Part shown: positions 1-64,000 of the stretch, one piece after another | How positions within the stretch are numbered: the stretch's first letter is position 1 | How the letters are laid out: each line of letters begins with the position of its first letter | Assembly: GCA_900767715.1 (NCBI GenBank) | Contig: CAAGAD010000005.1 | Location: 793,673-857,672 of the forward strand | From: Clostridia bacterium | GTDB taxonomy: Bacteria; Bacillota; Clostridia; Christensenellales; UBA1242 | Direction of reading: 5' to 3' | Length of the DNA stretch: 64,000 bases | Position numbers and translations under genes: made by a program | The notes under the pieces: generated by a model | What the model was told of the DNA's origin: nothing | Databases searched by the model: none | Seen by the model: the letters and a program-made list of their open reading frames with translations, nothing else

Positions 1-94
1 AAAACTTTTCGCTATTTTTGCAACAGGTGAATTTGAGAATGCTAAACGTTGCAATTATTACGGCAACGACGCAAGATAAAATTATGTGAAACAT
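1..94 (-). CDS. partial CDS (first 31 codons visible, continues past left edge); hydrophobic N-terminus, function unknown
   Basis: ATG at 94 on the minus strand, preceded by AGGAGG (RC of 99-104). Reads MFHIILSCVVAVIIATFSILKFTCCKNSEKF with no stop before the window edge. Not in the ORF track because it is truncated. Confidence 0.4.
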   Translation of the reverse strand, partial: MFHIILSCVVAVIIATFSILKFTCCKNSEKF

Positions 95-102
95 TTTTCC
101 TC

Positions 103-825
103 CTAAAACTCTTTTACTTCATATTTTCTAAATATTAGCGACAACAGATAGAACAGAACTGCCAAGATTGGCGCGAATGGCAGTAGATATACAAATGGAA
201 TTGGAATCAATTTAAACATCGGGTTGAGAATCATAATATCGTCGGGGTCCATAGTGTATGAGTGATTGTGTGCGCCGGTAATCATACAGCCATTGAATAG
301 ATAGTTTGCTACGAACGCCGACAAGAAATACAAAATCATTGTCATAATGACGGGGAGTATATATTCCTTGCGTGGCTTGAACCACCGCGCCGAAATCATC
401 ATAAAGGTGATTGCTATCACTAAGAAATGGTCGAGCCAAAAGTTGAGCGCAATTACCAAATACCACATCGAGCCTTCCACATCGCTGGTGTAGGAAACGA
501 ATGTTGACATCGCTGCGAACATTGAAAAGTAGAAAAGGTATTGTCGCGCTAATTCGTTTTTCTTGATTAAACATAATGGCAACAATATAAAGTTGAAATT
601 ACAAACTTGGAATATCTGCTCGAAAAAGTTTTTGAAATCTAGTGTCGTTCCATATCTCGTTAGGTGCAGAAACAATATGCCCGCCATACACAGCACAACC
701 GACGAGTGTATGATAACGCATTGCCATTTGTAACTCACGCGCGCGACCAACACGCACAGCCCCACAATCAAGATAATTGAAACTACAACCATCATTATGT
801 GGGCAGTGCCCCCGATTGTCATCAT
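103..825 (-). CDS. polytopic integral membrane protein, possibly YwaF/TIGR02206-like
   Basis: 240-aa ORF, hydrophobic throughout (about 7 TM segments by eye). The family guess rests only on length and general pattern. Confidence 0.6.
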   Translation of the reverse strand: MMTIGGTAHIMMVVVSIILIVGLCVLVARVSYKWQCVIIHSSVVLCMAGILFLHLTRYGTTLDFKNFFEQIFQVCNFNFILLPLCLIKKNELARQYLFYFSMFAAMSTFVSYTSDVEGSMWYLVIALNFWLDHFLVIAITFMMISARWFKPRKEYILPVIMTMILYFLSAFVANYLFNGCMITGAHNHSYTMDPDDIMILNPMFKLIPIPFVYLLPFAPILAVLFYLLSLIFRKYEVKEF

Positions 826-1061
826 AACTAAACCTCAATATCTATTAATTTCATTGTAACAATATATGCGAAATATGTCAAACATTAGGTGCGATATTTT
901 GACATTATGTAGTATGCAATTCGCATAATATGTGACATAATTGATTTTGTTAGGTTAATTGTAATGGCTTTTGAATGTTTGCGACAAAATTGAATACGCA
1001 CATTAAACGTTGTAGTTCACAAAAAGAATAAAACGTAATTACCAAGGTAGATATTTGCCTA

Positions 1062-1085
1062 CAAAAAAAGCCTATAAAGGCTTTT
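1062..1085 (-). terminator. rho-independent terminator of the 1084..1401 gene
   Basis: AAAAGCCT-ATAA-AGGCTTTT hairpin with an A-run on the plus strand, which is a U-run on the minus transcript. Confidence 0.6.
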
Positions 1086-1401
1086 ATGCTAGTGCCACAA
1101 TGATTGCGAACATTGAAAGCAAGAGTGTAATGTCAAACTTGACTTCGTGCTTATTGAGTTTCGCGATTATGTCAACTAGGAATGCAGAAAGTGCAAGACC
1201 AAAACTAATCATAAAGAATATCGCATACACGACAGTGTTTTGTGCCAGCAAAGTGATGAACCTGTTGAGGAAGACAACGCACAATGACGCAACCACCAAC
1301 CAAATAGGCAAGTTCTTTTGAGTGAAGATATTGATTGATTTTTCTTTCTTATTCTCGTTTTGGTTTTCTACTTTTTTCTCTTGCAAATTTTCGTTTTCCA
1401 T
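1084..1401 (-). CDS. small membrane protein (about 3 TM) with an N/E/K-rich N-terminal tail
   Basis: ORF 1084..1425. The preferred start is the ATG at 1401, which has AAGGAG 6 nt upstream; the 1425 start has no RBS. Confidence 0.55.
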   Translation of the reverse strand: MENENLQEKKVENQNENKKEKSINIFTQKNLPIWLVVASLCVVFLNRFITLLAQNTVVYAIFFMISFGLALSAFLVDIIAKLNKHEVKFDITLLLSMFAIIVALA

Positions 1402-1541
1402 AATGTTCTCCTTTTTCATTTCCATTATACTACAAAATTCGCAAAATGTAAACGTATGGTAATATAAAAAATAAAAAAACTCGTTCGATGTGAAAGTACA
1501 CTGAAAGAGTTTGAATCTCCTAGATACACTAGGCTTTTTTG

Positions 1542-1618
1542 TGGTGCGCCGTGGGAGATTCGAACTCTCGACCTTTGGTTCCGTAGACCAACGCTCTATC
1601 CAGCTGAGCTAACAGCGC
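1542..1618 (-). tRNA. tRNA-Arg (anticodon ACG), CCA encoded
   Basis: RC folds by hand as GCGCTGT-TA-GCTC-AGCTGGATA-GAGC-G-TTGGT-CTACGGA-ACCAA-AGGTC-GAGAG-TTCGAAT-CTCCC-ACGGCGC-ACCA. 77 nt, with one A-C mismatch in the T stem. Confidence 0.9.
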
Positions 1619-1657
1619 ATATATATTCACTAATGATTTTACTCATTAGGTGCTATT

Positions 1658-1686
1658 ATTCTAACTCAAAAAAAATGGTTTGTCAA
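1658..1686 (-). promoter_or_regulatory. sigma-A-type promoter for tRNA-Arg
   Basis: Minus strand reads TTGACA (RC of 1681-1686), 17 nt, TAGAAT (RC of 1658-1663), about 40 nt upstream of the tRNA 5' end. Confidence 0.5.
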
Positions 1687-1799
1687 TAATCTGTTGTAAA
1701 TTTCACAAAAAAATTGAATAGTTTTTGTTTTAGTAGGCTTTTGCATAGCCAAACATTGACAAAACTGGGTTAATAGGCTAAAATGAAAGAGGAGAAGAT

Positions 1800-3347
1800 A
1801 TGGCAGTTTCAAAGGAAAAGTTGAGAATACTAAATCAAGTCAAACAGAACGAAGCCGAGTTTGAACAGTTTGTGCAAGACTGTTTGAATAGTGGTGAGTG
1901 TAGTTATGGCGATGTGGTTACTAACAACGCTCACGCTACGGGTTCGGTCGATTTGGATAGACTTATGCAACTGGTGTCGCACGTGACGCAGAGCCAAAAC
2001 GACAAAGAAGCGGTTTGGGTACAGTTGTCGGGCAATCAACCTTATTTCTATCATTTCAACGGCACAAATACTGCCAAGACCAAAGCAGGCGAGATTGAGT
2101 GCCGACTCTATCTCAATTTGAAAGCCAAAAACATTGTTCCGTTCGCCAGCGCGTTCGTTGATAAATGTGAAAAACATCGTTTGCCTTACCGATTCAAAAT
2201 CGCGGTCGATGACGTGCGTAATGACAATATTCCAATTTATACAAGTTATGCCAATGCCCAAAAGTTCTTGGACGTTATAGCCGAGATTGAAAAGGAAAGC
2301 CACGCGCTATTCGACGGCGCAGAGAATATGGGTGTGATGACGGGCAAGATTGGCAAGTTCGTCGGGTTTGGTGAAGAGTGCGTGCCAACTGATGACAAGA
2401 AAAAGATGTCGTTCAACAGCGCTCGAGCCAAGGTTTTGGGCGAGTATGTGGATAAAATTAATGACATCGCATTGAAAGAACTTTTCGCACCAAAGGTCAG
2501 CCTAAGAACTTCAAAAGGCGACAAAATGTCGGTTGACGATTATGTGATGAACAAGATTCAAGCGTGTCTGTCGCGTTCTGCCAGCAGAAGTGGGATTGAC
2601 GTGACGAGCGCGGAAAACGAGAAGCGTATCAAGGCACAACTCGGCAAGGTTTATGAGAGCATTATCGAGTTAGAAAGTAAGAACATAGATTTTGCCTTGA
2701 AAGACGGCAACGGCAATGAGCAAATTGAACGCCTTGACACAGCGCCTATCGTGGAAAAGATGATGTCGGTGTTTAGAGTGAACAAAAACGCGGACAAAAA
2801 TGTGCAAAAACTCGCCGTGGCACAAAAGATTATTGAGAGCCGTCTGCCAGATAGATTGGTGGTGAGCGAGAGCGCGAACGCACTTACGTATTTGGAAAAG
2901 ATTTTCGGGCAGAAGATTGAAATTATGCTTCAAGACAAAAAAGACTATCTAACTGCCAGTCGCACGCCGACTTTCGACTATGACATCGCACTGAGCAGAA
3001 TCAAGAGCAAGAGTAATTACGGCAAACTTGCGATTCGCAAGGCGATTGTGCAATATCTTATGCAACTCGACAATCCGCAAAGCACACACACTCCGCTTGA
3101 TGTAGATTTGAGCGCGTCGGGTGTCCAAATCGTGCTGGGCGGATTGGAAAAGACGGAAATCGAACGCGAGATATTGCAAGGGTACAATTCGAGCGTGCTT
3201 GAAATACACGATAGAGAGAAATCTCGTTTGCTCCCAGCCGTGTTTAAAGAGGAAAATGTCAGCGTTACCTTCCCATTCCTAAATCTTACGACTGAAATAG
3301 AACTAAAACAACTCTTCGCGCGTAAACCCAATTTGAAGATAAAATAA
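1800..3347 (+). CDS. hypothetical 515-aa cytoplasmic protein; N-terminal third faintly resembles the HopA1 / class III lanthipeptide-synthetase lyase-like fold family
   Basis: GAGGAG RBS 5 nt before the ATG. No signal peptide or TM. The segment RLYLNLKAKN..PYRFKIAVDDVRNDNIPIYTSY recalls a K...R-x-D...Y pattern, but this is from memory only. Confidence 0.7.
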   Translation: MAVSKEKLRILNQVKQNEAEFEQFVQDCLNSGECSYGDVVTNNAHATGSVDLDRLMQLVSHVTQSQNDKEAVWVQLSGNQPYFYHFNGTNTAKTKAGEIECRLYLNLKAKNIVPFASAFVDKCEKHRLPYRFKIAVDDVRNDNIPIYTSYANAQKFLDVIAEIEKESHALFDGAENMGVMTGKIGKFVGFGEECVPTDDKKKMSFNSARAKVLGEYVDKINDIALKELFAPKVSLRTSKGDKMSVDDYVMNKIQACLSRSASRSGIDVTSAENEKRIKAQLGKVYESIIELESKNIDFALKDGNGNEQIERLDTAPIVEKMMSVFRVNKNADKNVQKLAVAQKIIESRLPDRLVVSESANALTYLEKIFGQKIEIMLQDKKDYLTASRTPTFDYDIALSRIKSKSNYGKLAIRKAIVQYLMQLDNPQSTHTPLDVDLSASGVQIVLGGLEKTEIEREILQGYNSSVLEIHDREKSRLLPAVFKEENVSVTFPFLNLTTEIELKQLFARKPNLKIK

Positions 3348-3351
3348 AATT

Positions 3352-3384
3352 AATCCACAATCTAGACTAGGTTGTGGATTTTTG
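3352..3384. terminator. bidirectional hairpin terminator between the 1800..3347 gene and asd
   Basis: AATCCACAA-N11-TTGTGGATT followed by TTTT. It overlaps the asd stop region. Confidence 0.6.
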
Positions 3385-4353
3385 TATGAGTTTTTCGAGT
3401 ATTTGAACGGCGTTTGTACTCGCGCCCTTGCGCAAATTGTCTGCAACACAACTGATGTGCAATCCACACGGATTGTTGTGGTGGGTTCGCAGTCTGCCGA
3501 TGTATATCTCGTTCTTGCCGTGCGCCAATTCGTTGTATGGAAAGGCGGTTTTGTCGTCGATTAGGCGGACACCCGCTTGACGCGTGAGTTTTTTGCACAG
3601 TTTGGATAGGTCAATCGGCTTTTGTGTGGTGACATAGATGTTCACCAGATGACAGTACTTGCACGGCACGCGCACACAGGTGGCGGTGACGGGCGCGGTG
3701 AGTGATAGAATTTTCTTCGTTTCATTTTCCATTTTCGCTTCTTCTTGCGTGTAGCCGTCGTCAAGAAATTCTCCGATTTGCAATAGGCAGTTTTCGCTTA
3801 TGTTGTGCGGGAAGTACTCCGGTGCTTCTCCCGCTCGGGTGCGCTCCAAATCGTCCAGCCCACGCTTGCCCGCGCCCGACACAGATTGGTAGGTGTTGTA
3901 TATCACACTAGTTATGCCGAAAATCTCGTCAACCACCTTTAATTGAGGCATACATTGAATGGTAGAGCAGTTCGGGTTGGCGATTATTCCGCTGGACAAA
4001 TCCAAATCGTCCCAGTTCACTTCGGGCACAATTAGGCTCACGTTTTTATCCATACGAAAGGCGCTCGAATTGTCTATTACAATGCACCCTTTCTGCACCA
4101 AGCGGTGAGCGTACTGCTTGGCAACGCTTGCGCCCGCGGAAAATATGGCATAATCCATTTTGATGTTAATGCTTTCGGCAACGTCTTTCACGACATACTC
4201 TTCGCCATTAAAGGTGAGCGTTTTGCCCGCCGAGTTTTTCGACGCGAAAAGATACAAATGCGCGGGACGTATGTTGCGTTCTTCCATAACGCGCAAAATA
4301 GTTCTCCCGACCAGCCCAGTAGCGCCTACAATTCCTAATACAAAACTATTCAT
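3367..4353 (-). CDS. asd: aspartate-semialdehyde dehydrogenase
   Basis: N-terminal GIVGATGLVGR Rossmann motif, IANPNCSTIQ active-site Cys region, 328 aa. The start overlaps the lysC stop (TAATG). Confidence 0.95.
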   Translation of the reverse strand: MNSFVLGIVGATGLVGRTILRVMEERNIRPAHLYLFASKNSAGKTLTFNGEEYVVKDVAESINIKMDYAIFSAGASVAKQYAHRLVQKGCIVIDNSSAFRMDKNVSLIVPEVNWDDLDLSSGIIANPNCSTIQCMPQLKVVDEIFGITSVIYNTYQSVSGAGKRGLDDLERTRAGEAPEYFPHNISENCLLQIGEFLDDGYTQEEAKMENETKKILSLTAPVTATCVRVPCKYCHLVNIYVTTQKPIDLSKLCKKLTRQAGVRLIDDKTAFPYNELAHGKNEIYIGRLRTHHNNPCGLHISCVADNLRKGASTNAVQILEKLIQKSTT

Positions 4354-5495
4354 TATTTATTCCATTTGATGATTCTAGTAAGATATTTGTACGCTTCATT
4401 TAGTTGAGAGTTGTGAACAATCAGCGTAATTGTGTTTGCCGAGGTGTAGCAATCAATGAGTTTAATATTTTTACCTTTCAACCTTTCAATGATTGTTCCA
4501 AGTTCCATAATGTGATTGAATACCCCACCTCCAACAATGGTGATTGTTGCCAAACCAAGTTTGCGACTGGTAACCAAGTCAAGCGATTTCAGTAATGACA
4601 AGTTGGCTTGCTTGGTCAAAAACGTGCAACTTTCACCCACGTTAAAAGGCTGAATTTTAATCTTATATTCCGTGCACAGCCTAAACAATCTGCCTAACGG
4701 CGCACGCGATTTAACCAAAATCATTTCTGGTTGATAGGTCATAGCGTACATACCCATTCGCTCCATTCCAAAAGAAGAAATGTTTGTGCCGTCCGTTCGC
4801 CCAAAACTCGACTTGACGGTGATGTCAATGTCATATTTTTTGCCCAGTTCGGTGGCTCGGCTGTCCATAACGCGCGCACCCGCGTTGGCGAGCGATATCA
4901 TATCGTCATAATTGATAGACGTCAACAGTCGTCTGGGTGCAGAGTCGAGTGGGGAGAAGGCCATCACGCCGTTGACATCGGTGTTGATTATACACTCACA
5001 TTTCAATTTGCCCGCCAGCATAACGGCGGTGGTGTCCGACCCGCCACGACCGAGCGTGGTAATTTGTCCTGCGCGCGTCACACCTTGGAAGCCAGCTAGC
5101 ACACAAACCTTGCCCGTCTTGGCGCACTTGACGACTGCTCGCGGGTTAAATTCCATAATGTAGGCATTGGTAAAATTGTCATTGGTGATGATTCCCGCTT
5201 CCGCTCCCGAAAAACTCTTTGCCGGACAACCTATTCCGTTGAGTATGAGCGCCAAAAGTGTGCTAGACACAATTTCACCCGTGCTCACAAGACGGTCGAG
5301 TTCGCTCAAATTTGGGCTTTCGGCGAGCGACGAAGCCAATTTGATGAGTTCGTTGGTAGTTTTACCCATTGCGCTTGTCACTACATAAACTTGGTCGTAT
5401 CGCTCGCGGTAGGACTTGATTTGCTTGGCAATGCGTTGCATTTTTTCAATGCTGTCAAGCGAACTGCCTCCATATTTTACTACAATTTTTGACAT
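4353..5495 (-). CDS. lysC: aspartate kinase
   Basis: KYGGSSL N-terminal kinase motif, VVTSAMGKTTNELI, GRGGSDTTA, ACT-like C-terminal half. 380 aa. Confidence 0.9.
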   Translation of the reverse strand: MSKIVVKYGGSSLDSIEKMQRIAKQIKSYRERYDQVYVVTSAMGKTTNELIKLASSLAESPNLSELDRLVSTGEIVSSTLLALILNGIGCPAKSFSGAEAGIITNDNFTNAYIMEFNPRAVVKCAKTGKVCVLAGFQGVTRAGQITTLGRGGSDTTAVMLAGKLKCECIINTDVNGVMAFSPLDSAPRRLLTSINYDDMISLANAGARVMDSRATELGKKYDIDITVKSSFGRTDGTNISSFGMERMGMYAMTYQPEMILVKSRAPLGRLFRLCTEYKIKIQPFNVGESCTFLTKQANLSLLKSLDLVTSRKLGLATITIVGGGVFNHIMELGTIIERLKGKNIKLIDCYTSANTITLIVHNSQLNEAYKYLTRIIKWNK

Positions 5496-5592
5496 AAAAA
5501 CCTCTTTTCTATATATTCAGCGCCTCCCAATTTTGCCAAAGGGTATTGCAATTTGCGATATATTATGGTATAGTTAGTCGTAGGGAAAAAAT

Positions 5593-6132
5593 ATGAAGGA
5601 CAAATTCAGCGTATTTTTGAGAGAAAATGGTATCAAGGTTGACGGTCATTATTCTATCGAAAGTTTGCTCGCTCGACTCGGCTTCAAGCCAGTTTATGAC
5701 CCAGAAGGCAAGCCAAACGACGCACAGATTCAAGTTTTCGACTGTCACGACGACTATGAGATGACCAATTCGGCAGATTTTAGACACATAATCTTGCCTA
5801 ACGGCTTAACCACGAAAGACCGCAACTGGATTGTGGCGCGCCTAATGGCTTCGTGGATTAATGCCAAGGTTGACAACACCGGCAATTACAATACTCATTT
5901 ATGTTACCTAATGGGTATCAAGCAGTTGGAAACGGTTGACCGACCAAGGCTTGCCAACGTGAACGATATTGCACTCAAAGTGTTAATGCCAGACGAACTT
6001 TTGGACGCGGTGTTGCCTGGCGCGTATGACGAAGACGACTACAATGTGATTGCCAAATATTTAAATGTGCCGGTCGCACAACTAGCCAACCGGCTCAAAC
6101 AATATGAATACAAAGAATTTACAAGGGGTTAA
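5593..6132 (+). CDS. hypothetical protein; possibly an ImmA/IrrE-like fold with the HEXXH site lost
   Basis: 179-aa ORF. The C-terminal pattern LMPDELL...IAKYLNVPVAQLANRLKQ recalls ImmA/IrrE proteins, but where HEXXH is expected the sequence reads VARLMASW. Confidence 0.6.
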   Translation: MKDKFSVFLRENGIKVDGHYSIESLLARLGFKPVYDPEGKPNDAQIQVFDCHDDYEMTNSADFRHIILPNGLTTKDRNWIVARLMASWINAKVDNTGNYNTHLCYLMGIKQLETVDRPRLANVNDIALKVLMPDELLDAVLPGAYDEDDYNVIAKYLNVPVAQLANRLKQYEYKEFTRG

Positions 6133-6135
6133 AGA

Positions 6136-6663
6136 ATGGAAAATTTGTATAACAAAATTCAGTTGAAAGAAGGCGTAAAGGCGGTGACACTTTATCAACT
6201 AATGGTGGAAGCAGAGAACGAAGACAAAAAGTGCACGACACTCCTTCCGCTAGACAAACAAGTGGCAGGTTTTATAAGTTTGCCCGAAGCCGAGCGCGCA
6301 CAAGCATATTTGAGCAAAAAATTAAAGATGAATATCAGCGTCATTCCAACTACACACAATTTGTTCATCAATTTCAACGCATACAAATCTTGGAAGGAAG
6401 TCAATACCAAAGATTTCACTCCAACAGTGCCAGCTCAAAGAGATTTGAAAGGTCTTAACAAAATTTATATGGCAGTGGACCCAACGTCTCAACGTAGCGG
6501 TTTCAAGGGCGAATATATAGACAAAGAAGAAGCCCAAATCGCTGTCGGCGATTGCGGTCAAGTGGTGACTAAACTTGTATTTGACGACGCAACCAAATTT
6601 TACAGATATTTCGCATACAAACCAGAGACCGAAGTTTCAAAACAAACCGAAATCAAACTATAA
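6136..6663 (+). CDS. hypothetical protein (175 aa), probably co-transcribed with 5593..6132
   Basis: 3-nt gap after the upstream gene, AAGGGG RBS, terminator hairpin directly downstream. Confidence 0.6.
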   Translation: MENLYNKIQLKEGVKAVTLYQLMVEAENEDKKCTTLLPLDKQVAGFISLPEAERAQAYLSKKLKMNISVIPTTHNLFINFNAYKSWKEVNTKDFTPTVPAQRDLKGLNKIYMAVDPTSQRSGFKGEYIDKEEAQIAVGDCGQVVTKLVFDDATKFYRYFAYKPETEVSKQTEIKL

Positions 6664-6673
6664 CAAGCAAAAC

Positions 6674-6698
6674 AAGTCAATTTATTTGACTTTTTTTG
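6674..6698 (+). terminator. rho-independent terminator
   Basis: AAGTCAA-TTTAT-TTGACTT followed by a T-run. Confidence 0.65.
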
Positions 6699-6733
6699 TT
6701 GATTGTATGATAATAAATGCATAAGGAGTCCTT

Positions 6734-7510
6734 ATGGAAAAGGAAGACAAGACACTCGTCAAATGCCTTATGTTTACTGCCAGCCTTGTGTTTGTAGTTT
6801 TGGCATTTTGTATGCTAATAAGCATATCCATCGATTACAACGAAATGGCCACCAATGGCAATCTTTTAAACGGCGCCAATCTTAAACCACTTTTGATAAT
6901 GTTTTACATTGTTGGGGTGCTCACTCTTGCCACGGTTGTGACGAGTTATGTTCTCACTTTCGTGAATGGCGAGAAGAGTGAGATTTGGAAGAATAGACTC
7001 ATACTTTGCTCGATTGTGCTCATCACGCTTACTGTGGCGATTTACGCTATTATGCAGTTTTCATCATACATTCGTTTGAGCGAAGTGGAGAAGGCTTTGG
7101 AAGATGACAGTGTAGAGTATTTCGCACGAAAATATTACACTTCAAAAATGGCGCTTGTAATGATGTTCGCCACAATCTCATTACTTATTAACATGTCAAT
7201 CTTAAAAGTGAAGAATGCACTTACAGCCACCACCCAAAAGGAGACCCCAGTAGAGCCAAAACCCGCAGAAGACAACAGCGAAGAAGCCGTGCTCTCACGC
7301 GAGATTGAAGCGATTAAATCTAAAATACGTTTGCAAAACTTGATGGACGAGAAAAGCAAATTGGAAGGCAAACTGCATTCAATAGAACCAGCAAATCAAG
7401 GAGAGCAAATTTCTATCGATAATTTACCAACGATTGAACCAGTCATCGAGCCTGCAAATGACACGACAAACGCCGAACAGACAAATGATAATCCCACTGA
7501 ACAAAACTAG
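6734..7510 (+). CDS. membrane protein (about 4 TM) with coiled-coil and acidic C-terminal tail
   Basis: AAGGAG RBS. Hydrophobic N-terminal two thirds, then an E/K-rich heptad-like region and a T/N/E-rich end. Confidence 0.7.
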   Translation: MEKEDKTLVKCLMFTASLVFVVLAFCMLISISIDYNEMATNGNLLNGANLKPLLIMFYIVGVLTLATVVTSYVLTFVNGEKSEIWKNRLILCSIVLITLTVAIYAIMQFSSYIRLSEVEKALEDDSVEYFARKYYTSKMALVMMFATISLLINMSILKVKNALTATTQKETPVEPKPAEDNSEEAVLSREIEAIKSKIRLQNLMDEKSKLEGKLHSIEPANQGEQISIDNLPTIEPVIEPANDTTNAEQTNDNPTEQN

Positions 7511-7535
7511 TCAGCGACTAGTTTTTTCTTTTTCC
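7505..7535 (+). terminator. rho-independent terminator
   Basis: AACTAGTC-AGC-GACTAGTT plus a T-run. Overlaps the stop codon. Confidence 0.65.
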
Positions 7536-7611
7536 GAAAATTGAAATTTAGTGTCGTATTTAGTTGATAATTTTGTTGAGTTTTGCTAATATTAACGTCA
7601 TAGGAGTTAAA

Positions 7612-8505
7612 ATGAATAAATTTGCAATCAGCACAGACAGCAATAGTGACTTTTATGCTGACGAAATAGAGAAATTGGGTCTTTACGTAGGCAGACTGAA
7701 CTATACAATCACCAAAGACAACGTTGTGAACGAATTTCTTGACGATTTTACCAAGCCTGAACAATATGTAGAGTTTTACAACACTCTTCGCTCGGGCGCG
7801 TTGGCGAAGACTAGCATTCTCAATTTGCAAGCACACATCGACCTATTCACAAGTATGGCTGAAGATGGCATTGTTGACGCCTTGCACATATCTCAGTCAG
7901 CGGGCCTGAGCCCAACCATTGACAATGCCAACAAAGCAATCGAGATTGTAAAAGAAAAATACCCGAATATCAATTACATTGCCATTGAGTCCAGCACTAC
8001 CACAATCGGCGAGCAAATGCTGGTGGAAGTGGCTGTCAAAATGCGCGACGCGGGCAAGACGAATCGCGAAACGGCTGATTACATCAATTCAATCAAAAAT
8101 AAGGTTCAACATTTCATCATTGCAGATGATTTGAAATACCTTTGCCGTGGCGGTCGTGTCAGTCCAGCCAGTGCGTTGTTTGGTTCACTTTTGCAAATCA
8201 AACCTATCATTGAGTTTTCAAAGCAGGGCAAACTTGAAGTGACACGCAAAATCAGCGGTCTAAACAAGGCTGTAAAAACGGTCATCGAAGACTTTGCAAA
8301 ATACAGTTTAAACAAAGATTTCCCATATATCAAAATTGTGCATACAGACAATCTGCCCTTGGCACAAAAAATGCAAGATATGTTTTTTAATCTCTATGGC
8401 ATTCGTCCAGAAATTAGAATTATGGGACCAATCATTGGCGCGCACGTAGGTCCAAACGCAGTGGCATTTGGGTTTATCAGCGAGCAAGAGAGAAACGTGG
8501 ACTAA
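7612..8505 (+). CDS. DegV family fatty-acid-binding protein
   Basis: MNKFAISTDSNSDF start typical of DegV, CRGGRVS motif. AGGAG lies 5 nt before the ATG at 7612; the track ORF from 7564 is an upstream extension. Confidence 0.85.
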   Translation: MNKFAISTDSNSDFYADEIEKLGLYVGRLNYTITKDNVVNEFLDDFTKPEQYVEFYNTLRSGALAKTSILNLQAHIDLFTSMAEDGIVDALHISQSAGLSPTIDNANKAIEIVKEKYPNINYIAIESSTTTIGEQMLVEVAVKMRDAGKTNRETADYINSIKNKVQHFIIADDLKYLCRGGRVSPASALFGSLLQIKPIIEFSKQGKLEVTRKISGLNKAVKTVIEDFAKYSLNKDFPYIKIVHTDNLPLAQKMQDMFFNLYGIRPEIRIMGPIIGAHVGPNAVAFGFISEQERNVD

Positions 8506-8506
8506 T

Positions 8507-8531
8507 AGCAAGCAAATTGCTTGCTTTTTTT
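8507..8531 (+). terminator. rho-independent terminator
   Basis: AGCAAGCAA/TTGCTTGCT palindrome followed by TTTTTT. Confidence 0.7.
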
Positions 8532-8597
8532 CTCATTATTATTTAATCTAAAAATGAAAATTGCCGAATATTTTTTGGCGCTATTTATGAGTGATTT

Positions 8598-10277
8598 ATG
8601 AAAGATAAAAAACAAAAGAAAGAGTTCAACTATTTAAAGACATATATGCAGTTGACCAAGCCAAAGTTTTGGCCGTGTGTCTTGCATACGATTTTGTATT
8701 CTGCTTATGTTTGTATGCAACTTTTGGACGCAATTTTCGCAGCCAACGCCGTCACTGGACTGACAAAGGGCGATTGGACATACGCGTACAAGAATGTAGC
8801 ATTCCTTGCTCTGTTCACAATCATTAGAAATGTCACGGCGCACCTATTTAACCGTCACCGCGCGAAACTATACGCTGACGGTTACAACAACATTACGAAC
8901 AAATTATACAAAAAAATCCTTTATGCCAACTCGCAAAACTTTGAGCAGACCAGCAAAGAGTACATTTTAAACACGATTGGCACGAATGTGGGAACAATGG
9001 CGTCGTTTTCTAACGAAGTGATTAAGAAGATTGGCATTGTCATTCAACTTATAGTGGCACTCACAGTCATCTTTTCTGCCAGCGTTTTGTCTGGGTTCAT
9101 AGTGTTTGGTTTGGCGTTTGTAGATTTCTTCTTGCTCAAATTTTTGAACCGCAAATACGCTATGGCATTGAACAAACAATATAAGGCGCGTGACGCTATC
9201 TATGAAGACGTGTCTGACGTGATTGACGGTCACAGCATTATCAACGAATTTGAGAAGGAAAAAGAATTTGAAAGACGTTTCGCTAAAAAGACAAACGCAT
9301 TCAACCAAGGCGTAAAAGACGAATACGTTTGGGCGTCATACAAATCGGATTTCTTCTACACATTTTATCGCATAATTATTTGCGCCATTAACCTTTTGCT
9401 AGTGTTTATGGTGAGCAAGGACAGTATGAGTTTGTCCGTATATATGATTGTCGTAGCATACTTGCTTACTTGCACCGAGCAGTTCAACACGGTGTTCGAC
9501 ATCACGCAACTTTTGTCCAACCTTGAAGTCAGCGTCAAGCGTGTCAACGTGGTTGCCAATTTCACCGACGAGCAGTTCGCCACTTATGGCAACATATTGC
9601 GAAGTCGTGGCGGTCAAAATCTCAGTTTTGTCGGCGTCAATTATTTCAATGCGGACGCAAAAAGCGCCTATCGTGGCAAACTTGTTGATTTGGACTTGTC
9701 CTTTATGCCACACGCAGTCAACCTTGTGAAAGGTCCGCGTAAATGTGGCAAGCGCCTTGTATTCAATATGCTCAGGCGTAACATTCGTCCAGACAGCGGT
9801 TGCGTAATTTACGACAACATCAATCTGTACGATTACAGTCAAAAAGATTTCAAACAAAAAATTTATTACGCCACACGCAACCCCGAGTTCGTGTCTGGCA
9901 CAATAAAAGAAAATCTTGCGCTCACGGGTGCGAAAAACAAAAAAATTATGTTGGTGTGTAAGCAACTCGGCATTTACGATTATATAAAAGAACTGCCAAA
10001 AGGATTTGACAGCGAGATTGAGGACGATATGCCTCGTATGTTCAAGTTTTTGTTGGGGTTGGCGCGTGCAATTTTAACCGATTGCGAAGTGTTGCTCGTT
10101 TACGAAACGCCAAGCGCAATGTCCAAGACGGACAAACTGCTATTGCAAAGACTTATTGCCGACCTTGCGAAAGAGCGCACAATCATATTGTTCACCTATG
10201 GTGACTTGTATGATAACGTTGCCAAGATTTGCTACAAGATTGAACAAGGACAACTGGTGGACGTAAAAGTAAATTAG
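8598..10277 (+). CDS. ABC exporter-like half transporter (TMD+NBD) with a degenerate nucleotide-binding domain
   Basis: The N-terminal ~300 aa are a type-I exporter-like TMD. The C-terminal NBD aligns by eye, but Walker A reads GPRKCGKR, the Q-loop reads ATRNPEF, the signature is replaced by MPRMF, Walker B reads LLVYET, and the H-loop reads LFTYGD. Confidence 0.75.
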   Translation: MKDKKQKKEFNYLKTYMQLTKPKFWPCVLHTILYSAYVCMQLLDAIFAANAVTGLTKGDWTYAYKNVAFLALFTIIRNVTAHLFNRHRAKLYADGYNNITNKLYKKILYANSQNFEQTSKEYILNTIGTNVGTMASFSNEVIKKIGIVIQLIVALTVIFSASVLSGFIVFGLAFVDFFLLKFLNRKYAMALNKQYKARDAIYEDVSDVIDGHSIINEFEKEKEFERRFAKKTNAFNQGVKDEYVWASYKSDFFYTFYRIIICAINLLLVFMVSKDSMSLSVYMIVVAYLLTCTEQFNTVFDITQLLSNLEVSVKRVNVVANFTDEQFATYGNILRSRGGQNLSFVGVNYFNADAKSAYRGKLVDLDLSFMPHAVNLVKGPRKCGKRLVFNMLRRNIRPDSGCVIYDNINLYDYSQKDFKQKIYYATRNPEFVSGTIKENLALTGAKNKKIMLVCKQLGIYDYIKELPKGFDSEIEDDMPRMFKFLLGLARAILTDCEVLLVYETPSAMSKTDKLLLQRLIADLAKERTIILFTYGDLYDNVAKICYKIEQGQLVDVKVN

Positions 10278-10741
10278 AGATATTGCCTGATGGCAATGTC
10301 TTTTTTTTCTAGCACAGAGAGTGTGACGCAGAGCGGAGTGGAGAGTTGATTGATATAGTTGGAGAGCGCACGACTCTTGCTTGCCTCGTTGCCAATGAGA
10401 TAGGCGAGAATGGATATGCACTTGCTCGTGTTTTTGCAAATGCCGAACACATTGTCTTTACACATCTCCACATTCATCTTTTTGCTCGACACTTTATACA
10501 ATTCACTCACGTTTTGCGTGACGTTCACCATTGCACTTTTTAGGTCGGCGAGCGCGCGGGTTAGGTCGTCAGGTAGGCAACGTTGATTCATAATGCCTAG
10601 ACAAACTTTTTGCGAGTGCACAAAAAATGACCCCAACAGTTCGCTAGTCTTTTGTTGGGTGTCATCGGTTTGTTTCTTGTATGCGCTTTGCAAGGCAACT
10701 AGCACATCACTAGGTAAAATTGGATTGTCGTTGTACATCAT
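10274..10741 (-). CDS. hypothetical helical protein (155 aa)
   Basis: The track ORF 10274..10921 overlaps dnaI. Trimmed to the MMYNDN start at 10741, which is downstream of the dnaI stop. Weak RBS. Its stop codon overlaps the stop of the convergent ABC-like gene (TTAG). Confidence 0.5.
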   Translation of the reverse strand: MMYNDNPILPSDVLVALQSAYKKQTDDTQQKTSELLGSFFVHSQKVCLGIMNQRCLPDDLTRALADLKSAMVNVTQNVSELYKVSSKKMNVEMCKDNVFGICKNTSKCISILAYLIGNEASKSRALSNYINQLSTPLCVTLSVLEKKDIAIRQYL

Positions 10742-10778
10742 ACTTTTATATATGCGTACGAGTTTGATTTTACGACTA

Positions 10779-11681
10779 TTATTTTTGCGTGCGGTTGTCC
10801 TTTCCTGTAAATAGTATGTTGAGCGACAGCAGTTTGTTGGCAAGTCGGCTATAAATTCGCTCGCCGTATCTATCCAAAATCTTGGTCGGGCTGTCAAGGT
10901 TGGACGAAATGCAAGTCGCACGGTTCTTGACTAGTCGTTCGTTGAGTATGGTGTAGAGATATTCTACTGTGACATTTTTGAGTACCGGCTCACTGCCAAG
11001 GTCGTCAATTAGCAAGATGTCCGCGTCAATGTAATTTTGAATCTCGCTGGCTTTGCCCACATGATAGTTTCGGCATTGATTATTGAGATTGAATGCTGTG
11101 GTGTATTGCACGCTAAAACCTTTTTTCGCAAGTTCGTTGGCAATGCATTCGAGCAAATAGGTTTTGCCCGTGCCAGTGTAGCCCAAAAGGTTGATGTTTC
11201 GCACTTTTGTCTTTGGATAATTTGTGCACCATTTCATCACTTTATCATAACTGGCTTTTAGTTCGGCGGGGTGACGACTATTTGCGAAAGTGTGTTCGGC
11301 ATTTACGCCGTCAATTTTAGTTAATCGCTCGTTCAGTTGCGCTTTGAAGCAGTCACAATATTCATTGCCAATGCGTCCAGTGTCTTGACATTTGGCACAT
11401 TTAAATTTAGGCTCAAAGTCTGCTAGGCTTTCGTTGGTCTTGGCAAGGTAGTTTCTTAATGCATTATACTTCTTGGCTTCGTCCGCTTTGGCTTTTTTTA
11501 GGTCGGTGTCGTTGTGGCGTGCGCGGGCGGTTTGAAGCGTTGCGAGTTTGTATGCTTGGTAAAGTTTATCGAACTCGCTGTCGTTTTGTTGACGATTAGC
11601 AATGCGCTCGTTGGCGTCAACAATTGCTTGATTGCGTAAGGTGGTGTAATAGTTTACTAATTCATTTATTACGTTTGCCAT
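10779..11681 (-). CDS. dnaI: helicase loader, DnaI/DnaC-type AAA+ ATPase
   Basis: Zn-binding CAKCQDTGRIGNEYCDC, Walker A GYTGTGKT, Walker B LLIDDLG. Sits immediately downstream of a DnaD-domain gene, as in Bacillota. Confidence 0.85.
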   Translation of the reverse strand: MANVINELVNYYTTLRNQAIVDANERIANRQQNDSEFDKLYQAYKLATLQTARARHNDTDLKKAKADEAKKYNALRNYLAKTNESLADFEPKFKCAKCQDTGRIGNEYCDCFKAQLNERLTKIDGVNAEHTFANSRHPAELKASYDKVMKWCTNYPKTKVRNINLLGYTGTGKTYLLECIANELAKKGFSVQYTTAFNLNNQCRNYHVGKASEIQNYIDADILLIDDLGSEPVLKNVTVEYLYTILNERLVKNRATCISSNLDSPTKILDRYGERIYSRLANKLLSLNILFTGKDNRTQK

Positions 11682-11682
11682 A

Positions 11683-13128
11683 TTACACCTCCACTTCGTC
11701 TAGGTTGCTGAAAAATGAGTCAAGTTCTTCTTTTGTATATACTTTATCAGTTACGCGCGCTGATTTGGTTGGCTTGGTTACGCTGGCTGGGGCAAACGCT
11801 TTCGCGCTAGCCAGGTCGTTGATGCCTGCCGAATGCCAATTGGACAAAATTTTGTTCATATACACAAGCGCACCTGGTTTGTTGGCGCTTAATTCACATG
11901 CGTAATCGAGTAATTCATCATTTATCGCCCAATCCTTTGTCCAAGTGCGATAGAAATTGCGGTCTTGTTCATTGACACGACGGACAAGCCCGAGTTTTTC
12001 GAGAATGTTTTTGATTTGCGTGTCGTTGGCGAGAATGTCTGTCATATATTGATTGAACGCTTCCATATTGAGAATGCCGAGTTTATAGAATTTGCGTACA
12101 ATGTCGGCATAGCCTTCAAGTGTGCGAATGCTCTGTTTGAAGCAATAGTTGGCAATGGTTGTGAGCAAATCGCTGGCACAACCCATTTGAATGAATGGCA
12201 GAACATAAACATCTACCACTTGGCTCAAATCTTGATAATACAAGCCAAGTGATTTGGTAATATCTTTGGCGAGCACGAGCAAGGTTTGTTTGTTGGTTTC
12301 GTATTCGTCAATCTCGGCGTTGGTCATCAGTTTCATCTCATAATATTTGCGAAGAGTGGTGTCGAGATAGCGAATATCGGTCTTGTGCAAGCGTGACTTG
12401 ATAGATTTGGCAACGTGCACGATGACTTCGATGTCGAAACCAAGTTCTTTGAGCCAGCAGTCGAGCATTTCTTTGTCTTCAATCTGTGGACTGGCTTTTG
12501 AGCCAAGCGCTTTAAACACTTGAACGAGTTTGTCATCGTGAGTGGAGAGTTCTTGAATTTTTTGTTCCACTTGCGAAAGTGTGAGTATTTGCTCGCAAGC
12601 CCAGTTTTTAGCAATAGTATTGATATAGCGATGACCGACGTTGTCGCCCTTTTGACTAATTGCGTATTTGCAAATGGCAAGAAGTGCGTCCATATCCATA
12701 TGGAAACTCTCAATAACGGTGTAATACTCTACAAATTCGTTGGACGAAATGGTGCGGTTAGGGAAGAGTTGTTGGATTAGAATGTTGAAGTCATTGTATT
12801 TGCCCACTTTAAATTTTTTCAAGTTGCCGATTGCGGTCTTCACGGGTTTGTAGATGACTTGTGGTTCGCCCAGTTGAACGAGTTGAACCAAGCCCAAATC
12901 TTGCCAATATAGGAAAACATTAATAATGTCTTCCACCGTGATGTTTAGGTCACGGCTCATTTTGTCAAGGCTATTGTCCGCACTCTCATTGCTAGCCAAA
13001 AAATAACCCCACAAATACACTTTGACGCAATCTGCGGGCGCGCCTAGCAAATAATCATTAAAAAACGCGTTATCGACGAGCGTGTAATTGTTGTGTTTTT
13101 GTTCCGAACTAATCTTGCAAAATGACAT
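11683..13128 (-). CDS. dnaB: replication initiation / membrane attachment protein, Bacillus DnaB-type with DnaD-like domains (not the replicative helicase)
   Basis: Two DnaD-like repeats (YINTIAKNWACEQILTLSQVE and YMNKILSNWHSAGINDLASAKAF). 481 aa. Operon partner of dnaI. Confidence 0.75.
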   Translation of the reverse strand: MSFCKISSEQKHNNYTLVDNAFFNDYLLGAPADCVKVYLWGYFLASNESADNSLDKMSRDLNITVEDIINVFLYWQDLGLVQLVQLGEPQVIYKPVKTAIGNLKKFKVGKYNDFNILIQQLFPNRTISSNEFVEYYTVIESFHMDMDALLAICKYAISQKGDNVGHRYINTIAKNWACEQILTLSQVEQKIQELSTHDDKLVQVFKALGSKASPQIEDKEMLDCWLKELGFDIEVIVHVAKSIKSRLHKTDIRYLDTTLRKYYEMKLMTNAEIDEYETNKQTLLVLAKDITKSLGLYYQDLSQVVDVYVLPFIQMGCASDLLTTIANYCFKQSIRTLEGYADIVRKFYKLGILNMEAFNQYMTDILANDTQIKNILEKLGLVRRVNEQDRNFYRTWTKDWAINDELLDYACELSANKPGALVYMNKILSNWHSAGINDLASAKAFAPASVTKPTKSARVTDKVYTKEELDSFFSNLDEVEV

Positions 13129-13215
13129 AATCCACCTTTAATTAATTATACAACATAAAAGGTGGTTTGTAAAGAAAAATGTCATTTTATTGCCGGCATT
13201 GTTATATGATAAATT

Positions 13216-14700
13216 ATGAAGAAAATTTTGAATGCAATTTTAATCACAGTAATAACGCTGACTGCAATGATAACTTTCGCGGGCTGTAAGACGGACAACC
13301 TTAGCGCGATTAGTGAAAATCTGACCAACTACACAATCGACTTTGACATTGACGTGGCGAATAAGACGGTCAGCGCGAGTCAAACGGTGGATTATGTGAA
13401 TGATAGCCAAGAAGAATTGGACGATGTAAGGTTTCATCTCTATCCGCGTGCGTTTTGCGAAGGCGTGGTGAATATGACGGTGTCAAAGACGCAATCTGCC
13501 AAGGCGTATCCAAACGGCGTGAGTTACGCTAGCATTGAAATAAGCAAATTGTCTGTTGCTGGCAAAGAAATTGAGGCAAACTATACTGGTGAAGACAAGG
13601 ACATCTTGGTGGCGAAATTGGACGAACGCCTTGTGCCATCTGCTCGCGTAAAAATTGAAATCAACTATTCAATCATCATTCCAAACATTTTGCACAGATT
13701 TGGCTATGGCGACAACACAATTAATCTAGGCAATATATATCCAGTGGCGTGCGTTAGGGAGGAGAGTGGTTGGAGCGAGTGTCCATATCATCCAAACGGC
13801 GACCCGTTCTATTCCAACATTGCCAACTATAACGTCACTGCCAGTTATGACAGTTCGTACACAATGGCTGTAACGGGCGAGTCAACCACAATCAAACAAA
13901 GCAATAAAAACAAAACCACAGCAACGGCTAGGGCGGTGAGAGATTTCGCAATGGTACTCAGCAATAAGTTCAGCGTGCTGACGGCGGACGTGAACAGGGT
14001 GAAAGTCAGCTATTATTATTTCGATGATGAGAATGCGGGCGAAAATCTGCAAATAAGCAAAGACGCTCTCATTTGCTTCTCGAAGAAATTTTACAAATAT
14101 CCATACTCCACATTGTCTGTGGTGAAAGCCGACTTTGTGCACGGCGGAATGGAGTATCCAAATTTGGTGTACATCTCTGCCGACATTGATGACAAGTTGC
14201 AGTACCAAAATTGTATTGTTCACGAAATCGCTCACCAATGGTGGTACGGCTTGGTTGGCAACAACGAATACACGGAAGCCTGGCTCGATGAACCACTCGC
14301 AGAATTTTCGACTGCGCTGTTCTATAAATGCCATTCAAACTATAACGTGCGCTACCGTGATGTAATCAGTTCGGCGCAAGACAATATGAGTTTGTTTTTG
14401 TCTGTCTATCGCGAAGTGTTGGGCACGGTCGATACGTCTATGAATCGCCCGGTCAACAAATATCCAACCGACGCCGAATACGTTTACAACATCTACGTCA
14501 AGGGCGTGTTGATGTATGACTGCTTGATGTCGTCAATCGGCGAGAGAAAATTGGTTGGCGCGCTGAGTGATTACGCACATCAATATGCATTCAAAAATGC
14601 GACGGGAAATGACCTAATTAAATGCTTTGAAAAAAGTACAAAAATTAAATTAAATGAATTTTTTAACAGTTGGGTAAACGGTAGCATAATTTTAAATTAA
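13216..14700 (+). CDS. M1-family zinc metallopeptidase (aminopeptidase N-like), lipoprotein
   Basis: GGMEYPNL exopeptidase motif, HEIAHQWWYG...WLDE zinc site, lipobox ITFAGC at the N-terminus. Confidence 0.85.
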   Translation: MKKILNAILITVITLTAMITFAGCKTDNLSAISENLTNYTIDFDIDVANKTVSASQTVDYVNDSQEELDDVRFHLYPRAFCEGVVNMTVSKTQSAKAYPNGVSYASIEISKLSVAGKEIEANYTGEDKDILVAKLDERLVPSARVKIEINYSIIIPNILHRFGYGDNTINLGNIYPVACVREESGWSECPYHPNGDPFYSNIANYNVTASYDSSYTMAVTGESTTIKQSNKNKTTATARAVRDFAMVLSNKFSVLTADVNRVKVSYYYFDDENAGENLQISKDALICFSKKFYKYPYSTLSVVKADFVHGGMEYPNLVYISADIDDKLQYQNCIVHEIAHQWWYGLVGNNEYTEAWLDEPLAEFSTALFYKCHSNYNVRYRDVISSAQDNMSLFLSVYREVLGTVDTSMNRPVNKYPTDAEYVYNIYVKGVLMYDCLMSSIGERKLVGALSDYAHQYAFKNATGNDLIKCFEKSTKIKLNEFFNSWVNGSIILN

Positions 14701-15000
14701 AAAAATATAAAACATTTAAAAATAACTGCAAAAATATAAAAAAATAATAAAAAATGCAGTTATTTTTTCATTTTTTATAAAAAATTAATTAATCGGCGCC
14801 TAATATTGCATTAAATAATTATTTAAATTAATATTTTATTTTTTTTAATTTAATTCATTATTTATTTTATTTTAATTATTTTCACCTAATTAATTTTTTT
14901 GCGGAATAACGGAGTAAATTAAAATTTAGTTTAAACCACAAAATCGCGGGCAAATATATTTATATATATTTTTCAAAAATTTGCGAATAATTATTTGATA
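14701..15000. other. ultra-AT-rich island I (about 15% G+C by hand count)
   Basis: I counted 45 G/C in 300 nt. Contains the long-loop hairpin ATAACTGCA-N24-TGCAGTTAT plus a T-run (14722-14768), a likely terminator of the peptidase gene. Confidence 0.8.
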
Positions 15001-15031
15001 ATTATTTTTCTAGGTGGTACACTAAAAGTGT

Positions 15032-18000
15032 ATGAAATCCCTAATGAAAAAAATAAGAATTTGCATTTTGGCAGTTATCTGTATGATACCGGCATTTATG
15101 TTGGCGGGCTGTACAGATGACGTGCCAGTAACGGCGATAAATTTTAGAGAAGAACGCATTGAGATGTTGGTGGGCGATAGTTACGAACCACAAGTTTTTT
15201 GCAGTCCAAATTCTGCTAGCAACAAACGCTATGGCTTGAAGTCTAACGACACAACAATTGTTACCGCTTCCGGCACGAGATTGACGGCGCGCTCAAAGGG
15301 TACAGCAATCGTAACCGCGGTGTCGAGTAGCGAGAGCAAAACCGCCAGCATTGTTGTCATTGTGTATGACAAGAGTGTGCAACTGGGCGTGCCTAGTGAC
15401 ATTAAATATGACGGCGAAGCCTTGACTTTTTCTGCCAGCGAGAACGCGTACAACTTTGATATGCGTTTGAACGGGCAAATTATTCATTTGGGCAACACAA
15501 ACACCTACCGCAATTTTGATGCGGGCAGAGTGAACACGGTTGAGATTATGGCGGTCGGCAATGGTCGAGCCACCATTAGTAGCGCATTTAGTGAAGAATA
15601 CAAATTTTTCCAAATTGCACAACCAACCAACTTGAGAGTAGAAAACGGAGTACTAACTTTTGACGCTGTGGAAAATGTGTCGAAATACAAAATCACTCTC
15701 AAAACTGATAATAACGAAGACGCTGAACAAATTGTTGACACAAATAGTCTAAATTTGAGCAATCTAATTGAAAGCGGAAAAGAATACAATATCAGCGTGA
15801 AAGCGCTAAAAGACGGCTATACAAACGAAAATTTGGACAAAAATGTTGAGATTTTCGCCAGCCGTGAGTCAGCCAGCATCGTGGTGAGCAAGTCTAACGC
15901 TCCAACGAACTTACGTATTGACAAGAATAAGTTGATATTTGACAATGCGGTAAGGCAATCGACCTTTGAGTTGGAAATCTATTCGGGCTCAAACCAAGTG
16001 CTAACTACACAATTTAATGAGGATTTTTATGACTTGTCGGCTCTTGACGCGGGCGAGTACAGCATTAAGGTTAGACAAAAGACAACTGGCACGAATGCAT
16101 TGTTCAGCGACTGGTCAATCCCACTTGTTGCGACCAAACTTGTTAGTCCAACCGTGACGATTGCGGACGGTGTAGTGAAGATTTCGGCGGTTACAGACGC
16201 TGTTGGCTACAATGTGGTAGTCAATGGCGCTGTAATCGACATTCGTGACGCCAGTGAATTTGTTTTGGGTTCATCTTTCGGCGTTGGCGCATACACAATC
16301 GGCGCGCAAGCCTATGGTGACGCGCAAACCATTATCTCAAATGTTTCGACCACAATTAGTGCGACCAAACTTGCCACACCAAGAAATCTCGCACTCAACA
16401 ATTACGTACTCTCGTTCGACGATGTGAACGACTCTGCTAGTTTCAAACTTACTGTTTCAGCCGATTTGGCTAGCGAAGTTAAGGTCAACGATATTATAGA
16501 TGTTGAAGGCAATAGTTACACATTCGCGCCTTCATACTTCGCCGAAACAACCAAGACGGACACATACAGATTGCAGTTGCAAGCATACAAGACGGGCAAT
16601 TACCTTTTGAGCGAGAAAACCGAGATATATTTGGTATATAAACTCGCCACACCACAAAATGTCAACCTAACCGACGAAAAGATTACTATTGAAAACGAGA
16701 AAATCAATATCGTGGCGGTAGAATCAACAATCGGTTACAAGATTGAATTCTACCTTGCAGACACGAATGTTTTGGTGGACGAAAAGGCCTTTACCCCACC
16801 ACAAACATACTCCGACCTACCAGCACTTGACGCGGGCAAATATTCGGTCAAGATTATGGCAACGGGCAATAACGCCAACGTGCTTGACTCGGGCATTGTT
16901 CAGTTGGACGATATCGACGTCTTGGCAATCCCAACCACTAGAGCGGAAAGTAATGCAATCATTTGGAATGCGGTGGAGAAAGCAACGGGCTATTTTATCA
17001 CTCGCGACGAAGTATTAGATGACAAACTTATTACCGACCTATCTTACAATATAGATTTGTTGGAAGCGGGCGTGTATAATTTCAAAATTCGTGCTTACGG
17101 CGATGGACAGAAAATCATCTCTTCAAAATATAGCGAAAGTCCACTAGTTATCACCAAACTCAGCCAGCCAACCGACCTTGACTACCAAAACGGCAAACTC
17201 ACGTGGAGCGCGGTTGAGGGCGCAACTGCTTACGATGTGTGCTACAAGAATGAAGAAACAGACAACATCGACTCATTCCGCGTTGGCACCAATTCGTACG
17301 ACATAGATTTCGCGAGCAAACTTGCGGGCAGTTACAACTATTATGTCATTGCGCTCGGCAACTCAAACACAGTGTTTGACAGCAAACCAAGCCAGGACAT
17401 CACCATTGTTAAACAAGCCAAGGCGACTGATTTGCGCCTTGAAGGCAATACGGTCAAATGGAATTATGACATTGACTCAACCTATGAACTGGTTGTGAAC
17501 GGCATTGTCATAGATGACCTAACAAACGGCGCGTTCGACCTAATCAAAGACTATTTGCCAATCGCAAACTTTGAAACTGCGCAAGAATACACAATCACAC
17601 TCATCACCAAGGGTGAAAGTCGCAAACTAGTGGCGGACGGCTTAGTTGTCAAGGTTGATAGTGACCCAACCGACAGCCTAGTCATCACCAAATTGGCACA
17701 AACCACTGACGTCAGCCTGTCAAGTGGTGTGCTGAAATGGAAGATTAACACATCGGCAGTGTCATATTCACTAGTGGTGGACGGCAACGTCCTGATTGAG
17801 AATGTTGCTACCAACGAAAACAATGACGCGGGTTACCAAACGTATGATTTGAATGCAAGTTTGACGGCGGGTGAGCATACTGTGGCAATCATTGCGAACG
17901 GCAATGGCGTAAACAGTTTCGATTCTAACGCGTCCAACTATTTGGCTAGCGAGATAAGACTCACAAAATTGCCAGCAGTGGAACTCAAATTCAACCCAAG

Positions 18001-21000
18001 TGTATATAACGCGAGCGATAATACCTACACAATGCCATTCATCAGTTGGAACGCCATAACCGGCGCTGACCATTACGCATTGTACATAAGGTTTGCGGAC
18101 GGCAACGACGAATTGACCGACAGTCTTGGCTCAATCACGGGCACAAGTTACAGCCTTGAAAACATCGACAAGGCGGGCGATGTGACCTTTATGGTTAGGG
18201 CTTATGGTAATAGCAACGACATTTTGTACAGCGATTTCGCCGAAATGAATATCGAACGCCTAAATGCACCAAAACTGGTTGTCGCAAATGGCAAACTCAG
18301 TTGGGAAGGAGTTTTGAATGCCAATAGTTATCTGTTGTTCGTTCAAAACCCAGCCACCAGCGTTTACGAACTCGTTGACGAATACGCCGGCATTGCAAGT
18401 TACGACTTTGCAGACCGCACGGCAGGCGCGTATGACGTGCGCTTGATTGCGCGCAATAGCCTATCGCAAGCCGAAATCAAATACGCGGACAGTGTAATGG
18501 CAGAGATGACTGTCACAAAACTTAACACTCCAATCAACTTCACCGTTTATGACGGCAAGTTCAAGTTTGATATGGTGACGGGCGCAGAAGGCTACGAAAT
18601 TACAATCGGCAAATACAAGCACAAAATCGGCGCCGACCAAACCAGCGATTTGGAATTACATTCAATGCTAGCCGAGCGCGTTGAGGACGCCAAACTTGTG
18701 GCGACCGCCGACGGCAAAATAACCAGTTCACCAACCACGATCAAGGTGAGAATGCTCAGCAGTCCACTTGGTGTGAAGATGGTGGGCGGAAACATTGTTT
18801 GGGACAAAATCCAGTTGCCAGAAGGCAGTAGCGACGCAGAATACGTGGTTACCATACAAAAGGGCACTGATGTAGAAAAGTTTGACGCGGGTGTAAACAC
18901 TTCACTTGCCTTCCCAGACTTAAATTGGGGCACGGGCGAATATTACATCTACATTCAAGCCAAATCGGGCGTCTATCTGGATAACGGCGAATTGGTTTAC
19001 CAGACCATAAGCCCATACTCCACAACCTACACAGTTATCATTCAAGACTCGGTGTCCATCATTCAATCGGTTGACGGACTTCTCAGTTGGGGAAGCATTT
19101 CCACAGCGGTTGGCTACAATGTGAAAATCGTTGACGCCAGCGGTCACGAAAACGTGGTTTATGTGACAGACGCAAGTTTCGATATGAGCGATTATGTCGG
19201 GTTTAGAACGGTCAGCGTTATGACCAAAGGCAATGGCGAAAACATTCTAGACAGCGATTATTCTATGCCAGTGCACGTCATCACAATGCCAAAAGTCGAA
19301 ACAATCGGCTTGGTTGACGGCAAGGTAACTTTCGATGCAGTCAGCATATTTAACCGCGCTAAACTCACATTCACTAGTGTGGACAATAGCCTATTATTCT
19401 ACGAATTTGATTGCTCACCAAGTTTGTTCGACGGCGCAAATAACGCTAAGACGTGGGCAAATATCGTAGAAACATTCGGTACAGATTACACCAACTGGAA
19501 TTACACTAATGTATTTAACACTATTAACAATAGTTACATTCTAAATAAACAAATCAACATTCCTAAGGGCTCATATAAGTTGACTATCAAGTTGATAGGC
19601 AACACCCACGCGGGCAGTGTTGACTTGGCAAAGGGCAATATCATTGTTGCTTCCAGCCAGACCAGTGTCGCCGTAGAAATGGAAAAACTCGGCACACCAA
19701 TCGTCAATGTCGATGACGGCATTATCTCTTGGGCGTCGAGTGCAAGTTATGCCGAATTGAAAACATTCAATGTTTACGTTCAACGTGTTTACAAAGAAAA
19801 TAACGAAAGTAAGACAGAAATCCACACCTTCCAAACAAATGTGGATTGGTCATACAACAACATTAGTTCAATCGACTTCAAACAAAATAGTTTCGCTTAC
19901 ACCGACCTAAACGGTCAGTCAAGGACAATTACTTTTGGCGAGGCGGGCGAATATAAGGTTTATGTAAGTTTGCAAGGCGACAGCACGAAATATTTGACAA
20001 GTAATGATTCAAATATTGAGAGCGTACGCATTCTTGAAGACCCAGAAATCAAACAGATTGCGGGCGAAATGACTTGGGAAACAATTCCTTATGCCACCGA
20101 GTATAGAATCGACTACACAATCAATGAATCGTCAAAATCATTGTATGTAATGGGCGACAGAATCAACTTTGTCACAGACTTCACTGACACCAAGGGCATT
20201 ACTCACACCTTCCCAGCGGGCGAGTACGATTTGAGAATCTTCGCTGTCGGCAATGGCAAAGACATTCTCAACTCAAAATCGGGTAAGCGTTACACCAAGC
20301 GTAAACTCGACATCGCCGACGCGCAATTTACACTCACAGAAGGTTTACTTGAATGGAACATAGTAAGTAATATGGCTTACTACTATGTAGATATTGACAA
20401 CGCATACACCAGCCAATACGGCGGAATCATTGTCAACGCGAACGAACCAAACGAAAGTTTGAAGTTCGACAATGTAAACAACGTGCTGACCTATGAAATC
20501 CCTACCAACCGTGTGGTCGGCATTCACAGTGTTCGCATTTACGCAATCGGCGACAACGAAAGTCTGTTGAGTTCAAGTTTCTCGAAAGTTATAACAGCCG
20601 AAAAACTTGTGGCACTTTCTACTCCGTCACTCAATGGTGGCAGATTGGAATGGCTTCCTAACGGCAACAATAGGTCGGGCTTCGATATCAAAGTGTCATT
20701 CATTGACGACGAAGGCTACACAATCAGTTTCATCAAGAACATCAACGAATCAACATTTATCTTGCCAGACAGCGTCACACTTTCAAATGGTATCGTTTAC
20801 CAGTTGAACGGACGCGACTATACGGTTTGGGTCAAGGTTCGTGGCACGAGTTATCGTGAGACGGGTGGAAACTATTTCAATAGTGACTACTCGAACGAAC
20901 TAGGCTTCGCAAGATATGACGACATAACCAATGTTCACACCACCAAGGGCGAATTGACTTGGACGGAAGTAAACAACGCCGACAACTATTACATCACAAT

Positions 21001-23002
21001 CGGTGGACTCGAAGTTTATACTGACAACACTTTGCTTGCACAAGACAATTTGTCATCACTTGCGGGCGGTCAATATTTGGCGACTATTTGTGCAATGGGC
21101 AATCGTCAATATATGACTTCACGCATAACGACAACAAGTTATTTGACCAAGTTTGACAGTCCAACAGGGCTCAAAACAGACGGAACAAAGATTGTCTGGG
21201 ACGCAGTGGAGAACGCAACCGGTTATAGAGTGGAACTCGGCAAATTGAACGACGCTGGCGAGTATGAAATTCAGCCTATTGAAACCACAACTGACAACAA
21301 CTTCACCTTGCCTAGCAGTTATGACGGACTTACTTTCAAGGTTCGTGTAATGGCGATTTCGCTTGAAGATAATGACAATTATCTCAACAGCGAATGGTGC
21401 GAAGAATGCATTGTGAATAAGGCAGAGCCAATCAGCAATTTGCGATTTGACGATGTCAACAAGCAATGGGTATGGACAGCGCCAGAGAGCGTGGATAAAT
21501 ACGTCATCAGTTATCGTCTAAACGGCAACAATACGGAAACCGAAACAATCAGCGGAGCGTACGCATACTTCAAGCCACAAAAACTCGGTGTTTACAGTGA
21601 GTTCGGCGTGCAAGTAGCACCTCCAACCACTCAGACGACAATGCTCCTATCCGACATTGTTTACTGGGAAAGCACGGACGACCAGGGCGTCGTGTATAAA
21701 CCAACCTACAATTTCAATATGTTCAATGCGGGCTACGGCACAGCAGAAAGTCCATACGAAATTGTGAGCGTGGAACAATTCATCAACATCAACTATTACA
21801 GCGACAAACATTTCATCTTGAAACGTAATATCGAATCAAGCAAAACTTATTTGAGCGCACTTGTTGGCGAGTTTACAGGCGTATTCAATGGAGATGGTAA
21901 GACTATCTCCAAGATAACCATTTCGACCGACAAATCGAACGCAGGTTTGTTCGGCATACTAACGGACGCAACGATTAAGAATTTGACTTTGGCGAACATT
22001 AGCGTAACCAACACATCATCTAGTGCGAACTATGTCGGCGTGTTGGCGGGCAGAATCGAGAAATCAAACATCGACGCGGTGACAATCAACGCGGGAGTTG
22101 TGGCTAGCGAAATCAAGGTTCAAAGATACGCTTATGTAGGCGGTTTGGCAGGTATGATTAGTGATAGCGTAATCAACAATATTGGTGTGAATATCACCGT
22201 CAACAATAACGTCAACAATGAAATCGCACTTGCTATTTACTCAGCAGGTTTGACCGCGATGTCAACCAACAGCACACTCACAAGCATTAGAGTGGGCTTG
22301 ATAGACCGTTCACAAGTCAACTCAACCTATCGTCTTGCAGGAATTGTCACAATGCTTGACGGCGGAACGTTGACCGATTCTTATGCAACTCTCGATAACG
22401 CGTCATCTAACTATGCAGACCATATCGGTGGTGTAGTTGAAACCAACAAGGGCACAATAGATAGTTGTTTCGCAACTGGCAAAGTGACCGTTCGCGGTAT
22501 TGCAAATGCTAACTATCAGCGTAATGGCTATGCAGGCGGTTTGGTCGGCACAAACGACTCTAACGGCACAATCAAGAACTGCTATGCTCAACTCAGCATT
22601 GTGGTAACGACCAACATTTCCGCAACATCTGGTGATTATCGAGTGGTAGTTGGCGGTCTGGTTGCAGTCAACGCGGGCTTAATCGATAACTCTTGGGTTG
22701 TCATCGCCAACGGCTATGCAACACTCACCAAGAGCGCAGAAAACACAGAATGCGTAATCAATGCTTTCGTTGGCAAAAACACTACAACCTATTCACAAGA
22801 AGGTTACACTTATGGCATCAAAAACTGCTATCAATATATTGACGGTGGCGCAAATTCGGGTGGCATCAGTCAAATGGATAGCGTGGCAAGTATGATGACA
22901 GAAGCGTTCAAGAAAACACTCAACACAAACGCTGGCAAAGACATCTACAATACAACAAACTCAGGTTTGCCAGAGTTCTTGTGGCAAAGCAAATTAATCT
23001 AA
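15032..23002 (+). CDS. giant surface lipoprotein/adhesin: lipobox, Big_2 domain, about 23 Fn3-like modules, C-terminal GLUG-type repeat region
   Basis: 2656-aa uninterrupted ORF. Lipobox MLAGC. Big_2-like VTAINF...GTAIVTAVS. Modules recur with P-x-N-L...G-x-L-x-W..V..A..Y; the Y-x-V-x-A-x-G part of the pattern is not met exactly in every module. C-terminus has SPYEI..EQF...FTGVFNGDGKTI..AGLFG...IKNLTL..VGGLAG (GLUG-motif pattern). Confidence 0.9.
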   Translation: MKSLMKKIRICILAVICMIPAFMLAGCTDDVPVTAINFREERIEMLVGDSYEPQVFCSPNSASNKRYGLKSNDTTIVTASGTRLTARSKGTAIVTAVSSSESKTASIVVIVYDKSVQLGVPSDIKYDGEALTFSASENAYNFDMRLNGQIIHLGNTNTYRNFDAGRVNTVEIMAVGNGRATISSAFSEEYKFFQIAQPTNLRVENGVLTFDAVENVSKYKITLKTDNNEDAEQIVDTNSLNLSNLIESGKEYNISVKALKDGYTNENLDKNVEIFASRESASIVVSKSNAPTNLRIDKNKLIFDNAVRQSTFELEIYSGSNQVLTTQFNEDFYDLSALDAGEYSIKVRQKTTGTNALFSDWSIPLVATKLVSPTVTIADGVVKISAVTDAVGYNVVVNGAVIDIRDASEFVLGSSFGVGAYTIGAQAYGDAQTIISNVSTTISATKLATPRNLALNNYVLSFDDVNDSASFKLTVSADLASEVKVNDIIDVEGNSYTFAPSYFAETTKTDTYRLQLQAYKTGNYLLSEKTEIYLVYKLATPQNVNLTDEKITIENEKINIVAVESTIGYKIEFYLADTNVLVDEKAFTPPQTYSDLPALDAGKYSVKIMATGNNANVLDSGIVQLDDIDVLAIPTTRAESNAIIWNAVEKATGYFITRDEVLDDKLITDLSYNIDLLEAGVYNFKIRAYGDGQKIISSKYSESPLVITKLSQPTDLDYQNGKLTWSAVEGATAYDVCYKNEETDNIDSFRVGTNSYDIDFASKLAGSYNYYVIALGNSNTVFDSKPSQDITIVKQAKATDLRLEGNTVKWNYDIDSTYELVVNGIVIDDLTNGAFDLIKDYLPIANFETAQEYTITLITKGESRKLVADGLVVKVDSDPTDSLVITKLAQTTDVSLSSGVLKWKINTSAVSYSLVVDGNVLIENVATNENNDAGYQTYDLNASLTAGEHTVAIIANGNGVNSFDSNASNYLASEIRLTKLPAVELKFNPSVYNASDNTYTMPFISWNAITGADHYALYIRFADGNDELTDSLGSITGTSYSLENIDKAGDVTFMVRAYGNSNDILYSDFAEMNIERLNAPKLVVANGKLSWEGVLNANSYLLFVQNPATSVYELVDEYAGIASYDFADRTAGAYDVRLIARNSLSQAEIKYADSVMAEMTVTKLNTPINFTVYDGKFKFDMVTGAEGYEITIGKYKHKIGADQTSDLELHSMLAERVEDAKLVATADGKITSSPTTIKVRMLSSPLGVKMVGGNIVWDKIQLPEGSSDAEYVVTIQKGTDVEKFDAGVNTSLAFPDLNWGTGEYYIYIQAKSGVYLDNGELVYQTISPYSTTYTVIIQDSVSIIQSVDGLLSWGSISTAVGYNVKIVDASGHENVVYVTDASFDMSDYVGFRTVSVMTKGNGENILDSDYSMPVHVITMPKVETIGLVDGKVTFDAVSIFNRAKLTFTSVDNSLLFYEFDCSPSLFDGANNAKTWANIVETFGTDYTNWNYTNVFNTINNSYILNKQINIPKGSYKLTIKLIGNTHAGSVDLAKGNIIVASSQTSVAVEMEKLGTPIVNVDDGIISWASSASYAELKTFNVYVQRVYKENNESKTEIHTFQTNVDWSYNNISSIDFKQNSFAYTDLNGQSRTITFGEAGEYKVYVSLQGDSTKYLTSNDSNIESVRILEDPEIKQIAGEMTWETIPYATEYRIDYTINESSKSLYVMGDRINFVTDFTDTKGITHTFPAGEYDLRIFAVGNGKDILNSKSGKRYTKRKLDIADAQFTLTEGLLEWNIVSNMAYYYVDIDNAYTSQYGGIIVNANEPNESLKFDNVNNVLTYEIPTNRVVGIHSVRIYAIGDNESLLSSSFSKVITAEKLVALSTPSLNGGRLEWLPNGNNRSGFDIKVSFIDDEGYTISFIKNINESTFILPDSVTLSNGIVYQLNGRDYTVWVKVRGTSYRETGGNYFNSDYSNELGFARYDDITNVHTTKGELTWTEVNNADNYYITIGGLEVYTDNTLLAQDNLSSLAGGQYLATICAMGNRQYMTSRITTTSYLTKFDSPTGLKTDGTKIVWDAVENATGYRVELGKLNDAGEYEIQPIETTTDNNFTLPSSYDGLTFKVRVMAISLEDNDNYLNSEWCEECIVNKAEPISNLRFDDVNKQWVWTAPESVDKYVISYRLNGNNTETETISGAYAYFKPQKLGVYSEFGVQVAPPTTQTTMLLSDIVYWESTDDQGVVYKPTYNFNMFNAGYGTAESPYEIVSVEQFININYYSDKHFILKRNIESSKTYLSALVGEFTGVFNGDGKTISKITISTDKSNAGLFGILTDATIKNLTLANISVTNTSSSANYVGVLAGRIEKSNIDAVTINAGVVASEIKVQRYAYVGGLAGMISDSVINNIGVNITVNNNVNNEIALAIYSAGLTAMSTNSTLTSIRVGLIDRSQVNSTYRLAGIVTMLDGGTLTDSYATLDNASSNYADHIGGVVETNKGTIDSCFATGKVTVRGIANANYQRNGYAGGLVGTNDSNGTIKNCYAQLSIVVTTNISATSGDYRVVVGGLVAVNAGLIDNSWVVIANGYATLTKSAENTECVINAFVGKNTTTYSQEGYTYGIKNCYQYIDGGANSGGISQMDSVASMMTEAFKKTLNTNAGKDIYNTTNSGLPEFLWQSKLI
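15368..21700 (+). repeat. array of about 23 diverged tandem 80-130-aa Fn3-like coding modules
   Basis: Module boundaries read from the protein (K-L-x-x-P-x-N-L junctions). The repeats are diverged at the DNA level, so no long identical nucleotide repeats were seen. Confidence 0.7.
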
Positions 23003-23040
23003 AACCAAACCAACCCGTAAACTCGGGTTGGTGGTTTTGG
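23003..23040 (+). terminator. probable leaky terminator after the giant adhesin gene
   Basis: Imperfect hairpin AAAACCAAACCAACCCG-TAAACT-CGGGTTGGTGGTTTT with only a short T-run. Confidence 0.5.
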
Positions 23041-23094
23041 GCTTTATACATATAAAATAAAAAGTTGAAAATACTAAATTAAAAGCGAGCAAAT

Positions 23095-23655
23095 ATGGAT
23101 TATAGTTATCAAAACTATCGCGACAACGAAATCAATCTACCTAAAATGTTGAGCGACTGCTTATGGATTATTGTCAAAGCCGTGGTATTCACCTTGGCTT
23201 TGCTAGTGCTTTTTGGCTTAGTTTTTGGCTATAAGCCATATCTGGTCATTAGCGGAAGTATGACACCTACGCTTATCGAGAACCGCGACATCGTAATCGT
23301 GAAGAAGATTGATTACGACAAATACCAAATTGGCGACATCATCACCTTTACCAAAGACGACGGCAAAACAATGTGCACGCACCGCATTGTCACAATCGAC
23401 TTTGACGAAGACGGCCATCGCACAGGCATCAACACGCAAGGCGACTGGAAAGACAATTCGCCTGACAACAATCATCTCACCGACGACCAAATCGTAGGCA
23501 AAGTGGTGGCAATCTATCGTGAATGGGGCGCGGTATATTTCTTTATTCGCAACAATTTATATCTCTGCATAGCACTCGTGCTTACCATATATATGGGGGT
23601 TACCTTGCTGGAAGCCAATTACGAATATTTGAAAAAACCGGTCAAATTTGAATAA
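23095..23655 (+). CDS. sipW: signal peptidase I, SipW / ER-archaeal type (S26B)
   Basis: SGSMTPTL serine box, CTHRIV histidine box, N-terminal and C-terminal TM segments. 186 aa, close to my recollection of B. subtilis SipW at about 190 aa. Confidence 0.85.
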   Translation: MDYSYQNYRDNEINLPKMLSDCLWIIVKAVVFTLALLVLFGLVFGYKPYLVISGSMTPTLIENRDIVIVKKIDYDKYQIGDIITFTKDDGKTMCTHRIVTIDFDEDGHRTGINTQGDWKDNSPDNNHLTDDQIVGKVVAIYREWGAVYFFIRNNLYLCIALVLTIYMGVTLLEANYEYLKKPVKFE

Positions 23656-23708
23656 TATCGCTTTACAATTTTATGTCTTATTTTGTAGAATAGATATAAG
23701 GAAGGACT

Positions 23709-26129
23709 ATGCACACATCAAGCAAAAGGAACAATAGGCTATTATCAATACTATTGATGGTTATGGCAATAGTGCTTCTTTTGGGTGGACTAGGCTTCAC
23801 TTTGGCGGGCAAACGCACAAGTTTTGTGACGAAAAAGGCCTCCAATACGACCTACACCAATGCAAGCACCAAGACATTTTTGGATAACTCTACACTTGAA
23901 TATCCTATCGATTACAAAATCGGTTCGGTAGCAAGACAGATTTCGGCTTATACCTACTCAACCACTGCGCAATATTTGGCGTATAGCGTAAGTTTTAGAT
24001 ATGTCACGGTAACCGCCAGCACGGGCGCTGCGACCAATGCGAACAAGGCGGTCAACAATATCAATATCATTCCATTCATTGACAGAGATTGGTATTTTGA
24101 CCAGAATCATTCCATTCTGTATAGACGTTCGGCATTGCAAGCCACCAGTTCGACTAAAAAAGCAATGACTACAATCTTAACCGGTGTTGAATTCTTCGAC
24201 AACACCAACGGCGTATATTATTCGGGTTGCAAATTGCAAATCATTCTCACGCCAACCACATATAGTTCATCGGCAATTCCAACAAACGGGGTTACGGTTT
24301 ATAATGTTTCAACCAATGTAAACTATGCAATCGGCTCATTCCGCACACCAATCTATGTGCGCAACAATAGTTCGTCTGCACAAGGATTGACATTCACGGT
24401 TGACGCCGGTTGGTACAATTCTTCTGACACAGCAGTTTCTGGCTTGCCAAGGAACAAAATTAAACTAAATTTGAGCAACAACTATTTCACAGGCTACAAT
24501 GGTGGGAATAATACTGAATCAAACAGCAGTCTTTACACTTCGTCTTACGCTCCATCTGGCAATGCAAATGCAAATGAAATCACCGATTCGGACGCATTGC
24601 AATATGGCGGTAGTTACACATACAGATGTAATGTTCTGGCTGGCGAAATTGTTCCAATCATTGATAGCATTGAAATCATCAATGTCAACTGGACGGGTAA
24701 TGGCGAATCAGATTACGCTGGTACTCACGTGAAGATTTCACTCGGCAGTTGTTCACTAACCACTTTGTCTAGCCCAAAAACAAGTTTGACAGGTGGCACG
24801 ACTTATAATGTCACTAACGGCGCTACCGTTCTGCCAATTGATTTGACAGGTGTGACAAGTGGTTGCACTCTCGAAAGAAGCGCCGTATATTCTACTTTGG
24901 CAGATACGACATTATCAGTTAGTTACAATTACTATATCGCTTATTGGGTGCAATACATCAGTGGTAATAGCAGCGATAGTACTAATACTTATGATATCGT
25001 TGCGGGTGAATATGCAGTCTTGCCAGTGACAAAGGGCGTGTCAGTTGCCAAACGTCAAGGGCAGGCTTGGAGTGATAACAATTACAAACAAAGTCTTACA
25101 AAGGGCAGAACAGTATCGCTCTTTGATACAGTGACCATTGCTTCAACGATGACTGTGAACGGCACCAGCGTAACAGTCAATTCCAGTCTTGCTACTGCAC
25201 TCAAAAATATCAAAGTAAGCAGTAGTACAAACACTTACACAGATTCATTCGGCATTTCGGGACGTATCGTTCCTAGCAGTTATACTCCACGTTGTTATTT
25301 GATAATAAAACCTACTATCACAACCAATTCCAGTGCGTCAACAGCCACTGACTTTGCAAGTGAAGTTTTGATTTCACAATCAGCAATGAGTATTAGTACA
25401 TCTGCCGTGCCATACACTGTGGCAATCAAAAATACTTCAACACTAGTTTATTCATCGGCAATAATCACTCTTACAGGTATAAATATAAATTCATTCACAT
25501 TAGGGCTCAATACTGGTTGGAGTTGGAATGGAAACCAAGGACAACTTACCTATTCTGGCGCGATTAAACCAGGACAGACAGTGGTAGCAGTCGGCAGTGC
25601 GACTGGCTCATCAAGTGCGATTAACTATGGTACTGCAAGTATGACAACCAGTTCAAGCGAAACGATTGACAACGTCGTAGTCATTGACGAAACTCAAACC
25701 AAGGGCGTTTATATGCAAAACGCCACTACTGGCATCAACTACACGGGCGATGCAAATAGTTCGACCAAGAAAATTCACATTATCAACACATCATCGAACA
25801 TGTATTATATTCGTGTGATGATTGCACCAAAATATATGAAAGCGGGCGCAACTGGAACGGGAACACTTACATTCACAGCCACCGACTACACCAAGTTGTC
25901 GGGCGCACACACCTATTACTACAACAAAATACTTCTTCCGGGTCAAGAAATTGAACTTGGCGGAGTGACAATCACTGCCAACTCTAGCAACACGGGCACA
26001 AGCGTGATTTACAACCCAACCGTTGCTTCATCAGTGGTAAGCACGACGTCGTTTGCTGTGCCATCTGGCTGGGACGCATCTTCGATGTCCAAGGTTCAAA
26101 GTTTCTACAGAATCGTATTCCAAAAATAA
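23709..26129 (+). CDS. 806-aa S/T/N-rich secreted protein with a SipW-cognate-like signal peptide
   Basis: AAGGAAGGA RBS. N-terminus KRNNRLLSILLMVMAIVLLLGGLGFTLA|GKRT. No LPXTG or C-terminal TM, and no enzymatic motif seen. Confidence 0.8.
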   Translation: MHTSSKRNNRLLSILLMVMAIVLLLGGLGFTLAGKRTSFVTKKASNTTYTNASTKTFLDNSTLEYPIDYKIGSVARQISAYTYSTTAQYLAYSVSFRYVTVTASTGAATNANKAVNNINIIPFIDRDWYFDQNHSILYRRSALQATSSTKKAMTTILTGVEFFDNTNGVYYSGCKLQIILTPTTYSSSAIPTNGVTVYNVSTNVNYAIGSFRTPIYVRNNSSSAQGLTFTVDAGWYNSSDTAVSGLPRNKIKLNLSNNYFTGYNGGNNTESNSSLYTSSYAPSGNANANEITDSDALQYGGSYTYRCNVLAGEIVPIIDSIEIINVNWTGNGESDYAGTHVKISLGSCSLTTLSSPKTSLTGGTTYNVTNGATVLPIDLTGVTSGCTLERSAVYSTLADTTLSVSYNYYIAYWVQYISGNSSDSTNTYDIVAGEYAVLPVTKGVSVAKRQGQAWSDNNYKQSLTKGRTVSLFDTVTIASTMTVNGTSVTVNSSLATALKNIKVSSSTNTYTDSFGISGRIVPSSYTPRCYLIIKPTITTNSSASTATDFASEVLISQSAMSISTSAVPYTVAIKNTSTLVYSSAIITLTGININSFTLGLNTGWSWNGNQGQLTYSGAIKPGQTVVAVGSATGSSSAINYGTASMTTSSSETIDNVVVIDETQTKGVYMQNATTGINYTGDANSSTKKIHIINTSSNMYYIRVMIAPKYMKAGATGTGTLTFTATDYTKLSGAHTYYYNKILLPGQEIELGGVTITANSSNTGTSVIYNPTVASSVVSTTSFAVPSGWDASSMSKVQSFYRIVFQK

Positions 26130-26139
26130 AGGGTAAAAG

Positions 26140-26751
26140 ATGAGAGATAGTAAAAACAAAGCAAGGTTTGTTAGCGTATTCACATTGACAATGTGCTTTG
26201 TTTTGGCACTCATAATTTTACCTGTGACATACGCATATTTGACTAAGCACAAATATGTCGGCGGAGCAATTACGGTTGCCACAATTAGCCTAGACGCGCA
26301 GAACTCGTCTAGCACAACGATTGTTGGCAAAACTGTTACACTAGGCGAGGCTGATTCCAGCGATATCTACAATTATACTGCCAAGGTAAAAAACACCGGT
26401 AGTGCAAGCGTAATTATTAGATTTTATGTTGGACTCATCAATAGTTCGGGCGCTGTGGTAAAGACCACCGCAATCGAACCAGTGCTTGCAGATAGTTCAA
26501 ATTACACTTGGGTTGGTGATGGAAGCGGTTACTACTATTTATCAACAACGGCGGGCAAAAGATTGACCGTTGCGCATAACGGCACGTACAATATGCTCAC
26601 AGGCTTCCAAATCAACGATCCATCGGGCACATTAGATAGCAGTATCGATAGTGACGGCAATGTTACATTCGGCTTGCAAATACAAGCCGTGCAATACAAT
26701 ATCGGTTCTAGCCTTTCTAGCGTTTGGACGAACATTCCATCGAACTGGTAA
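26140..26751 (+). CDS. TasA/camelysin-like small secreted protein (putative fibre subunit) with SipW-cognate signal peptide
   Basis: 10-nt gap after the upstream gene, with RBS. Signal ...LALIILPVTYA|YLTKHKYVGGAITVATISLDAQN resembles the TasA junction GGGTWA|AFND...ATFASGTLDLSA as I recall it. Confidence 0.7.
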   Translation: MRDSKNKARFVSVFTLTMCFVLALIILPVTYAYLTKHKYVGGAITVATISLDAQNSSSTTIVGKTVTLGEADSSDIYNYTAKVKNTGSASVIIRFYVGLINSSGAVVKTTAIEPVLADSSNYTWVGDGSGYYYLSTTAGKRLTVAHNGTYNMLTGFQINDPSGTLDSSIDSDGNVTFGLQIQAVQYNIGSSLSSVWTNIPSNW

Positions 26752-26767
26752 TTAAAAGGAGTAGCAG

Positions 26768-27340
26768 ATGAAAACAAAGAATATTCTTGGCAAAGTGTTC
26801 ACATTAGTTGCTTTTGTTTTCGTGTGCATAATTGCTATTAGTTCGACGAGTGCCTGGCTAACAACCAATCCAAACAAAACCACATTTGTCATCACTTATG
26901 GTGAAGTAAACTTCCAGTTGGTAGGTAATAGCACGGTGGCGGGTTATTCCACCTCCGCGAGCGACATTATCGCTGACTCAAAGACGCCTAGCAATGACAA
27001 AGGCTTTATGTTGCCAACTAGCATTAACAGGAATGGTACATACAATCAAAGATTCGCAATCAAAAATGTGGAAAGTTCAACAATCTACGTTCGCGTAAGA
27101 TTTACCACATATTTGAACGACTCAACGACGGCAGCCGTTTTCGCTCAGTCGTTGACTCCAAATACAAGTTGGACATACAATTCATCTAGCAACTATTATT
27201 CAGCAACAATCTCAGCAAGTACGACCACCAACATTTGTACTCAAATGAAAGTTGGCTCGATTGCAAATAGCACTTTTGTAAGACTGAAAATCGAGATAGA
27301 AGCAGCCTCTGCAGCCAATAAGTTTACTAGTTTAGTTTAA
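26768..27340 (+). CDS. TasA/camelysin-like small secreted protein (second putative fibre subunit)
   Basis: AAGGAG RBS, 16-nt gap. Signal ...CIIAISSTSA|WLTTNPNKTTFVITYGEVNFQL. 190 aa. Confidence 0.65.
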   Translation: MKTKNILGKVFTLVAFVFVCIIAISSTSAWLTTNPNKTTFVITYGEVNFQLVGNSTVAGYSTSASDIIADSKTPSNDKGFMLPTSINRNGTYNQRFAIKNVESSTIYVRVRFTTYLNDSTTAAVFAQSLTPNTSWTYNSSSNYYSATISASTTTNICTQMKVGSIANSTFVRLKIEIEAASAANKFTSLV

Positions 27341-27372
27341 AAAAAATATATGGAATTAACCATATATTTTTT
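27339..27372. terminator. bidirectional terminator between the fibre operon and dut
   Basis: A-run, ATATATGG-AATTAA-CCATATAT, T-run. Confidence 0.7.
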
Positions 27373-27820
27373 ATTTACCGGTGCTACCGAAACCACCCTT
27401 TCGTGTACCTGTGGCGTTGTCGTCATCGGCGATAAGATATTTCATAAAAATGCCTTGACCAATTTTCTCGTTTTGTTCAATAGTGATAGGTTGGTCGGTG
27501 TTGTTTTTTAGCAAAAAACCTAGATTGCCGTCATTGGTTGGATTGCCATAATAATCCGCGTCAATTATGCCTACGCCGTTAGCCAAACTCATTCCGCGCT
27601 TGCCAAAACTACTGCGATTGCATAGCATCAAAAACTCGTCATCTTCGCACACAAATTTCATATTTGTGAAAACGCATTCGTGTGAGTGTGGAGCAATGGT
27701 AATTTGCACTGGACTAAAAAAGTCATAGCCGGCAGCCTTGCTCGTGGAACGCACGGGCATTGGCACGTTATTGTTGTTGTATTTCACTGCCCAGTCGGCA
27801 ACGCGTTCAAATCTTCTCAT
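27371..27820 (-). CDS. dut: dUTP diphosphatase
   Basis: AAGYDF, GIIDADY and C-terminal RKGGFGSTG motifs. Start chosen at the ATG 6 nt after AGGAG (27820); the track ORF extends to 27871. Confidence 0.85.
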   Translation of the reverse strand: MRRFERVADWAVKYNNNNVPMPVRSTSKAAGYDFFSPVQITIAPHSHECVFTNMKFVCEDDEFLMLCNRSSFGKRGMSLANGVGIIDADYYGNPTNDGNLGFLLKNNTDQPITIEQNEKIGQGIFMKYLIADDDNATGTRKGGFGSTGK

Positions 27821-27959
27821 ATTCATCTCCTGTATGTTTAGATTATAGCACAAATTAATGCCAACGTTCAAACAATTTGTGAATATAGGTGTTAATCGTT
27901 TGATTAAACTTTTGTTTTTGTTGTAAAATTAGATTGAATAATAGTCAAAAAATTCCATA

Positions 27960-27988
27960 TTGACAGCGTAAAAATTTTATTATATAAT
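27960..27988 (+). promoter_or_regulatory. sigma-A-type promoter of the 28013 gene
   Basis: TTGACA (27960-27965), 17 nt, TATAAT (27983-27988). Confidence 0.6.
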
Positions 27989-28012
27989 AAAATTGAAAAG
28001 AAGGAGACATCT

Positions 28013-30832
28013 ATGGCTACGAGTAAAGAAAATGTGCAGAAGATTTTATCTGGCGAATTAAGTTTCAATTCGGTCAAATCTCCCGAAGAGTTGAAACTCT
28101 TATACAACGCTGGCTTGACATCGAAAGATTTGCGTAAATTGGTGATTGACGGCAAAATTGACGTGCAAAGTTTAAGCGCGAAGATGCTTTACGAATTGGT
28201 GATGCGCGATGTGCTCCGCGTACGCAATGCCGAATACACAGACAACACCGTGCCGAGAGCCGTTTCAGCCGAATGGAACAATGATTTTGAAGATGAAACC
28301 AACGAAGGCAGTGTCGAAGTTGTAAACGGTGTGCCAGTTGTGTATTTAGGCAGAATTAAGAATTATGGTTTGACTGACACTCAAAAGACCAAATTTGAAA
28401 AGGCCAACAGCAGAATGCCAAAGGTTGACCCGGCAGACATTGAAACAACCAAACCAATCGGTGAAGTAGTTGAAGATAGTGAAAGGCATACCGGTGGAGC
28501 AGTTGAACCACAAATTACTAAACTGCCTGACCCAACTGACGACGATGAGCCGGAAAACGAAAATGAAGAATCGGTAAAAAAATCTGCACCAAAGAAACCA
28601 GAGCCACCAACACCACGAGACTTCGCTATTCCAGATGGTGATGATGTTGACGAAGACGAGGACGAATTGAATGACCCAAGCATTGCTGGTGAGTCGGTCG
28701 AAATGGGTGAAACACCAGAAGAAGAAGTCGAGGATGTCCAACGTGAGTTTTACGGACTCCCTGAAAAAATTAGGAAACATAAATATGCATTTGAGCGTGA
28801 AGACCACGTCCGCGTGCCAATCTCACTCGCTCCAACACATATCAACCTAAAATACGTTCAAAATTTTGACATCGCAACACTTGAAGCGTCGTACCAACTT
28901 TTCCTAGGTGACGCCTATGGTTCTAGCCAAGCGAAAAAATGCATTGACGACTTAAAAGGCGCGTGCAAAGACTCCAAGAGCTTGAAAGTGAACAAAATCA
29001 AGGATTCGCCAGCAAAGTTCAAGACGGCAATGGAGCGTTTAAGTTGCCTATTCACCTATGACATTGATTTGAAGAAAATCAATTACAGCGTGCTCGACAA
29101 ATGGGCTCAAAAGAAATACGAAAGCGACCCTGAAAAATATAAAAAATTCTTGAAAACGATTGTTCTGCTCAACGACCCTAACAACAAGGAAATTACAGAA
29201 GCCAATCGCGACGAGATTAAGCAAGCCAAAATAAACCTTGCCAACTACATCGGCGAATACGAAGCCGATTTGCACAAAAATGATTTGGCTTATCAAAAGA
29301 AAATTAAAAGCATTCTTGATATCACAGCCGTAACCGGCGCTAGCATTGTGGGCGGTTTGGCAATGAGATATCTAATGGCGATACCTAACCATTTGGGTGA
29401 CCCTTGGGGACTGTTGATGCTCTGTTTGAGTGTGAACGGCGTACCAGTGGTCGGTATTATGGCAGGTCTTGCCTTGGCAAGTGGCGCAGTGCTAGTAATT
29501 GCGAAAATCATTAAAGCCCGTATTGACAATGTCAAGAAGTACAACAAGCAAACCAAGGCTTTGAAGAAGACTGCACAAGACCTTGCCGGTCATAAACAAG
29601 GTTTGTCCGCAATTAGAAAAAAATATGCTTTAATTTCACCAGATATGTCTGCTGACGAAGTCGCTGGCATTATGGCTGATAGCGAACCAAAGACCAAAGA
29701 AGAAAAAGCCCAAGCCAAGAAAGACAAAGAAATTCTTGACGTGGAAGACGCATTGCAACTTATTGCAGACGGTGATTTGAGCAAAAGATTGTCAAAGAAA
29801 AAATCTTTGGCTGGCAAACGTAATCTAACCAAGAGAGTGGAACAACAAGTCAAAGACGACATCATCTATGCGTTGACTCACGAAACACCTGAAACGAAAG
29901 CCATTTTAGACAATAGCGGACTGCAAGGTTTGTATGTGGCAAGACTGGCAGTTGCACTAGAACAAGCAAAGAAAGGTCAATTTGAAAGTTTGCGTGACAA
30001 ACAACTCGCTTACGATTTGGCACAACTGCGAAAGGCAAATTCAAAGAAGCCGATTGTCGCTGTGGAAGTAGTTAGTCCAGAGGGCAAAAAGATTGTGGAA
30101 ACCACCAAACTGGGAATGGACCGCAAACTTACGCCAGAAGAGTATGAGTCAATTCGTCAAGCCGCTCTTGAAGGCAATATCAGTGAAACCAACTTGCGCC
30201 TAGTATGTGAAGCGCAAAGAAAACTCGACGAAGAGTTTGTCATAAAAGCCTTGCAACAATCGCGTAAAGAACAAAAGAAAATTGCAACAGCCGATATGAA
30301 GGCAGAGTTGAAGGCGTTGGAGAAAAAGCAATTAACAGACGAGGACGGAAAGGTTTACACCAAGAAAGAAATTGCGAAATCTACCAAAGAAACTAAAAAA
30401 GCGTTGAAGAAAGCGGGCGACAAAGACGCGCTTGAATTAATGGAAAAAACGGCGAAAGAAAAGCAAGACCAATATCTTGCCGCTCGTCAAGCAATCATTG
30501 ACCACGCACAAGAAAATGCCGAAGCAGTCGGTCACAGCACAATCATCAAGAAACTACTCGACAACGGGGCAGAAAAAAGAGAAGCCGAAGAAACCGCTAA
30601 ATTCAAAGCAAAAAAGAAAGCCGAGCAAATTGAAATCAACAAAGAAACTTGGCATCAAATGGGACACGAGATTGCGACCGGTCTGAAAAAATTGGGCAAA
30701 TCTATTGGCAAGCCATTCCGCGCAATGTTTCCACCAAAAGATGCACAAACGGGAACAACGCTTGGTGGCAGTCCAACCAGCGCGAAAAACGCCACAAAGA
30801 CAACAAAAACAAAAGGCGGAATCTCTAGATAA
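28013..30832 (+). CDS. 939-aa highly charged protein with a central TM hairpin; function unknown
   Basis: AAGGAG RBS and consensus promoter. No signal peptide. Acidic D/E/P tract around aa 170-240, hydrophobic segments around aa 440-500, K/E-rich predicted coiled coil over the C-terminal 430 aa. Confidence 0.85.
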   Translation: MATSKENVQKILSGELSFNSVKSPEELKLLYNAGLTSKDLRKLVIDGKIDVQSLSAKMLYELVMRDVLRVRNAEYTDNTVPRAVSAEWNNDFEDETNEGSVEVVNGVPVVYLGRIKNYGLTDTQKTKFEKANSRMPKVDPADIETTKPIGEVVEDSERHTGGAVEPQITKLPDPTDDDEPENENEESVKKSAPKKPEPPTPRDFAIPDGDDVDEDEDELNDPSIAGESVEMGETPEEEVEDVQREFYGLPEKIRKHKYAFEREDHVRVPISLAPTHINLKYVQNFDIATLEASYQLFLGDAYGSSQAKKCIDDLKGACKDSKSLKVNKIKDSPAKFKTAMERLSCLFTYDIDLKKINYSVLDKWAQKKYESDPEKYKKFLKTIVLLNDPNNKEITEANRDEIKQAKINLANYIGEYEADLHKNDLAYQKKIKSILDITAVTGASIVGGLAMRYLMAIPNHLGDPWGLLMLCLSVNGVPVVGIMAGLALASGAVLVIAKIIKARIDNVKKYNKQTKALKKTAQDLAGHKQGLSAIRKKYALISPDMSADEVAGIMADSEPKTKEEKAQAKKDKEILDVEDALQLIADGDLSKRLSKKKSLAGKRNLTKRVEQQVKDDIIYALTHETPETKAILDNSGLQGLYVARLAVALEQAKKGQFESLRDKQLAYDLAQLRKANSKKPIVAVEVVSPEGKKIVETTKLGMDRKLTPEEYESIRQAALEGNISETNLRLVCEAQRKLDEEFVIKALQQSRKEQKKIATADMKAELKALEKKQLTDEDGKVYTKKEIAKSTKETKKALKKAGDKDALELMEKTAKEKQDQYLAARQAIIDHAQENAEAVGHSTIIKKLLDNGAEKREAEETAKFKAKKKAEQIEINKETWHQMGHEIATGLKKLGKSIGKPFRAMFPPKDAQTGTTLGGSPTSAKNATKTTKTKGGISR

Positions 30833-30851
30833 TTTCTTAAATTAAAATAAA

Positions 30852-30880
30852 AATACGGAGAAGTGTTTTCCGTATTTTTT
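30852..30880 (+). terminator. rho-independent terminator
   Basis: AATACGGA-N9-TCCGTATT followed by TTTT. A second palindrome at 30884-30916 (GACCTTGTAAA/TTTACAAAGTC) is flanked by A- and T-runs. Confidence 0.7.
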
Positions 30881-30884
30881 AATA

Positions 30885-31066
30885 AAAAAGACCTTGTAAA
30901 TTTACAAAGTCTTTTTATATTAATTTATTTATTATTAAATAATTAAATATTTAATGTTTTTTAATAAATTTATTTAAATAAAATATATTTTTTAATTAAT
31001 TATAATTTTTCGTCATTTATTTAATTATTTAATTTTTAATAATTGCAGATAATTAAAATTAATTAA
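30885..31066. other. ultra-AT-rich island II (about 6% G+C over 30901-31080 by hand count)
   Basis: I counted 11 G/C in 180 nt. Lies between the convergent 28013 gene and hisS. Confidence 0.8.
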
Positions 31067-32314
31067 TTATTTTTCAAAAATTACGATTTCTTTTTTGTTA
31101 ATGTCAACGAAACCAACATAACCATTTTGCATCAGTCTATCAAGTTGAGCGCGGACATTTTTTTGCTTTAAGAATATTGCAACGTCATACTCTTTTTGCA
31201 ATTCAGTCTTGTATTCGAAAACGTCCTTGCTGGTATTGTCAAGTGAGTACAACAGAGCCAATTTCTTTTCAGCAGAGACAAGCAGATTGTGTTCAGTCAC
31301 GAGCATAATTGTTGGTTCGAGCCCGAGTCCAAAGCCAACCATTGGCACAGGTTCGCCGATGAATTTTTGGCTCATATTATCATATCTGCCACCGCCACCG
31401 ATTGCACTGTTAAAGCCATACGCTGTGGCGTAGAACTCAAACACTGTGCCGGTGTAATAGCCTTGTCCGCGTACGATTGTGATATCGAAACGTGCGGTCA
31501 TTGTGTCGGGGGCAATTTGATTGATTGTATCCACAATTAATTGTGTGTTGTGGATTAGTTCAGCGTCGATTTTGCCATTCAATGCAATAACGCCGTCAGT
31601 TTTTGTGGCAATGATTATGTCGAGCAGTTTTTCCACTTTTGTGATGTTATAACCTTTTTCAATTAGTTCGTTTGTGACGCCCTCGCGTGCAATTTTATCA
31701 AACTTGTCAAGGCTGATTGCGATATCTACTTGGTCACTTTTTTCAAAACCAACATAGTCGATAATTGCGTTCAAGATTCTGCGGTCACTGATACGCGCTT
31801 CCACATTTCTTAGACCTACATTGTAATAGGCTTGCAAAGCGGTCGAAATGATGTCGATGTCAGCATTGACACTGCCGTCGCCGATGATGTCCGCGTCGCA
31901 TTGTGTGAATTGACGCAAGCGACCTTTTTGTGGACGTTCAGCACGGAATGATTCGTCGATTTGAATTGATTTAAAAGGGAAAGTTAATTTCTCGCGGTTG
32001 TTGCACCAAAAGCGCACGAGTGGAACGGTTTGGTCGTATTTCAAGCCTTCCGCTGTGATGTCTTTTTCGGTGAGATTCGTGCGAGTTAGGTCAAGTTCAG
32101 CACCACGCTTGATTGTCTTGAACATTAGTTTGGTGTTTTCCCCCTCATCGCCGTTGGTAAGCCATTCAAGGCTTTCCAAAATTGGCGTTTTGATAAGGTT
32201 GAAGCCGCTGTTCGCATATGTGCGTTTGATGATGGAAATCACTTTATCGCGCACACACATTTCGTTAGGCAAGTATTCTTTGCAACCCCTAACTGGATTT
32301 GTGCTGATTTTCAT
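31067..32314 (-). CDS. hisS: histidine--tRNA ligase
   Basis: Class-II motifs: N-terminal RG.KEYLP pattern, FRAERPQKGRLRQFTQCD, GGGGRYDNM. C-terminal anticodon-binding-like domain. 415 aa. GGAGGA RBS lies in the 8-nt gap after glyQS. Confidence 0.85.
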   Translation of the reverse strand: MKISTNPVRGCKEYLPNEMCVRDKVISIIKRTYANSGFNLIKTPILESLEWLTNGDEGENTKLMFKTIKRGAELDLTRTNLTEKDITAEGLKYDQTVPLVRFWCNNREKLTFPFKSIQIDESFRAERPQKGRLRQFTQCDADIIGDGSVNADIDIISTALQAYYNVGLRNVEARISDRRILNAIIDYVGFEKSDQVDIAISLDKFDKIAREGVTNELIEKGYNITKVEKLLDIIIATKTDGVIALNGKIDAELIHNTQLIVDTINQIAPDTMTARFDITIVRGQGYYTGTVFEFYATAYGFNSAIGGGGRYDNMSQKFIGEPVPMVGFGLGLEPTIMLVTEHNLLVSAEKKLALLYSLDNTSKDVFEYKTELQKEYDVAIFLKQKNVRAQLDRLMQNGYVGFVDINKKEIVIFEK

Positions 32315-32322
32315 AAATCCTC

Positions 32323-33711
32323 CTACATTTTAATTTCTAGTGTTTTGTCAATATAATTCTCTAGTTCGTCGATTGGCAAGCGCACTTGTTCCATCGAGTC
32401 ACGTTCACGAATAGTTACAGTATTGTCTTCCAAAGTTTGAAAATCAATCGTTACGCAATATGGAGTGCCCACTTCGTCTTGACGACGATAGCGTTTACCG
32501 ATTGAGCCGGTTTCGTCATAGGAAACATTGTATTTTTTGCTTAAACGAGCATAAAGTGCTTTGGCTTGCTCGCCAAGATTTTTTTGCAAAGGTAAGACGG
32601 CAACAGTGTATGGTGCGAGTGCTGGGTGCAAATGTAAAACGGTGCGGACGTCACCGCCTTCAAGAGTCTGTTCATCATAGGCGTCGAGTAGGGTAACGAG
32701 CAAAAGTCTGTTCAAGCCGACACTTGGTTCAATGACGTAAGGAATGTATTTTTCGTTGGTCACTGGGTCGGTGTATTCCATATTTTCGCCACTGCCGTTT
32801 TGGTGCGCGGTCAAGTCGTAATTTGTGCGGTCTGCAATGCCCCACAACTCGCCCCAACCGAATGGGAATTTGTATTCAATGTCTGTCGTTGCATTGCTGT
32901 AATGGCAGAGTTCTTCTTTTTCGTGTTTTCTTAGGCGCAAATGCTCTTCATTAATGCCTAACGCTTTTAGGAAACTAACCATATAGTTTTCCCAATACTC
33001 GAACCATTCAAGGTCGGTTCCAGGTTTGCAGAAGAATTCGAGTTCCATTTGTTCAAATTCGCGTGTGCGGAAGATGAAGTTTCCTGGGGTGATTTCGTTA
33101 CGGAAAGATTTGCCCACTTGCGCAATGCCGAAAGGCACGCGCAAACGCAAACTGCGTTGCACATTCTTAAAGTTGACGAATATGCCTTGTGCTGTTTCTG
33201 GGCGCAAATAGAGTTGGCTGGTGCTATCCTCGGTTACGCCTTGGAAAGTTTTGAACATAATGTTGAAGTTGCGAATGTTGGTCCAATCGTGTTTACCACA
33301 AGTTGGGCAGTTGATTGGGTGTTCGGCAATGAACTTTTCTAGTTCTTCGTTGCTCTTGCCGGCTGGGTTGAAGTCCACCTTATGCTTTGCTACATAGTTC
33401 TCGATTAGGTGATCGGCACGCTCACGAGTTTTGCACGCACGGCAGTCCATAAGTGGATCGGTCGCCTTGTTCACGTGACCGCTGACTTGCCAAACCTTTG
33501 GGTTCATCAAAATTGCGCTGTCCATTTCCACATTGTATGGATTTTCGCGCACAAATTTTGCCATATAGGCGTTTTTAATATTATTCTTTAATGCAATTCC
33601 CAGTGGACCATAATCCCACGCGTTCGCAAGTCCGCCATAGATTTCACTGCCTTGAAAAACGAATCCACGATTCTTGCATAAATTGACGATTTTATCTAAA
33701 CTTTTTTCCAT
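32323..33711 (-). CDS. glyQS: glycine--tRNA ligase (dimeric GlyQS type)
   Basis: 462 aa. [26 protein letters not shown]-terminus and [12 protein letters not shown] motif. Glycine T-box upstream. Confidence 0.95.
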
Positions 33712-33754
33712 AATTTAACCTCCTTATTTAGAATTAACCATCATTCAGTCTGCT

Positions 33755-33915
33755 GGAAATAAAAAATCCCCACGCAAACTTATTGCATAGGGACGATAAA
33801 TACTTACCGCGGTTCCACCCTAATTGGTATAAACCCTCTTTTTTCTTCGTATCGTCAAGAGAAACGAGTGCCATTTTCGCACTTCCAAGCAAATCGCCAC
33901 TTTGCTTATTGGATT
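33755..33915 (-). promoter_or_regulatory. T-box riboswitch leader (glycine specifier GGC) with intrinsic terminator
   Basis: The minus strand contains AATTAGGGTGGAACCGCGG (RC of 33807-33825), matching the T-box consensus. It is followed by CCCTATGC-N9-GCGTGGGG plus a U-run. GGC codons occur at two candidate specifier positions. Confidence 0.8.
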
Positions 33916-33921
33916 ACATTA

Positions 33922-33950
33922 ATTATATGATTATGAAAGCAAAAAGTCAA
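33922..33950 (-). promoter_or_regulatory. sigma-A-type promoter of the glyQS-hisS leader
   Basis: Minus strand reads TTGACT (RC of 33945-33950), 17 nt, TATAAT (RC of 33922-33927). Confidence 0.65.
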
Positions 33951-33962
33951 TAGATTTAAAAT

Positions 33963-35792
33963 TTATTTTTCCACATTGTCGGGGCTGTTGAAACTATCGT
34001 AAACGTTTTTCGCCACCGTTTTGCTAATACCTTTTGTGCTTTCAAGGTCTGTTAGAGACGCTTGCTTGATGTTTTGCAAGGTCTTGTATTTGTCCAAAAG
34101 AATGCGTCTTGTGGTAGGGCCGACGCCCTTGATTCCCACAAGCCCGCCTTTGTACTCGCTCTTGTCGCGGAGCAAGCGGTTAAAGGTTATGGCGGTGCGG
34201 TGCGCCTCGTCACGCGCCAGTTGTAATACTCGCAAAGCGTAACTGCCGTGTGGCAATAGAATAGAGCGTTCGCTCTTTGGGGTGAACACTTCTTCTAGTC
34301 GTTTGGCAAGTGAAATGATTTCACCATCATATCCAAATTCCTTTTTCACTTCTAGGGCGGCGGAGAGTTGACCTTTACCACCATCGATTACGATTAGGTC
34401 AGGTTTCGAACTGAAACTGATGTCCTCGCTGTCAAACTCGCTAAATCTGCGCCTCAAGGTTTCGCGCATACTTTCAAAGTCGTCAATGAAATCTACCGAA
34501 TTGATTTTGAATTTGCGGTAATGCTTCGGCGCTTTTTTGCCACCGATTAACACACTCATACTGCTCACCGTGCTTGTGCCAAAGGTGTTGGAAATATCGT
34601 AACACTCGATTCGGTTTGGCACTCGGTCAAGGTTTAGTTCACGTTTGAGAATCTCGAGCGCGCCGGTGGACTGGTCGTATTCTTTCTTTTCAATCGATAT
34701 ATTTTTTTCCAAATGCAGTTTAGAATTTTCCACACACATATTTAAGAGCGTTTTTTTCACGCCTTTTTGCGCAAATTCGTATTTAAAATGCTTATTATAT
34801 TTTTTTTGCACCATTTCGCATAAAATTGTATCATCAATTTCGCACGAAAGTATAACCGCGTCACAAGTGTATGCGTTAATTTGATAGTATTGTGACAAAA
34901 ATTCGGCTAAAAATTCGCCCTTTGTGAGAGAATAGTCTTTCACAGTGAAACTGTTGACACCAATCATTCGCCCACCGCGCACCACCATAACGCAAAGAGC
35001 GGTTTGTTCGCCGTTGGAATAAATGTCGAAAATATCGTAATTGACAATGGTCGGTAATTGGGTGACAACTTTTTCTTTTAAGCGAGAAAGCATTTTCAGT
35101 GAGTCGCGAAGTTTGATTGCTGTTTCATAGTTTTCGCTCTCGCTGGCGATTGCCATTTTCTCACGCAAAATGTTTTCAATCTTTTCAGTGTCGCCGTGCA
35201 AAAACTTGACCGCGTCGTTCACAATCTGGTTGTAGTCGTCCTTGCTTATTTTTTTGGCGCAAGGAGCGGAGCATAGGTGCATATCGTAGAAAATGCAAGG
35301 GCGAATCGGTTTGCTTGTAGGCGTGATGTGTAGGTTGCATTTGACGAGCGGGTAGGCGTAGTTGATAGTTTCCAAAATATCTTTGGCGGAAATGCCTGCA
35401 AAGTATGGGCCAAAGAAGATGTCCTTATTGTTCATCTTGCGCGTTAGGTCAAATTTTGGAAAGGGTGCGCGCTTGTTGAGTCGAATGTATTGGAAATTTT
35501 TGTTGTCTTTTAAAAGAATGTTATAGAATGGCTGATATTTTTTTATGAGAGTGTTTTCGAGCGCAAGTGCGTCATATTCGCTATTAACCACGAAAAAGTC
35601 AAAGTCACAAATGTGGTCAACCATATGTTGAACCTTGGGCAACTTTTCCGTGTTGAAGAAATATTGACTTACACGATTTTTCAGTTTCTTTGCCTTGCCT
35701 ACATAAATGACAGTGCCTTGGTTGTCTTTCATAATATAGACACCGGGTTTTAATGGCAAGGTTTTAATTTTTTGCTCGATAGTGGAATTCAT
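33963..35792 (-). CDS. uvrC: excinuclease ABC subunit C
   Basis: GIY-YIG N-terminus (PGVYIMKD...VIYVGKAKKLKNRVSQYF), UVR domain, C-terminal (HhH)2. 609 aa. Confidence 0.95.
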   Translation of the reverse strand: MNSTIEQKIKTLPLKPGVYIMKDNQGTVIYVGKAKKLKNRVSQYFFNTEKLPKVQHMVDHICDFDFFVVNSEYDALALENTLIKKYQPFYNILLKDNKNFQYIRLNKRAPFPKFDLTRKMNNKDIFFGPYFAGISAKDILETINYAYPLVKCNLHITPTSKPIRPCIFYDMHLCSAPCAKKISKDDYNQIVNDAVKFLHGDTEKIENILREKMAIASESENYETAIKLRDSLKMLSRLKEKVVTQLPTIVNYDIFDIYSNGEQTALCVMVVRGGRMIGVNSFTVKDYSLTKGEFLAEFLSQYYQINAYTCDAVILSCEIDDTILCEMVQKKYNKHFKYEFAQKGVKKTLLNMCVENSKLHLEKNISIEKKEYDQSTGALEILKRELNLDRVPNRIECYDISNTFGTSTVSSMSVLIGGKKAPKHYRKFKINSVDFIDDFESMRETLRRRFSEFDSEDISFSSKPDLIVIDGGKGQLSAALEVKKEFGYDGEIISLAKRLEEVFTPKSERSILLPHGSYALRVLQLARDEAHRTAITFNRLLRDKSEYKGGLVGIKGVGPTTRRILLDKYKTLQNIKQASLTDLESTKGISKTVAKNVYDSFNSPDNVEK

Positions 35793-36040
35793 AATTAAAT
35801 TATATCATAAAATAAATATTTGTAAAATTAAAAATAAAATATTAAAAAAATAATTAATATTTAAAATGTACTAAAATAATTAATAGATTAATAAAATATT
35901 GTATGAAAATATTAAAAATTATTAAAAAATCGTTATTTTCTGCAATTTTACTAATTTTTTTGCTAATTTCTCCATTTTTTATTTTTAAAAATTTAAATTA
36001 TTATCTTGATGTAAAAGCGGAAAATAAAAAGATAAATATG
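35793..36040. other. ultra-AT-rich island III (5-13% G+C per 60-nt block by hand count), includes the first ~46 codons of ORF 35903
   Basis: Hand counts of 3, 6 and 8 G/C in three successive 60-nt blocks. Composition returns to normal near 36040. Confidence 0.8.
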
Positions 36041-36832
36041 CTCACCATTTGGCATTGCGAAACTCACGAGGGTGGCAGGTCGAGTAGGCTTGCGTTTTTG
36101 AAGAGTGTGGCGCGCGAGTTTGAAAAGGCTAACAGCGGAATCGTTGTGTATGTGCGACTTGTTGAACAAGTTGAAATGGAAGAGTTGATAAGCGCGGGTG
36201 AGTTGCCCGATTTGTTGTCGTTCGGCTCGGGCGTCAAGCCAAGTCTGGCTAGCGCGCTGTGTGAGATAAAAGGCGACTATTCGGTGAGCAAAAATTATTT
36301 AAATTCCGCACGTGTCAGCAATCGTGTTTTGGCTCTGCCATATATGTTGTCAACCTATGTGGTGATTACCAAAACCAAAATCGAAAATGCAAAAGAATAC
36401 GCGACCAAAAACAACATCAATTTTTTAGCGGGCAACATAGACGCGGTGCGATACGATAAAGATGATTTGCCAATCGACAGCGCCGAGCACACCACCTACA
36501 CCGCCTATCTAGATTTCAAAAACACCAAAGCGCCAGCCTTGGTCGGCACAATGCGCGACGTGGCGCGCTTGACCAACGCGAATTATACGCAAGATAGTTA
36601 TTACTATTTACCAACGGGATATTCGAATATGGCGCAGTACATAGGAGTGTGCAAGCCGAGTAAGACGGGCAAAATGTTTATTCGAACGCTGTTGAGCGAC
36701 GCGATACAAAAGAAGGTGGCAGACGTTGGGCTATTTTCAGTCAAAGAGAATGTCACACTTTACTCAGTGAGTCCATATTTGGAGTTGGAGCAAAATGTTA
36801 AGAACATCAAATTGGAGAGATTATGGAAATAG
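35903..36832 (+). CDS. hypothetical membrane-anchored/secreted protein; start uncertain
   Basis: 309-aa ORF. The N-terminal TM-like segment (KKSLFSAILLIFLLISPFFIF) is encoded inside the AT island and has no RBS. An alternative start at M46 (MLTIWHCE) would remove it. The 3' end overlaps murB by 10 nt. Confidence 0.6.
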   Translation: MKILKIIKKSLFSAILLIFLLISPFFIFKNLNYYLDVKAENKKINMLTIWHCETHEGGRSSRLAFLKSVAREFEKANSGIVVYVRLVEQVEMEELISAGELPDLLSFGSGVKPSLASALCEIKGDYSVSKNYLNSARVSNRVLALPYMLSTYVVITKTKIENAKEYATKNNINFLAGNIDAVRYDKDDLPIDSAEHTTYTAYLDFKNTKAPALVGTMRDVARLTNANYTQDSYYYLPTGYSNMAQYIGVCKPSKTGKMFIRTLLSDAIQKKVADVGLFSVKENVTLYSVSPYLELEQNVKNIKLERLWK

Positions 36833-37809
36833 TGCAAGACAGACAAGTACTCAAAAACGAAAAGATGAGTGCGCACACCAGTTTTAGAATCGGTGGCAGT
36901 GCAAATCGACTGGTGCAAGCAACTACGCAAGTTGCTGTATTGAAAACCTTGTGTGAGTGTGCTGGCAAGAATGAAAAAATCTATTTTATCGGTGGTGGTT
37001 CAAATACGCTTTTTTCTTCACGAAAAATTGACGCCACCATTTTGCAATACACAAATAACGACATCTACATCGAGAACGATACGCTCGTGTGTTCGGCGGG
37101 TGTAATGGTGAGCGAACTTTTGAAGTTTTGCCTTGCGCATTCGATTGCCGGTTTGGAATTTATGGCGGGTATACCTGGTACTATTGGAGGCGCGGTTAAA
37201 GGTAATGCGGGCGGAGTCGATACGGCGATTGGAGATTTCGTCACCAAAATTTCTGGCTTTGAAATAGAATGCGATAATCAAAATAATATAAATAAAAATA
37301 GCGAAATAATATTAAATAAATTAAAAAATAAAATAACATTAATAAATAATCAAAAAATATTAAAAAATGCGAAAAATAACGTTAAAATACGCAAAAAATA
37401 TATAAAAATATGCGAAAATTTCTTTAATTACAGAAAAAGCAATATAAAAAACAATTTTTTTATTTTAAAAATATATTTAAAAATTAATTATGGAAATAAA
37501 TTAATTATTGAAAATAAAATTAAAGAATTTTTAAGCAATAAAATTTTGCGTCAACCTATGAACAAGCGGAGTGCGGGAAGTGTGTTTTTGCGTCAAGGAG
37601 ATTTCATACCCGCTCGTGCGATTGACGCGCTGGGGCTGAAAGGTGAACGCGTTGGTGGAGTAATGGTGAGCAATCTTCACGCGGGGTTTATTGTGAATGA
37701 AGGTGGTGCTAGCAGTGGTGACGTCTTGAAGTTGATAGACAAAATCCGTCGCCGAGTTCGTAAAGTTTACGGCGTGGATTTAATCTGTGAAATACGCTAC
37801 TTCGACTAG
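36823..37809 (+). CDS. murB: UDP-N-acetylenolpyruvoylglucosamine reductase with an AT-biased, expanded central segment
   Basis: Motifs present: HTSFRIGG, GGGSNTL, AGIPGTIGGAV, F-x-YR-x-S, RQP...SAGSVF, C-terminal HAGFIVN. 328 aa, which I recall as somewhat longer than typical MurB. The middle ~100 aa are N/K/I-rich. Confidence 0.85.
   Translation: MEIVQDRQVLKNEKMSAHTSFRIGGSANRLVQATTQVAVLKTLCECAGKNEKIYFIGGGSNTLFSSRKIDATILQYTNNDIYIENDTLVCSAGVMVSELLKFCLAHSIAGLEFMAGIPGTIGGAVKGNAGGVDTAIGDFVTKISGFEIECDNQNNINKNSEIILNKLKNKITLINNQKILKNAKNNVKIRKKYIKICENFFNYRKSNIKNNFFILKIYLKINYGNKLIIENKIKEFLSNKILRQPMNKRSAGSVFLRQGDFIPARAIDALGLKGERVGGVMVSNLHAGFIVNEGGASSGDVLKLIDKIRRRVRKVYGVDLICEIRYFD
37261..37555 (+). other. 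ultra-AT-rich island IV, in frame inside murB (about 14% G+C by hand count)
   Basis: I counted 41 G/C in 300 nt, against roughly 45-50% in the flanking murB sequence. The reading frame is maintained. Confidence 0.85.
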
Positions 37810-37853
37810 CGTTTGGGGTTGACTTATTGACGTAGTTTTGCTACAATACAAAT

Positions 37854-38777
37854 ATGAAATATTTGGAGTCTGCTAGGAATCAAATATTGGATTCATTCAA
37901 GGAACATAACTGTTGCTTGTATGCCTTTTTGTCGGCGCTAATAGGTAGCACCACCACACAGTTTGACGGGCGCATTTTGGAATTGCAATTCGTGGACAAC
38001 ACGCAATATTTGTTCATCAAGCGCAGTTTAAAATCGCTATACGATGACCGCGTTGAGTGTGTTGACGGCGATTTCGCGGGCAAGAAGTTTGTGCTGATTG
38101 ACGGACAGGCTGTGAGCGAACTTATGGATGACCTTGGACTAGAACTCAATAATGGTCAAATCGCGGTCAACAACCGCGTCATTGAAAATGACTGCTGTAC
38201 GCAATCGTTCGCGAAAGGGTGCTTTGTGGGTGCGGGAAGATTCTACACCAATCAAGACATCAATGCCAAATCCACGGGCTACAACCTTGAAATCGGTTTC
38301 AACAGTGAAGCCATTGCCAAGACGGCTAGCCAGTGCTTCAACAAACTCGGCGTCAAGATGAAGTGGGGCAATCGTTTGGGTAGGTCAATTTTGTATCTTA
38401 GAGATAGCGAGCAAATATGCGACTTGCTCACGGCGGTTGGCGCGTTCAAAGCGTCGCTTGAATTCCAGAACGATTTGTCGCTTAGAACGATGAAAAACAA
38501 TCTCAATAGACAGAACAATTGTTATGACGCCAACCAAACCAAGACCATAAACGCTAGTTTTGAGCACATCAAGGCAATCGAAAATCTGCAAAAGTCGGGC
38601 AAGTTTGAGTTTTTGGACGCAGACCTTAAACTCATCGCGCAAATTCGCCTTGATAATCCGGACGCCTCGCTCAGCGAGTTGTGCACAATTTTTCCACGCA
38701 AAATTACCCGCGCAGGTATGAAATATAAACTCGATAGGCTGATTGCCATTAGTCAAAAGAAAAAGGACAAGAAATGA
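37854..38777 (+). CDS. whiA: DNA-binding sporulation/cell-division regulator WhiA
   Basis: N-terminal CC..AFLSALIG pattern, degenerate LAGLIDADG-like middle, C-terminal HTH (RAGMKYKLDRL). 307 aa. ATGA overlap with dnaE. Confidence 0.85.
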   Translation: MKYLESARNQILDSFKEHNCCLYAFLSALIGSTTTQFDGRILELQFVDNTQYLFIKRSLKSLYDDRVECVDGDFAGKKFVLIDGQAVSELMDDLGLELNNGQIAVNNRVIENDCCTQSFAKGCFVGAGRFYTNQDINAKSTGYNLEIGFNSEAIAKTASQCFNKLGVKMKWGNRLGRSILYLRDSEQICDLLTAVGAFKASLEFQNDLSLRTMKNNLNRQNNCYDANQTKTINASFEHIKAIENLQKSGKFEFLDADLKLIAQIRLDNPDASLSELCTIFPRKITRAGMKYKLDRLIAISQKKKDKK

Positions 38778-41700
38778 AACCATTTGTACATTTACATCTT
38801 CACACAGAATATAGTTTGCTAGACGGCGCAGCGCGCATAAACAAGGTGGTGAAGAAGGCAAAAGAACTCGGTATGCCAGCCATCGCAATGACCGACCACG
38901 GCAATATGTATGGCGCGGTAAAGTTTTTTGACGCGTGCAAAAAGGAAGGTATCAAACCAATTCTTGGCTGTGAATTTTATTGCTGTGAAGACTTGACTAT
39001 CAAGAACGGTAAAATTAAACTCGCACACCTAGTCTTGCTCGCCAAGAATGAAGAAGGCTATCATAATCTTTGTAAACTCAACACCATTGCTTTCCGCGAT
39101 GGTTTCTATTATAAACCACGTATCGACCTAAAAGCCCTTGAAGCCAACCACGAAGGGCTTATTTGCTTGTCTGCCTGCCTTGCGGGTGACCTGCCACAAC
39201 TCATTTTGAAGCACGAATACGAAAAGGCGGAAGAACTCGTTTGCTGGTTCAAAAACTTGTTTGGCGACGACTATTATCTCGAACTGCAATATCACTACAT
39301 TCACGAGCAAATCGAAGTCAATGTGAAACTTAGAGAGTTCGCCAAGAAATATAACATCAAGACGGTTGCCACCAACGATGTGCACTATATCAATAAAGAA
39401 GACTCGGTGCTCCAAGACGTGCTCGTTTGCGTCAACACCAACCAAAACTTCAATGACCCAAACCGCAAGAAATTAATGCCAACGGAAGAGTTCTATTTGA
39501 AAGACTACGACCAAATGTTAGAAGTCTTGCCGAACGATAGCGACGCGCTCGACCGCACACTAGAAATTGCGGAAAAGTGTAATTTTGAATACGTTTATCA
39601 CCACTATATGTTTCCAAAATATGTACCTGTCACTGGGCAAACTCCGGACGAGTTTATTCGCGACCTAATCGAAGCGGGCATCAAGCGTCGTTACAAGCAA
39701 GAAACTCCCGAGATAAGAGAACGTGTGGAATACGAATTGGGCATTATTTCCAAGTTGAACTACATTGAATACTTCCTTATCGTTTGGGATTACATCAATG
39801 CCGCGCGCGAGATGGGCATTTCTGTTGGTCCAGGACGTGGCTCGGGCGTGGGCTCAATCGTAGCCTATTTGATAGGCATCACCAATGTTGACCCATTGCG
39901 TTATGGCTTGTTCTTTGAGAGATTTTTGAACCCAGAACGTGTCAGCGCACCAGACTTTGATATCGACTTTGAAGATAGTCGTCGTGCAGAAGTCTTTGAA
40001 TATGTCAAGCGCAAATATGGCGAAGACCGTGTGGCGAAAATCATCACTTTCGGCACAATGGCAGCCAAGAACGCAATCAAGGACGTGGGACGTGTTTTGC
40101 AAGTGCCACTTTCCACCACGGACAAAATCACCAAAGCAATCCCGAACACAATCAAACGACCAAACATCTTGAAAAAGGTGTTTAACATCGACCCAGACCC
40201 AAGCAAACCGAACGAGAGCATTCCGGAACTCGTGCAGATGTATAACGAGAACGAAGAAGTGCGCCAAATCGTTGACATCGCGTGGAAGTTGGAAGATAGC
40301 CCGCGTCAAACGGGTATCCACGCGTGCGGTGTCATCATCGGTGGTGACGTGCTCGAACGCCACATTCCGCAGGCTCGAAACGGCGAGATTTTGACCACTC
40401 AATTTGAAGGTGGCGAACTAGAAAAGTTGGGTCTGCTCAAAATGGACTTTTTGGGACTTAGAAACTTGTCCGATATTAAAATGGCAATCGAATACGCGCG
40501 CCAAAACCACGGCGTTGAAATAGATTTCGACCATATGGAATATGATGACCCGAAAGTTTATGAAATGATTTCTGCGGGCGAAACGAAGGCCGTCTTCCAA
40601 ATGGAGTCGGGTGGCTTTGTCAAATTTATGAAACAGTTGCAACCTAACTGTATCGAAGACATTATCGCCGGAGTGGCGATGTATCGCCCAGGTCCTATGG
40701 ACTCTATTCCTACATTCGTATTCAACAAACACAATCCAGAAAACATCACCTACATTCATCCAGTAATGGAGCCAATTTTGAACGTAACTTACGGCTGTAT
40801 TGTCTATCAAGAGCAAGTTATGAAGATTTGTCAAGATATGGCGGGCTACACAATGGGTCGCGCGGACAGCGTGCGTAAAATGATGTCCAAGAAAAAAATG
40901 GCAGACTTGCAAGCCGAACGACAAGTTTTCTTGCATGGCTTACCAGCGCAAGACGGCAAACAAGCCGTTGACGGCGTCTTGAAGCGCGGGCTTAGCGAAG
41001 ACGTGGCAAACAAACTTTGGGAGCAAATGGAGAAGTTCGGTTCGTACGCGTTCAACAAATCTCACGCGGCAGCATACGCCTATGTCGCTTATCAGACCGC
41101 ATATTTGAAATGCCATTATGAACCAGAGTTCTTGACAGCCGTGCTCAACAACCGCGTCACAATCGCGGACGAAATCGCCAATTATGTGGCTTATGCAAAG
41201 GACAGAAATATCAAGGTTTTGCCACCAGACATCAACAAATCCAACACATATTTCACCGTAGGCAAAGACAACTCAATCCGTTTCGGTCTTGCCGCCCTAA
41301 AAAACGTCGGCATTCAAGTCATCGACGATATGATTGCCGAGAGAAACAAAAACGGCGAGTTTAAAGACTTTGTAGATTTCGTTGTGCGTGTGCCTAACCC
41401 TTGTCTAAACAAGCGTTGTTTGGAAAGTCTAATTTTGGCGGGTGCGTTCGATAGTTTCGGCAAGACGCGTAGTCAGTTAATGGGCGTCTATTCGTCCGCA
41501 GTTGACAAAGCAATGCAGATTAAACGTGAGCGCGAAGACAACCAGATGTCCTTGTTCGGTATGTTTGAGCAAGCCAACGACGCGCCATTCACACTCGATT
41601 ACCCAGCAGTGAGCGAGTACGCAAACAAAGTCAAACTCGATTACGAAAAGCAGATTGCGGGCGTGTATTTGACAGGTCACCCACTTGACGAATACAAAGA

Positions 41701-42322
41701 CCGAATGAAGCAGATGACTTTGACGGCGGATAGACTTTTGCCAGACGAAAAAGATGAAATGGACGAAAACGATGAGGTAACGTATAGCAACATCAGTCAG
41801 GGCGAATCAGTTATCTGTGGCGGTTGCCTTGTGAACTATGATGTCAAGATGACAAAGCAGGGCAGAAAAATGGCTGTCGGCAAGGTGGAAGACTTGTACG
41901 GCAAAATTGATGTGGTTTTGTTCAGCAATGCTTACGAAAAATATAAAGACGACCTTAAAGAAGGTGCTTTGGTAACCATTAAAGGCGTTATCAACATTCG
42001 CGACGGGCAACCGCCTAGCGTCAATGTTGACAAAGTGGAAGTATGGAAAGAAAACGACGACAAGTCGGCTCAACAAGAAATTGCTCTGCCGGAAGTGGAA
42101 CGCCCAAAGAGACTGTGCCTAAAATACGACACCAGTAATGCCGAATTGCACGACAAAATCAAAGCCATTTTGATTGAGTATCCAGGCATTGACAAAGTAT
42201 TCATTCGCGACGCAGTCACTCGCGAAGCCTTCCAGTTGGACACCAATGTTCAAATTAGAGAATCGCTCTTGTTTGAACTCACCGCTCTTTTGGAACAAGA
42301 AAACATTAAAGTTGTGGAATAA
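38774..42322 (+). CDS. dnaE: DNA polymerase III alpha subunit (DnaE type)
   Basis: PHP domain HLHLHTEYSLLDG, MTDHGNMYG, the GPGRGSG/PDFDIDF catalytic region, OB fold near the C-terminus. 1182 aa. Confidence 0.95.
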   Translation: MKPFVHLHLHTEYSLLDGAARINKVVKKAKELGMPAIAMTDHGNMYGAVKFFDACKKEGIKPILGCEFYCCEDLTIKNGKIKLAHLVLLAKNEEGYHNLCKLNTIAFRDGFYYKPRIDLKALEANHEGLICLSACLAGDLPQLILKHEYEKAEELVCWFKNLFGDDYYLELQYHYIHEQIEVNVKLREFAKKYNIKTVATNDVHYINKEDSVLQDVLVCVNTNQNFNDPNRKKLMPTEEFYLKDYDQMLEVLPNDSDALDRTLEIAEKCNFEYVYHHYMFPKYVPVTGQTPDEFIRDLIEAGIKRRYKQETPEIRERVEYELGIISKLNYIEYFLIVWDYINAAREMGISVGPGRGSGVGSIVAYLIGITNVDPLRYGLFFERFLNPERVSAPDFDIDFEDSRRAEVFEYVKRKYGEDRVAKIITFGTMAAKNAIKDVGRVLQVPLSTTDKITKAIPNTIKRPNILKKVFNIDPDPSKPNESIPELVQMYNENEEVRQIVDIAWKLEDSPRQTGIHACGVIIGGDVLERHIPQARNGEILTTQFEGGELEKLGLLKMDFLGLRNLSDIKMAIEYARQNHGVEIDFDHMEYDDPKVYEMISAGETKAVFQMESGGFVKFMKQLQPNCIEDIIAGVAMYRPGPMDSIPTFVFNKHNPENITYIHPVMEPILNVTYGCIVYQEQVMKICQDMAGYTMGRADSVRKMMSKKKMADLQAERQVFLHGLPAQDGKQAVDGVLKRGLSEDVANKLWEQMEKFGSYAFNKSHAAAYAYVAYQTAYLKCHYEPEFLTAVLNNRVTIADEIANYVAYAKDRNIKVLPPDINKSNTYFTVGKDNSIRFGLAALKNVGIQVIDDMIAERNKNGEFKDFVDFVVRVPNPCLNKRCLESLILAGAFDSFGKTRSQLMGVYSSAVDKAMQIKREREDNQMSLFGMFEQANDAPFTLDYPAVSEYANKVKLDYEKQIAGVYLTGHPLDEYKDRMKQMTLTADRLLPDEKDEMDENDEVTYSNISQGESVICGGCLVNYDVKMTKQGRKMAVGKVEDLYGKIDVVLFSNAYEKYKDDLKEGALVTIKGVINIRDGQPPSVNVDKVEVWKENDDKSAQQEIALPEVERPKRLCLKYDTSNAELHDKIKAILIEYPGIDKVFIRDAVTREAFQLDTNVQIRESLLFELTALLEQENIKVVE

Positions 42323-42350
42323 AAAAATGGACAAGCGTCCATTTTTTTTG
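42321..42350. terminator. bidirectional terminator between dnaE and the DUF378 gene
   Basis: A-run, ATGGAC-AAGC-GTCCAT, T-run. Confidence 0.75.
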
Positions 42351-42358
42351 TGCTATAT

Positions 42359-42655
42359 TTATTTTTGTTTTGGTGCTTTTGGCTCGGGTTTAACGATTTC
42401 TTTTTCTTCCGCATCTTCGATTGGGTTGGGCTTGTTTTTGCATTTGCAACAATGCAGACAAATGTTGCCTTTCTTGGCGATTGCAATGTAGGTCAAGAAG
42501 ACTGTTGCCGCGCCGATGATGACGTATATGATACGGCTGAAAATATTGGACTGTGTGCCGAAAATACCCGCTATCAAGTCGTATTGAAGCATGCCAATCG
42601 ATAGCCAGTTTATGCCACCCAGCACTAGTAAACAAAATGAAATTAAAATTGCCAT
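42359..42655 (-). CDS. DUF378-family small membrane protein with a Cys-rich, charged C-terminal extension
   Basis: GGINWLSIGMLQYDLIAGIFG...SRIIYVIIG matches my recollection of the DUF378 pattern. The tail reads CLHCCKCKNKPNPIEDAEEKE... Confidence 0.75.
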   Translation of the reverse strand: MAILISFCLLVLGGINWLSIGMLQYDLIAGIFGTQSNIFSRIIYVIIGAATVFLTYIAIAKKGNICLHCCKCKNKPNPIEDAEEKEIVKPEPKAPKQK

Positions 42656-42697
42656 AATAATCTCCCTTTGTAATTATTATGGCAATAAATTCATATT

Positions 42698-43963
42698 TTA
42701 TTCAGTTACGTCGGTATTTGTTTCGCTTGTTGCGACGTTATTTTTGAAAGCGTTTTTCTGTGCAAGTTTTTTTTGCTTTTTGTCACGACGAATCTGCTTG
42801 CGCTGAATCATCTTGTAGCCGAGTGGCTCTTTTACTTTGACCACGTTGAATGGGCAAACCTCTTGACAGCAGAAGCAGTTGATACATTTTTTGTAATCAA
42901 TCTTTGCATACAATTCGCCTTTTCGGTCATACTCCATACGTATTGCTTCGGCTGGGCAGTGCTCATAGCACTTTTTGCAACCCTTACATTTGCAAGGCTT
43001 GATGACTGGACGGCGTTGGAACAGGCGTCTAAATGTAGGCTGGAACCATTTTGGCACAACGGCAGAGTTGGACTCGCTGGTGACGTAAATAGTCTTGTAG
43101 TCCTTGATGATGCTGTCTTCCAAATCTTCACCCACAACAATAGGTTCGAGTTTGCTGTCAATCAACTTTCTGCGCACGGCTTCTTTCAATAGTGGCATTG
43201 TGCTAGGGTCGATGTTCATAAGGCGAACCATAACGGCGTCGGCGCTGTATGGGTCGGTGCTGGCGATGATACGGTTGACAATTCGTGGAGTGCCCGCTTT
43301 TGGTCCTGGACCTTCCATACCTACAACTGCGTCAACAATGTTGAGCACGAGTTTGTCCTTGATTGATTGTTGCAAGTCGATAAGCGCGTTGCAGAAGTCT
43401 TTTAGTTTAGGAAACAAGGCGTGTGTTTGTGCCTTGATAAGCCCAGGAATAATGCCGTACAAATTCTTCACACAGCCCGAATAACCGGTCAGTTCGTGCG
43501 TCTTCATTTTGCAAATGTTGATGACGGCGTCCGCCTTATCTACGACGTCAATGATTTCCACGTGTTTGAGCCTTTCTGCGTCTGGGATATCCACTGCCAC
43601 AGACTCAAAGTTGTCATTGAGTTCGGCTTTGGAGTTGGTGGCAGCCAAATTCATTCCGCTGGCTTCATAAATTGACTTCAAATGCGAAGCTGTGAACTTG
43701 GAAGCAGGGCTGTCCGCAATGATACATCTAGCACCTAAACCGACCACTTTTTTTGCCACGGCTTCCACGACCGAATGGTGAGTGGTGATGGCTTGCGTTG
43801 GGGTGGCGCGAGTGAGCAGATTGACCTTCAAAACCACTGTCATACCAGGTTTGATGAACTGTTCGAGCCCGCCAATATCTTCAAAAACTTTTTCCATACA
43901 AGCGTCAACATTCTCTTGATTGTAGTCTTCGCACGCACGGAGTGATACTAATTTCTTTTCCAT
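42698..43963 (-). CDS. DUF362 domain protein with a C-terminal 2x[4Fe-4S] ferredoxin domain
   Basis: N-terminal DUF362-like pattern (V.LKVNLL, ADSPA). Two Cys clusters: CKGCKKCYEHCP and CINCFCCQEVCP. Confidence 0.8.
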   Translation of the reverse strand: MEKKLVSLRACEDYNQENVDACMEKVFEDIGGLEQFIKPGMTVVLKVNLLTRATPTQAITTHHSVVEAVAKKVVGLGARCIIADSPASKFTASHLKSIYEASGMNLAATNSKAELNDNFESVAVDIPDAERLKHVEIIDVVDKADAVINICKMKTHELTGYSGCVKNLYGIIPGLIKAQTHALFPKLKDFCNALIDLQQSIKDKLVLNIVDAVVGMEGPGPKAGTPRIVNRIIASTDPYSADAVMVRLMNIDPSTMPLLKEAVRRKLIDSKLEPIVVGEDLEDSIIKDYKTIYVTSESNSAVVPKWFQPTFRRLFQRRPVIKPCKCKGCKKCYEHCPAEAIRMEYDRKGELYAKIDYKKCINCFCCQEVCPFNVVKVKEPLGYKMIQRKQIRRDKKQKKLAQKNAFKNNVATSETNTDVTE

Positions 43964-44015
43964 AACTGTTCCTTTTATTTAATATATAAAAAATCGACAA
44001 TGCTGTCAAATATAT

Positions 44016-44309
44016 TTGATTAATTTTGGGTTTTATAGTATTATGGTAGATATGTTAAAAATCTGGGGCAAGACCTATGACGGTGAGAAAATTACTCGAA
44101 CTAAGGTAATAGAATTTGAAAGTGCGCATATCATTTTTTATGATATGGTAAAGACTGTATGCGAGAAGTTGGATATTGCTACACCAGTTTGTCTAAACAA
44201 GCACTACGAAGACTTTATGCAGTTTAAGACCTGTTTTTTTAAGTCGGGTGATTTTATCGATTCGGTCGATTTTACCAAATTTCAAATTCAACTTATCATT
44301 GACAAATAG
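44016..44309 (+). CDS. hypothetical small protein; start uncertain
   Basis: 97-aa ORF with no clear RBS. Alternative ATGs at 44043 and 44052. Confidence 0.4.
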   Translation: MINFGFYSIMVDMLKIWGKTYDGEKITRTKVIEFESAHIIFYDMVKTVCEKLDIATPVCLNKHYEDFMQFKTCFFKSGDFIDSVDFTKFQIQLIIDK

Positions 44310-44388
44310 GTGACAAACAAAAGGTGAAGACCTACCTAAAAAGCAAATTTTACATCGAAATAAAAAAATGAAAAGTCAAGAAAAATCG

Positions 44389-44417
44389 TTGACAATTACA
44401 CATAAAATCGTTATACT
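44389..44417 (+). promoter_or_regulatory. sigma-A-type promoter of greA
   Basis: TTGACA (44389-44394), 17 nt, TATACT (44412-44417). Confidence 0.6.
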
Positions 44418-44494
44418 CAATCGATAATAGATTTTACGACACGTGTTGCGTGCCAAGCGAAATAAATTAGATAAATTTAGCAACGGAGGAAATT

Positions 44495-44968
44495 ATGGAC
44501 GAAAAGATTTATGTTACGAACAAAGGATTGCAAGAATTGAAAGAAAGATTGGCATATCTCAAAACAGTGGCTAGACAAGAAGTAACCGAGAAGATTGCAG
44601 AAGCCAGAAAGTTTGGAGATTTGAGCGAGAATAGCGAGTACGACATCGCCAAGGACGAACAAGCCGACATCGAAGCCGAGATTGCAGAGTTGGAAGCAAA
44701 AATCAAATTGGCTGTCATTATCGACCCTAAGAAAATCAACACATCAAAAGTGAACGTTGGTTGCAAGGTAACCATTCACGATGAAGAGTTGGACGAAGAC
44801 ATCACTTACAGCATTGTAGGTGACACAGAGAGCGACCCAGAGAACGGACTTATTAGCAATATTTCACCAGTTGGCAAAGCGCTTATGGGACACGCAGTTG
44901 GCGACGTGGTTGAAGCCAACGTTCCTTACGGCACAATTAAAATGAAAGTATTAAAAATCAAAGCATAA
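44495..44968 (+). CDS. greA: transcription elongation factor GreA
   Basis: N-terminal coiled coil with ARKFGDLSENSEYDIAKDEQ and C-terminal SPVGKALMGH. 157 aa. Confidence 0.95.
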   Translation: MDEKIYVTNKGLQELKERLAYLKTVARQEVTEKIAEARKFGDLSENSEYDIAKDEQADIEAEIAELEAKIKLAVIIDPKKINTSKVNVGCKVTIHDEELDEDITYSIVGDTESDPENGLISNISPVGKALMGHAVGDVVEANVPYGTIKMKVLKIKA

Positions 44969-45061
44969 TCAAACAAAAAACGAAACGAAAGAAATTATAA
45001 AATAATCATTTGCAAAGTTACTAATGATTAATCAAATTGTTTATATTTGAGGAGAAATACT

Positions 45062-45415
45062 ATGGCGAAATTAGGTCTAACGATTACAGAAATCAAGGCA
45101 AGTTTTCCATTTAAGGTGGGAGAAGAAGGTCTTGGACTCGTGATTGAAGACAAAAATAAACGATACACGTACAGAGTGCGAATCACTGACATTACGGGCA
45201 ACACAATCACTTGGCAAAAGTTGACCAAGAACGGCTATGTGATTGGCTCATCAACGTTCAGCGACTATGGTTGCAAGGCAAAATATTTTGTTCACCTTGA
45301 CCCAGAAAACGCAAGGAAGATTGACGAAGCAGAAGAAGGCTTCATCGAAGAACGTGTAAAACCTGTTTATACGCAAAATCCAGCAAAGAGAGAAAGAGAT
45401 TTGATATTAAGATAA
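45062..45415 (+). CDS. hypothetical protein (117 aa)
   Basis: GAGGAG RBS before the ATG at 45062; the track ORF starts at 45047. A terminator follows. Confidence 0.6.
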   Translation: MAKLGLTITEIKASFPFKVGEEGLGLVIEDKNKRYTYRVRITDITGNTITWQKLTKNGYVIGSSTFSDYGCKAKYFVHLDPENARKIDEAEEGFIEERVKPVYTQNPAKRERDLILR

Positions 45416-45416
45416 A

Positions 45417-45450
45417 GACAGAGAGATTATCTCTGCCTTTTTTATTTTTT
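45417..45450 (+). terminator. rho-independent terminator
   Basis: CAGAGA-GATTA-TCTCTG followed by a long T-run. Confidence 0.65.
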
Positions 45451-45532
45451 TTTCGTGAAAAATGTTACGGGCAATTTGTTCTTGCATTTACGCAGTTGAG
45501 TGGGGCTATATTAAGACACAAAAAAAAGATGA

Positions 45533-46927
45533 CTATTTGTCATCTTCTTTTTTCTTTGGTTTGTCAGCGGATTCGTAAACGCCAATGTGGTTGACTACGA
45601 ATTTGTTTTCGTCATCGCGTTCATTGAGATTTACATTGTATAGATAGGTTGAAATGCCGTTGTCGTTGGTGTGTTCGAGCAACATGTAAATGTTGTTTAC
45701 CGAGCCGTTGTAAGTGGTTTGCACGTCGATGTGTGCGCTGTCGAATGTGGCAGTCATATCGCCCGAATATAGAATGTCAACTGTCTTTTCACTGCCTTTA
45801 ATGTTGATACGACTAAAACGATTGTTGTTGCTGTCTTTGTAATAGATGTGTCCGCTAGCGATTGAGATGATTGTAGCATTTTCTACAACAGTCTGCTCGC
45901 TAGTACTGCCGTCTTCAAGGAAGTAAACATTGTTGTCGCGCACCACGATAAGACCGGTTACGCTGTTTGAATTGTCGTTGACAAGATAGTAAACGTTAGA
46001 ATAGTTGTAACTGGTTGCTTTGTTAGCAAGAATGTATGCGCTAGTAATGGTTTGACCATTTGCTAGGTCGCTAAGGCTAATTTTGTAAATGTAATTGCCT
46101 AGACCAACGTATGCATATTTACTTGTTACGCCTTTTGCTGTCCAACTGTCGCCGGTCATTGCAATGATTTCAGTTTTGTTTGTCTTGGCGTTTAGGCGCA
46201 TAAGTTTGTTGCCCGCGTCAACGTTGTCGTCGTCAGCAAGCGAACGTGTGTAGAAGATGTTGGCATAAGAATCGTTTTTCATTTGGTTGCCAACCACTTC
46301 AGGAAGTGCCACGCTAGTAACATCGGTGTCAATGGTTGTCGCGCCGTCAGTTGTGACATTGATAAGTTTCGAGTCGTCGAGCAAGATTAGGTTTACACGA
46401 CTGCCGTCGTAATAATAGTTGTATTGTACGCTATCCGTTGAACTGGTGTAGAGTGTGGTTTGCTTTTTGCCGTCAAGACGTATTCTGCAAAACTTGATAA
46501 GCGTATTCGCCACACTGCCACCGTCGCTGTTTAGGTTGGTGCAAGGAGTAGTGTAATAGAGATAATCTCCATAAATGCGCAAGTCAGTTTTTTCAAAGCC
46601 GACAATGTTGCCCACCATACGCTTGTTGTATGTCGCGTTGCCCTTGGCATCAGTTACAATGTTGCCGTTGTCGTCAACTTTTGCAACATACAAGCCACTG
46701 CGAACGTAATCATCTTTTTTGCGATTGTCTTTGGTGATTGTGGTGCTGGCGTTATAGCCGTTCACATAGTATAGATAATTGCCCTTTTGCACAGCAAGTC
46801 CGCCGTTGCCGATGATTTCAGCATTGCTGTCTGGCGTCTTGATATCGCCCGTGCAGGCAACCAAGCATAGCCCCATACAGCACAAAATGGCAAATGTTAA
46901 GATTTTTTTGAATAGTTTGTTTTTCAC
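45533..46927 (-). CDS. lipoprotein, probably beta-propeller-like (DUF5050-like repeats)
   Basis: GTG start after GGGAGAAG. Lipobox CLVAC. Recurrent G-x-Y-L-Y-Y motifs (GNYLYYVNGY, GDYLYYTTP, GHIYYKD). Confidence 0.7.
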   Translation of the reverse strand: MKNKLFKKILTFAILCCMGLCLVACTGDIKTPDSNAEIIGNGGLAVQKGNYLYYVNGYNASTTITKDNRKKDDYVRSGLYVAKVDDNGNIVTDAKGNATYNKRMVGNIVGFEKTDLRIYGDYLYYTTPCTNLNSDGGSVANTLIKFCRIRLDGKKQTTLYTSSTDSVQYNYYYDGSRVNLILLDDSKLINVTTDGATTIDTDVTSVALPEVVGNQMKNDSYANIFYTRSLADDDNVDAGNKLMRLNAKTNKTEIIAMTGDSWTAKGVTSKYAYVGLGNYIYKISLSDLANGQTITSAYILANKATSYNYSNVYYLVNDNSNSVTGLIVVRDNNVYFLEDGSTSEQTVVENATIISIASGHIYYKDSNNNRFSRINIKGSEKTVDILYSGDMTATFDSAHIDVQTTYNGSVNNIYMLLEHTNDNGISTYLYNVNLNERDDENKFVVNHIGVYESADKPKKKEDDK

Positions 46928-47212
46928 GTTGCTTCTCCCAAAATTTCGTTTTGCTAGTTTGATTAGATGTGTTTTGAATAATTATTGCCAAAAGCGTATT
47001 CGCTAACAATAATTTTTGCCAAAAACTAGCAATTACATTTAGTCAACAAAAATATTACCAAACTAAAGCAAATTTGTCAATTAAATATAAATATCTGCAT
47101 ATAAATAAAAGTACAGGTTTAGCAATATTGCTTCAAAATAAGACAAAATTTGACTGCTTTGTTTATGCTAAAATGTTTGTAGAACAAAACGAAAGTGAAT
47201 TTAGGAGAAATT

Positions 47213-48346
47213 ATGTCAAAAACATTGTTGCTTTCGCCCGAAAAAACTGTCAGCCAGTATGCAAATATGCCACGTGGTATACTCACGATTGACGGCAACG
47301 CGAGAAGCCTTAATGGAAAGTTGAGAACATACAATCTAACAATCAGCCCGAACGAAACTGTGGTCGGGGTGTATTTTAATGGTGTGGTGTATAAAGCCGG
47401 CATTCACCCGGTCGAGCGCGGGGCGTATTCGTTTAGCCTAACGGGCGATTACGCCGACCTAAGCGACATCTATTTTGCATTCATCTACAAAAATCAGGTC
47501 TTGTTGTGCGGTGGAACGTATAGCGACTGCATAGCGGACATCAAAGAGCAGATTTTTGATGAAAAGCCAGCACCTGCTAGCGCGCAATCCATCACGAACG
47601 ACACCGATGACTACGAAACGGTGGCGGAAGAGGACATAAACGACTTCTTTATGCAAGCGGACACCAAACGTCGCCTTGACGACATCGAAAATATCCACAA
47701 CGACGCCGAAAATGTGGATAGTGCACCGACCTTCTCGCAGTCTATGCCATATATGGAAATGCCACTCACCGACAACGCGTTTGAAACGGCGGGCGTTTAT
47801 CCAATACAAAACGATGTAGAACTAGTAGATAACGCAAGCGTCGAAAATAAGCAGATGGTCAGCGCGACCGAACAATCTGCCGACATCACGGTGAACGCGG
47901 ATAGCGTGCCAGACGCTGACACCAGTTCGTTCGCTGAACCGAATTTGGCAACAAATGAAAATGTCAACCAAGACGATAGCCAAACCACGAGCAGTAGAAC
48001 ATTCGCCGGCGACTTCTTTGCCAACATCAGTGACCAACTCGACGAACTTCTCGGCAGTTATCCGCTTGACGAAGAACTCAATGCAATCGTGCCAGACGCA
48101 AAGTTTGTAAAGATTGCCGACAGTGAAACGGGCGAGAGTTACGTTTTGGGCGTGATAAACCAGAACGGTGCACCGCGCTATCTAGCGTACGGTATTCCGT
48201 CAACCTATGACAGCGAGCCACCAGAGTCGATGAAAGGAAAATGTCAATGGTTACCAACTGACCTAACAGACCCATTAAGCGACGGCTATTACATCATCTA
48301 TCAAGATACGCAAACGGGCAATCTAATTAATATAGATATAGTATAA
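47213..48346 (+). CDS. hypothetical acidic protein (377 aa)
   Basis: AGGAGA RBS before the ATG at 47213; the track ORF starts at a GTG at 47195. Structured N- and C-terminal parts flank a D/E/N/T-rich linker. Confidence 0.7.
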   Translation: MSKTLLLSPEKTVSQYANMPRGILTIDGNARSLNGKLRTYNLTISPNETVVGVYFNGVVYKAGIHPVERGAYSFSLTGDYADLSDIYFAFIYKNQVLLCGGTYSDCIADIKEQIFDEKPAPASAQSITNDTDDYETVAEEDINDFFMQADTKRRLDDIENIHNDAENVDSAPTFSQSMPYMEMPLTDNAFETAGVYPIQNDVELVDNASVENKQMVSATEQSADITVNADSVPDADTSSFAEPNLATNENVNQDDSQTTSSRTFAGDFFANISDQLDELLGSYPLDEELNAIVPDAKFVKIADSETGESYVLGVINQNGAPRYLAYGIPSTYDSEPPESMKGKCQWLPTDLTDPLSDGYYIIYQDTQTGNLINIDIV

Positions 48347-48432
48347 TCTATGTAATATTGCTTTGTTCATTTCATTCACAAAAATATAATTTGCATAGTC
48401 CACAGCAGGTCAAAACAACATCGTAACAAATT

Positions 48433-48462
48433 AAAAAAGTTTCGCCATGGCGAACTTTTTTT
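48433..48462 (+). terminator. rho-independent terminator
   Basis: AAGTTTCGCCAT/ATGGCGAACTT palindrome (one bulge) flanked by A- and T-runs. Confidence 0.65.
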
Positions 48463-48513
48463 GCATAAAAATCTACAACCCGCACACACTAAAATCGGTT
48501 AAAAGGAGAAATT

Positions 48514-48660
48514 ATGAAATACAAACCAGGCGAAACTTGCCCAATGAATTGCAACTGCGCAATGTATGACAAGAATGGCAAAAAGATTAATGAAATAAAT
48601 ATGAAAAAGGGCGATAGTTTCCCACCAACTCCAAAAGACGGTGGCTATTACGAAATCTAG
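48514..48660 (+). CDS. small protein (48 aa), YjzC-like
   Basis: Absent from the ORF track because it is under 60 aa. AAGGAG RBS 6 nt before the ATG. Translates to MKYKPGETCPMNCNCAMYDKNGKKINEINMKKGDSFPPTPKDGGYYEI. The KPG...GD.FPPT pattern resembles the YjzC family as I recall it. A terminator follows. Confidence 0.55.
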   Translation: MKYKPGETCPMNCNCAMYDKNGKKINEINMKKGDSFPPTPKDGGYYEI

Positions 48661-48693
48661 TTTGGTTGATTTTTAGATTAGACAAACTACAAC

Positions 48694-48726
48694 AAAAAAA
48701 TACTGCGACAAACGCAGTATTTTTTG
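48694..48726. terminator. bidirectional terminator
   Basis: A-run, ATACTGCG-ACAAA-CGCAGTAT, T-run. Confidence 0.7.
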
Positions 48727-48728
48727 TA

Positions 48729-49406
48729 TTACATTTCGCTCTTTTTCTTGCGACCGCGTTTCTTTGGTGGTTCGCTAGATTTTGTGCTAGATTTAGCAGT
48801 CGCCTTAGCAGGAGTTTTTGTCACCTTCTTGGCTGTTTTTTTAGGTTTGACAGGCTCGAAGTTGTCCTCATCATCGTCATCATCGTCTTCTTCATCATCA
48901 TCGTCATCGTCGTCATCATCTTCGTCGTCGAAATTGCCCATATCGTCATCATCGTCAATGTCGATGTCAATGTCAAGGTCGTCATCATCGTCGTCAAGGC
49001 TCAAATCGTCAAGGTCTTTTTCAAGGTCCTCGCCGAATTCGAAGTCGTCGTCAGCCGATACTTTATTGTCGTCGTCTTCCACGTCGCCATAACCGTCGTA
49101 TTCGTCGTCGTCCTCTTCTTCGTCGTCAGCGACATATTTGTGCCAGTTTTCAGTGTCTTCTTCGTCCTCGCCCTCGTCCATAAACTTGATTCCACGTTCA
49201 GCCTTGCAACTAGCGCAAATCTCTTCGTCGCCTTGGACGAAGTTTGTCTTACAGATAGGACAGAGTTCCAAATCGGTGATGTCGTCCTCGTCAGGTACGA
49301 TTAGACCCAACTCGCGTTTGCAAACATTACAATATTTTTCCGATTTTGGAATGTAGTTAAGGTCGCAACGCGGACATTTTACGTATTGAATAGGTTTTTT
49401 AGCCAT
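48729..49406 (-). CDS. double zinc-ribbon protein with a ~130-aa poly-Asp/Glu tract and a basic Lys-rich tail
   Basis: GAAGGAG RBS before the ATG at 49406. CPRC..CNVC and CPIC..CASC pairs, then D/E runs, then a KKTAKKVTK...KKRGRKKK end. The plus-strand ORFs here are mirror images of the low-complexity sequence. Confidence 0.75.
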   Translation of the reverse strand: MAKKPIQYVKCPRCDLNYIPKSEKYCNVCKRELGLIVPDEDDITDLELCPICKTNFVQGDEEICASCKAERGIKFMDEGEDEEDTENWHKYVADDEEEDDDEYDGYGDVEDDDNKVSADDDFEFGEDLEKDLDDLSLDDDDDDLDIDIDIDDDDDMGNFDDEDDDDDDDDDEEDDDDDDEDNFEPVKPKKTAKKVTKTPAKATAKSSTKSSEPPKKRGRKKKSEM

Positions 49407-49487
49407 AGGTACTCCTTCATTTTCGAGTACATTATATTTTTTTTGAATGTATTTGTCTAGCATTTATATTATCTTTTTTAGATAAAT

Positions 49488-50252
49488 TTATGCGCCTTCA
49501 ATCAACATCTTGTCAGCAACTAGGGCGATGAATTCGCCGTTGGTTGGCTTTTCAGTGCTACTGTAAACCTTTATGCCGAATAGATTATTGATGTTTTCAA
49601 TCTTTCCACGGTTCCAAGCCACTTCGATGGCGTGACGAATGGCACGCTCAACCTTGCTGGAACTGGTGTTGTATTTATCTGCAATAGACGGATAAAGTTT
49701 TTTGGTGATATTGTTAATCATATCTGGCGATTTGATTGCCAGTTTAATGGCTTCACGCAAAAATTGATAACCCTTTATATGTGCTGGAATGCCCACAGTA
49801 ATGAAGATATTGCTGAGTTTTTCCTCCAAAACATTGGTCTTTTTGTTTGGTGCAAGGTCGTCTTGCGCATACATAACATTTTCATTGTGATTGCTAGCAA
49901 TCATTTCGTTCACACGTTCGTTGAGAAGTTTCAAATCGAATGGTTTGATGCAATAATATTTCGCGCCCAAACTGAGTGCTTTATTGATAAATCCGTCGAG
50001 TGCAAGTGCGGAATGCACGATAATAAGTGGATTAAGGTTTTCTTCACGCAATTTTTCCAATACTACAAAGCCGTCATAGTTAGACAAGACAATGTCCATA
50101 ATAACCACGTCAGGTTTTTTCTCTTTTACAATATTAAATAGTTCATCTCCTTGACTCGTACTAGAAACAATGTCAAAATCTTTTGCAAATTGTTGCATCA
50201 TATTATTTAAAGTTGATGCGTTTTCTTCGGCAATAACTAATGTCGGCTTCAT
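49488..50252 (-). CDS. spo0A: sporulation master regulator Spo0A
   Basis: Receiver domain (VVIMDIVLSNYDG) plus the Spo0A-specific C-terminus (GIPAHIKGYQFLREAI...SKVERAIRHAIEVAW...KPTNGEFIA). GGAGGAG RBS before the ATG at 50252; the track ORF is extended upstream. Confidence 0.92.
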   Translation of the reverse strand: MKPTLVIAEENASTLNNMMQQFAKDFDIVSSTSQGDELFNIVKEKKPDVVIMDIVLSNYDGFVVLEKLREENLNPLIIVHSALALDGFINKALSLGAKYYCIKPFDLKLLNERVNEMIASNHNENVMYAQDDLAPNKKTNVLEEKLSNIFITVGIPAHIKGYQFLREAIKLAIKSPDMINNITKKLYPSIADKYNTSSSKVERAIRHAIEVAWNRGKIENINNLFGIKVYSSTEKPTNGEFIALVADKMLIEGA

Positions 50253-50270
50253 TTTATTCTTCTCCTCCAA

Positions 50271-50277
50271 TGTCGAA
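50271..50277 (+). promoter_or_regulatory. candidate 0A box (TGTCGAA) in the spo0A upstream region
   Basis: Exact TGTCGAA just upstream of the spo0A RBS. A near-copy AGTCGAA lies at 50373-50379. Confidence 0.35.
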
Positions 50278-50509
50278 CATTTCAAAGATACCACAAACTG
50301 TAATTTGAACCAAAAAGAAAAACCCATTATTTTGGTAAAAACTGGCAAAAAACATCTAAAATTCAAAATCAAAGTCGAAATCGGTAGTGCATTGTTGAAA
50401 ATAAGTTGAAAAAATAAATTTTTGTATGTTATTTTGTTTCCTATTTAATATAAAAAATCGTTCTATTTAAGATTTTGACGAATATATTATACTAAAAGTT
50501 GGAGGACTT

Positions 50510-52018
50510 ATGGAAGAAAATAAAACCGAATGTTTGGTTGTGAGTGCTATGCAGGACTTGGGTCGCGTGGAGTTCGACACGAGTTTTGGTTTGCAAGTGG
50601 AGGACGGGGTAACGATAGACCGTGTTGTTTGCGCGCAGTCCTATCTCACTGACACAAAAATCGAAACATTGGATAAAAAGGCGGTATACTCGGGCAAAAT
50701 CACCACCAAAATCGTGTTTAAAGATAGCGAAGGCTTGTATATCACGGCAGTGGGCAACTCGCTGTTTAGCCACAGTTTCACCAATCTGCAAATGCTTGAC
50801 AACGGCAGACTCGTTGCGCGTGATGAGTGCACGACTACCGATGTTGCTATGGAAAATGGTCAGTTCAATGTGAAAGTGTCTATCGGGGCAACGGTCGTGG
50901 AGTATGCCAAGCAAAATCATTGCGTAGTGTCGCAGACGGCGGACGACATTCATTGCAAAAAGCAAGATGTCACTCTTATGCATACCGAGCAAGACATTGA
51001 CGGCAACTTCAATGCCGAGTGCGAGATTGATGTTAAGGGCACAATCACCAAGATTTTGTCTAGCGAACTAAATTTCGTGCAGACCGATGTGTGCGCTTTG
51101 GAAAACGCCATTTCAATCACGGGCAAACTCAATGCTCAAGTCATCTATACAGTGGACACCGAAGACGGCTCAAAAGTTTGCTGTGTGGCAGATAGTTGCA
51201 CTATCAAGGGCGAAATCGAAGCCAACAATATAGACATGGAAAGCGTTTTGGACGTCTATTCGTGCGTGGACGCCAGCAAGACGGTCATCAATACCACGCT
51301 GAATGAAACCAATACTGTCTTGAACATTGAAACCAACATTGTGGTCAACGGCGTGGCATACAAAATGGTAACAATGCCAACCGTAGTTGACGCGTACAGC
51401 ACCAAAACCAACTTGCGCACCAAGGTGGAAGAGAAACAACTGTTGTATATGAAGCGTATGGACTGTTTCGACGAAGCCATTATGGGTGAAGTGAAAATCG
51501 AAGGCAGTGCGCCAGATGAGATTTTGGCTGTAAACAATAATAATGTAATCATCACCAAGACGAATTGCGTCCGCGGAAAACTCGTTATCGAAGGTCTGGT
51601 TGAAGGTCGAGTGCTTTACCGCGCGGAAGACGGCTCGGTGCAAAACGTGGGCTATGCCGAACCATTCCAGTTTGAGCAAGATTGCGACGACCTAGCGTGT
51701 GCCAACGCTCAAATACACGCCGTGGTGAATAGCGTTCGTGCAAAGATACGCCGTAGCGACCTAATCAGTGTGGAAATCGGGCTGTCAATCTGTGGAACTA
51801 TATATTATTATGAATCTAGATATTTGATGACCGAGATTGAAAAGGGTGATGACCTAAACTTTGGCAAAGCAACCTATCAAATCTATTTCGCCAATGCCAA
51901 CGAAGATATGTGGGACGTGTGCAAACGCCTTAAAGTTGACGCTGACGACCTTATGAGATTGAATCCAACGTTGAATGGCAATTTCAAGGGTGGCGAGAGA
52001 ATATTTGTTCAAAGATAA
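50510..52018 (+). CDS. DUF3794-repeat protein with C-terminal LysM; SipL-like spore-coat morphogenetic protein
   Basis: GGAGGA RBS. 502 aa. C-terminal LysM-like YQIYFANANEDMWDVCKRLKVDADDLMRLNP. The size and architecture match my recollection of C. difficile SipL. Confidence 0.6.
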   Translation: MEENKTECLVVSAMQDLGRVEFDTSFGLQVEDGVTIDRVVCAQSYLTDTKIETLDKKAVYSGKITTKIVFKDSEGLYITAVGNSLFSHSFTNLQMLDNGRLVARDECTTTDVAMENGQFNVKVSIGATVVEYAKQNHCVVSQTADDIHCKKQDVTLMHTEQDIDGNFNAECEIDVKGTITKILSSELNFVQTDVCALENAISITGKLNAQVIYTVDTEDGSKVCCVADSCTIKGEIEANNIDMESVLDVYSCVDASKTVINTTLNETNTVLNIETNIVVNGVAYKMVTMPTVVDAYSTKTNLRTKVEEKQLLYMKRMDCFDEAIMGEVKIEGSAPDEILAVNNNNVIITKTNCVRGKLVIEGLVEGRVLYRAEDGSVQNVGYAEPFQFEQDCDDLACANAQIHAVVNSVRAKIRRSDLISVEIGLSICGTIYYYESRYLMTEIEKGDDLNFGKATYQIYFANANEDMWDVCKRLKVDADDLMRLNPTLNGNFKGGERIFVQR

Positions 52019-52037
52019 CTCAAAACACGACAAAAAA

Positions 52038-52063
52038 ACGCAGTATTAGCCTGCGTTTTTTTT
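52038..52063 (+). terminator. rho-independent terminator
   Basis: ACGCAG-N7-CTGCGT followed by T8. Confidence 0.7.
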
Positions 52064-52096
52064 GAGCCTTGGCAAGACTTGTGTTAGGAGTTTTTT

Positions 52097-52633
52097 ATGA
52101 AAATATTTAAGATTGTCACTTTCTCAATCCTTGCAGGTATTGCCTTGCTTGCCTTTTTGCCAGACGACAATACGTCCAGCGCCGAGAACGAATATTTGCG
52201 CATACATATTAGAGCCAACAGCAACCTTGACGCCGACCAAAACGTGAAATACGCTGTAAAAGACGGTGTGGTTGATTTACTTACACCATATCTTGTGGAC
52301 GCCACTAGTAAGGAAAAGGCGATTGACATCATTTCCAGTTTGACCGACGAGATTGAGAGTGTGTGCAATCAGTTGCTTCGCGAATACGGTTATGACTACA
52401 CCGCCAAAGCCAGCATAAGAAATGAAGAGTTCCCAACGCGCGCCTATGATGACTTTGTTTTGGACGCTGGCTTTTATGACGCGCTTATCATCGAACTAGG
52501 CACGGGCGAAGGCAATAATTGGTGGTGCGTTGTCTATCCGCCTTTGTGCTTTGTGAATAAATTTGACAATTCTATTCAAAATATAAAGTATAAATCTAAA
52601 TTGTTAGAAATTATCGACAGATTTTTTGGATAG
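52097..52633 (+). CDS. spoIIR: stage II sporulation protein R
   Basis: LRIHIRANSN, DQ..KY.VKD and NNWWCVVYPPLCF motifs. N-terminal signal anchor. 178 aa. Confidence 0.85.
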   Translation: MKIFKIVTFSILAGIALLAFLPDDNTSSAENEYLRIHIRANSNLDADQNVKYAVKDGVVDLLTPYLVDATSKEKAIDIISSLTDEIESVCNQLLREYGYDYTAKASIRNEEFPTRAYDDFVLDAGFYDALIIELGTGEGNNWWCVVYPPLCFVNKFDNSIQNIKYKSKLLEIIDRFFG

Positions 52634-52641
52634 GAGAATTT

Positions 52642-53526
52642 ATGAAACGAGTTTTTATCAGCATTATGGTGTCATTGTTGTTCGTTTTCGGGCTTACGAT
52701 AGCGGTCGGCAACATATTTATGCCTAATGCTATTGTGGCGCAAGCGTATTCTTACGACACCAAAACCATTCAGCAGAAATTGAAGAGTTGGGGCTATTAC
52801 AAAGGCTCGGTTGATGGCGTATATGGTGCGAAGACTCGCGAGGCGGTCAAAGCCTTTCAAAGAAAAAACGGGTTGACGGCGGACGGAGTAGTAGGGTCTG
52901 CCACAGCCAAGGCTATGGGCATCAGTTCGACCAGCACGACCACGACTTCGACCAGCACAAAGGGTGATGTGGTGAGCGTCAAAACTTATCAACAAAAACT
53001 CAAAAGTTGGGGATATTACACGGGTGCGGTTGACGGCGTGAAGGGCGCAAAAACTGTTTCAGCGGTCAAGGCTTTCCAGCGCAAGAACGGACTCACAGCG
53101 GACGGAATTGTGGGCAATGCCACTGCCAAAGCAATGGGAATATCTGTGAGAGCGGGCACAAACAGTAGTTATACAAATAATGATACATATCTATTAGCCA
53201 AAGCGGTTTACAGTGAAGCGCGTGGAGAACCATACGTCGGTCAAGTGGCGATTGCGGCGGTGATATTGAACCGCGTCAAGAGTAGCGCTTTTCCAAACAC
53301 TGTGGCGGGCGTAATCTATCAGCCTTGGGCATTTACCGCAGTGCACGACGGTCAGTTTGAACTAGAACCAAACGCCACGGCATACCAAGCGGCACGCGAC
53401 GCACTCAATGGTTGGGACCCAACTTATGGCAGTATTTATTATTACAATCCACGAACAGCAACAAACACGTGGATTCGCAGTCGCAAGGTGACCACCACCA
53501 TCGGCAAGCACGTGTTCGCGGTGTAG
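52642..53526 (+). CDS. sleB: spore cortex-lytic enzyme SleB (2 PG_binding_1 repeats plus a hydrolase_2 domain)
   Basis: Two copies of QQKLKSWGYY.G.VDG..GAKT..AVKAFQRKNGLTADG.VG, then LLAKAVYSEARGEPYVGQVAIAAVILNRV...PWAFTAV. Confidence 0.85.
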   Translation: MKRVFISIMVSLLFVFGLTIAVGNIFMPNAIVAQAYSYDTKTIQQKLKSWGYYKGSVDGVYGAKTREAVKAFQRKNGLTADGVVGSATAKAMGISSTSTTTTSTSTKGDVVSVKTYQQKLKSWGYYTGAVDGVKGAKTVSAVKAFQRKNGLTADGIVGNATAKAMGISVRAGTNSSYTNNDTYLLAKAVYSEARGEPYVGQVAIAAVILNRVKSSAFPNTVAGVIYQPWAFTAVHDGQFELEPNATAYQAARDALNGWDPTYGSIYYYNPRTATNTWIRSRKVTTTIGKHVFAV

Positions 53527-53534
53527 GAGGAGTT

Positions 53535-54908
53535 ATGGAAAAGAAGAAAGATAAAAAATCAACTAATCAAAACAAAATGCCTGCCAATGTAAAAAGTTTT
53601 CTCTACATTGGTTGCGTGGTGGTAGCCATACTCTTGTTGGCGTTTGGAATAAGTCTGTATCAAAATTCATTACGTATCAACAACTACCAAAACGTTTTGG
53701 AGGGCGTGTATAGGTCGAGTTATTTCAATATGGTGGATAAAGTCAATAACGTGTCAATCGACACCGACAAACTCACCAACGAAAAAGACAAGGATATGCA
53801 AATGCAGACCTTGCGTTCAATCAGCAAGGATTGTGACTCAATCGTGGCGTCGTTGTCACTTTTGTCAATCAATAGTGCCAATGTCATCGACCTAACCAAG
53901 TTTTTCAACCAACTTGGCGGTTTGGCGGACGCATACTGTGACAAACTTTACAATGGTGAGAATTTGACCGATAGCGACATCAAACAGATTGTCAAGGTCA
54001 ACGAAAGTTTGCAAAAACTCAAAAACAAAATCAATCCACATAATGAAGGAATGATTATGGGCGAGTACGATTTCAGTTCAAATAGCATTATGAAGGACGG
54101 CAAAAGTCCGTTTGCCAACTCGCTAGGCAATTTGACGGCGGACGAGATTGAATACCCGGCAATGATTTTCGACGGGCCATTCTCCACCGCATTGGAAACC
54201 AAAAAAGTCAAAGGTCTTGCGGGCGAGATGATTGATAAAGCCACCGCACAAAAAATTGTGCAAGACAAAGTGTTCGCAGGCAAAAAAGTGACAATCAAGT
54301 CAACGAGCGAAACCAACGCTGACCTAGATAGTTGGGACTTTAACGTAATCGTTGACGATCAAAAATATTTCGCCCAGATAAGCAAGCAAGGGGGAATGCT
54401 TCTCACTTTGAGTGGCGAAGCGATTTCTAGCGAACCAATGATTGACGAAAACGAAGCAAAGCAAGTGGCAGAAAAATATGCCACCGCGTTGGGCTTCGAG
54501 AATATGAAGACCGTTTGGGTTGATACATATCAAAACACCAGTTACATCAACCTTGCACCTGTTGTAGATGATTGCATTCTTTATCCAGACCTTGTTAAAG
54601 TCAAGGTGGATTTGACCAGCAAGCGCGTTATTGGTTGGGACGCACAAAATTACGCATTCAACCACACTAGCCGTTCAACCACACCGGCACTCGATGAAGC
54701 AGAAGTGCTAGCCAACCTTGAAGGCGAAAATGTAATGGCTTCAAGCCTTGCAATCATACCAATGGACGACGGCATTGAAATGCTCACTTATGAGTTCGTT
54801 AGCATTCGTGACGACGGCACATACTACATTTACTATTCAGCCGACAATGGTGCGATGATAAAAATTATGAAAGAAATAACCACAGATAAAGTTCATAAAT
54901 TAATTTAA
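53535..54908 (+). CDS. ypeB: germination protein YpeB
   Basis: GGAGGAG RBS before the ATG at 53535; the track ORF starts upstream inside sleB. N-terminal TM, PepSY-like C-terminal repeats. Canonical sleB-ypeB adjacency. Confidence 0.75.
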   Translation: MEKKKDKKSTNQNKMPANVKSFLYIGCVVVAILLLAFGISLYQNSLRINNYQNVLEGVYRSSYFNMVDKVNNVSIDTDKLTNEKDKDMQMQTLRSISKDCDSIVASLSLLSINSANVIDLTKFFNQLGGLADAYCDKLYNGENLTDSDIKQIVKVNESLQKLKNKINPHNEGMIMGEYDFSSNSIMKDGKSPFANSLGNLTADEIEYPAMIFDGPFSTALETKKVKGLAGEMIDKATAQKIVQDKVFAGKKVTIKSTSETNADLDSWDFNVIVDDQKYFAQISKQGGMLLTLSGEAISSEPMIDENEAKQVAEKYATALGFENMKTVWVDTYQNTSYINLAPVVDDCILYPDLVKVKVDLTSKRVIGWDAQNYAFNHTSRSTTPALDEAEVLANLEGENVMASSLAIIPMDDGIEMLTYEFVSIRDDGTYYIYYSADNGAMIKIMKEITTDKVHKLI

Positions 54909-55260
54909 TTAAATATTATTTAAAATAAATAATTAATTAAAAATAAATAAAAAAATATAGACACGTATTTTTAACTACAAAAATGCGTGTTTTTTAATAA
55001 AAAATGCAATAAAAAATAAATATTTCAAAAAAATATTAAATTTTAAATAATAAAAACAAATATTTAATTTAATTAAAATAAATATTAAAAAATAAATTTT
55101 AATTCAAAATAAATAAAATAAAATGCTTGTTTAGGCAAGGTTGTGAAAAAGTTGAATAAAAACTAGCAATAATTTGTCAAATAAAATTCGGCTAAAAAAA
55201 TAAAATTTTTAGATATTTTTAATTGCCTTATTAATGAAAAATATTGTATTATATAATATA
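54909..55260. other. ultra-AT-rich island V (about 12% G+C by hand count)
   Basis: I counted 42 G/C in 360 nt (54901-55260). Directly upstream of the second giant gene. Confidence 0.8.
54961..54996 (+). terminator. rho-independent terminator of ypeB
   Basis: ACACGTATTTTT-N6-AAAAATGCGTGT (one mismatch) plus a T-run. Confidence 0.6.
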
Positions 55261-55321
55261 TATATTTAATAAATATTTGAGCGAAAACGAGAGAAAATAT
55301 TTTTGTAGATGAAAGGTTAAT

Positions 55322-58300
55322 ATGCGTATGAAAAAAGTTTGGAAAGGTTTAGTAATTGCAATGTTTGCTTTGACAGCGGTCGTGGGGTCGCTGTTGTTCG
55401 GCGTGAACGCCAAAGCGAAAGCATTTGTGAACGTTAGAGAGTACAGTTTGCAGAACCAAAACGATGGCGTGATTTTGTCTGTCGAGAAGGTGTTGCGTCC
55501 AGTAAGTTGGTCGGGCGAAACGATGACATATTTGGACAGCACTAGCGAAAGTATTAATGCGTCCAATTACAAAAAGATTATCACTCGCGTAAACACCCTT
55601 AACCCACAAGGCGAACCAGTATTCTACAAAGATATCGAGAATCCAAACGTTGACCCAGACGTTCCAACCACCACGACGAAGACCATTGTTCGTAATGGTG
55701 GCTCGGTTATGCTCAATGACATATACCAACAATCCAGTTTTGAAGAAGTCGAAAACATAATGGTCAGTTTCGGCAGTTATGGCAATGCCAATTCCACGGG
55801 CGGAGAAGTTGACAACGGTCAAAAGTTGAGTGTGCTCACTGTCAGTGCCTTCCTTAATGGCGAAGAGATTCAAGTCGGCACACGTGAAGCGACAAACGGC
55901 TTCACCGACTTTACAATGTTCTTGGATTTGAAATCCGCAATCTATGCCACGGGCGACAACGCGGGACAGACTGTTGCAAACCAAGAAGGCAGATATGATT
56001 TAAGTTTCACCTATCACCGCGCAGTCAACGGCGCGATTCAGCCAGCAGTTAGTGTAAATTTTAGTTTCTATCTGCTCAGTCGCAACAATTACACCAAAGA
56101 ACAGGCAATCAACTCATCAGTATCATATTCCACCCAGCCACGTTTTGCGAACGTTGACGGCAGCAACAATAACTATCAGTTCAATTACAAAACTAATAGT
56201 TTCCCAACATTGAGCCTTGACCTAGCAAAATATGACGTAACCTTTACTCGTACATACAATGAGATAATGGAACAATACGACGTCGAGTACGACTACGCTC
56301 AAAACTGCGCTCGCATCGCAAAGACCTTGCTCAACACCACTACATACAGCGACTATGTGAGCCTAAACGATTATCGCATTTTCACACTCGTATTTACCGA
56401 TATTGGTGCTTACGACTTTAAATACACGGTCAAATATCAAGACAACGACAACACAATCGTCGTTCCAAACTACCAAATCAGTGTAGATAGCCAGCACTTG
56501 ACCGTGTTCGGTTTCCAACTGCATTACAACAAAGACAATAACGGCGACAGCGAACTCAAATATGTAGAGTTCAATAGTGATGGCAGAACTGGTATGTATG
56601 TTCTGTCCGAACTGCAAAACGACATCACCATTGACGAAAATGTTGTCAGTGGTTCAGTCAAATCCATCGAAAAGGCGGACGTGTCTGCCGACGGCGTAAA
56701 CATTGCCGATTTGGAGAACAAGAAGCCAACCGACTTTGGCACAGACGCATTCGTGTCAACCAATCAAGCGCCTTTGTGGTTTGAAAACCTTGGTTCTTCG
56801 GCATTGCCTTTTGAAGCGAGTTCAAAAGTGTATTACGCACAACGTTTGAATAGCGTTTTCACATCATCAGCCTACCAAAACAGAATGTTCTTCCCGAACA
56901 AAACCTTGCTTGACGGCTATTACATCGTGGTGATGAATTATAAATATTCTACAAACGGGGGCATATATAATCAAACCTTTATGTTTAGGGTCAACGGCGA
57001 ATCTCCAAGAGTGGAAATCCGCACCACGAGTGACCAAACTCGTCCAACCGACCTAACCAACACCACCGTTTTGGCACAAGAGTTTACCAACAAAAACGTA
57101 TTCATCGACTGGACTAAACCAGGTAGATTTGAGAACAGTGTTTCAGCGGTGTATAGTTACAGCGCGAACTACAATCGCGAAAAGAGCCAAATGACCACTC
57201 GCGACGTGCCATTCAACAATGATACACGCCTTTTCACCGAAAACGGCAGTTACATTGTAGATATCATTTACGCGGGCAACAAGGCTAATTCGCAAACAAT
57301 CAGTTTCGTCATAGATAAGGACAGCATTTCGGGCATTTCTGCCAAGGGCGTCTATCAAATCACCGACGCAATGGGCAATGTAAGTTACATCTATAACGGG
57401 CTTGACTACACCACACGCGCTTCGGTAGATAAGCCATTCACATTGCTTTGGAACAAAAAGGCAAGTGGCGCTAACATCAAGGTGGAATATTGCTTGACCG
57501 AACTTATCGAAGATTTGTCAATCGTTCCACAAGTGATGAACATCAATGGTACGAACAGTTACCTTCCAGTGCAATACATCGTGGGTGCTACTCCACAGAT
57601 GACCACAATTAGCGAAAAACCTTCAACCTCGACGGCGGTGTCGAACAACTATTGTTTCTCGGCTAACGGCTTCTATTGGTTCCGCCTTACTGATGAAGCG
57701 GGCAACAGTGCACAATACTTTATCTTCCTTGATAAAACTAACTCGTCATTCTTGCAATCGGTTAGTTCGTTGAACACCAACAACATCGTTTCCAGCGATG
57801 TCAACATCTTCTGGGGAAGCCACAAAACAATTGTAATGAACAGAAGATACAATGACGGCGACGCGTTGTCAAAACTATTGGCAGACATCAACAACTCAAC
57901 TATTACCGATTATGCATCGAATAGCAATATCGCACAGATTCGCAACTATTTGGCAATCGGCAATGCAAGCAATTTCTATTACAACATTCCGCTCACACAA
58001 GTAACTCTCACGGCAAGTTTGTACAACCAATACACCATCGTTGAGCGCACTTTCACACCTTCCACCGCTCAAACATCATCTTGGTCAACCACCATTGTGG
58101 CAGATCCAAGCCGAAACAATGACGGCGAATATATGGTAAAGTCGCGCGCGGAAAGTAATGTTTTGGCAGACGGCGAATACAACTGGTCGCACCATTTCGT
58201 CATTATGAACACCGACAATGCACAAGTTGTATTGTATGGCTATCAGCAGACTGACAACGCGGTTGACGGCAAATATGTCAGCCCTAACCACGCGTCCAAC

Positions 58301-61300
58301 TATGCGGGACTTCGCGTTGAATGGATGAAGGGTACGGGTGACTATGAAGTAGAATCAATCACCTTGCAATATTATGGAATCGACCTAACGGACACAGACT
58401 CGGTTAATTACCCATACGTCAACAATCCAACCCGTACAATTACCTTGCATGGCACGGAAATCAACACTGTCAATGGTCAAATGCGTTCGGACGCCCTAAT
58501 GCTGACAAAGGATACCAACGGTGACACCATTTCGGCAGAAGGCAAATACATCATCACCCGTAAATACGTTGGTAGCGACGACACTTTGTCTTACACCTAT
58601 TACATTGATAGGTCGTCAATCATCGAATACAATTCGGACAATGATTGCATAATTGGTCAAAACATCGCCATCAATGCGGGCGACAGAAAGTTTAACAATT
58701 TCCAAAAATCACCAATCGAAACACCACAAATCTCGATTGTGAACCAGCAAAGCCAAGCAGTTGACATTTTGCTCAACACCAACAAATTGCCAACTAGCAT
58801 AACTTGTCCAACGGACAAATTCTATTCAAACCAAAAGTTTGATTCACTCGGCTCACTCACGGGGGCAGAATTTGACGACTTGAAACGCTTGATGAATGCG
58901 TACGCACTCTCAATGGACGTTTTCTATGCCGAATATTATGCCGACAATGGTATGTATGTGGCAAAACTGGCAGACAGATTCAACAAGAGCACCGACCGCA
59001 ACCTTAATGTCAGTGGTGGCAACAACTACAAAGAACAAGGCTATTATATCGTCAAAGTTTATGATAGTACGGCTAGTTATGACAATGACTGGCGCACTAT
59101 TATGAGTACTGGTCGCGGTGGCAGTTACACATTCAGTTACAAGGTGGAGAACGAAAACCCAACCGGCTATTTCTATGGGCAAGAGAGAAACGGTGAAAAG
59201 ACTTCGCTTATCAACTATCTCACCACTAAGGACAGCGAGTTGAGTTTTGAGATTCATCAACCAACCGACCCATTTATTGCACGTGTGAACGAAAATAATA
59301 TCACCATTACTCGCTCATACATCGACCTAAATGGCGCGCCAAAGACTGAAACCTATCTCGAAATTACCACACAGACGGACGGCACAGTGCTTTACAGCGG
59401 TGTCGTGGCACATTTGGTGGCAGGTGAAAGTATTGACAGCACAAATAACGCAGTCATCACCACCACATACGCATACTCGCGAGCAGATGTCAGCGAGAGT
59501 GAGTTCGGTCTTGGCGAATATTACAAAGCCAACGATAACGGCGGTTTTGACCTAGCATTGACTTATCTGGCGGGCACTAACTATTACACCCGTCAATCAA
59601 GTGTAATCAACTTTAATTTACTACCAAAGAATGTATATCGCTTCGATGACGCTACACAGACCTTGACTGACCAACTCGTGACCGAATTGGACGCCAAGGG
59701 TAATACTCTCGAATATTCTTACTCGGTGACGATTCACTACGAAGGCAAGGAAGAAGATTACACAACCGCTACTAAAAACTTCTTCTCTAACACTCAAACA
59801 ATGACAATCGACCACACGCCACCAACAGCGAATGTGACAAGATTGCTATCTACCAACGCAACTTGGTTGACTAAATATGGCTACACCAACGGCGGTGACA
59901 ATGATTTGTACGAGTTCGTACAGAACGACATCAATGGCGAAAGATATTATTCATATCGCGCCAAAGATTTCTTCGCATTCAGCATTGGCAGTGACTTCAC
60001 CCTCCTAGCCAACACCGATGACAGCGCAAGTTCGATTTACTACCGCAAGATGACTATGTCGCAGAGCGATAGCAAGGCAGACAGAATGCCAAGCGTACTC
60101 CAAGGCGATGTAAACTACAATGATTACAGCAATGAAGCCTATCGCGAAGCATATCGCTTCTCAACCACGAATGGCGTGTATAAGTCATTCGGCAACATCA
60201 CGGGTAGTATAAGACTCGTTAGCGTGCTAGAACGCAACGGCGACCGCAACGCTGACGGCAGTTATGACGGCTATTACGAAATCATCGAACTCGATGACGC
60301 GGGCAACAGCACATCGTTTGTCGTATTGCTTGACACCAAATCTACCAGTCTTTTGGTAGAATACACCGATATGAACGGCAATGTGTTTGACAACCGCACA
60401 GTCACGACCAGCGATAATGGCTTGACCGGCTTGGATATCAAGATTAAGAACATCGTTTCTGCCGACTTGTTCCAAGAAATCAGCCTTGTTGACAGCACGG
60501 GCAGTAATGTGCTGTTCAGTCGTTTGACCAACGCAAACACAGATAGACAACAAATCTATGACGAAATTAACGAAATCTTGACCAATTCAAACGCATTCTA
60601 CTATTTGCGAGTTTCCAACAGATTCGGTACGAATTATAGTTTCGGCTTGGGCGTAACCACCACGGGCAAAACGCTTAACCTTGCCACACTTGCGAACTAT
60701 GTAAACGAAGAGGGCGTAACGCAATATTATCTCGACATCTCGAATTGCGACAACGACGGACTCAATCTTACTAAGGTCGAACTCGTTAGACGCGACAGCA
60801 GTGGTGAACAAATCACTGACGAATACACAGTTTTGCACAACGAAGGCAAGATTGTGATTATGAAGGGCACAGTCGAGTATGAGCGCATTGAATTCTTAAA
60901 GACGGAATGTTGGTATTATGTATATTTGACCGACAGCGCAAACCGTCGTGTTGAACAAGCAATTTATGTCGGCGGACAGGGCGAAATTACTATCGACGCG
61001 CCTTATATATATAATAATGTATATTATTCTATTAAAGATGTATCTATAAGTTACAAGCCAGGTTTGTATTCGCCAAACGTAACCCTTATGCGCCTAGATA
61101 ACTCGGGCTCAATGGTGAACGAAAATGTTACAATCACGCCAATCAATGACGCGGAAACATATTATTCAACAATAATTTTGAACCAACCAAGAGCGGTGAC
61201 TTCGATTTTGGGTACGACCGGTGGCAGATATGAATACACCATTCAAATGCTGTCCACACTCAACAATCTCGTTAGTGAAGTCTATACAGTTGTGATTGAC

Positions 61301-63358
61301 AACCGCTTGCCAGCAGTCAATCTGTTGAACGACAACAACGAAAACAAAAATGGCATTGTCACAATGAACAGCGAAACGCCAAATACATCAACCAGCGATA
61401 ACATTATTATCAGTTGGGCAGATATGAATGACTATTCGCTCGGCATTTATGATTATTCATTCAGTTTGGAACGTCGTGACAACCAAGGAGAAGTGGAGAA
61501 TATCGATTTGCTCACACTGGGCACAAACAATCGTTATTACATCTCTCGCGACAAAGAAGGCACGTACATTGCTAGATTGAGCGTTTCACTCGGCGAAACC
61601 AAACTAACCAAGATGTTCAGTTTCACCGTTGCTAGCACAGGTGAGCGCATGTATTCTGTCAACAAACTCGTTGACGGCAACTATGAACGCATTGAAGCGC
61701 AAGACAGTATGTCATACAGCAATTTGACAGAAAAACTCAGTGGCGTGTTTGATTTCAGCACAATCGGCGCATACACTTTGCCAGTTGACGTGTATTTCGT
61801 CAATGGCGACTATAATGTTGTGGTAAACGGCGACAAGGGCGTCATCAGCACTACGGTTGCACTCGTGAATGGCGCATCGAACAGTTCGGGCGCGGTGAGT
61901 GTTAACCTTAAATACATCACAACTACAGCAACCAACTATAGTTATTCAAAACTCATATTGATTGTCAAGATTGATTTGACAGACACAAACAATTTGACAG
62001 ATTTGTATCTGTACTATTCAAACCCTAATAGCGCAAACCCAGCGCGTCCAGAATTTGTAGCACCAGAAAAAATGTTGCTCAATTCTATGGAAAAATCTTT
62101 CGGCACAAAATCACCTGACACTATCTACGTGCTGGCGAATAAATATTCACAATGTTTTGCGACGGAGGAATGGGCTACATATTTCGCACAGATGAATAGT
62201 CTGTTCGTAAATGTGTATTACAACAATTCGATTGAACCTGTTGCGACAATTAGTATGGCAACATTGCTCGACCGAAATGGTGAAGACAAAGACATTTTGC
62301 GCAGATTCCCACTCACTTACGCCGGTCAGTATTCGTTCGAGATATATGACAAGGCGGGCAATAGACAGGTGTTCAAGAACTCCAATGGTCTATCTTTCAC
62401 CAAATACTCGCTCACACTTATGACCGAAGTGCCAGCAACGATTAATGGCAATGCCATTGTTGACAATGCTTGCTACAACGGTGACGTGATGTTTGAAATC
62501 TTGAATAGTTCGTCATACGCTTCAATTAACTGCACTATTTATAGAAACGGCGAAGACATCACCAATTCCGTTTCACGTGTGGGCAGACTTTACACAATCA
62601 CCGGCGCGGGCACATACAAGATTGTATATGATGCGACTCACAAGTCGGGCACGACTACTCGCACGATACCTACTCGTACAGTAGTGTTCACCATTATAAA
62701 CCCAGACGAGAGCCGTTTGGCATTCGACTTCACCACAATTAGTTCGTCTTACGACATTACGAAAGTGGAGAAAATTGAAACGGACGGCACGATTAAAGAC
62801 GTAACGACAGACTTCAAGGCTTTGTTGGTTAATTCCGCTTTGGTTACGGCGCAAGACTTGGAAACATATGTTGACGCCAACGGAATCAACGTGTTGAAAG
62901 TGGGCAACTATAAGGTTTACTATTCAGTAAGCAATAGAAACCTATTGCCCGACCAAGACATTGCATTCAATTTTAGAATCAGCAACCAGACGGCAGCAAT
63001 CTATTCAAGTTTGACGCCAGGTGAAACCACCACCAAGACGGTGACAATCACATACAACCCATACGTCATTTACAGACAACTCGGCGAATGTGTATTGCAC
63101 ATCTCAAACTTTGGTGATTATGTTATCAACGAATCCACAATCACGGACAGTCTTGTGAAAGAAATCACGATTTCTGGCGCGGGCACGTATTATGTTCAAC
63201 TTTTGGGCGTGGACGATTGCGTGATGAACAGTTTTGTTGTGGAAATCAAAGAGCCACTCAATACTTTATCTATTGTATTGATTGTGCTTGTCAGCCTTGT
63301 GCTCGTGGGCGGACTTATCACCTTCCTAGTACTAAGACACAGAATGAGGGTGAGATAA
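55322..63358 (+). CDS. giant (2678 aa) surface protein: N-terminal signal peptide, C-terminal TM anchor, otherwise unrecognised
   Basis: GAAAGG RBS. Signal ...FGVNAKA. C-terminal LSIVLIVLVSLVLVGGLITFLVL followed by RHRMRVR. Scattered D-x-AGN strand motifs (DEAGNSAQYF, DDAGNSTSFV, DKAGNRQVF) suggest Ig-like domains. No regular repeat seen. Confidence 0.9.
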   Translation: MRMKKVWKGLVIAMFALTAVVGSLLFGVNAKAKAFVNVREYSLQNQNDGVILSVEKVLRPVSWSGETMTYLDSTSESINASNYKKIITRVNTLNPQGEPVFYKDIENPNVDPDVPTTTTKTIVRNGGSVMLNDIYQQSSFEEVENIMVSFGSYGNANSTGGEVDNGQKLSVLTVSAFLNGEEIQVGTREATNGFTDFTMFLDLKSAIYATGDNAGQTVANQEGRYDLSFTYHRAVNGAIQPAVSVNFSFYLLSRNNYTKEQAINSSVSYSTQPRFANVDGSNNNYQFNYKTNSFPTLSLDLAKYDVTFTRTYNEIMEQYDVEYDYAQNCARIAKTLLNTTTYSDYVSLNDYRIFTLVFTDIGAYDFKYTVKYQDNDNTIVVPNYQISVDSQHLTVFGFQLHYNKDNNGDSELKYVEFNSDGRTGMYVLSELQNDITIDENVVSGSVKSIEKADVSADGVNIADLENKKPTDFGTDAFVSTNQAPLWFENLGSSALPFEASSKVYYAQRLNSVFTSSAYQNRMFFPNKTLLDGYYIVVMNYKYSTNGGIYNQTFMFRVNGESPRVEIRTTSDQTRPTDLTNTTVLAQEFTNKNVFIDWTKPGRFENSVSAVYSYSANYNREKSQMTTRDVPFNNDTRLFTENGSYIVDIIYAGNKANSQTISFVIDKDSISGISAKGVYQITDAMGNVSYIYNGLDYTTRASVDKPFTLLWNKKASGANIKVEYCLTELIEDLSIVPQVMNINGTNSYLPVQYIVGATPQMTTISEKPSTSTAVSNNYCFSANGFYWFRLTDEAGNSAQYFIFLDKTNSSFLQSVSSLNTNNIVSSDVNIFWGSHKTIVMNRRYNDGDALSKLLADINNSTITDYASNSNIAQIRNYLAIGNASNFYYNIPLTQVTLTASLYNQYTIVERTFTPSTAQTSSWSTTIVADPSRNNDGEYMVKSRAESNVLADGEYNWSHHFVIMNTDNAQVVLYGYQQTDNAVDGKYVSPNHASNYAGLRVEWMKGTGDYEVESITLQYYGIDLTDTDSVNYPYVNNPTRTITLHGTEINTVNGQMRSDALMLTKDTNGDTISAEGKYIITRKYVGSDDTLSYTYYIDRSSIIEYNSDNDCIIGQNIAINAGDRKFNNFQKSPIETPQISIVNQQSQAVDILLNTNKLPTSITCPTDKFYSNQKFDSLGSLTGAEFDDLKRLMNAYALSMDVFYAEYYADNGMYVAKLADRFNKSTDRNLNVSGGNNYKEQGYYIVKVYDSTASYDNDWRTIMSTGRGGSYTFSYKVENENPTGYFYGQERNGEKTSLINYLTTKDSELSFEIHQPTDPFIARVNENNITITRSYIDLNGAPKTETYLEITTQTDGTVLYSGVVAHLVAGESIDSTNNAVITTTYAYSRADVSESEFGLGEYYKANDNGGFDLALTYLAGTNYYTRQSSVINFNLLPKNVYRFDDATQTLTDQLVTELDAKGNTLEYSYSVTIHYEGKEEDYTTATKNFFSNTQTMTIDHTPPTANVTRLLSTNATWLTKYGYTNGGDNDLYEFVQNDINGERYYSYRAKDFFAFSIGSDFTLLANTDDSASSIYYRKMTMSQSDSKADRMPSVLQGDVNYNDYSNEAYREAYRFSTTNGVYKSFGNITGSIRLVSVLERNGDRNADGSYDGYYEIIELDDAGNSTSFVVLLDTKSTSLLVEYTDMNGNVFDNRTVTTSDNGLTGLDIKIKNIVSADLFQEISLVDSTGSNVLFSRLTNANTDRQQIYDEINEILTNSNAFYYLRVSNRFGTNYSFGLGVTTTGKTLNLATLANYVNEEGVTQYYLDISNCDNDGLNLTKVELVRRDSSGEQITDEYTVLHNEGKIVIMKGTVEYERIEFLKTECWYYVYLTDSANRRVEQAIYVGGQGEITIDAPYIYNNVYYSIKDVSISYKPGLYSPNVTLMRLDNSGSMVNENVTITPINDAETYYSTIILNQPRAVTSILGTTGGRYEYTIQMLSTLNNLVSEVYTVVIDNRLPAVNLLNDNNENKNGIVTMNSETPNTSTSDNIIISWADMNDYSLGIYDYSFSLERRDNQGEVENIDLLTLGTNNRYYISRDKEGTYIARLSVSLGETKLTKMFSFTVASTGERMYSVNKLVDGNYERIEAQDSMSYSNLTEKLSGVFDFSTIGAYTLPVDVYFVNGDYNVVVNGDKGVISTTVALVNGASNSSGAVSVNLKYITTTATNYSYSKLILIVKIDLTDTNNLTDLYLYYSNPNSANPARPEFVAPEKMLLNSMEKSFGTKSPDTIYVLANKYSQCFATEEWATYFAQMNSLFVNVYYNNSIEPVATISMATLLDRNGEDKDILRRFPLTYAGQYSFEIYDKAGNRQVFKNSNGLSFTKYSLTLMTEVPATINGNAIVDNACYNGDVMFEILNSSSYASINCTIYRNGEDITNSVSRVGRLYTITGAGTYKIVYDATHKSGTTTRTIPTRTVVFTIINPDESRLAFDFTTISSSYDITKVEKIETDGTIKDVTTDFKALLVNSALVTAQDLETYVDANGINVLKVGNYKVYYSVSNRNLLPDQDIAFNFRISNQTAAIYSSLTPGETTTKTVTITYNPYVIYRQLGECVLHISNFGDYVINESTITDSLVKEITISGAGTYYVQLLGVDDCVMNSFVVEIKEPLNTLSIVLIVLVSLVLVGGLITFLVLRHRMRVR

Positions 63359-63702
63359 TGATTGACGAGATTAATATCAAGGGCGACGGACAGACCGTTT
63401 CGCTCGCCCTTGCTCAATTTGAGATTGAAGCGGATATCTGTCGACAAGCAGGTTTCCCTATGCTAAAAGTTTTGCACGGCTATGGCAGTCACGGCGTGGG
63501 CGGAGAAATCAAACGAAATCTCCACTTGCGCCTTGCCCAAATGCAAAGACAAGGTAAAATTGCTGGGTTCATTCCTTGCGAGAAGTGGCTCGCCTCACCA
63601 CTTAGAGATAAGGCGATTAAATTGGATTCAAGTTTACTTGCAGACAAAGATGTCAATACTCAAAACTGTGGGCAGACGCTAGTTTTGTTTAGATTGAAAT
63701 AA
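63358..63702 (+). CDS. Smr-domain-like small protein
   Basis: The start overlaps the giant gene stop (TAATG). INIKGDGQTVSLAL...MLKVLHGYGSHGVGGEIKRNLHLRL fits the Smr pattern (hG.t...A......hhHG.G). The track ORF from 63217 is an upstream extension. Confidence 0.6.
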   Translation: MIDEINIKGDGQTVSLALAQFEIEADICRQAGFPMLKVLHGYGSHGVGGEIKRNLHLRLAQMQRQGKIAGFIPCEKWLASPLRDKAIKLDSSLLADKDVNTQNCGQTLVLFRLK

Positions 63703-63711
63703 GGAGAAATT

Positions 63712-64000
63712 ATGGAACAGAAAAAGTATAAAGTTAAACGCGGTGGCTGGGGCGGATTCTTCCTTTTCTTGTTTGGTATGCTTATGGGAATTATTGCTGT
63801 TGGCTTGTTCGGGCTTTGGGCGTACAAGAACGTGAGCATTGAAAAGACTGAAAGGTGGTTCAAATACAACATCGACCTTGGCGACGCGAACGGCATCAAG
63901 AGTATGACTATCGAACAACTCATTGCGCTCGGCGTGGACTATGGCAACCGCTCGGACACTTTGACTTTGAATGATGTTAAAGATGACTTTGGCATTTCCT
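63712..64000 (+). CDS. partial CDS (N-terminal 96 codons), single-pass membrane protein, continues past the right edge
   Basis: AAGGAG RBS 6 nt before the ATG at 63712. MEQKKYKVKRGGWGGFFLFLFGMLMGIIAVGLFGLWAYKN... with no stop before the window end. Confidence 0.6.
   Translation, partial: MEQKKYKVKRGGWGGFFLFLFGMLMGIIAVGLFGLWAYKNVSIEKTERWFKYNIDLGDANGIKSMTIEQLIALGVDYGNRSDTLTLNDVKDDFGIS

Follow-up and report, generated by a model that had tools for sequence, protein, structure and literature searches.

Five extremely AT-rich islands in a Clostridia bacterium, possibly functional sites padded with self-expanding A/T simple-sequence DNA

Introduction

Why would a bacterial genome of intermediate composition carry short stretches of DNA with almost no G or C? 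The question is raised by a 64-kb stretch of DNA from a Clostridia bacterium, called the window here, which has 42.4% G+C overall and 50% G+C at third codon positions, and which contains five islands of only 6-16% G+C. A preliminary description of the window pointed out the islands from the letters alone. It treated them as a distinct class and offered several possible meanings: platforms for a silencing protein or for DNA curvature, what is left of an insertion element, or patches acquired by recombination from a donor of much lower G+C. The islands were compared here with the rest of the window, with shuffled sequence and with the same loci in related genomes.

Results

Composition of the islands

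The hand counts of G+C in the preliminary description were reproduced exactly by a recount in all five islands.

14701-15000: island I, 45 G+C of 300
30901-31080: island II, 11 G+C of 180
35821-36000: island III, 17 G+C of 180
37261-37560: island IV, 41 G+C of 300
54901-55260: island V, 42 G+C of 360

The three spacers it had used for comparison (826-1083, 1426-1799 and 46928-47212) have 28.7%, 34.0% and 26.7% G+C. Across the window, 100-nt windows have a mean G+C of 0.424 with a standard deviation of 0.078; the islands lie 3.5-4.7 standard deviations lower and form a small separate bump at 10-15% G+C in the histogram. They are a real feature of the DNA and more than ordinary spacer composition, as had been proposed. 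The idea of a distinct class holds only in part. Within the window, the four island spacers (5.5-16.3% G+C) fall just under the others (19-35%). Over 84 spacers, from the window and nine related loci, there is a single peak at 24-28% with a continuous low tail. The contexts were also described correctly: one island upstream of each of two giant genes, one between convergent genes, and two that reach into coding sequence. If four of 28 spacers are ultra-AT-rich, the chance that both giant genes would be preceded by one is about 0.016. Each of the five islands is a block of its own, about 250-500 bp long, and not one copy of a shared element.

Islands upstream of the two giant genes

Island I runs from the terminator hairpin of the upstream gene, through filler, to a conserved promoter-proximal stretch of 20-25% G+C.

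14701-15031, unstranded: island I, spacer that separates the peptidase M1 gene from giant gene 1, 16.3% G+C
14718-14773, plus strand: terminator-like hairpin with a 13-bp stem, 24-nt loop and U run, -11.7 kcal/mol, z = -4.3
14804-14900, unstranded: A/T-only filler, 6.2% G+C, degenerate tandem repeats of period 22-27
14995-15023, plus strand: candidate promoter, TTGATA, 17 nt, TGgTACACT, ending 8 nt before the ATG at 15032
15032-23002, plus strand: giant gene 1, 2656 aa, weak Big_2 match

The hairpin lies 17 nt past the peptidase M1 stop codon, includes AAAAATGC in its 3' arm, and is conserved in two relatives (L054 and L053); none of 200 shuffles folded equally well. The filler has many indels and is poorly conserved in L053 and L055. 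The candidate promoter, putatively that of giant gene 1, is kept in four of four genomes; one of them is the 63% relative, which has a GTG start 6 nt further on. As the alignment was read by eye, the 85-110 nt or so beside it are about 95% identical to the 85% relative, where 4-fold sites differ by 55%. The whole spacer is 331, 297 and 340 nt long in relatives whose proteins are 98%, 85% and 63% identical. The N-terminus of giant gene 1 ends in LAGC, which reads as a likely lipoprotein signal, and in a 51% relative the gene does not follow the peptidase M1 gene.

Island V is built of the same kinds of parts.

54909-55321, unstranded: island V, spacer that separates ypeB from giant gene 2, 13.3% G+C
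54959-54995, plus strand: terminator-like hairpin after ypeB with a 14-bp stem, 6-nt loop and U run, -13.9 kcal/mol, z = -5.65
55001-55120, unstranded: A/T-only filler, 4.2% G+C, degenerate repeats of period 14-36
55121-55321, plus strand: promoter-proximal and 5' leader part, 19.9% G+C, GAAAGG 5 nt before the ATG
55322-63358, plus strand: giant gene 2, 2678 aa, hydrophobic N-terminus, weak Ig-like match

Here too the 3' arm of the hairpin includes AAAAATGC, and no shuffle of 200 folded equally well. The promoter-proximal part has the G+C of ordinary spacers and shares conserved blocks with the 62% relative, and the consensus scan of island V gave no single promoter that could be assigned to giant gene 2. 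The spacer is 413 nt long in the 99% relative and 344 nt, at 20% G+C, in the 62% relative. The giant genes were also considered as paralogues, in which case islands I and V would be duplicates; this was rejected.

Islands between convergent and divergent genes

30833-31066, unstranded: island II, spacer of convergent genes, 10.3% G+C
30849-30880 and 30884-30916, unstranded: two terminator-like hairpins, the second folding on both strands
30917-31066, unstranded: A/T-only filler of 150 nt, 4.7% G+C, degenerate 45-nt tandem duplication
35793-35902, unstranded: island III, divergent spacer between uvrC (minus strand) and a 309-aa gene (plus strand), 5.5% G+C
35903-36037, plus strand: first 45 codons of the 309-aa gene, almost all A/T-ending

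The second hairpin of island II folds at -11.0 kcal/mol on the plus strand and -14.4 on the minus strand (z = -4.4 and -5.8); these statistics cover the second hairpin, the fold window having cut off the first, which is conserved in L047. The island itself is variable. It is 283 nt long in the 95% relative, with a 43-nt indel, it has a 51-nt repeat unit in 2.5 copies in L050, and it is absent in the 83% relative (L047), with about 61 nt in its place. A stable hairpin followed by a U run after a stop codon, the signature of intrinsic terminators, was found in islands I and V and in the second hairpin of island II, with z from -4.3 to -5.8. A simple rule for G+C-rich terminators returned none in the scanned islands because the stems are A/U-rich, so folding was used instead.

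Island III is a divergent promoter spacer joined to an AT-coded signal-peptide start; the hydrophobic N-terminus of the 309-aa gene is read as a probable signal peptide or membrane segment. Four of the gene's first 45 codons end in G or C, against 21.9 expected, and the same was found in L047. The spacer is 110 nt long in L050. It measures 127 nt in L047 and 63 nt in L052 between called genes, or 97 and 45 nt by the ORF model, and in L052, with its short spacer, the gene starts with normal codon usage.

An island inside murB

36823-37809, plus strand: murB, UDP-N-acetylenolpyruvoylglucosamine reductase, host of island IV
37261-37560, plus strand: island IV, an insertion (about residues 145-193) and native MurB codons 198-243, GC3 12%
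37330-37418, plus strand: tandem duplication of 43/46 nt, copies beginning in frames 0 and +1

The insertion in MurB is a clade-specific, N/K/I-rich segment of about 39 residues, and 45 native codons adjoin it. In the alignment, 53 query residues stand opposite 14 in the Listeria MurB 3TX1, between two well-aligned blocks, and the insertion probably sits in a tolerated surface loop. MurB is 321-353 aa long in the clade. The GC3 of murB is 0.12 in island IV and 0.44-0.48 in its flanks; 13 codons ending in G or C were observed in the island where 45.9 were expected, and AT-rich protein contexts elsewhere in the window have a GC3 of 0.39. This trough is present in all five clade members compared, at MurB identities of 45-96%. 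The duplication (85% matches) arose at the DNA level, because its copies are read in two frames.

Searches for a shared sequence or signal

The preliminary description listed an 8-mer, AAAAATGC, once each in islands I and IV and twice in island V, and a near copy, AAAATGC, also in V. The placements are right (14750, 37363, 54979 and 55000, with AAAATGC at 55120), but the 8-mer is no more frequent than chance: nine matches were found where 10.4 were expected. Two of its copies are the hairpin arms of islands I and V described above. Local alignments of island against island stayed within the range of dinucleotide shuffles in 18 of 20 strand-specific pairs; the exceptions, II with the minus strand of V and III with V, are A/T low-complexity matches of about 70% identity. 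Matches between islands in blastn were rejected as homology, their E-values being inflated by composition and the matches themselves low-complexity.

The suggestion of intrinsic curvature did not hold up. Islands I, II, III and V have no AA/TT periodicity at 10-11.5 bp (p = 0.35-0.47), and the single 10.5-nt signal is in island IV, which is coding. Rfam covariance models gave no match in any island at gathering or E-value thresholds; their only matches in the window are a tRNA and a T-box leader, which lie in long spacers of moderate G+C that are not islands. No DnaA box lies within or beside any island, whereas a replication origin or DNA-unwinding element would have a cluster of them. Promoter-like matches in the consensus scan were no commoner than in shuffles. 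No silencer-type domain (H-NS/Rok/Lsr2) was found among the window's proteins.

Repeats, turnover and silent sites

Tandem repeats are concentrated in the islands, which hold 46 of the 72 TRF rows in about 2% of the window. The best TRF score was 125 in island IV (reached by 0 of 300 shuffles), 106 in island II (0.7% of shuffles), 90 in island V (2.7%) and 77 in island I (3.3%); in island III it was not significant (44%). The filler has 4-6% G+C and the promoter-proximal parts 20-25%, the latter like ordinary spacers. Length differs among close relatives in islands I, II, III and V and in MurB, with indels between relatives in islands I and III, and in L052 one more island stands between glyQS and uvrC.

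The bias reaches into neighboring genes. In gene ends beside islands, the ratio of observed to expected G/C-ending codons over codons 0-45 was 0.46, 0.61 and 0.80, compared with 0.93, 0.89 and 0.97 in controls. The effect is about 45 codons deep and recurs in relatives, but not in the one with a short island III.

Along the lineage, GC3 is 28% in L059, 33% in L055 and L057, 43% in L047 and L052, and 50% here; rabbit-gut outgroups, from MurB only, have 10-13%. The rise is made of C-ending NNY codons alongside A-ending NNR codons, a pattern like codon-usage selection. L030, a relative of 26% G+C, also has a block of 5.7% G+C beside murB. Divergence at 4-fold sites between the window and the 83-85% relatives is 0.55, which is saturated. 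Per A/T site, islands have a rate of AT-to-GC change about 2.7 times lower than that of 4-fold sites (from small counts), close to the roughly 2.5-fold expected if 4-fold sites were pushed to 50% G+C from an equilibrium near 10%. Polarised changes in the islands numbered 13 AT-to-GC and two GC-to-AT, a small count whose excess is raised by parsimony misinference in skewed sequence. These counts were set aside as a decider between equilibrium and relic, being too few and parsimony-biased.

Discussion

The reading that we favor, at a probability of about 0.5, is that the islands are self-expanding A/T simple-sequence filler under AT-biased mutation. At the same even odds, each island would consist of an ordinary functional site and a padding of nearly pure A/T, cryptically simple DNA of 4-6% G+C. 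The padded sites would be the terminator-like hairpins after peptidase M1, after ypeB and between the convergent pair, the promoter-proximal DNA of both giant genes and of the divergent pair of uvrC and the 309-aa gene, and a tolerated surface-loop position in MurB. AT-biased mutation would hold DNA at A/T only wherever no protein, RNA or protein-binding signal constrains it, replication slippage or tandem duplication in units of 17-51 nt would let the filler grow and shrink, and the same local process would pull the silent positions of the adjoining 45 or so codons to A/T. The contrast is extreme in this lineage because third codon positions rose to 50% G+C, while non-coding filler would have stayed at very low G+C, as in low-GC relatives. 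What is observed is how the islands are built, their duplications and indel turnover, a codon-usage deficit that spreads into the flanks, and a composition conserved without sequence; we infer that the blocks are maintained by mutation and slippage rather than by selection for AT.

Several observations sit badly with this filler model. For a free-living bacterium, a neutral equilibrium as low as 4-6% G+C would be extraordinary. The silent sites of murB escape 50% G+C in all five relatives although silent sites elsewhere are saturated, which fits selection for AT at least equally well, and AT-rich protein contexts elsewhere in the window do not show the same escape. Upstream of the giant genes, spacer length holds at 300-410 nt across relatives whose spacer sequences no longer align, which is unexpected for useless DNA given the usual bacterial deletion bias, and both giant genes are preceded by an island (p about 0.016). 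GC-to-AT changes are also fewer than a neutral model predicts, at two of 90 G/C sites; the G/C sites that remain in the islands may be constrained, which would explain this.

In a different reading, possible though clearly less probable than filler, the AT blocks are selected as DNA-level platforms for the expression of the two costly giant genes and for local chromosome structure. They could nucleate an AT-binding nucleoid protein (an analogue of Rok, H-NS or Lsr2), act as extended UP-like regions upstream of genes, or serve as easily melted supercoil sinks, and the tandem duplications would merely be how such blocks get built. This would account for islands upstream of both giant genes that conserve composition and approximate length without sequence, for an AT bias that beats codon preference both within an essential gene and at the gene ends next to islands, and for the well-conserved stretch beside the candidate promoter of giant gene 1. 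In both E. coli and B. subtilis, AT-rich DNA is known to draw silencers as well as RNA polymerase (PMC8894471, PMC3688479). Yet the A-tracts have no helical phasing, the islands share no motif, and the window's proteins include no candidate binding protein. Island II is dispensable, being absent in L047, relatives carry islands at other spacers, and the contexts are mixed (convergent, divergent, intragenic and upstream). The giant-gene spacers of the 62-63% relatives have 19-20% G+C, within the spacer range of their own genomes. Low divergence of the islands, rejected here as proof of purifying selection, is no sign of constraint either: a two-state site at 10% G+C saturates at 0.18. A stronger version is more doubtful still. 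It holds that the blocks are selected A/T elements of about 300-500 bp, or alternatively self-spreading A/T simple-sequence DNA that converts adjacent coding DNA. As selected elements, they would be duplex-destabilised or protein-nucleating, kept inside an essential gene despite preferred codons, and tied to the control of giant surface-protein genes. To our knowledge, invasive mutational spreading of simple-sequence DNA has not been described in bacteria.

The remaining explanations look to history or to error. It is unlikely that the islands are compositional relics of an ancestor of about 27-32% G+C, with free sites at about 10% G+C, that lag behind the climb of coding GC3. GC3 does climb from about 10% to 50% along the lineage, island G+C equals the GC3 of the outgroup MurBs, and the 13:2 excess of AT-to-GC changes, inflated as it is, runs in the right direction. 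But silent sites are saturated against the 83-85% relatives while island IV, island III and the upstream spacers are still A/T-only in every clade member, so a persistent local force is required, and newly gained sequence (the 43-nt indel and the duplications) is itself A/T-only. Foreign DNA, whether left behind by an AT-rich insertion element or recombined in from a donor of far lower G+C, is very improbable and already largely refuted. In its favor, the composition is atypical, island II is an insertion or deletion relative to L047, and giant gene 1 is clade-specific. Against it, the islands are no more alike than shuffled controls, low-complexity matches apart. No terminal inverted repeats or target-site duplications were seen on reading the five sequences, no repeated copies were found, no transposase or integrase was found among the window's proteins, and the only tRNA in the window (1545-1618) is far from every island. 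Synteny is conserved around all islands, and island IV includes native MurB codons that align across species and is common to the whole clade; by a rough count it is no closer to low-GC MurBs than the remaining MurB is. The window's sole IstB_IS21 match is a DnaI-like helicase-loader gene beside a gene with a DnaB_2 domain. Assembly artefacts or chimeric joins can be practically dismissed. Some relatives' short-read contigs stop at an island, and that of L058 ends 12 nt past the ypeB stop codon, but independent assemblies (ENA, Logan and NCBI), made from different samples by different pipelines, have orthologous islands too, and the murB frame is intact through island IV, with flanks that encode normal MurB.

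Parts of the islands resemble known systems. The hairpins of islands I, II and V, A-rich on the 5' side and U-rich on the 3' side and placed right after stop codons, are like the intrinsic (Rho-independent) terminators of low-GC Firmicutes, which explain only 35-70 nt per island. The plc promoter of Clostridium perfringens has curved DNA with phased A-tracts upstream; it offers a case of A-tract-rich DNA upstream of a promoter in Clostridia, but its defining 10-11 bp phasing is missing in islands I, II, III and V. We know of no description of bacterial A/T filler affecting coding sequence in its flanks. In human microsatellites, mutation bias gives flanks a repeat-like composition (PMC509290), a precedent for the A/T spread into about 45 codons of silent sites here, although that case concerns (AC)n repeats in non-coding DNA, and here the DNA is A/T filler, the flank is coding and the mechanism would be inferred.

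The closest likeness to the insertion in MurB is in Plasmodium falciparum (PMC3749963, PMC5762703, PMC5389722), where N/K/I-rich low-complexity insertions occupy loops of conserved enzymes, as this one probably does, and, like it, use AAT, AAA and ATT/ATA codons nearly throughout, contain degenerate DNA repeats and vary in length among relatives, and where non-coding DNA is almost pure A/T. The whole Plasmodium genome is about 80% AT. Here the blocks stand in a bacterium of 42% G+C with a GC3 of 50%, which makes for a far sharper local contrast, and the insertion has a codon usage at odds with the rest of the gene. For the lineage studied here we know of no silencer gene or binding, and of no H-NS-like silencer. 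The targets of H-NS in E. coli, Rok in B. subtilis and Lsr2 in actinobacteria (PMC8894471, PMC3688479, PMC6584129) are, like the islands, markedly more AT-rich than their genomes, and islands do lie upstream of surface-protein genes, one of them clade-specific. Unlike such targets, one island is in a core gene and one lies between convergent genes, and the islands, lying in conserved synteny and in one case inside murB, are not horizontally acquired; of the segments compared, giant gene 1 as a whole is the only one that is clade-specific.

In practice, blocks of this kind break short-read assemblies, and gene callers as well as scans for horizontal transfer can be misled by them. Should the selection model be true, they would represent AT-platform regulation of a new kind, in a group where no H-NS-like silencer is known. 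Should the filler model be true instead, the blocks would read out the unconstrained DNA of the lineage, at about 5% G+C against 50% at silent positions. They would then offer an unusually clean system for parting mutation bias from codon-usage selection in uncultured gut Clostridia, and simple-sequence DNA would be seen invading an essential gene.

Composition, context and reality of the islands

The five ultra-AT-rich islands (I-V) were recounted, and the hand counts of the preliminary description were all exact: 45/300 G+C at 14701-15000, 11/180 at 30901-31080, 17/180 at 35821-36000, 41/300 at 37261-37560 and 42/360 at 54901-55260. The whole window is 42.4% G+C and the three comparison spacers are 28.7%, 34.0% and 26.7%. 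The distribution over 100-nt windows (mean G+C 0.424, sd 0.078) has a minor peak of its own at 10-15%, made up of the islands. Under a simple gene model the bulk of the spacers in the window lie at 19-35% G+C, with four outliers:

14701-15031, island I, upstream of giant gene 1 (2656 aa), 16.3% G+C
30833-31066, island II, between convergent genes, 10.3% G+C
35793-35902, island III, reaching into the start of a 309-aa gene, 5.5% G+C
54909-55321, island V, upstream of giant gene 2 (2678 aa), 13.3% G+C

These contexts, and that of island IV within murB, are as first described. Structured RNAs sit in long spacers of moderate G+C: a tRNA (1545-1618) and a T-box leader (33786-33918, minus strand), the latter upstream of the glycyl-tRNA synthetase gene and scoring 42.9 bits (E = 2e-8 locally), short of the Rfam gathering score of 93. 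In the relative L052 the T-box-leader spacer is enlarged to 370 nt at 17.6% G+C, making an additional AT island. Cumulative GC skew climbs along the window until giant gene 2 begins and then falls (about 55300-64000), which probably reflects gene-specific composition (C > G on its sense strand) and not a replication terminus.

The host belongs to the spore-forming Clostridia: the window carries spoIIR, sleB, ypeB, sipL and whiA, and relatives have spo0A at the orthologous position. A 515-aa protein (1800-3347, plus strand) matches the HopA1 effector family at 29.9 bits (gathering cut-off 22.7), which is unexpected for a gut member of this class. The relatives are uncultured bacteria known from metagenomes, and record names suggest that they come from animal guts. 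Their MurB homologues are 96, 89, 73, 61 and 45% identical. The homologue contigs were assembled independently (ENA, Logan and NCBI) and show synteny with the window, at DNA identities of about 95%, 83%, 77% and 70-75%. AT blocks orthologous to III and IV occur in every contig covering those sites, while island I was found in three relatives and island V in two. With orthologous islands in independent assemblies and the murB reading frame intact through island IV, the worry about chimeric joins falls away and an artefact is a weak explanation; the islands are real, reproducible and conserved across the clade. Short-read contigs of two relatives end at island V, one 12 nt past the ypeB stop (L058) and one 183 nt into giant gene 2 (L057), and AT blocks probably break assemblies.

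Anatomy and construction

Islands I and V share a three-part layout of hairpin, nearly pure A/T filler and promoter-proximal part. Features of the islands by position:

14718-14773, island I, terminator-like hairpin with U run shortly past the upstream stop codon, z = -4.3
14804-14900, island I, filler, 4-6% G+C
30849-30916, island II, two hairpins, the second stable on both strands
37330-37372, murB, 43-nt unit of a tandem duplication
37373-37418, murB, its 46-nt copy, starting in a different reading frame
54959-54995, island V, terminator-like hairpin with U run shortly past the upstream stop codon, z = -5.65
55001-55120, island V, filler, 4-6% G+C

The promoter-proximal parts of I and V, at 20-25% G+C, have ordinary spacer composition. 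Island I and its counterpart in the 85% relative hardly differ over the final ~100 nt. The middle of island I carries many indels and soon loses alignability among relatives. A TTGATA-17-TGgTACACT motif ends 8 nt upstream of the start codon and is kept even in the 63% relative, whose start codon is GTG. Across both genomes the motif reads TTGATA-17-TG-n-TA(C/A)ACT (window 14995-15034; L055, the 63% relative, 7578-7615) and ends 6-8 nt before the start codon. Giant gene 1 has no Shine-Dalgarno sequence at normal spacing. Its mRNA may have little or no leader; otherwise GGTGG may serve as a Shine-Dalgarno sequence from an unusual distance of 14 nt. An obvious Shine-Dalgarno sequence is likewise missing from the 309-aa gene (35903).

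The giant gene 1 N-terminus ends in LAGC, read as a lipoprotein signal. Downstream lie an S26 signal peptidase gene (23095-23655) and three genes of 806, 203 and 190 aa without Pfam match, whose second codon positions are unusually G+C-rich (45-49%). Region 15032-27340 may be a surface-structure operon, reminiscent of tapA-sipW-tasA.

Past its hairpins, island II has 150 nt at 4.7% G+C. The 95% relative shows a 43-nt indel there, and in the 83% relative the flanking genes are just 61 nt apart. One flank is a HisRS-like gene (31067-32314, minus strand, 415 aa), possibly HisZ-like since no anticodon-binding domain was detected. The copy in the 83% relative (L047 4214-5474) consists of two ORFs, 79 and 336 aa long, suggesting either a pseudogene or an error in sequencing. 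Island III occupies 110 nt between divergent genes; the L047 spacer differs by indels, and the L052 one measures just 63 nt. The island runs on through codons 1-45 of the 309-aa gene. Beside island V, ypeB (53412-54908) was listed with a TTG start at 53412 overlapping sleB; homologues of 457 aa point instead to the ATG at 53535 as the true start.

The islands hold 46 of the 72 TRF rows of the window. Their best TRF score was reached by 0/300 dinucleotide shuffles for IV, 0.7% for II, 2.7% for V and 3.3% for I; that of island III was not above its shuffles. The murB copies begin in different frames, so the duplication was a DNA-level event whose outcome the protein tolerated. In the 95% relative, island II carries 2.5 copies of a 51-nt unit. 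Elsewhere, a GAT/GAC-type trinucleotide array of about 18 copies (48864-48930, minus strand, within gene 48729-49463) gives a double zinc-ribbon protein an acidic repeat.

Relationship among the islands

The islands had been proposed as one family, and this did not hold. Local alignments between islands do not exceed dinucleotide shuffles except II/V(-) and III/V, which are ~70% identical A/T low-complexity matches. The shared 8-mer AAAAATGC is not enriched (9 observed in the window, 10.4 expected), and its copies at 14750 and 54979 are 3' arms of hairpins. The two giant proteins are unrelated to each other, so islands I and V are not duplicates. Islands I-V gave no Rfam family match, and no DnaA boxes lie at or beside them. 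Intrinsic curvature, another early suggestion, fails since AA/TT periodicity at 10-11.5 bp is missing in I, II, III and V (p = 0.35-0.47). An insertion element is unsupported, as the islands share no sequence beyond the low-complexity matches; patches from a low-GC donor found no support either, and foreign origin is a weak reading. The islands are not a family of elements.

Regional AT bias in coding sequence

Against solved MurB structures, island IV aligns as two blocks with 53 residues between them, where Listeria MurB has 14. The insertion is ~39 residues, N/K/I-rich and clade-specific, and the 45 native murB codons after it are AT-rich too. The G+C content of the window is 50% both at third codon positions and at 4-fold sites. 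NNY codons favour C (Asn 56%, Asp 69%, His 66%) and NNR codons favour A (Glu 26% G, Lys 36%, Gln 21%), a pattern more like selection on codon usage than simple mutation pressure towards GC. Island IV has 13/100 G/C-ending codons against 45.9 predicted from the genome's own per-amino-acid usage (AAC 2/21 for Asn, ATC 0/18 for Ile, AAG 0/19 for Lys). A GC3 trough (0-25%) covers the corresponding ~100 murB codons in 5/5 clade members, and AT-rich protein contexts elsewhere in the window still have a GC3 of 0.39.

The bias also reaches into genes adjoining the non-coding islands.

G/C-ending codons, observed/expected, by distance from the gene 3' end
Codons 0-15: 0.46 beside an island; 0.93 at control ends
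Codons 15-30: 0.61; 0.89
Codons 30-45: 0.80; 0.97
Codons beyond 45: 1.0; about 1.0

At the start of the 309-aa gene, 4 codons end in G or C where 21.9 would be expected. The silent-site bias beside islands is seen again in L053 (the 85% relative), L047 and L055, and is absent from the L052 orthologue with the short island III.

Rates of change and explanations

Divergence of the window from 83-85% relatives and from close relatives
4-fold sites: 0.55; 0.044-0.144
Ordinary spacers: 0.11-0.13; 0.016-0.025
Alignable island positions: 0.17-0.21; 0.018-0.064

Against close relatives the islands change at about half the rate of 4-fold sites. Low island divergence was considered as proof of constraint and rejected, because a two-state site at 10% G+C cannot exceed 2 x 0.9 x 0.1 = 0.18. 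The conserved AT part of murB behaves like this ceiling, with silent divergence of 0.16 against 0.39-0.47 in its flanks. Polarised counts put 4-fold sites at an equilibrium of 50% G+C; in islands they gave 13 AT-to-GC against 2 GC-to-AT changes, small counts inflated by parsimony misinference in skewed sequence. Ordinary spacers evolve 2-7 times slower than 4-fold sites (window against L047, L053, L050, L054 and L056), and on these alignments the conservation of non-coding DNA seems unusually high when set against silent sites.

The reading we prefer, at a probability of about 0.5, is that regulatory spacers of an ordinary kind, and one loop insertion that MurB tolerates, have been padded with A/T simple-sequence DNA. 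This padding would expand by itself and be subject to AT-biased mutation, a bias documented as universal (PMC2936535). Mutation bias in the surroundings of microsatellites (PMC509290) is a precedent for the spread of AT into neighbouring silent sites, and the Asn-rich low-complexity insertions of Plasmodium (PMC3749963, PMC5762703) are the nearest protein-level parallel. That selection maintains the islands as AT platforms is the less likely reading, with several points in its favour: the bias persists within murB, the spacers upstream of both giant genes are conserved in length and composition, an island stands at both giant genes (p about 0.016), and AT-rich DNA recruits silencers and RNA polymerase in model bacteria (PMC8894471, PMC3688479).

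Lineage context

GC3 across the lineage, along which it climbs stepwise
Closest outgroup MurBs (rabbit-gut MAGs of 26-30% G+C): 10-13%
51% relative: 28%
62-63% relative: 33%
L047 and L052: 43%
Window: 50%

First and second codon positions in the window remain low-GC-like, at 46% and 35% G+C, and coding composition in this clade appears to be changing fast. In the 51% relative the peptidase M1 gene is not followed by a giant gene. One outgroup of 26% G+C has a 5.7% G+C block adjoining murB, so the ultra-AT filler predates the rise in coding G+C. Compositional relics are a weak explanation of the islands as a whole. What is unusual is the local contrast of ~5% against 50% G+C, the occurrence of such DNA inside an essential gene, where it overrides codon preference, and the extension of the bias to flanking silent sites.

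Follow-up and report, generated by a model that had tools for sequence, protein, structure and literature searches.

A candidate SipW/TasA-type extracellular fibre module, highly divergent in sequence, downstream of a giant lipoprotein gene in a gut Clostridium

A gene for a SipW-like signal peptidase followed on the same strand by three genes for secreted proteins raises the question of whether such a block specifies an extracellular fibre assembled in the manner of TasA, or whether its products are exported for some other purpose. The first-pass annotation of the 64-kb window (the whole stretch of DNA analysed here) proposed a fibre of this kind, and we have followed that proposal through the layout of the locus, the peptidase, its predicted substrates and the systems to which they can be compared.

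Organization and conservation of the locus

The features of the locus are collected in Table 1. The genes of the 186-, 806-, 203- and 190-aa proteins form a compact same-strand unit with intergenic gaps of 53, 10 and 16 nt and with purine-rich RBS-like sequences (AGGAAGGA, AAAGGG and AAGGAG) ahead of the three downstream genes; an ORF check bore out the positions, strand and spacing read in the first-pass annotation. Since orthologues of all four are present in the same order in relatives (65-85% identity in L001, 27-49% in L007), the four ORFs are real genes. As the first-pass annotation had also stated, TapA, sortase or LPXTG and a regulator were not detected within the block.

Table 1. Features of the peptidase locus, in window positions
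Feature	Position	Strand	Length or extent	Basis
Giant surface lipoprotein gene	15032..23002	+	2656 aa	ORF
Stem-loop directly 3′ of giant gene stop codon	23000..23039	+		Folding and terminator scan
Signal peptidase gene	23095-23655	+	186 aa	ORF
806-aa secreted protein gene	23709-26129	+		ORF
C-terminal subunit-like domain of 806-aa protein	25764..26072	+	aligned aa 686-788	hhalign
203-aa small subunit gene	26140-26751	+		ORF
190-aa small subunit gene	26768-27340	+		ORF
13-bp hairpin after 190-aa gene	27341-27372	.		Sequence and folding

The giant lipoprotein has the lipobox MLAGC, numerous repeats of Ig/FN3-like type and, at its C-terminus, a region of GLUG motifs; its Pfam matches (Big_2, Glug and fn3) are weak. 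The first-pass annotation had placed the module beside a giant adhesin. The adjacency stands, but the neighbour is not coincidental: its gene lies directly 5′ of the peptidase gene in L001 (80%) and L007 (32% over ~2250 aa) as well. The order peptidase-large-small-small is common to the window, to L001, L002 and L004, and to L007 and L008 (27-49% identity); the cassette that includes the giant lipoprotein is found in L001 and in the far more distant L007/L008, and the flanks downstream of it differ among L001, L007/L008 and the window. Since the five-gene cassette recurs with different flanks at 27–49% identity, the adjoining giant lipoprotein is a conserved upstream partner of the peptidase module and not a chance neighbour.

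The stem-loop that follows the giant gene (-22.1 kcal/mol, z = -4.3) was also picked up in a terminator scan, and equivalent hairpins are present in L001 and L007, the latter with a different sequence (z = -5.4). Its probable role, as a terminator or as an element of RNA stability or processing, is to separate the peptidase operon from the giant gene. At the other end of the block, between the convergent 190-aa and dUTPase genes, there is a 13-bp hairpin, rich in A and T and flanked by A/U runs (-12 kcal/mol, z = -3.9; 0 of 200 shuffles as stable), which is likely a bidirectional terminator closing the operon.

The signal peptidase and its predicted substrates

The 186-aa protein scored 80 bits against TIGR02228 (cut-off 51.85), 33.8 bits against Peptidase_S26 and 40.8 bits against the bacterial-type model TIGR02227, under the cut-off of 47. 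Its closest solved relatives in the PDB are human SEC11A/C; the Ser box SGSMTPT (residues 53-59) and the T-H-R of the His box THRIV (residues 95-99) fall opposite SGSMEP and V-H-R in the alignment to SEC11A. Hydropathy places membrane segments at residues 18-54 (N-terminal) and 147-175 (C-terminal). Judged by these alignments, the protein is an ER/archaeal-type (Ser-His) signal peptidase I, SipW-like, as the first-pass annotation had concluded from the two boxes and the two membrane segments. At 55 bits it falls below the cut-off (190) of the Bacillus SipW equivalog model NF046067, and we therefore rejected it as an orthologue of B. subtilis SipW, though the enzyme type is the same. Only one S26 Ser box, that of the 186-aa peptidase, is found in the window.

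The 806-, 203- and 190-aa proteins have one N-terminal hydrophobic segment apiece by hydropathy, ending in T-L-A33, T-Y-A32 and T-S-A29, respectively, in line with the T-x-A ends that had been read by eye. The signal peptides comprise aa 1-33, aa 1-32 (T-Y-A followed by YLTK) and aa 1-29 (T-S-A followed by WLTT). Those of the 806- and 203-aa proteins align, both closing with T-x-A, and a T-x-A-[W/Y]-L junction is common to the 203- and 190-aa proteins and occurs in distant relatives too; in the wider form T-x-A-[W/Y]-[L/F] the junction is shared, by eye, between the window proteins and their family. TIGR04088, the model of the SipW-cognate signal peptide, matched none of the three window proteins at E <= 1 and 2 of the 14 family members scanned (best E 1.2e-4). 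The signal peptide of another secreted protein of the window, a giant of 2678 aa, is of the ordinary A-K-A type and does not belong to the T-x-A-[W/Y]-L class. From adjacency, we infer that the peptidase is dedicated to, and cleaves, the products of the neighbouring genes.

Relation of the downstream proteins to TasA

The resemblance of the 203-aa protein to TasA, as claimed in the first-pass annotation, held in part. At E <= 1, the 806-, 203- and 190-aa proteins gave no match to the Peptidase_M73 (PF12389), TasA (NF046066) and TapA models, a search of the PDB by sequence with the family profile found no TasA chain, and hhalign of the family against TasA was not significant (score 17, inside the shuffle range). 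The 203-aa family is very sparse, with 11 matches in 1.84 billion representatives. An exhaustive profile search nevertheless retrieved distant relatives with a [S/T]-x-A-[W/Y]-[L/F] junction and N-x-G-S...Y-V-R and G-Y-Y-Y motifs. One of these, P0021, is over the Peptidase_M73 gathering cut-off (26.4 vs 22.5 bits) in its N-terminal 60 aa only, the core-only score being 12.6 bits, so that the link is mostly through the signal peptide and first strand; P0018 reaches 16.9 bits against the same model, one relative matches TasA weakly and one matches TapA weakly. The distant relatives form tandem arrays of 2-4 paralogues, like the genes of TasA, CalY and BsaA. The TasA/BsaA superfamily itself reaches far beyond IPR022121 (PMC11580942).

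AlphaFold modelled the 203-aa protein at pLDDT 75, with an all-beta core at ~88-90 that is preceded by residues 31-44 at below 50; this segment past the cleavage site, disordered in the monomer model, is a candidate donor strand. A Foldseek search of 350,542 PDB chains with the model returned the TasA fibre chain 8aur_A first, though narrowly (E 5.8e-3, probability 0.99), at 214 aligned columns and a TM-score of only 0.39; CBM3 and reeler beta-sandwiches came next at E ~1e-2, and the PapG pilin domain was among the weak matches. An earlier, low-confidence model of the same protein had not recovered TasA among its structure matches. A top structural match and relatives that hit M73 and TIGR04088 stand against the missing HMM matches and a modest fold E, and the indirect evidence on the downstream proteins, from sequence and model, points to TasA.

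The 203- and 190-aa families align by hhalign at E 1.7e-4 over 128 columns, and the 190-aa protein, whose orthologues are 77% (L001) and 27% (L007) identical, is in register with the 203-aa family alignment, with a core-only score of 22.2 (shuffles 12.8 ± 2.3, max 20.1). The two are distantly paralogous, and a beta-sandwich core is predicted for them. The 806-aa protein is not simply a third subunit, as had been supposed. S/T/N-rich, it consists of the signal peptide, a beta-rich stretch of ~610 aa without an assigned family and a C-terminal subunit-like domain. The protein had no match in Pfam, NCBIfam or the PDB by sequence and none to the TapA model TIGR04087, and a von Willebrand A domain is absent from it by Pfam scan; orthologues are present in L001 (71%), L007 (36%) and L005 (44%, C-terminal part). 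Its segment 646-806 aligned to the small-subunit profile A4 with probability 83.5, E 8.3e-6 and score 40.1 (60 column shuffles: mean 12.3, sd 2.1, max 17.3; reversed, 13.9), and the domain closes with the shared P-S-G/N-W motif. By this profile comparison, only the C-terminal ~100–150 residues are homologous to the small-subunit core.

One could argue that the SipW/TasA likeness is coincidental and that a general signal peptidase stands next to three unrelated secreted beta-rich proteins, as would fit the lack of a direct HMM match to TasA, camelysin or SipW-cognate models, the single S26 peptidase in the window and the generic beta-sandwiches that score near TasA. We consider this quite improbable: the peptidase gene stays with its four partners, at 27-49% identity, as the flanks change, the junction motif recurs in relatives matching TIGR04088 and Peptidase_M73, TasA ranks first of all chains searched, and the signal peptide of the 2678-aa giant is of another class.

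Comparison with known systems and a proposed mechanism

C. perfringens encodes in one operon, sipW-bsaA-bsaB-bsaC (CPE0514-0517), a signal peptidase, a pair of TasA-like proteins and a large protein that is secreted (PMC11580942; Obana et al. 2020 as cited there). Because of this operon, the first-pass statement that no described system has such a gene set was too strong; the gene set follows the same logic and is not unprecedented. In both loci, a SipW-type peptidase gene comes first, and two small proteins, known or proposed to be TasA-like, and a large one with a signal peptide are encoded on the same strand; the subunits are without LPXTG, and their sequences have diverged beyond the point at which BLAST would reveal TasA. 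The gene order differs, being peptidase-large-small-small in the window and peptidase-small-small-large in C. perfringens, and the large protein of the window has a subunit-like C-terminus and no vWA domain, unlike BsaC. Also unlike C. perfringens, the block has no adjoining sortase or two-component regulator, its giant lipoprotein is co-conserved, and its proteins fail the Peptidase_M73 model.

With tapA-sipW-tasA of B. subtilis (8aur; PMC9674648, PMC10151520) the block shares a dedicated ER/archaeal-type peptidase, the T-x-A junction and a short N-terminal segment. The 203-aa model finds its best structural match in the beta-sandwich core of TasA, and the motifs follow a similar order, namely the junction, N-x-G-S and a C-terminal L-x-F-x-x-E-A-x-Q-x-N strand. 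Unlike in B. subtilis, homology to TasA or TapA is not detectable in the sequences, the mature subunits are of ~170 aa (234 in TasA) and without helical insertions, and two paralogous subunits are present with no TapA. AbpA/AbpB of Pyrobaculum calidifontis (PMC9245690) offer a further parallel to the proposed arrangement: a subunit of ~200 aa with a TasA-like jelly-roll, found only by profile or structure comparison, adjoins a larger multi-beta-domain protein with a signal peptide; AbpB was proposed as a filament nucleator and adhesin (PMC9245690). However, the archaeal locus lacks a dedicated peptidase, and the TapA-like domain of AbpB is N-terminal, whereas the subunit-like domain of the large window protein is C-terminal. 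The chaperone-usher tip adhesins FimH and PapG combine a lectin domain with a pilin domain; as in the large window protein, the C-terminal domain resembles the fibre subunit and the N-terminal part is another kind of beta-rich module. This is a functional analogy only; the host here is Gram-positive, a chaperone and usher are missing, and we claim no homology.

We think it fairly probable that the block specifies an extracellular fibre or matrix module of SipW/TasA type, BsaA-like but strongly diverged, with polymerisation presumed. In such a module, the 806-, 203- and 190-aa proteins would be exported via Sec and cut by the dedicated peptidase after A33, A32 and A29, respectively. Cleavage would release the N-terminal strand of the small subunits, which may then enter the beta-sandwich of the next subunit by donor-strand exchange, as in TasA (PMC9674648) and in BsaA, which polymerises in this way (PMC11580942), giving a sortase-independent fibre. 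The 806-aa protein could be built into the fibre by way of its C-terminal domain, leaving the N-terminal ~610 aa to serve as adhesin, cap or nucleator, in the functional place of TapA, AbpB or BsaC. The giant lipoprotein would be a co-functioning surface adhesin, probably on a separate transcript.

A TasA-like member of such an operon need not polymerise, as BsaB illustrates, which forms dimers at most (PMC11580942). The three proteins may likewise pass through export and cleavage by the dedicated peptidase yet stay monomers or dimers that serve as accessories of the surface or matrix; they could, for example, be partners or chaperones of the giant lipoprotein or coat it. The giant lipoprotein is indeed the most strongly conserved neighbour, and the match to the TasA-fibre fold is weak. 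We nonetheless hold this to be unlikely, as paralogous subunits with a flexible post-cleavage N-terminus and a large protein with a single subunit-like domain suit a fibre and its accessory better, and the tandem paralogue arrays of relatives look like pilin or fibre loci.

If the block does encode a fibre, the fibre could belong to the spore surface, as an appendage or coat-associated structure, and not to a vegetative biofilm. The host is an uncultured spore-forming gut Clostridium; Spo0A, SipL, SpoIIR, SleB and YpeB are encoded within the window. TasA first became known as a SipW-processed protein associated with spores, and its PDB deposit is titled 'spore coat-associated protein N'; a relative's array (L013) adjoins GerA-family germination genes. 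Against this, the sporulation genes of the window lie >20 kb from the module, and nothing at the locus points to a sporulation-specific promoter or regulator. We give a spore-surface role a very small chance; it would depart from the fibre module proposed above in timing and location only, with the same mechanism.

Organisation and conservation of the cassette

The genes of a 2656-aa giant lipoprotein, a 186-aa signal peptidase, an 806-aa large protein and two small proteins of 203 and 190 aa form a cassette that is, on balance, probably a SipW/TasA-type fibre module. The four ORFs that follow the giant gene were found on one strand exactly where the first-pass annotation had placed them, with intergenic gaps of 53, 10 and 16 nt (see table), and the starts of the 806-, 203- and 190-aa genes are preceded by purine-rich, RBS-like sequences. 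A 13-bp hairpin with a U-run (z = −3.9) lies directly 3′ of the 190-aa gene, and a dUTPase gene converges on the latter across it. The dUTPase ORF as listed starts with TTG and has 166 codons, the orthologue at L001 (a locus with a close cassette) was called at 149 aa, and the first ~17 residues in the window are probably not translated. A search of the region for tandem DNA repeats found none. Orthologues of all cassette genes are present in other assemblies, at 65–85% and 27–49% amino-acid identity, and the cassette genes are real.

Positions of features in the window and at related loci
Feature	Locus	Position	Strand	Remark
HopA1-family protein, 515 aa	window	1800-3347	+	
Hairpin 3′ of giant-gene stop codon	window	23000-23039		
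Hairpin 3′ of giant-gene stop codon	L001	6874-6912		
Hairpin 3′ of giant-gene stop codon	L007	6713-6746		
Peptidase ORF, 186 aa	window	23095-23655	+	ORF call
Large protein ORF, 806 aa	window	23709-26129	+	ORF call
Small-subunit ORF, 203 aa	window	26140-26751	+	ORF call
Small-subunit ORF, 190 aa	window	26768-27340	+	ORF call
Hairpin with U-run	window	27341-27372		
dUTPase ORF	window	27371-27871	-	
Promoter-like site	window	27960-27988		
Orphan, 939 aa	window	28013-30832	+	
Sporulation cluster	window	49488-54908	Spo0A on -	SipL/SPOCS-domain protein, SpoIIR, SleB-like cell-wall hydrolase overlapping YpeB homologue
Second giant, 2678 aa	window	55322-63358	+	
Array-end gene	L007	11154-12038		
Array-end gene	L013	2217-3011		
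Array-end gene	L015	3501-4040		
Large protein, >724 aa	L015	1-2175		

The window, the close loci L001/L002/L004 (80, 85, 71, 65 and 77% identity in cassette order) and the far more distant L007/L008 (32, 49, 36, 28 and 27%) agree in their gene order: giant lipoprotein, peptidase, ~800 aa, ~200 aa, ~170–190 aa. The survey of related genomes proposed in the first-pass annotation thus found the peptidase–806–203–190 block conserved. The downstream flank differs, with an extra 294-aa gene and then SecA at L007/L008 and the dUTPase and a 939-aa orphan in the window. The giant has a lipobox (MLAGC), Ig/FN3-like repeats and a C-terminal region with GLUG motifs. It had been noted as a giant adhesin beside the block; the adjacency holds and, since relatives keep the same five-gene order, the giant lipoprotein is a conserved partner of the module and belongs to the cassette. 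When the cassette was sought in a genome collection by means of close orthologues, it was retrieved from a single genome at species level, a MAG of a Hadza gut metagenome.

A strong hairpin is located directly 3′ of the giant-gene stop codon in the window, at L001 and at L007; its structure is kept in both relatives, while the sequence differs in L007. Next, ahead of the peptidase gene, comes a conserved TATACATA...ATAA stretch. Together these elements could represent either a terminator plus promoter or a site of RNA processing, and the conservation of the hairpin suggests that the giant gene is transcribed as a unit of its own or as an attenuated one.

The window belongs to the chromosome of a spore-forming Firmicute and carries DnaB_2/DnaI-type replication genes, WhiA, MurB, DnaE and UvrC. 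Among its sporulation and germination genes, the cluster of Spo0A, the SipL/SPOCS protein, SpoIIR and SleB/YpeB identifies the host as an endospore former. One could imagine that the module acts at the spore surface and not on the vegetative cell; we regard this as very improbable, and it would differ from the fibre reading in timing while retaining its mechanism.

The signal peptidase and the small subunits

The 186-aa peptidase carries the SGSMTPT box at residues 53–59 and THRIV at 95–99, with hydrophobic segments at 18–54 (N-terminal) and 147–175 (C-terminal) according to hydropathy analysis. It scores 80 bits against TIGR02228, the model of archaeal/ER-type signal peptidase I (curated cut-off 51.85), 40.8 bits against the bacterial-type TIGR02227, which is under the cut-off of 47, and 55 bits against the Bacillus SipW equivalog, far under the cut-off of 190. 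Its only sequence relatives of solved structure are human SEC11A/C, with which both the Ser and the His boxes align. These scores and relatives define a SipW-type enzyme that is not an orthologue of B. subtilis SipW, and bear out the ER/archaeal type initially assigned to it. The S26 Ser-box occurs only in this protein in the 64-kb window. That the enzyme is a general peptidase and the resemblance to SipW/TasA coincidental appears quite unlikely to us.

In Bacillus and Clostridium biofilms, TasA/BsaA-type fibres provide the main protein scaffold, and their superfamily extends far past Pfam coverage. Each of the 806-, 203- and 190-aa proteins has one N-terminal hydrophobic segment (hydropathy), ending in T-L-A33, T-Y-A32 and T-S-A29, respectively. 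Comparison of the three with Pfam and NCBIfam, which had been expected to reveal TasA/camelysin-like matches, retrieved nothing relevant; the two small proteins did not match the Peptidase_M73, TasA, TapA or SipW-cognate signal-peptide models even at E ≤ 1. Only chance matches (ubiquitin, L25, orotate phosphoribosyltransferase) were obtained from the PDB with phmmer and with profiles of the 203- and 190-aa proteins, of their family and of the 806-aa family, and hhalign of the small-subunit family against TasA (a query identical to 8aur over residues 28–261) was not significant.

Word-indexed searches yielded just 5–7 close orthologues for each small protein; when 1.84 billion representative proteins were searched exhaustively with a HMMER profile, 11 matched at E ≤ 1e-3. 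The distant relatives share a [S/T]-x-A-[W/Y]-[L/F] junction, an N-x-G-S...Y-V-R strand pair with invariant Arg, a G-Y-Y-Y motif and a C-terminal ...E-A-x-Q... strand. One of them, P0021, passes the Peptidase_M73 gathering cut-off of 22.5 with 26.4 bits, over its first ~60 residues only, and another, P0018, reaches 16.9 bits; two match TIGR04088 (best E 1.2e-4), and there is one weak match each to TasA and TapA. A core-only profile, from which the signal peptide was left out, recovers P0013 (40 bits), P0018 (31) and the syntenic orthologue P0014 (27), and P0021 with just 12.6 bits, so that the bridge of P0021 to TasA consists mainly of the signal peptide and first strand.

By hhalign, the families of the 203- and 190-aa proteins align with E 1.7e-4 over 128 columns and a core-only score of 22.2 (shuffles 12.8 ± 2.3, maximum 20.1); by this comparison they are distant paralogues. 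The downstream 939-aa protein and the giant proteins were tested as members and do not belong to the family. In two large proteins, P0015 (1279 aa) and P0019 (1387 aa), six separate stretches each match the 203-aa family profile, the best within profile positions 109–182; the middle of the subunit fold would, by this sign, also serve as a repeated module in big surface proteins.

A first AlphaFold model of the 203-aa protein, built with 8 close orthologues, was disregarded because of its poor pLDDT of 52 and a fold search that gave generic beta-sandwiches only (p53, PapG). With 23 diverse family members, pLDDT rose to 75 (pTM 0.65); the predicted core is all-beta at pLDDT ~88–90, and residues 31–44, right after the predicted cleavage site, are below 50. 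When this model was compared with 350,542 PDB chains by Foldseek, the TasA fibre cryo-EM structure 8aur_A ranked first (E 5.8e-3, probability 0.99, 214 aligned columns, TM 0.39/0.35), with CBM3, reeler and other beta-sandwiches next at E ~1e-2. The top rank of TasA is modest evidence for the anticipated TasA-like fold, with generic beta-sandwiches close behind.

The large protein and the proposed fibre

No family, domain or PDB match was found for the 806-aa protein, in which Ser and Thr make up 27% and Asn about 8% of the residues. The orthologues (71%, 36% and a partial one at 44%) align end to end, and a metagenome scan with the family retrieved near-identical copies only. In profile–profile alignments the signal peptides of the 806- and 203-aa proteins match each other, both ending in T-x-A, and residues 686–788 of the former protein align with residues 78–203 of the latter, including a terminal P-S-G/N-W motif. 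The match of this segment to the subunit core (probability 83.5, E 8.3e-6, score 40.1) stands well above sixty column shuffles (12.3 ± 2.1, maximum 17.3) and the reversed sequence (13.9). Hence the 806-aa protein, initially taken for a third, very large fibre member, carries one C-terminal subunit-like domain and is not a third "subunit". Weaker similarities among its internal segments (scores 25–27) give a hint that divergent domains of the subunit-core kind may follow one another along the protein.

At L015, a locus of distant relatives, a large protein is encoded directly upstream of two small family members. To the N-terminal half of the 806-aa protein it is 30% identical over 223 columns, with a shared ...T-I-F-T-G-V-D-F-x-D-S-T... 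stretch. At an hhalign E of 0.051 its homology is only suggestive, and that of large proteins outside the close clade is unproven.

The first-pass annotation had held that no described system has such a gene set; C. perfringens sipW-bsaA-bsaB-bsaC, the closest one described, contradicts this. That operon encodes a peptidase, two TasA-like proteins and a large secreted protein, and its subunits are without LPXTG. The window differs in gene order, in the large protein, which carries a subunit-like domain and no vWA, in the absence of an adjacent sortase or regulator, in the co-conserved giant lipoprotein and in sequences that have diverged beyond all current family models. The locus would represent a new, very divergent TasA/BsaA-type clade, from an uncultured human-gut Clostridium.

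In B. subtilis, the freed N-terminal strand of a TasA subunit completes the beta-sandwich of the next (PMC9674648), TapA provides the nucleating strand (PMC10151520), and C. perfringens BsaA follows the same donor-strand process (PMC11580942). By analogy, in the likeliest course of events, the 806-, 203- and 190-aa proteins would be exported by Sec and cut after T-x-A by the dedicated peptidase; the two small subunits would then polymerise by donor-strand exchange, and the 806-aa protein would join through its C-terminal domain as cap, adhesin or nucleator. It is unlikely, in our view, that the small and 806-aa proteins are non-polymerising accessory proteins; if they were, the locus would be merely one more lineage-specific secreted-protein set with a dedicated peptidase.

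Distant family members form tandem arrays of 2–4 small paralogues (L009, L013, L015). Extra genes ending arrays at L007, L013 and L015 encode proteins with a 55–130-aa cytoplasmic N-terminal extension before a membrane segment that lacks an obvious T-x-A-[W/Y] junction and is apparently uncleaved. The family HMM detects a subunit-like ectodomain at L007 (E 4.6e-8) and L013 (E 1.6e-9); at L015 the gene is truncated by the contig end, and only its membrane segment matches (E ~1e-3). These proteins are candidates for uncleaved membrane anchors, of a kind that the window cassette lacks.

A more specific form of the fibre reading, which we put forward tentatively and with considerable doubt, is a Gram-positive, sortase-independent donor-strand-exchange pilus of TasA type, with a FimH-style component and a modular tip/shaft(/anchor) organisation. 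The two TasA-like subunits would build the shaft, and the 806-aa protein would sit at one fibre end by its single C-terminal domain, displaying a ~610-aa novel beta-rich adhesin. The co-inherited 2656-aa lipoprotein would be its cell-surface partner and the array-end member at L007, L013 and L015 the membrane anchor. Such an architecture has not yet been described for TasA-type fibres, and the idea that a large protein plugs into a fibre by one subunit-like domain and is inherited together with a giant lipoprotein is testable. If it is true, SipW-dependent fibres would share the tip/shaft logic known from Gram-negative chaperone-usher pili, and there would be a way into studying how gut Clostridia adhere and form a matrix.

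Other genes of the window

The highly charged 939-aa orphan has mid-protein hydrophobic segments (about 464–504), no family match and no similarity to the small-subunit family. It is preceded by a promoter-like site with a perfect 12/12 match to TTGACA-17-TATAAT. L001 keeps it behind the cassette (61% identity), and L007 lacks it. A second giant of 2678 aa, unrelated to the small-subunit family, carries a signal peptide of the usual A-K-A type and, at its C-terminus, a membrane anchor with a basic tail behind it; only a weak Bact_surface_Ig-like match was obtained. Finally, one protein of 515 aa passes the cut-off of the HopA1 effector family PF17914 (E 6e-7); this family is named for a Pseudomonas type III effector and is unexpected in a Clostridium.

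Follow-up and report, generated by a model that had tools for sequence, protein, structure and literature searches.

The murB Gene and Its Product

The window, by which we mean the whole stretch of 64,000 nucleotides analysed here, contains murB, an essential cell-wall gene that has its first 10 nt in common with the upstream ORF309:

36823 to 37809, + strand: murB ORF, 328 aa, UDP-N-acetylenolpyruvoylglucosamine reductase, assigned from Pfam and structure matches

The protein has both Pfam domains of MurB, PF01565 FAD_binding_4 with 50 bits (Pfam curated cut-off 26.4) and PF02873 MurB_C with 89 bits (Pfam curated cut-off 27), and its AlphaFold model displays the three-domain MurB fold (pLDDT 88, pTM 0.85), which Foldseek matches to 3tx1, 4pyt, and 1hsk with TM-scores of 0.79-0.87 and an E-value of 5e-28. 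Among 108 MurBs, F201, Y203, and R204 are invariant or nearly so, S206 is nearly invariant, and the columns of R204, of S253 (in AGS-x-F), and of the C-terminal E323 are invariant; R204, S253, and E323 are the residues that we take to be catalytic. The two domains, the fold, and these three columns are common to the window MurB and to Type II MurB, as found in S. aureus (1HSK) and Listeria (3TX1, 4PYT). Judging from its conservation, its open frame, and its low within-species variation, the gene product probably acts as a MurB reductase. As for other ORFs of the window, the two giant ones are not paralogs.

An AT-Rich Tract in an Open Frame

Base composition is normally fairly uniform within a gene, and a sharp AT dip is usually taken as a sign of foreign DNA or of an assembly error. 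The murB gene holds such a dip:

37274 to 37547, + strand: AT tract, 274 nt, G+C 10.6% (A 0.58, T 0.31), with sharp edges and A/T runs phased at ~10.3 bp

A first reading made from the sequence only had claimed an in-frame AT-rich segment of ~300 nt at ~14% G+C in murB, between flanks of ordinary composition, and our measurements agree: positions 37261-37555 have a G+C content of 0.132 (A 0.57, T 0.30) versus 0.424 for the whole window. Stretches of 295 nt that are equally low in G+C represent ~0.1-1% of the total, all the others being located in intergenic gaps, and murB is the only one of 37 window ORFs whose interior drops below 26% G+C over 90 nt, with a minimum of 6%. G+C by codon position is 0.16/0.12/0.12 in the tract, versus 0.48/0.41/0.44 upstream and 0.60/0.40/0.48 downstream, and at the tract edge, codon usage switches from AAT/AAA to AAC AAG within ~5 codons. 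The murB frame runs through the tract with 0 stops, versus 5-16 in the remaining five frames; shuffled versions of the tract contain 11.9 stops on average, and none of 100,000 shuffles was stop-free.

An assembly artefact, i.e., a chimeric join or a collapsed low-complexity sequence, can practically be dismissed. Short-read assemblies do break or become garbled within the tract in L089 and L090, both of the close contigs in a JGI metagenome scan, and the species cluster includes truncated members; however, the intact 328-aa ORF is found in at least 12 distinct protein variants, which were recovered independently from many samples and by several assemblers and lie on contigs of up to 158 kb, five further lineages carry the tract, and the open frame encodes a protein modelled as a MurB.

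A Loop Insertion and a Recoded Core

The AT-rich segment comprises a loop insertion, with a tandem duplication, and a part of the MurB core:

37261 to 37401, + strand: lineage-specific N/K/I-rich insertion in a hairpin loop, residues 147-193 (alignment, AlphaFold)
37330 to 37415, + strand: tandem pair of degenerate copies (2 x 43 nt; sub-periods, 11 and 22 nt), out of reading-frame register
37402 to 37557, + strand: MurB core in A/T-rich codons, residues 194-245, pLDDT >90 (HMMER alignment to 3tx1, 4pyt, 1hsk)

The loop is 47 aa long, versus the usual 8 in 115 other MurBs, so part of the tract is truly a loop insertion. This insertion represents ~40% of the tract and is matched in none of the other MurBs compared; it lies in the FAD-binding domain, in a hairpin loop that is permissive, and is predicted to be disordered over residues 152-184 (AlphaFold pLDDT <50). 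The initial view that the segment is not junk inserted into a loop thus stands for ~52 codons of canonical core and fails for the lineage-specific insertion. The segment is indeed longer than in a typical MurB, as also proposed, the net gain being ~39 aa rather than 25-30 aa, all in one loop.

Between lineages, the insertion evolves fast, with indels, and the same loop holds unrelated insertions in other lineages. Degenerate repeats with periods of 9/18/27 and 11/22/43 nt are present in the insertion; a GCGAAA(A) motif recurring in the tract was discarded, as its positions are not conserved in relatives and the 43-nt duplication accounts for its copies. The repeats and the unrelated insertions both favour the main rival of the interpretation that we develop below, namely a functionless, self-sustaining local AT mutational process, which is possible, if on the doubtful side. 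According to this rival, a low-complexity AT-rich insertion would have arisen by duplication or slippage in a tolerant loop; misalignment-mediated correction, easier melting, and more cytosine deamination would then keep the tract AT-pure, and AT-richness would creep into neighbouring codons where the protein tolerates F, Y, I, N, K, or L. Length does not follow this scheme: the species-level cluster shows no length polymorphism (12/12 full-length variants have 328 aa), the insertion is not hypervariable, and P0002 and P0003 also have 328 aa, the same length as the window MurB, despite 47% divergence in the insertion. The very sharp flip in codon usage, within ~5 codons, speaks against it as well.

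The recoded parts of the core are the strand 187-195, the F201-x-Y203-R204-x-S206 loop (37423-37440, with R204 encoded by AGA at 37432-37434), the strand 212-220, and the helix 226-243. The fraction of FYMINK residues (F, Y, M, I, N, K) in the recoded core is 0.69 versus 0.41 in other MurBs, and the window MurB differs from Type II MurB by these ~52 core residues at 69% FYMINK versus 41%, as well as by ~39 extra hairpin-loop residues. The protein sequence of this AT-locked core changes at a lower rate than that of the flanks (ratio 0.28, p = 0.002; controls have a median of 1.39 and a minimum of 0.83). That the segment is translated as homologous MurB and is not junk, another claim of the first reading, is borne out by the open frame, the retained F-x-YR-x-S motif, and the alignment of the core to MurB structures. 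We rejected an intron, an intein, or any other excised sequence because the residues encoded by the tract include the invariant F-x-YR-x-S loop as well as a strand of the core and a helix; in an Rfam search of the window, the sole match was a tRNA located elsewhere, with no intron or other RNA family at the tract.

Vertical Inheritance of the Tract

Syntenic relatives at 89, 73, 61, 45-50, and 44% identity carry the same AT-rich segment. In L006, L001, L004, and L005, the tracts span 251-290 nt at 9-13% G+C, and this length is kept while the edges move relative to the protein: the tract is shifted in L005, and that of the window subclade runs through the strand and the helix. In the outgroup L087, the tract is merely 175 nt at 22% G+C. 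Such variable edges (moderate in L087, shifted in L005, extended in the window subclade) look like spreading and count in favour of the local mutational process. Although synonymous sites in the flanks are close to saturation, the tract is still at 9-13% G+C; it has thus not drifted back to the genome composition. The order of relatedness is equal in the tract and in the flanks (per-region identity, four regions, 120 matches). The murB tract has, therefore, been passed on vertically within an uncultured lineage of gut Clostridia and is specific to this clade.

The sequence-only reading had put forward a mosaic gene, in which recombination with the murB of a very low-GC donor would have exchanged an internal part of the gene. 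Sharp compositional boundaries and the homologous MurB sequence contained in the segment would suit such an event, which we nevertheless find hardly credible. Every syntenic relative down to 44% identity has the tract, with the same relatedness order as the flanks, a pattern that the first reading itself had counted against a mosaic, and the composition has not reverted despite the near-saturated synonymous divergence of the flanks. Compared with outside MurBs, the homologous part has a mean identity of 34%, equal to the value of the N-domain, and a best of 48%; it is no closer to them than the flanks are, and no donor stands out. In addition, ~40% of the tract has no equivalent in other MurBs. 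Neither among 7,116 matches of one search nor among the best 150 of an exhaustive representative search did a low-GC lineage have a MurB clearly closer to residues 194-245 than to the flanks. A protein search with the segment alone gave 0 matches, clade members included, and should be read keeping in mind that the HMMER composition correction may suppress a low-complexity query; a scan of GTDB genomes with the clade alignment gave MurBs at no more than 36% identity, with no clade members among the matches listed. Finally, relatives with lower-GC genomes (31-32% G+C) have a less AT-rich tract than the window murB. A relic of an AT-rich ancestor was rejected for this same reason and because the synonymous sites have turned over.

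Codon Choice in the Tract

GC-ending codons amount to 12/99 in the tract versus 44.9±4.9 expected for the same amino acids under genome codon usage (0/20,000 simulations were as low), and these amino acids would give 26% G+C under genome codon usage, versus 13.5% observed. Lys is encoded 19 times by AAA and never by AAG; Ile by ATA 12 times, ATT 6 times, and ATC 0 times (ATA 12/18, versus 13% in the genome); and Leu by TTA in 8/9 cases (8% in the genome), in a genome with a GC3 of 0.50. Synonymous turnover in the tract is A↔T only, with ATT/ATA interchange and suppression of GC-involving changes; in the flanks, 39-61% of synonymous codons differ between lineages. The AT-richness is imposed on the DNA and not on the protein alone, and the synonymous sites are AT-locked.

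This result bears directly on selection acting on the protein only, which would maintain an N/K/I-rich surface arm (e.g., basic, membrane- or partner-binding) with AT-rich DNA as a passive consequence. All clade members do retain the insertion with a conserved length, and it is lysine-rich, with periodic Lys spacing in three lineages. We nonetheless hold this explanation to be very improbable: the synonymous-codon test (12 versus 45 GC-ending codons, 13.5% versus 26% G+C) largely refutes it, the insertion is predicted to be disordered, its amphipathic moment is not significant, and the recoding of the folded core is left unexplained.

An RNA or translation signal is likewise improbable in our view. 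Here, unstructured A-rich mRNA with ATA and TTA codons would slow or tune MurB translation, through, for example, a pause near the insertion in the FAD-binding domain, a link to tRNA supply, or an RNase entry site. The mRNA is essentially unstructured (-19 kcal/mol over 274 nt, first ~96 nt unpaired), the sense strand is A-rich (0.57 A versus 0.30 T), and the ATA and TTA preferences given above go in the expected direction. However, the fold z-score is 0.15, so structure is selected neither for nor against beyond composition; no Rfam match was obtained; and the phasing of 10.3-10.6 bp common to untranslated intergenic islands (see below) is not accounted for. Moreover, A/T-ending codons are chosen whether rare or major, AAA, GAA, and CAA being among the commonest of the genome; the shared property is thus base composition and not rarity, and we discarded a rare-codon cluster for the same reason.

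The alternative offered by the first reading, a local AT-driving process acting on coding DNA, fares better, as synonymous choice is far from that of the genome and composition matches that of intergenic AT islands. Since the tract resembles these islands at the DNA level, it seems to be shaped by a force acting at that level and not by the arrival of foreign DNA. The ATA:ATT:ATC ratio of ~45:30:6, summed over five lineages, resembles that of unselected AT-rich DNA and is in line with the functionless mutational process.

Helical Phasing and Intergenic AT Islands

We describe here the helical phasing of A/T runs in the murB tract across six clade lineages, which is new. The period is 10.3-10.6 bp in all six, with the same outcome at run lengths k=2-4. 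These lineages are not independent of one another, as most of the tract is common to the window, L006, and L001. Codon shuffles reached the phasing power in 0/500 cases for the window, L006, and L001, 1/500 for L087, 3/500 for L004, and 5/500 for L005; with shuffles preserving hydrophobic/polar classes, the counts per 1000 were 0 for the window, L006, and L001, 1 for L004, and 2 for L005. Among 151 ordinary coding windows, phasing at p<=0.01 was found in 3.3%, a proportion equal to chance. In the distant syntenic relative L118, there is no phasing (499/500 shuffles reach its power).

Protein hydrophobic periodicity in the tract is not significant (p 0.24-0.99), and we rejected the idea that the ~10.5-nt period stems from an amphipathic helix or a coiled coil, neither the hydrophobic moment nor the hydrophobic-indicator periodicity being significant. 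The 11/22/43-nt tandem duplication may contribute part of the phasing, and in the insertion half of L004 and L005, a ~12-nt (four-codon) period dominates. Lys spacing is itself periodic in three lineages, and a period of 3.5 residues is indistinguishable from one of 10.5 nt. With a phasing beyond chance, the tract appears to be a phased A-tract cluster and a candidate for curved DNA; the mutational process does not predict such phasing in six lineages.

Three of the four largest intergenic AT islands (14605-15063, 35740-36056, and 54828-55346) have this phasing in common. One of them lies upstream of murB:

35740 to 36056, no strand: intergenic AT island between the divergent uvrC and ORF309-murB, A-tracts phased at 10.3 bp

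It includes a gap at 5% G+C (35793-35902) and is possibly the upstream partner of the intragenic tract. In lineages with a clean measurement, the minimum G+C of the tract is near that of the lowest intergenic islands, which fits the element proposed below as well as the mutational process; long noncoding gaps at 31-38% G+C are present in the window, so 10% is not simply the noncoding default, nor a general neutral state as this process would have it. Promoter-like matches number 10 versus 3.9±2.0 expected, seven of them within the tract and one more across its 5' edge; those of the tract are what its composition leads one to expect, and they show no conservation. We discarded an internal promoter for whiA, as a near-consensus promoter of whiA's own sits in the 44-nt gap.

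Comparison with Known Systems

Like Plasmodium-type Asn/Lys-rich insertions (PMC7534687, PMC5389722), the murB insertion is N/K-rich, predicted to be disordered, in-frame, and placed in a surface loop of a housekeeping enzyme, and the tract is made of AT-rich codons with traces of tandem repeats. Unlike Plasmodium with its 80% A+T, the genome here has 42% G+C and a GC3 of 0.50, with an isolated tract in 1/37 ORFs, and AT-richness reaches the folded catalytic core. From what characterizes slippage of the Plasmodium type, we thus find the low-complexity disordered loop, and neither length polymorphism nor a genome-wide coding AT bias.

The downstream regulatory element (DRE) of proU reaches into the proV ORF, and H-NS bridges it to a second element located upstream; the DRE is 66% A+T, spans -40 to +177, and overlaps the promoter (PMC10656529). 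The murB tract resembles it as AT-rich coding DNA; the DRE has a DNA-level role, which it exerts jointly with a curved AT-rich element upstream, and an AT island (35740-36056, phased at 10.3 bp) likewise lies upstream of the murB tract. Unlike the DRE, the murB tract is ~89% A+T, 274 bp long, and located ~1.3 kb downstream. We know of no H-NS-like protein or binding in the lineage of the window, and the likeness to proU is one of resemblance only.

As far as the cited accounts describe them, phased A-tract clusters of prokaryotes are modest, ~100 bp long, and distributed over the genome (Tolstorukov 2005 via PMC4761138; PMC3940949; PMC3431218). The murB tract has in common with the clusters described there the A or T runs at the helical period of 10-11 bp, in coding and noncoding DNA; unlike them, it spans 274 bp at 10% G+C, lies in the sole such gene of the window, and is conserved clade-wide at one site in one gene. 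Xenogeneic-silencer targets are horizontally acquired genes with a sharp G+C drop (CgpS/Lsr2, PMC7002338; H-NS, PMC1550270). The tract is also a distinct local G+C drop relative to the genome, but murB is native, essential, and vertically inherited.

A Possible DNA-Structure Element Embedded in murB

Our best reading, which we hold tentatively and with somewhat less than even confidence, is a curved DNA element of the AT-island type embedded in murB. It is based on the AT-locked synonymous sites and on the helical phasing, and is further favoured by the kept length of the tract despite its moving edges, its G+C minimum near that of intergenic islands, the uniform length within the species cluster, the slow evolution of the core, the noncoding gaps at 31-38% G+C, and the excess of promoter-like matches, with the proU DRE as a precedent in coding DNA. 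The tract would be retained as an intrinsically curved, easily melted AT island within the gene, most likely because a nucleoid-associated protein binds or bridges there or because it works as another DNA-structure-dependent element. It would act on the ORF309-murB operon, perhaps paired with the AT island located 1.2-1.5 kb upstream. Meanwhile, purifying selection on MurB would preserve the open frame and the key residues, so that the stretch would carry two overlapping codes. A clade-wide selected DNA-structure element in mid-gene, working as a curved, readily melted nucleoid-protein bridge or as a supercoiling-sensitive regulator, is quite possible, if far from assured; it would imply that ~50 codons of the folded core were rewritten with A/T only, the shape of the DNA dictating both synonymous and amino-acid choice.

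Several points weigh against the element. Its binding protein, its curvature, and its regulatory effect are predictions; no nucleoid-associated protein was found among the ~25/39 window ORFs scanned against Pfam. The tract is far downstream of the operon promoter, and silencing an essential gene would bring no obvious advantage. A purely mutational AT regime also predicts slower protein evolution, such as that of the core. Lastly, the tract is weak in L087, phasing is absent from L118, and the lineages are non-independent.

Whatever its origin, murB is a case of a 10% G+C tract in a native essential gene of a 42% G+C genome, with a composition kept at synonymous sites over deep divergence and with helically phased A-tracts. 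In practice, such tracts break short-read assemblies, split gene calls, and may pass for horizontally transferred DNA. Should the mutational reading be true, a local AT-biased process can rewrite a conserved protein sequence. If the DNA-level reading is true, murB would be a compact natural model in which to study how codon and amino-acid choice in a folded enzyme core can be overridden by a DNA-structural or nucleoid-protein code and, if the element is selected, a clear natural example of overlapping structural and protein codes.

An AT-Rich Tract in the murB Coding Sequence

The murB product carries the Pfam domains FAD_binding_4 and MurB_C and also matches solved MurB structures; the gene and the tract delimited in it by a maximal-segment search are as follows:

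36823-37809, + strand, murB, ORF of 328 aa
37274-37547, + strand, AT tract, 274 nt, G+C 0.106

The in-frame AT-rich segment reported by the sequence-only reading is real: at 37261-37555, G+C is 0.132 (A 0.57, T 0.30) vs. a window mean of 0.424, and 295-nt windows as AT-rich as this one lie in the lowest 0.1-1% only, the rest of them being all intergenic. All three codon positions are depleted in G+C (0.16/0.12/0.12 in the tract; 0.48/0.41/0.44 and 0.60/0.40/0.48 in the flanks), and murB alone among 37 ORFs has an interior 90-nt window with less than 26% G+C, the minimum being 6%. The reading frame contains 0 stops, whereas the remaining five frames contain 5-16 and shuffles of the tract 11.9 on average (stop-free in 0/100,000); the frame is thus actively kept open.

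The Tract Covers a Loop Insertion and Part of the Folded Core

The segment had also been taken for homologous MurB rather than junk in a loop, which holds for core residues 194-245 but not for residues 147-193. HMMER alignments to 3tx1, 4pyt, and 1hsk end at about residue 140 and restart at about 194-200; when 120 homologues are aligned, the 47 aa at residues 147-193 take the place of a loop that usually has 8 residues in the 115 non-clade MurBs, a net insertion of ~39 aa. Residues 194-245 are homologous MurB, with a mean identity of 34% to non-clade proteins, equal to that of the N-domain, and with F201, Y203, R204, and S206 invariant or nearly so; F/Y/M/I/N/K residues make up 69% of this core part of the tract vs. 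41% in other MurBs. In an AlphaFold model based on 108 sequences (pLDDT 88, pTM 0.85), whose MurB fold was confirmed by Foldseek (TM-score 0.79-0.87), residues 152-184 have a pLDDT <50, so that the insertion is predicted to be disordered, and residues 187-245 exceed 90 (strand 187-195, YR loop, strand 212-220, helix 226-243). The tract is, therefore, part loop insertion and part canonical MurB core.

Unrelated insertions of 20-25 aa, some acidic and some ordinary in composition, occupy the same hairpin loop in MurBs of other lineages (P0083, P0106, P0251, P0254, P0249, and P0089); the loop is thus permissive, and it is an insertion hot spot.

Inheritance of the Tract

The segment is present in MurB proteins at 96, 89, 73, 61, and 45-50% identity. 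The relatives' loci are syntenic (uvrC, ORF309, murB, whiA, dnaE, in that order), and every murB among them dips to 5-15% G+C, as in the window, with tracts of 274, 272, 290, and 251 nt at 9-13% G+C; an exhaustive search of cluster representatives added P0142, at 44% identity, the locus of which is also syntenic. The order of relatedness is identical across the N-flank, insertion, homologous part, and C-flank, and no MurB from outside was found unusually close to the homologous part (maximum identity 48%). A mosaic gene acquired from a low-GC donor, as the sequence-only reading had proposed, is therefore highly improbable, and a recent one was rejected; the compositional constraint has lasted for so long that a foreign signature would have been lost. 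By its GlyRS, the organism belongs with the deep, uncultured Clostridia of the gut.

Misassembly was likewise rejected, and an artefact of any kind is vanishingly unlikely: the species-level cluster comprises 88 members that come from many samples, all 12 distinct full-length variants are 328 aa long, and the tract recurs in the syntenic relatives. Assemblies tend to break at the tract, not to misjoin; contig L089 ends at MurB residue 203, L090 begins at residue 230, and truncated 83-aa gene calls begin at M246. Short-read metagenome assemblies break or garble there, giving split contigs and shortened gene calls (garbled or truncated members P0128, P0141, P0123, P0126, and P0140).

In the outgroup L087 (locus 37.5% G+C), the loop insertion is present with an ordinary first half (43-47% G+C), and G+C falls to 22% over just 175 nt surrounding the YRKS motif. 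N/K-rich insertions in the same loop also occur in two more distant relatives: L118 (locus 31.5% G+C, murB 4001-5047) keeps full synteny, with UvrC 53% identical and an ORF307 homologous to ORF309 (E=4e-39), and has a weaker, unphased dip of 22% G+C; L117 (locus 32% G+C, murB 4001-5083) keeps only the uvrC-murB adjacency and has a 394-nt tract at 14% G+C without significant phasing. The ordinary half in L087 and the weaker dip in L118 indicate that the insertion is older than its extreme composition. In L005, a stretch of ordinary composition precedes the tract, which ends ~25 codons before the end seen in the window subclade; within the clade from L005 to the window, the AT tract sharpened and spread into the core. 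Its lowest G+C is, in most lineages, near that of the lineage's lowest intergenic islands, the L087 value being inflated by an island directly upstream of murB.

Codon Choice and Constraint on the Protein

With the tract's amino acids kept fixed, we drew codons from the usage of the other 38 ORFs (GC3 0.50). G/C-ending codons number 12/99, vs. 44.9±4.9 expected and a minimum of 26 in 20,000 simulations; these amino acids would give 26% G+C under genome codon usage, vs. 13.5% observed. This bears out the local AT-driving force on coding DNA that had been suggested, and it contradicts selection on the protein only, which is very unlikely.

Codon choice in the tract and in the genome
Lys: tract AAA 19, AAG 0; genome AAA 64%
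Asn: tract AAT 19, AAC 2; genome AAT 44%
Ile: tract ATA 12, ATT 6, ATC 0; genome ATA 13%, ATC 40%
Leu: tract TTA 8/9; genome TTA 8%

As the tract's codons are both common (AAA, GAA, CAA) and rare (ATA, TTA, GGA), their common property is A/T content, not rarity; at the 3' edge, codon choice switches to AAC AAG CGG within ~5 codons. Between the window and L001, synonymous codons for identical amino acids differ at 39-47% in the flanks vs. 17-20% in the tract, a deficit that lies in changes involving G/C, with ATT/ATA still interchanging at 4/9 Ile codons. What is constrained is the composition, not particular sites. Tuning at the RNA or translation level is an unlikely explanation: the tract RNA is unstructured, yet no more than its composition predicts.

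The 12 within-species variants do not differ in length, and their variable sites are not concentrated in the insertion (11%) or the AT-locked core (10%) as compared with the N-domain (14%) or the C-domain (8%). Region 194-245 diverges faster than the flanks in ordinary MurBs (ratio median 1.39, 5th percentile 1.08, minimum 0.83; 329 pairs) and slower in the window subclade (0.28 for the window vs. P0003, Fisher p=0.002; 0.81 and 0.76 for other pairs), which is compatible with two constraints that overlap and could likewise result from a strong mutational regime.

Helical Phasing of A/T Runs

The helical phasing of the murB tract is a new observation. The periodogram of AAA/TTT run positions has a peak at 10.3 bp and none at 3 bp, and the phasing is robust to run length (k=2, 3, 4).

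Shuffles with at least the observed power at 10-11.2 bp, per lineage (class-preserving: codons permuted within hydrophobic or polar class only; window, L006, and L001 have most of the tract in common)
Window: codon shuffles 0/500; class-preserving 0/1000
L006: codon shuffles 0/500; class-preserving 0/1000
L001: codon shuffles 0/500; class-preserving 0/1000
L004: codon shuffles 3/500; class-preserving 1/1000
L005: codon shuffles 5/500; class-preserving 2/1000
L087 (outgroup): codon shuffles 1/500

Hydrophobic periodicity of the protein at 3.33-3.73 residues is significant in no lineage (p 0.24-0.99), nor is the helical hydrophobic moment of the insertion. Ordinary coding DNA (151 273-nt windows from other ORFs) is at chance level, with 3.3% at p<=0.01 and 6% at p<=0.05. 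Three intergenic AT islands, each upstream of a gene, are phased, and the convergent gap 30819-31136 shows no A-tract phasing:

14605-15063, intergenic AT island, phased, 0/300 shuffles
35740-36056, intergenic AT island, phased, 0/300 shuffles
54828-55346, intergenic AT island, phased, 6/300 shuffles

A ~12-nt, four-codon period dominates the insertion half in L004 and L005, and three lineages show periodic Lys spacing, a 3.5-residue period being indistinguishable from 10.5 nt. In the window, a tandem duplication with 11/22-nt sub-periods contributes to the phasing:

37330-37415, 43-nt tandem duplication, out of register with the murB reading frame

The two copies of its DNA motif …AAAATGCGA… are read in frames that differ, with the ORF still open.

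The main rival to the reading favoured below, possible if somewhat doubtful, is a local mutational process, AT-biased and self-sustaining, within a low-complexity insertion. It is supported by repeat traces, the permissive loop, and tract edges that shift between lineages; against it speak the fixed tract length, the A-tract phasing, the extremely sharp edges, and the fact that some noncoding gaps have 31-38% G+C.

Neighbouring Features

15032-23002, giant ORF of 2656 aa, weak Ig-like domain matches only
55322-63358, giant ORF of 2678 aa, weak Ig-like domain matches only
35903-36832, ORF309, AT-rich, signal-peptide-like N-terminus, overlaps the murB start by 10 nt
37854-38777, whiA, promoter elements at 37819-37856 (TTGACT, 17-nt spacer, TG-TACAAT)

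The giant ORFs have no detectable similarity to each other; each has an upstream gap of 330-410 nt at 13-16% G+C with helically phased A-tracts. The divergent uvrC/ORF309 gap (35793-35902) has 5% G+C over 110 nt and the convergent gap between a 939-aa ORF and hisS (30833-31066) 10%, with A-tracts not phased, whereas further long noncoding gaps have 31-38%; intergenic composition thus looks bimodal. The genes at 13216-14700, 53412-54908, and 31067-32314 extend into AT islands by their last 70-95 nt, so that terminal codons also adopt island composition. ORF309 has no Pfam match (its L005 ortholog has a faint one to SBP_bac_11); it is conserved in L118 (29% identity) and absent from L087. The whiA ATG lies just 7 nt past the -10 element and lacks a Shine-Dalgarno sequence, pointing to a whiA-dnaE transcript that is leaderless. 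A 515-aa ORF (1800-3347) matches the HopA1 effector family (E=6e-7), unexpected in a gut Clostridia genome.

Discussion

MurB itself is ordinary; its tract is a striking, well-documented anomaly, the mechanism of which we infer. DNA-level AT pressure, phasing, conservation, and likeness to intergenic islands are observed properties. Phased A-tracts are a classical mark of intrinsically bent DNA. They have been described in prokaryotic genomes, including clusters within coding DNA (PMC3940949, PMC3431218; also Tolstorukov 2005, as cited in PMC4761138). Each component has precedents: low-complexity insertions rich in N/K, clusters of phased A-tracts, and AT-rich regulatory DNA within genes. Within the reach of our searches and knowledge, their combination is undescribed, namely, an isolated ~10% G+C, helically phased tract that lies in an essential gene, in a genome of 42% G+C, with clade-wide synonymous-site upkeep, and that covers folded catalytic core.

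We tentatively favour, at somewhat less than even chance, a curved DNA element of the AT-island type embedded in murB, the curvature, binding, and regulatory effect being what such an element would entail. In mechanism, such an element would come closest to the proU downstream regulatory element (DRE), an H-NS-bridged stretch that reaches into the proV ORF (PMC10656529). The murB tract would plausibly be a candidate site for a nucleoid-associated protein or a structure-dependent regulator, possibly in concert with the intergenic island 1.2-1.5 kb upstream.
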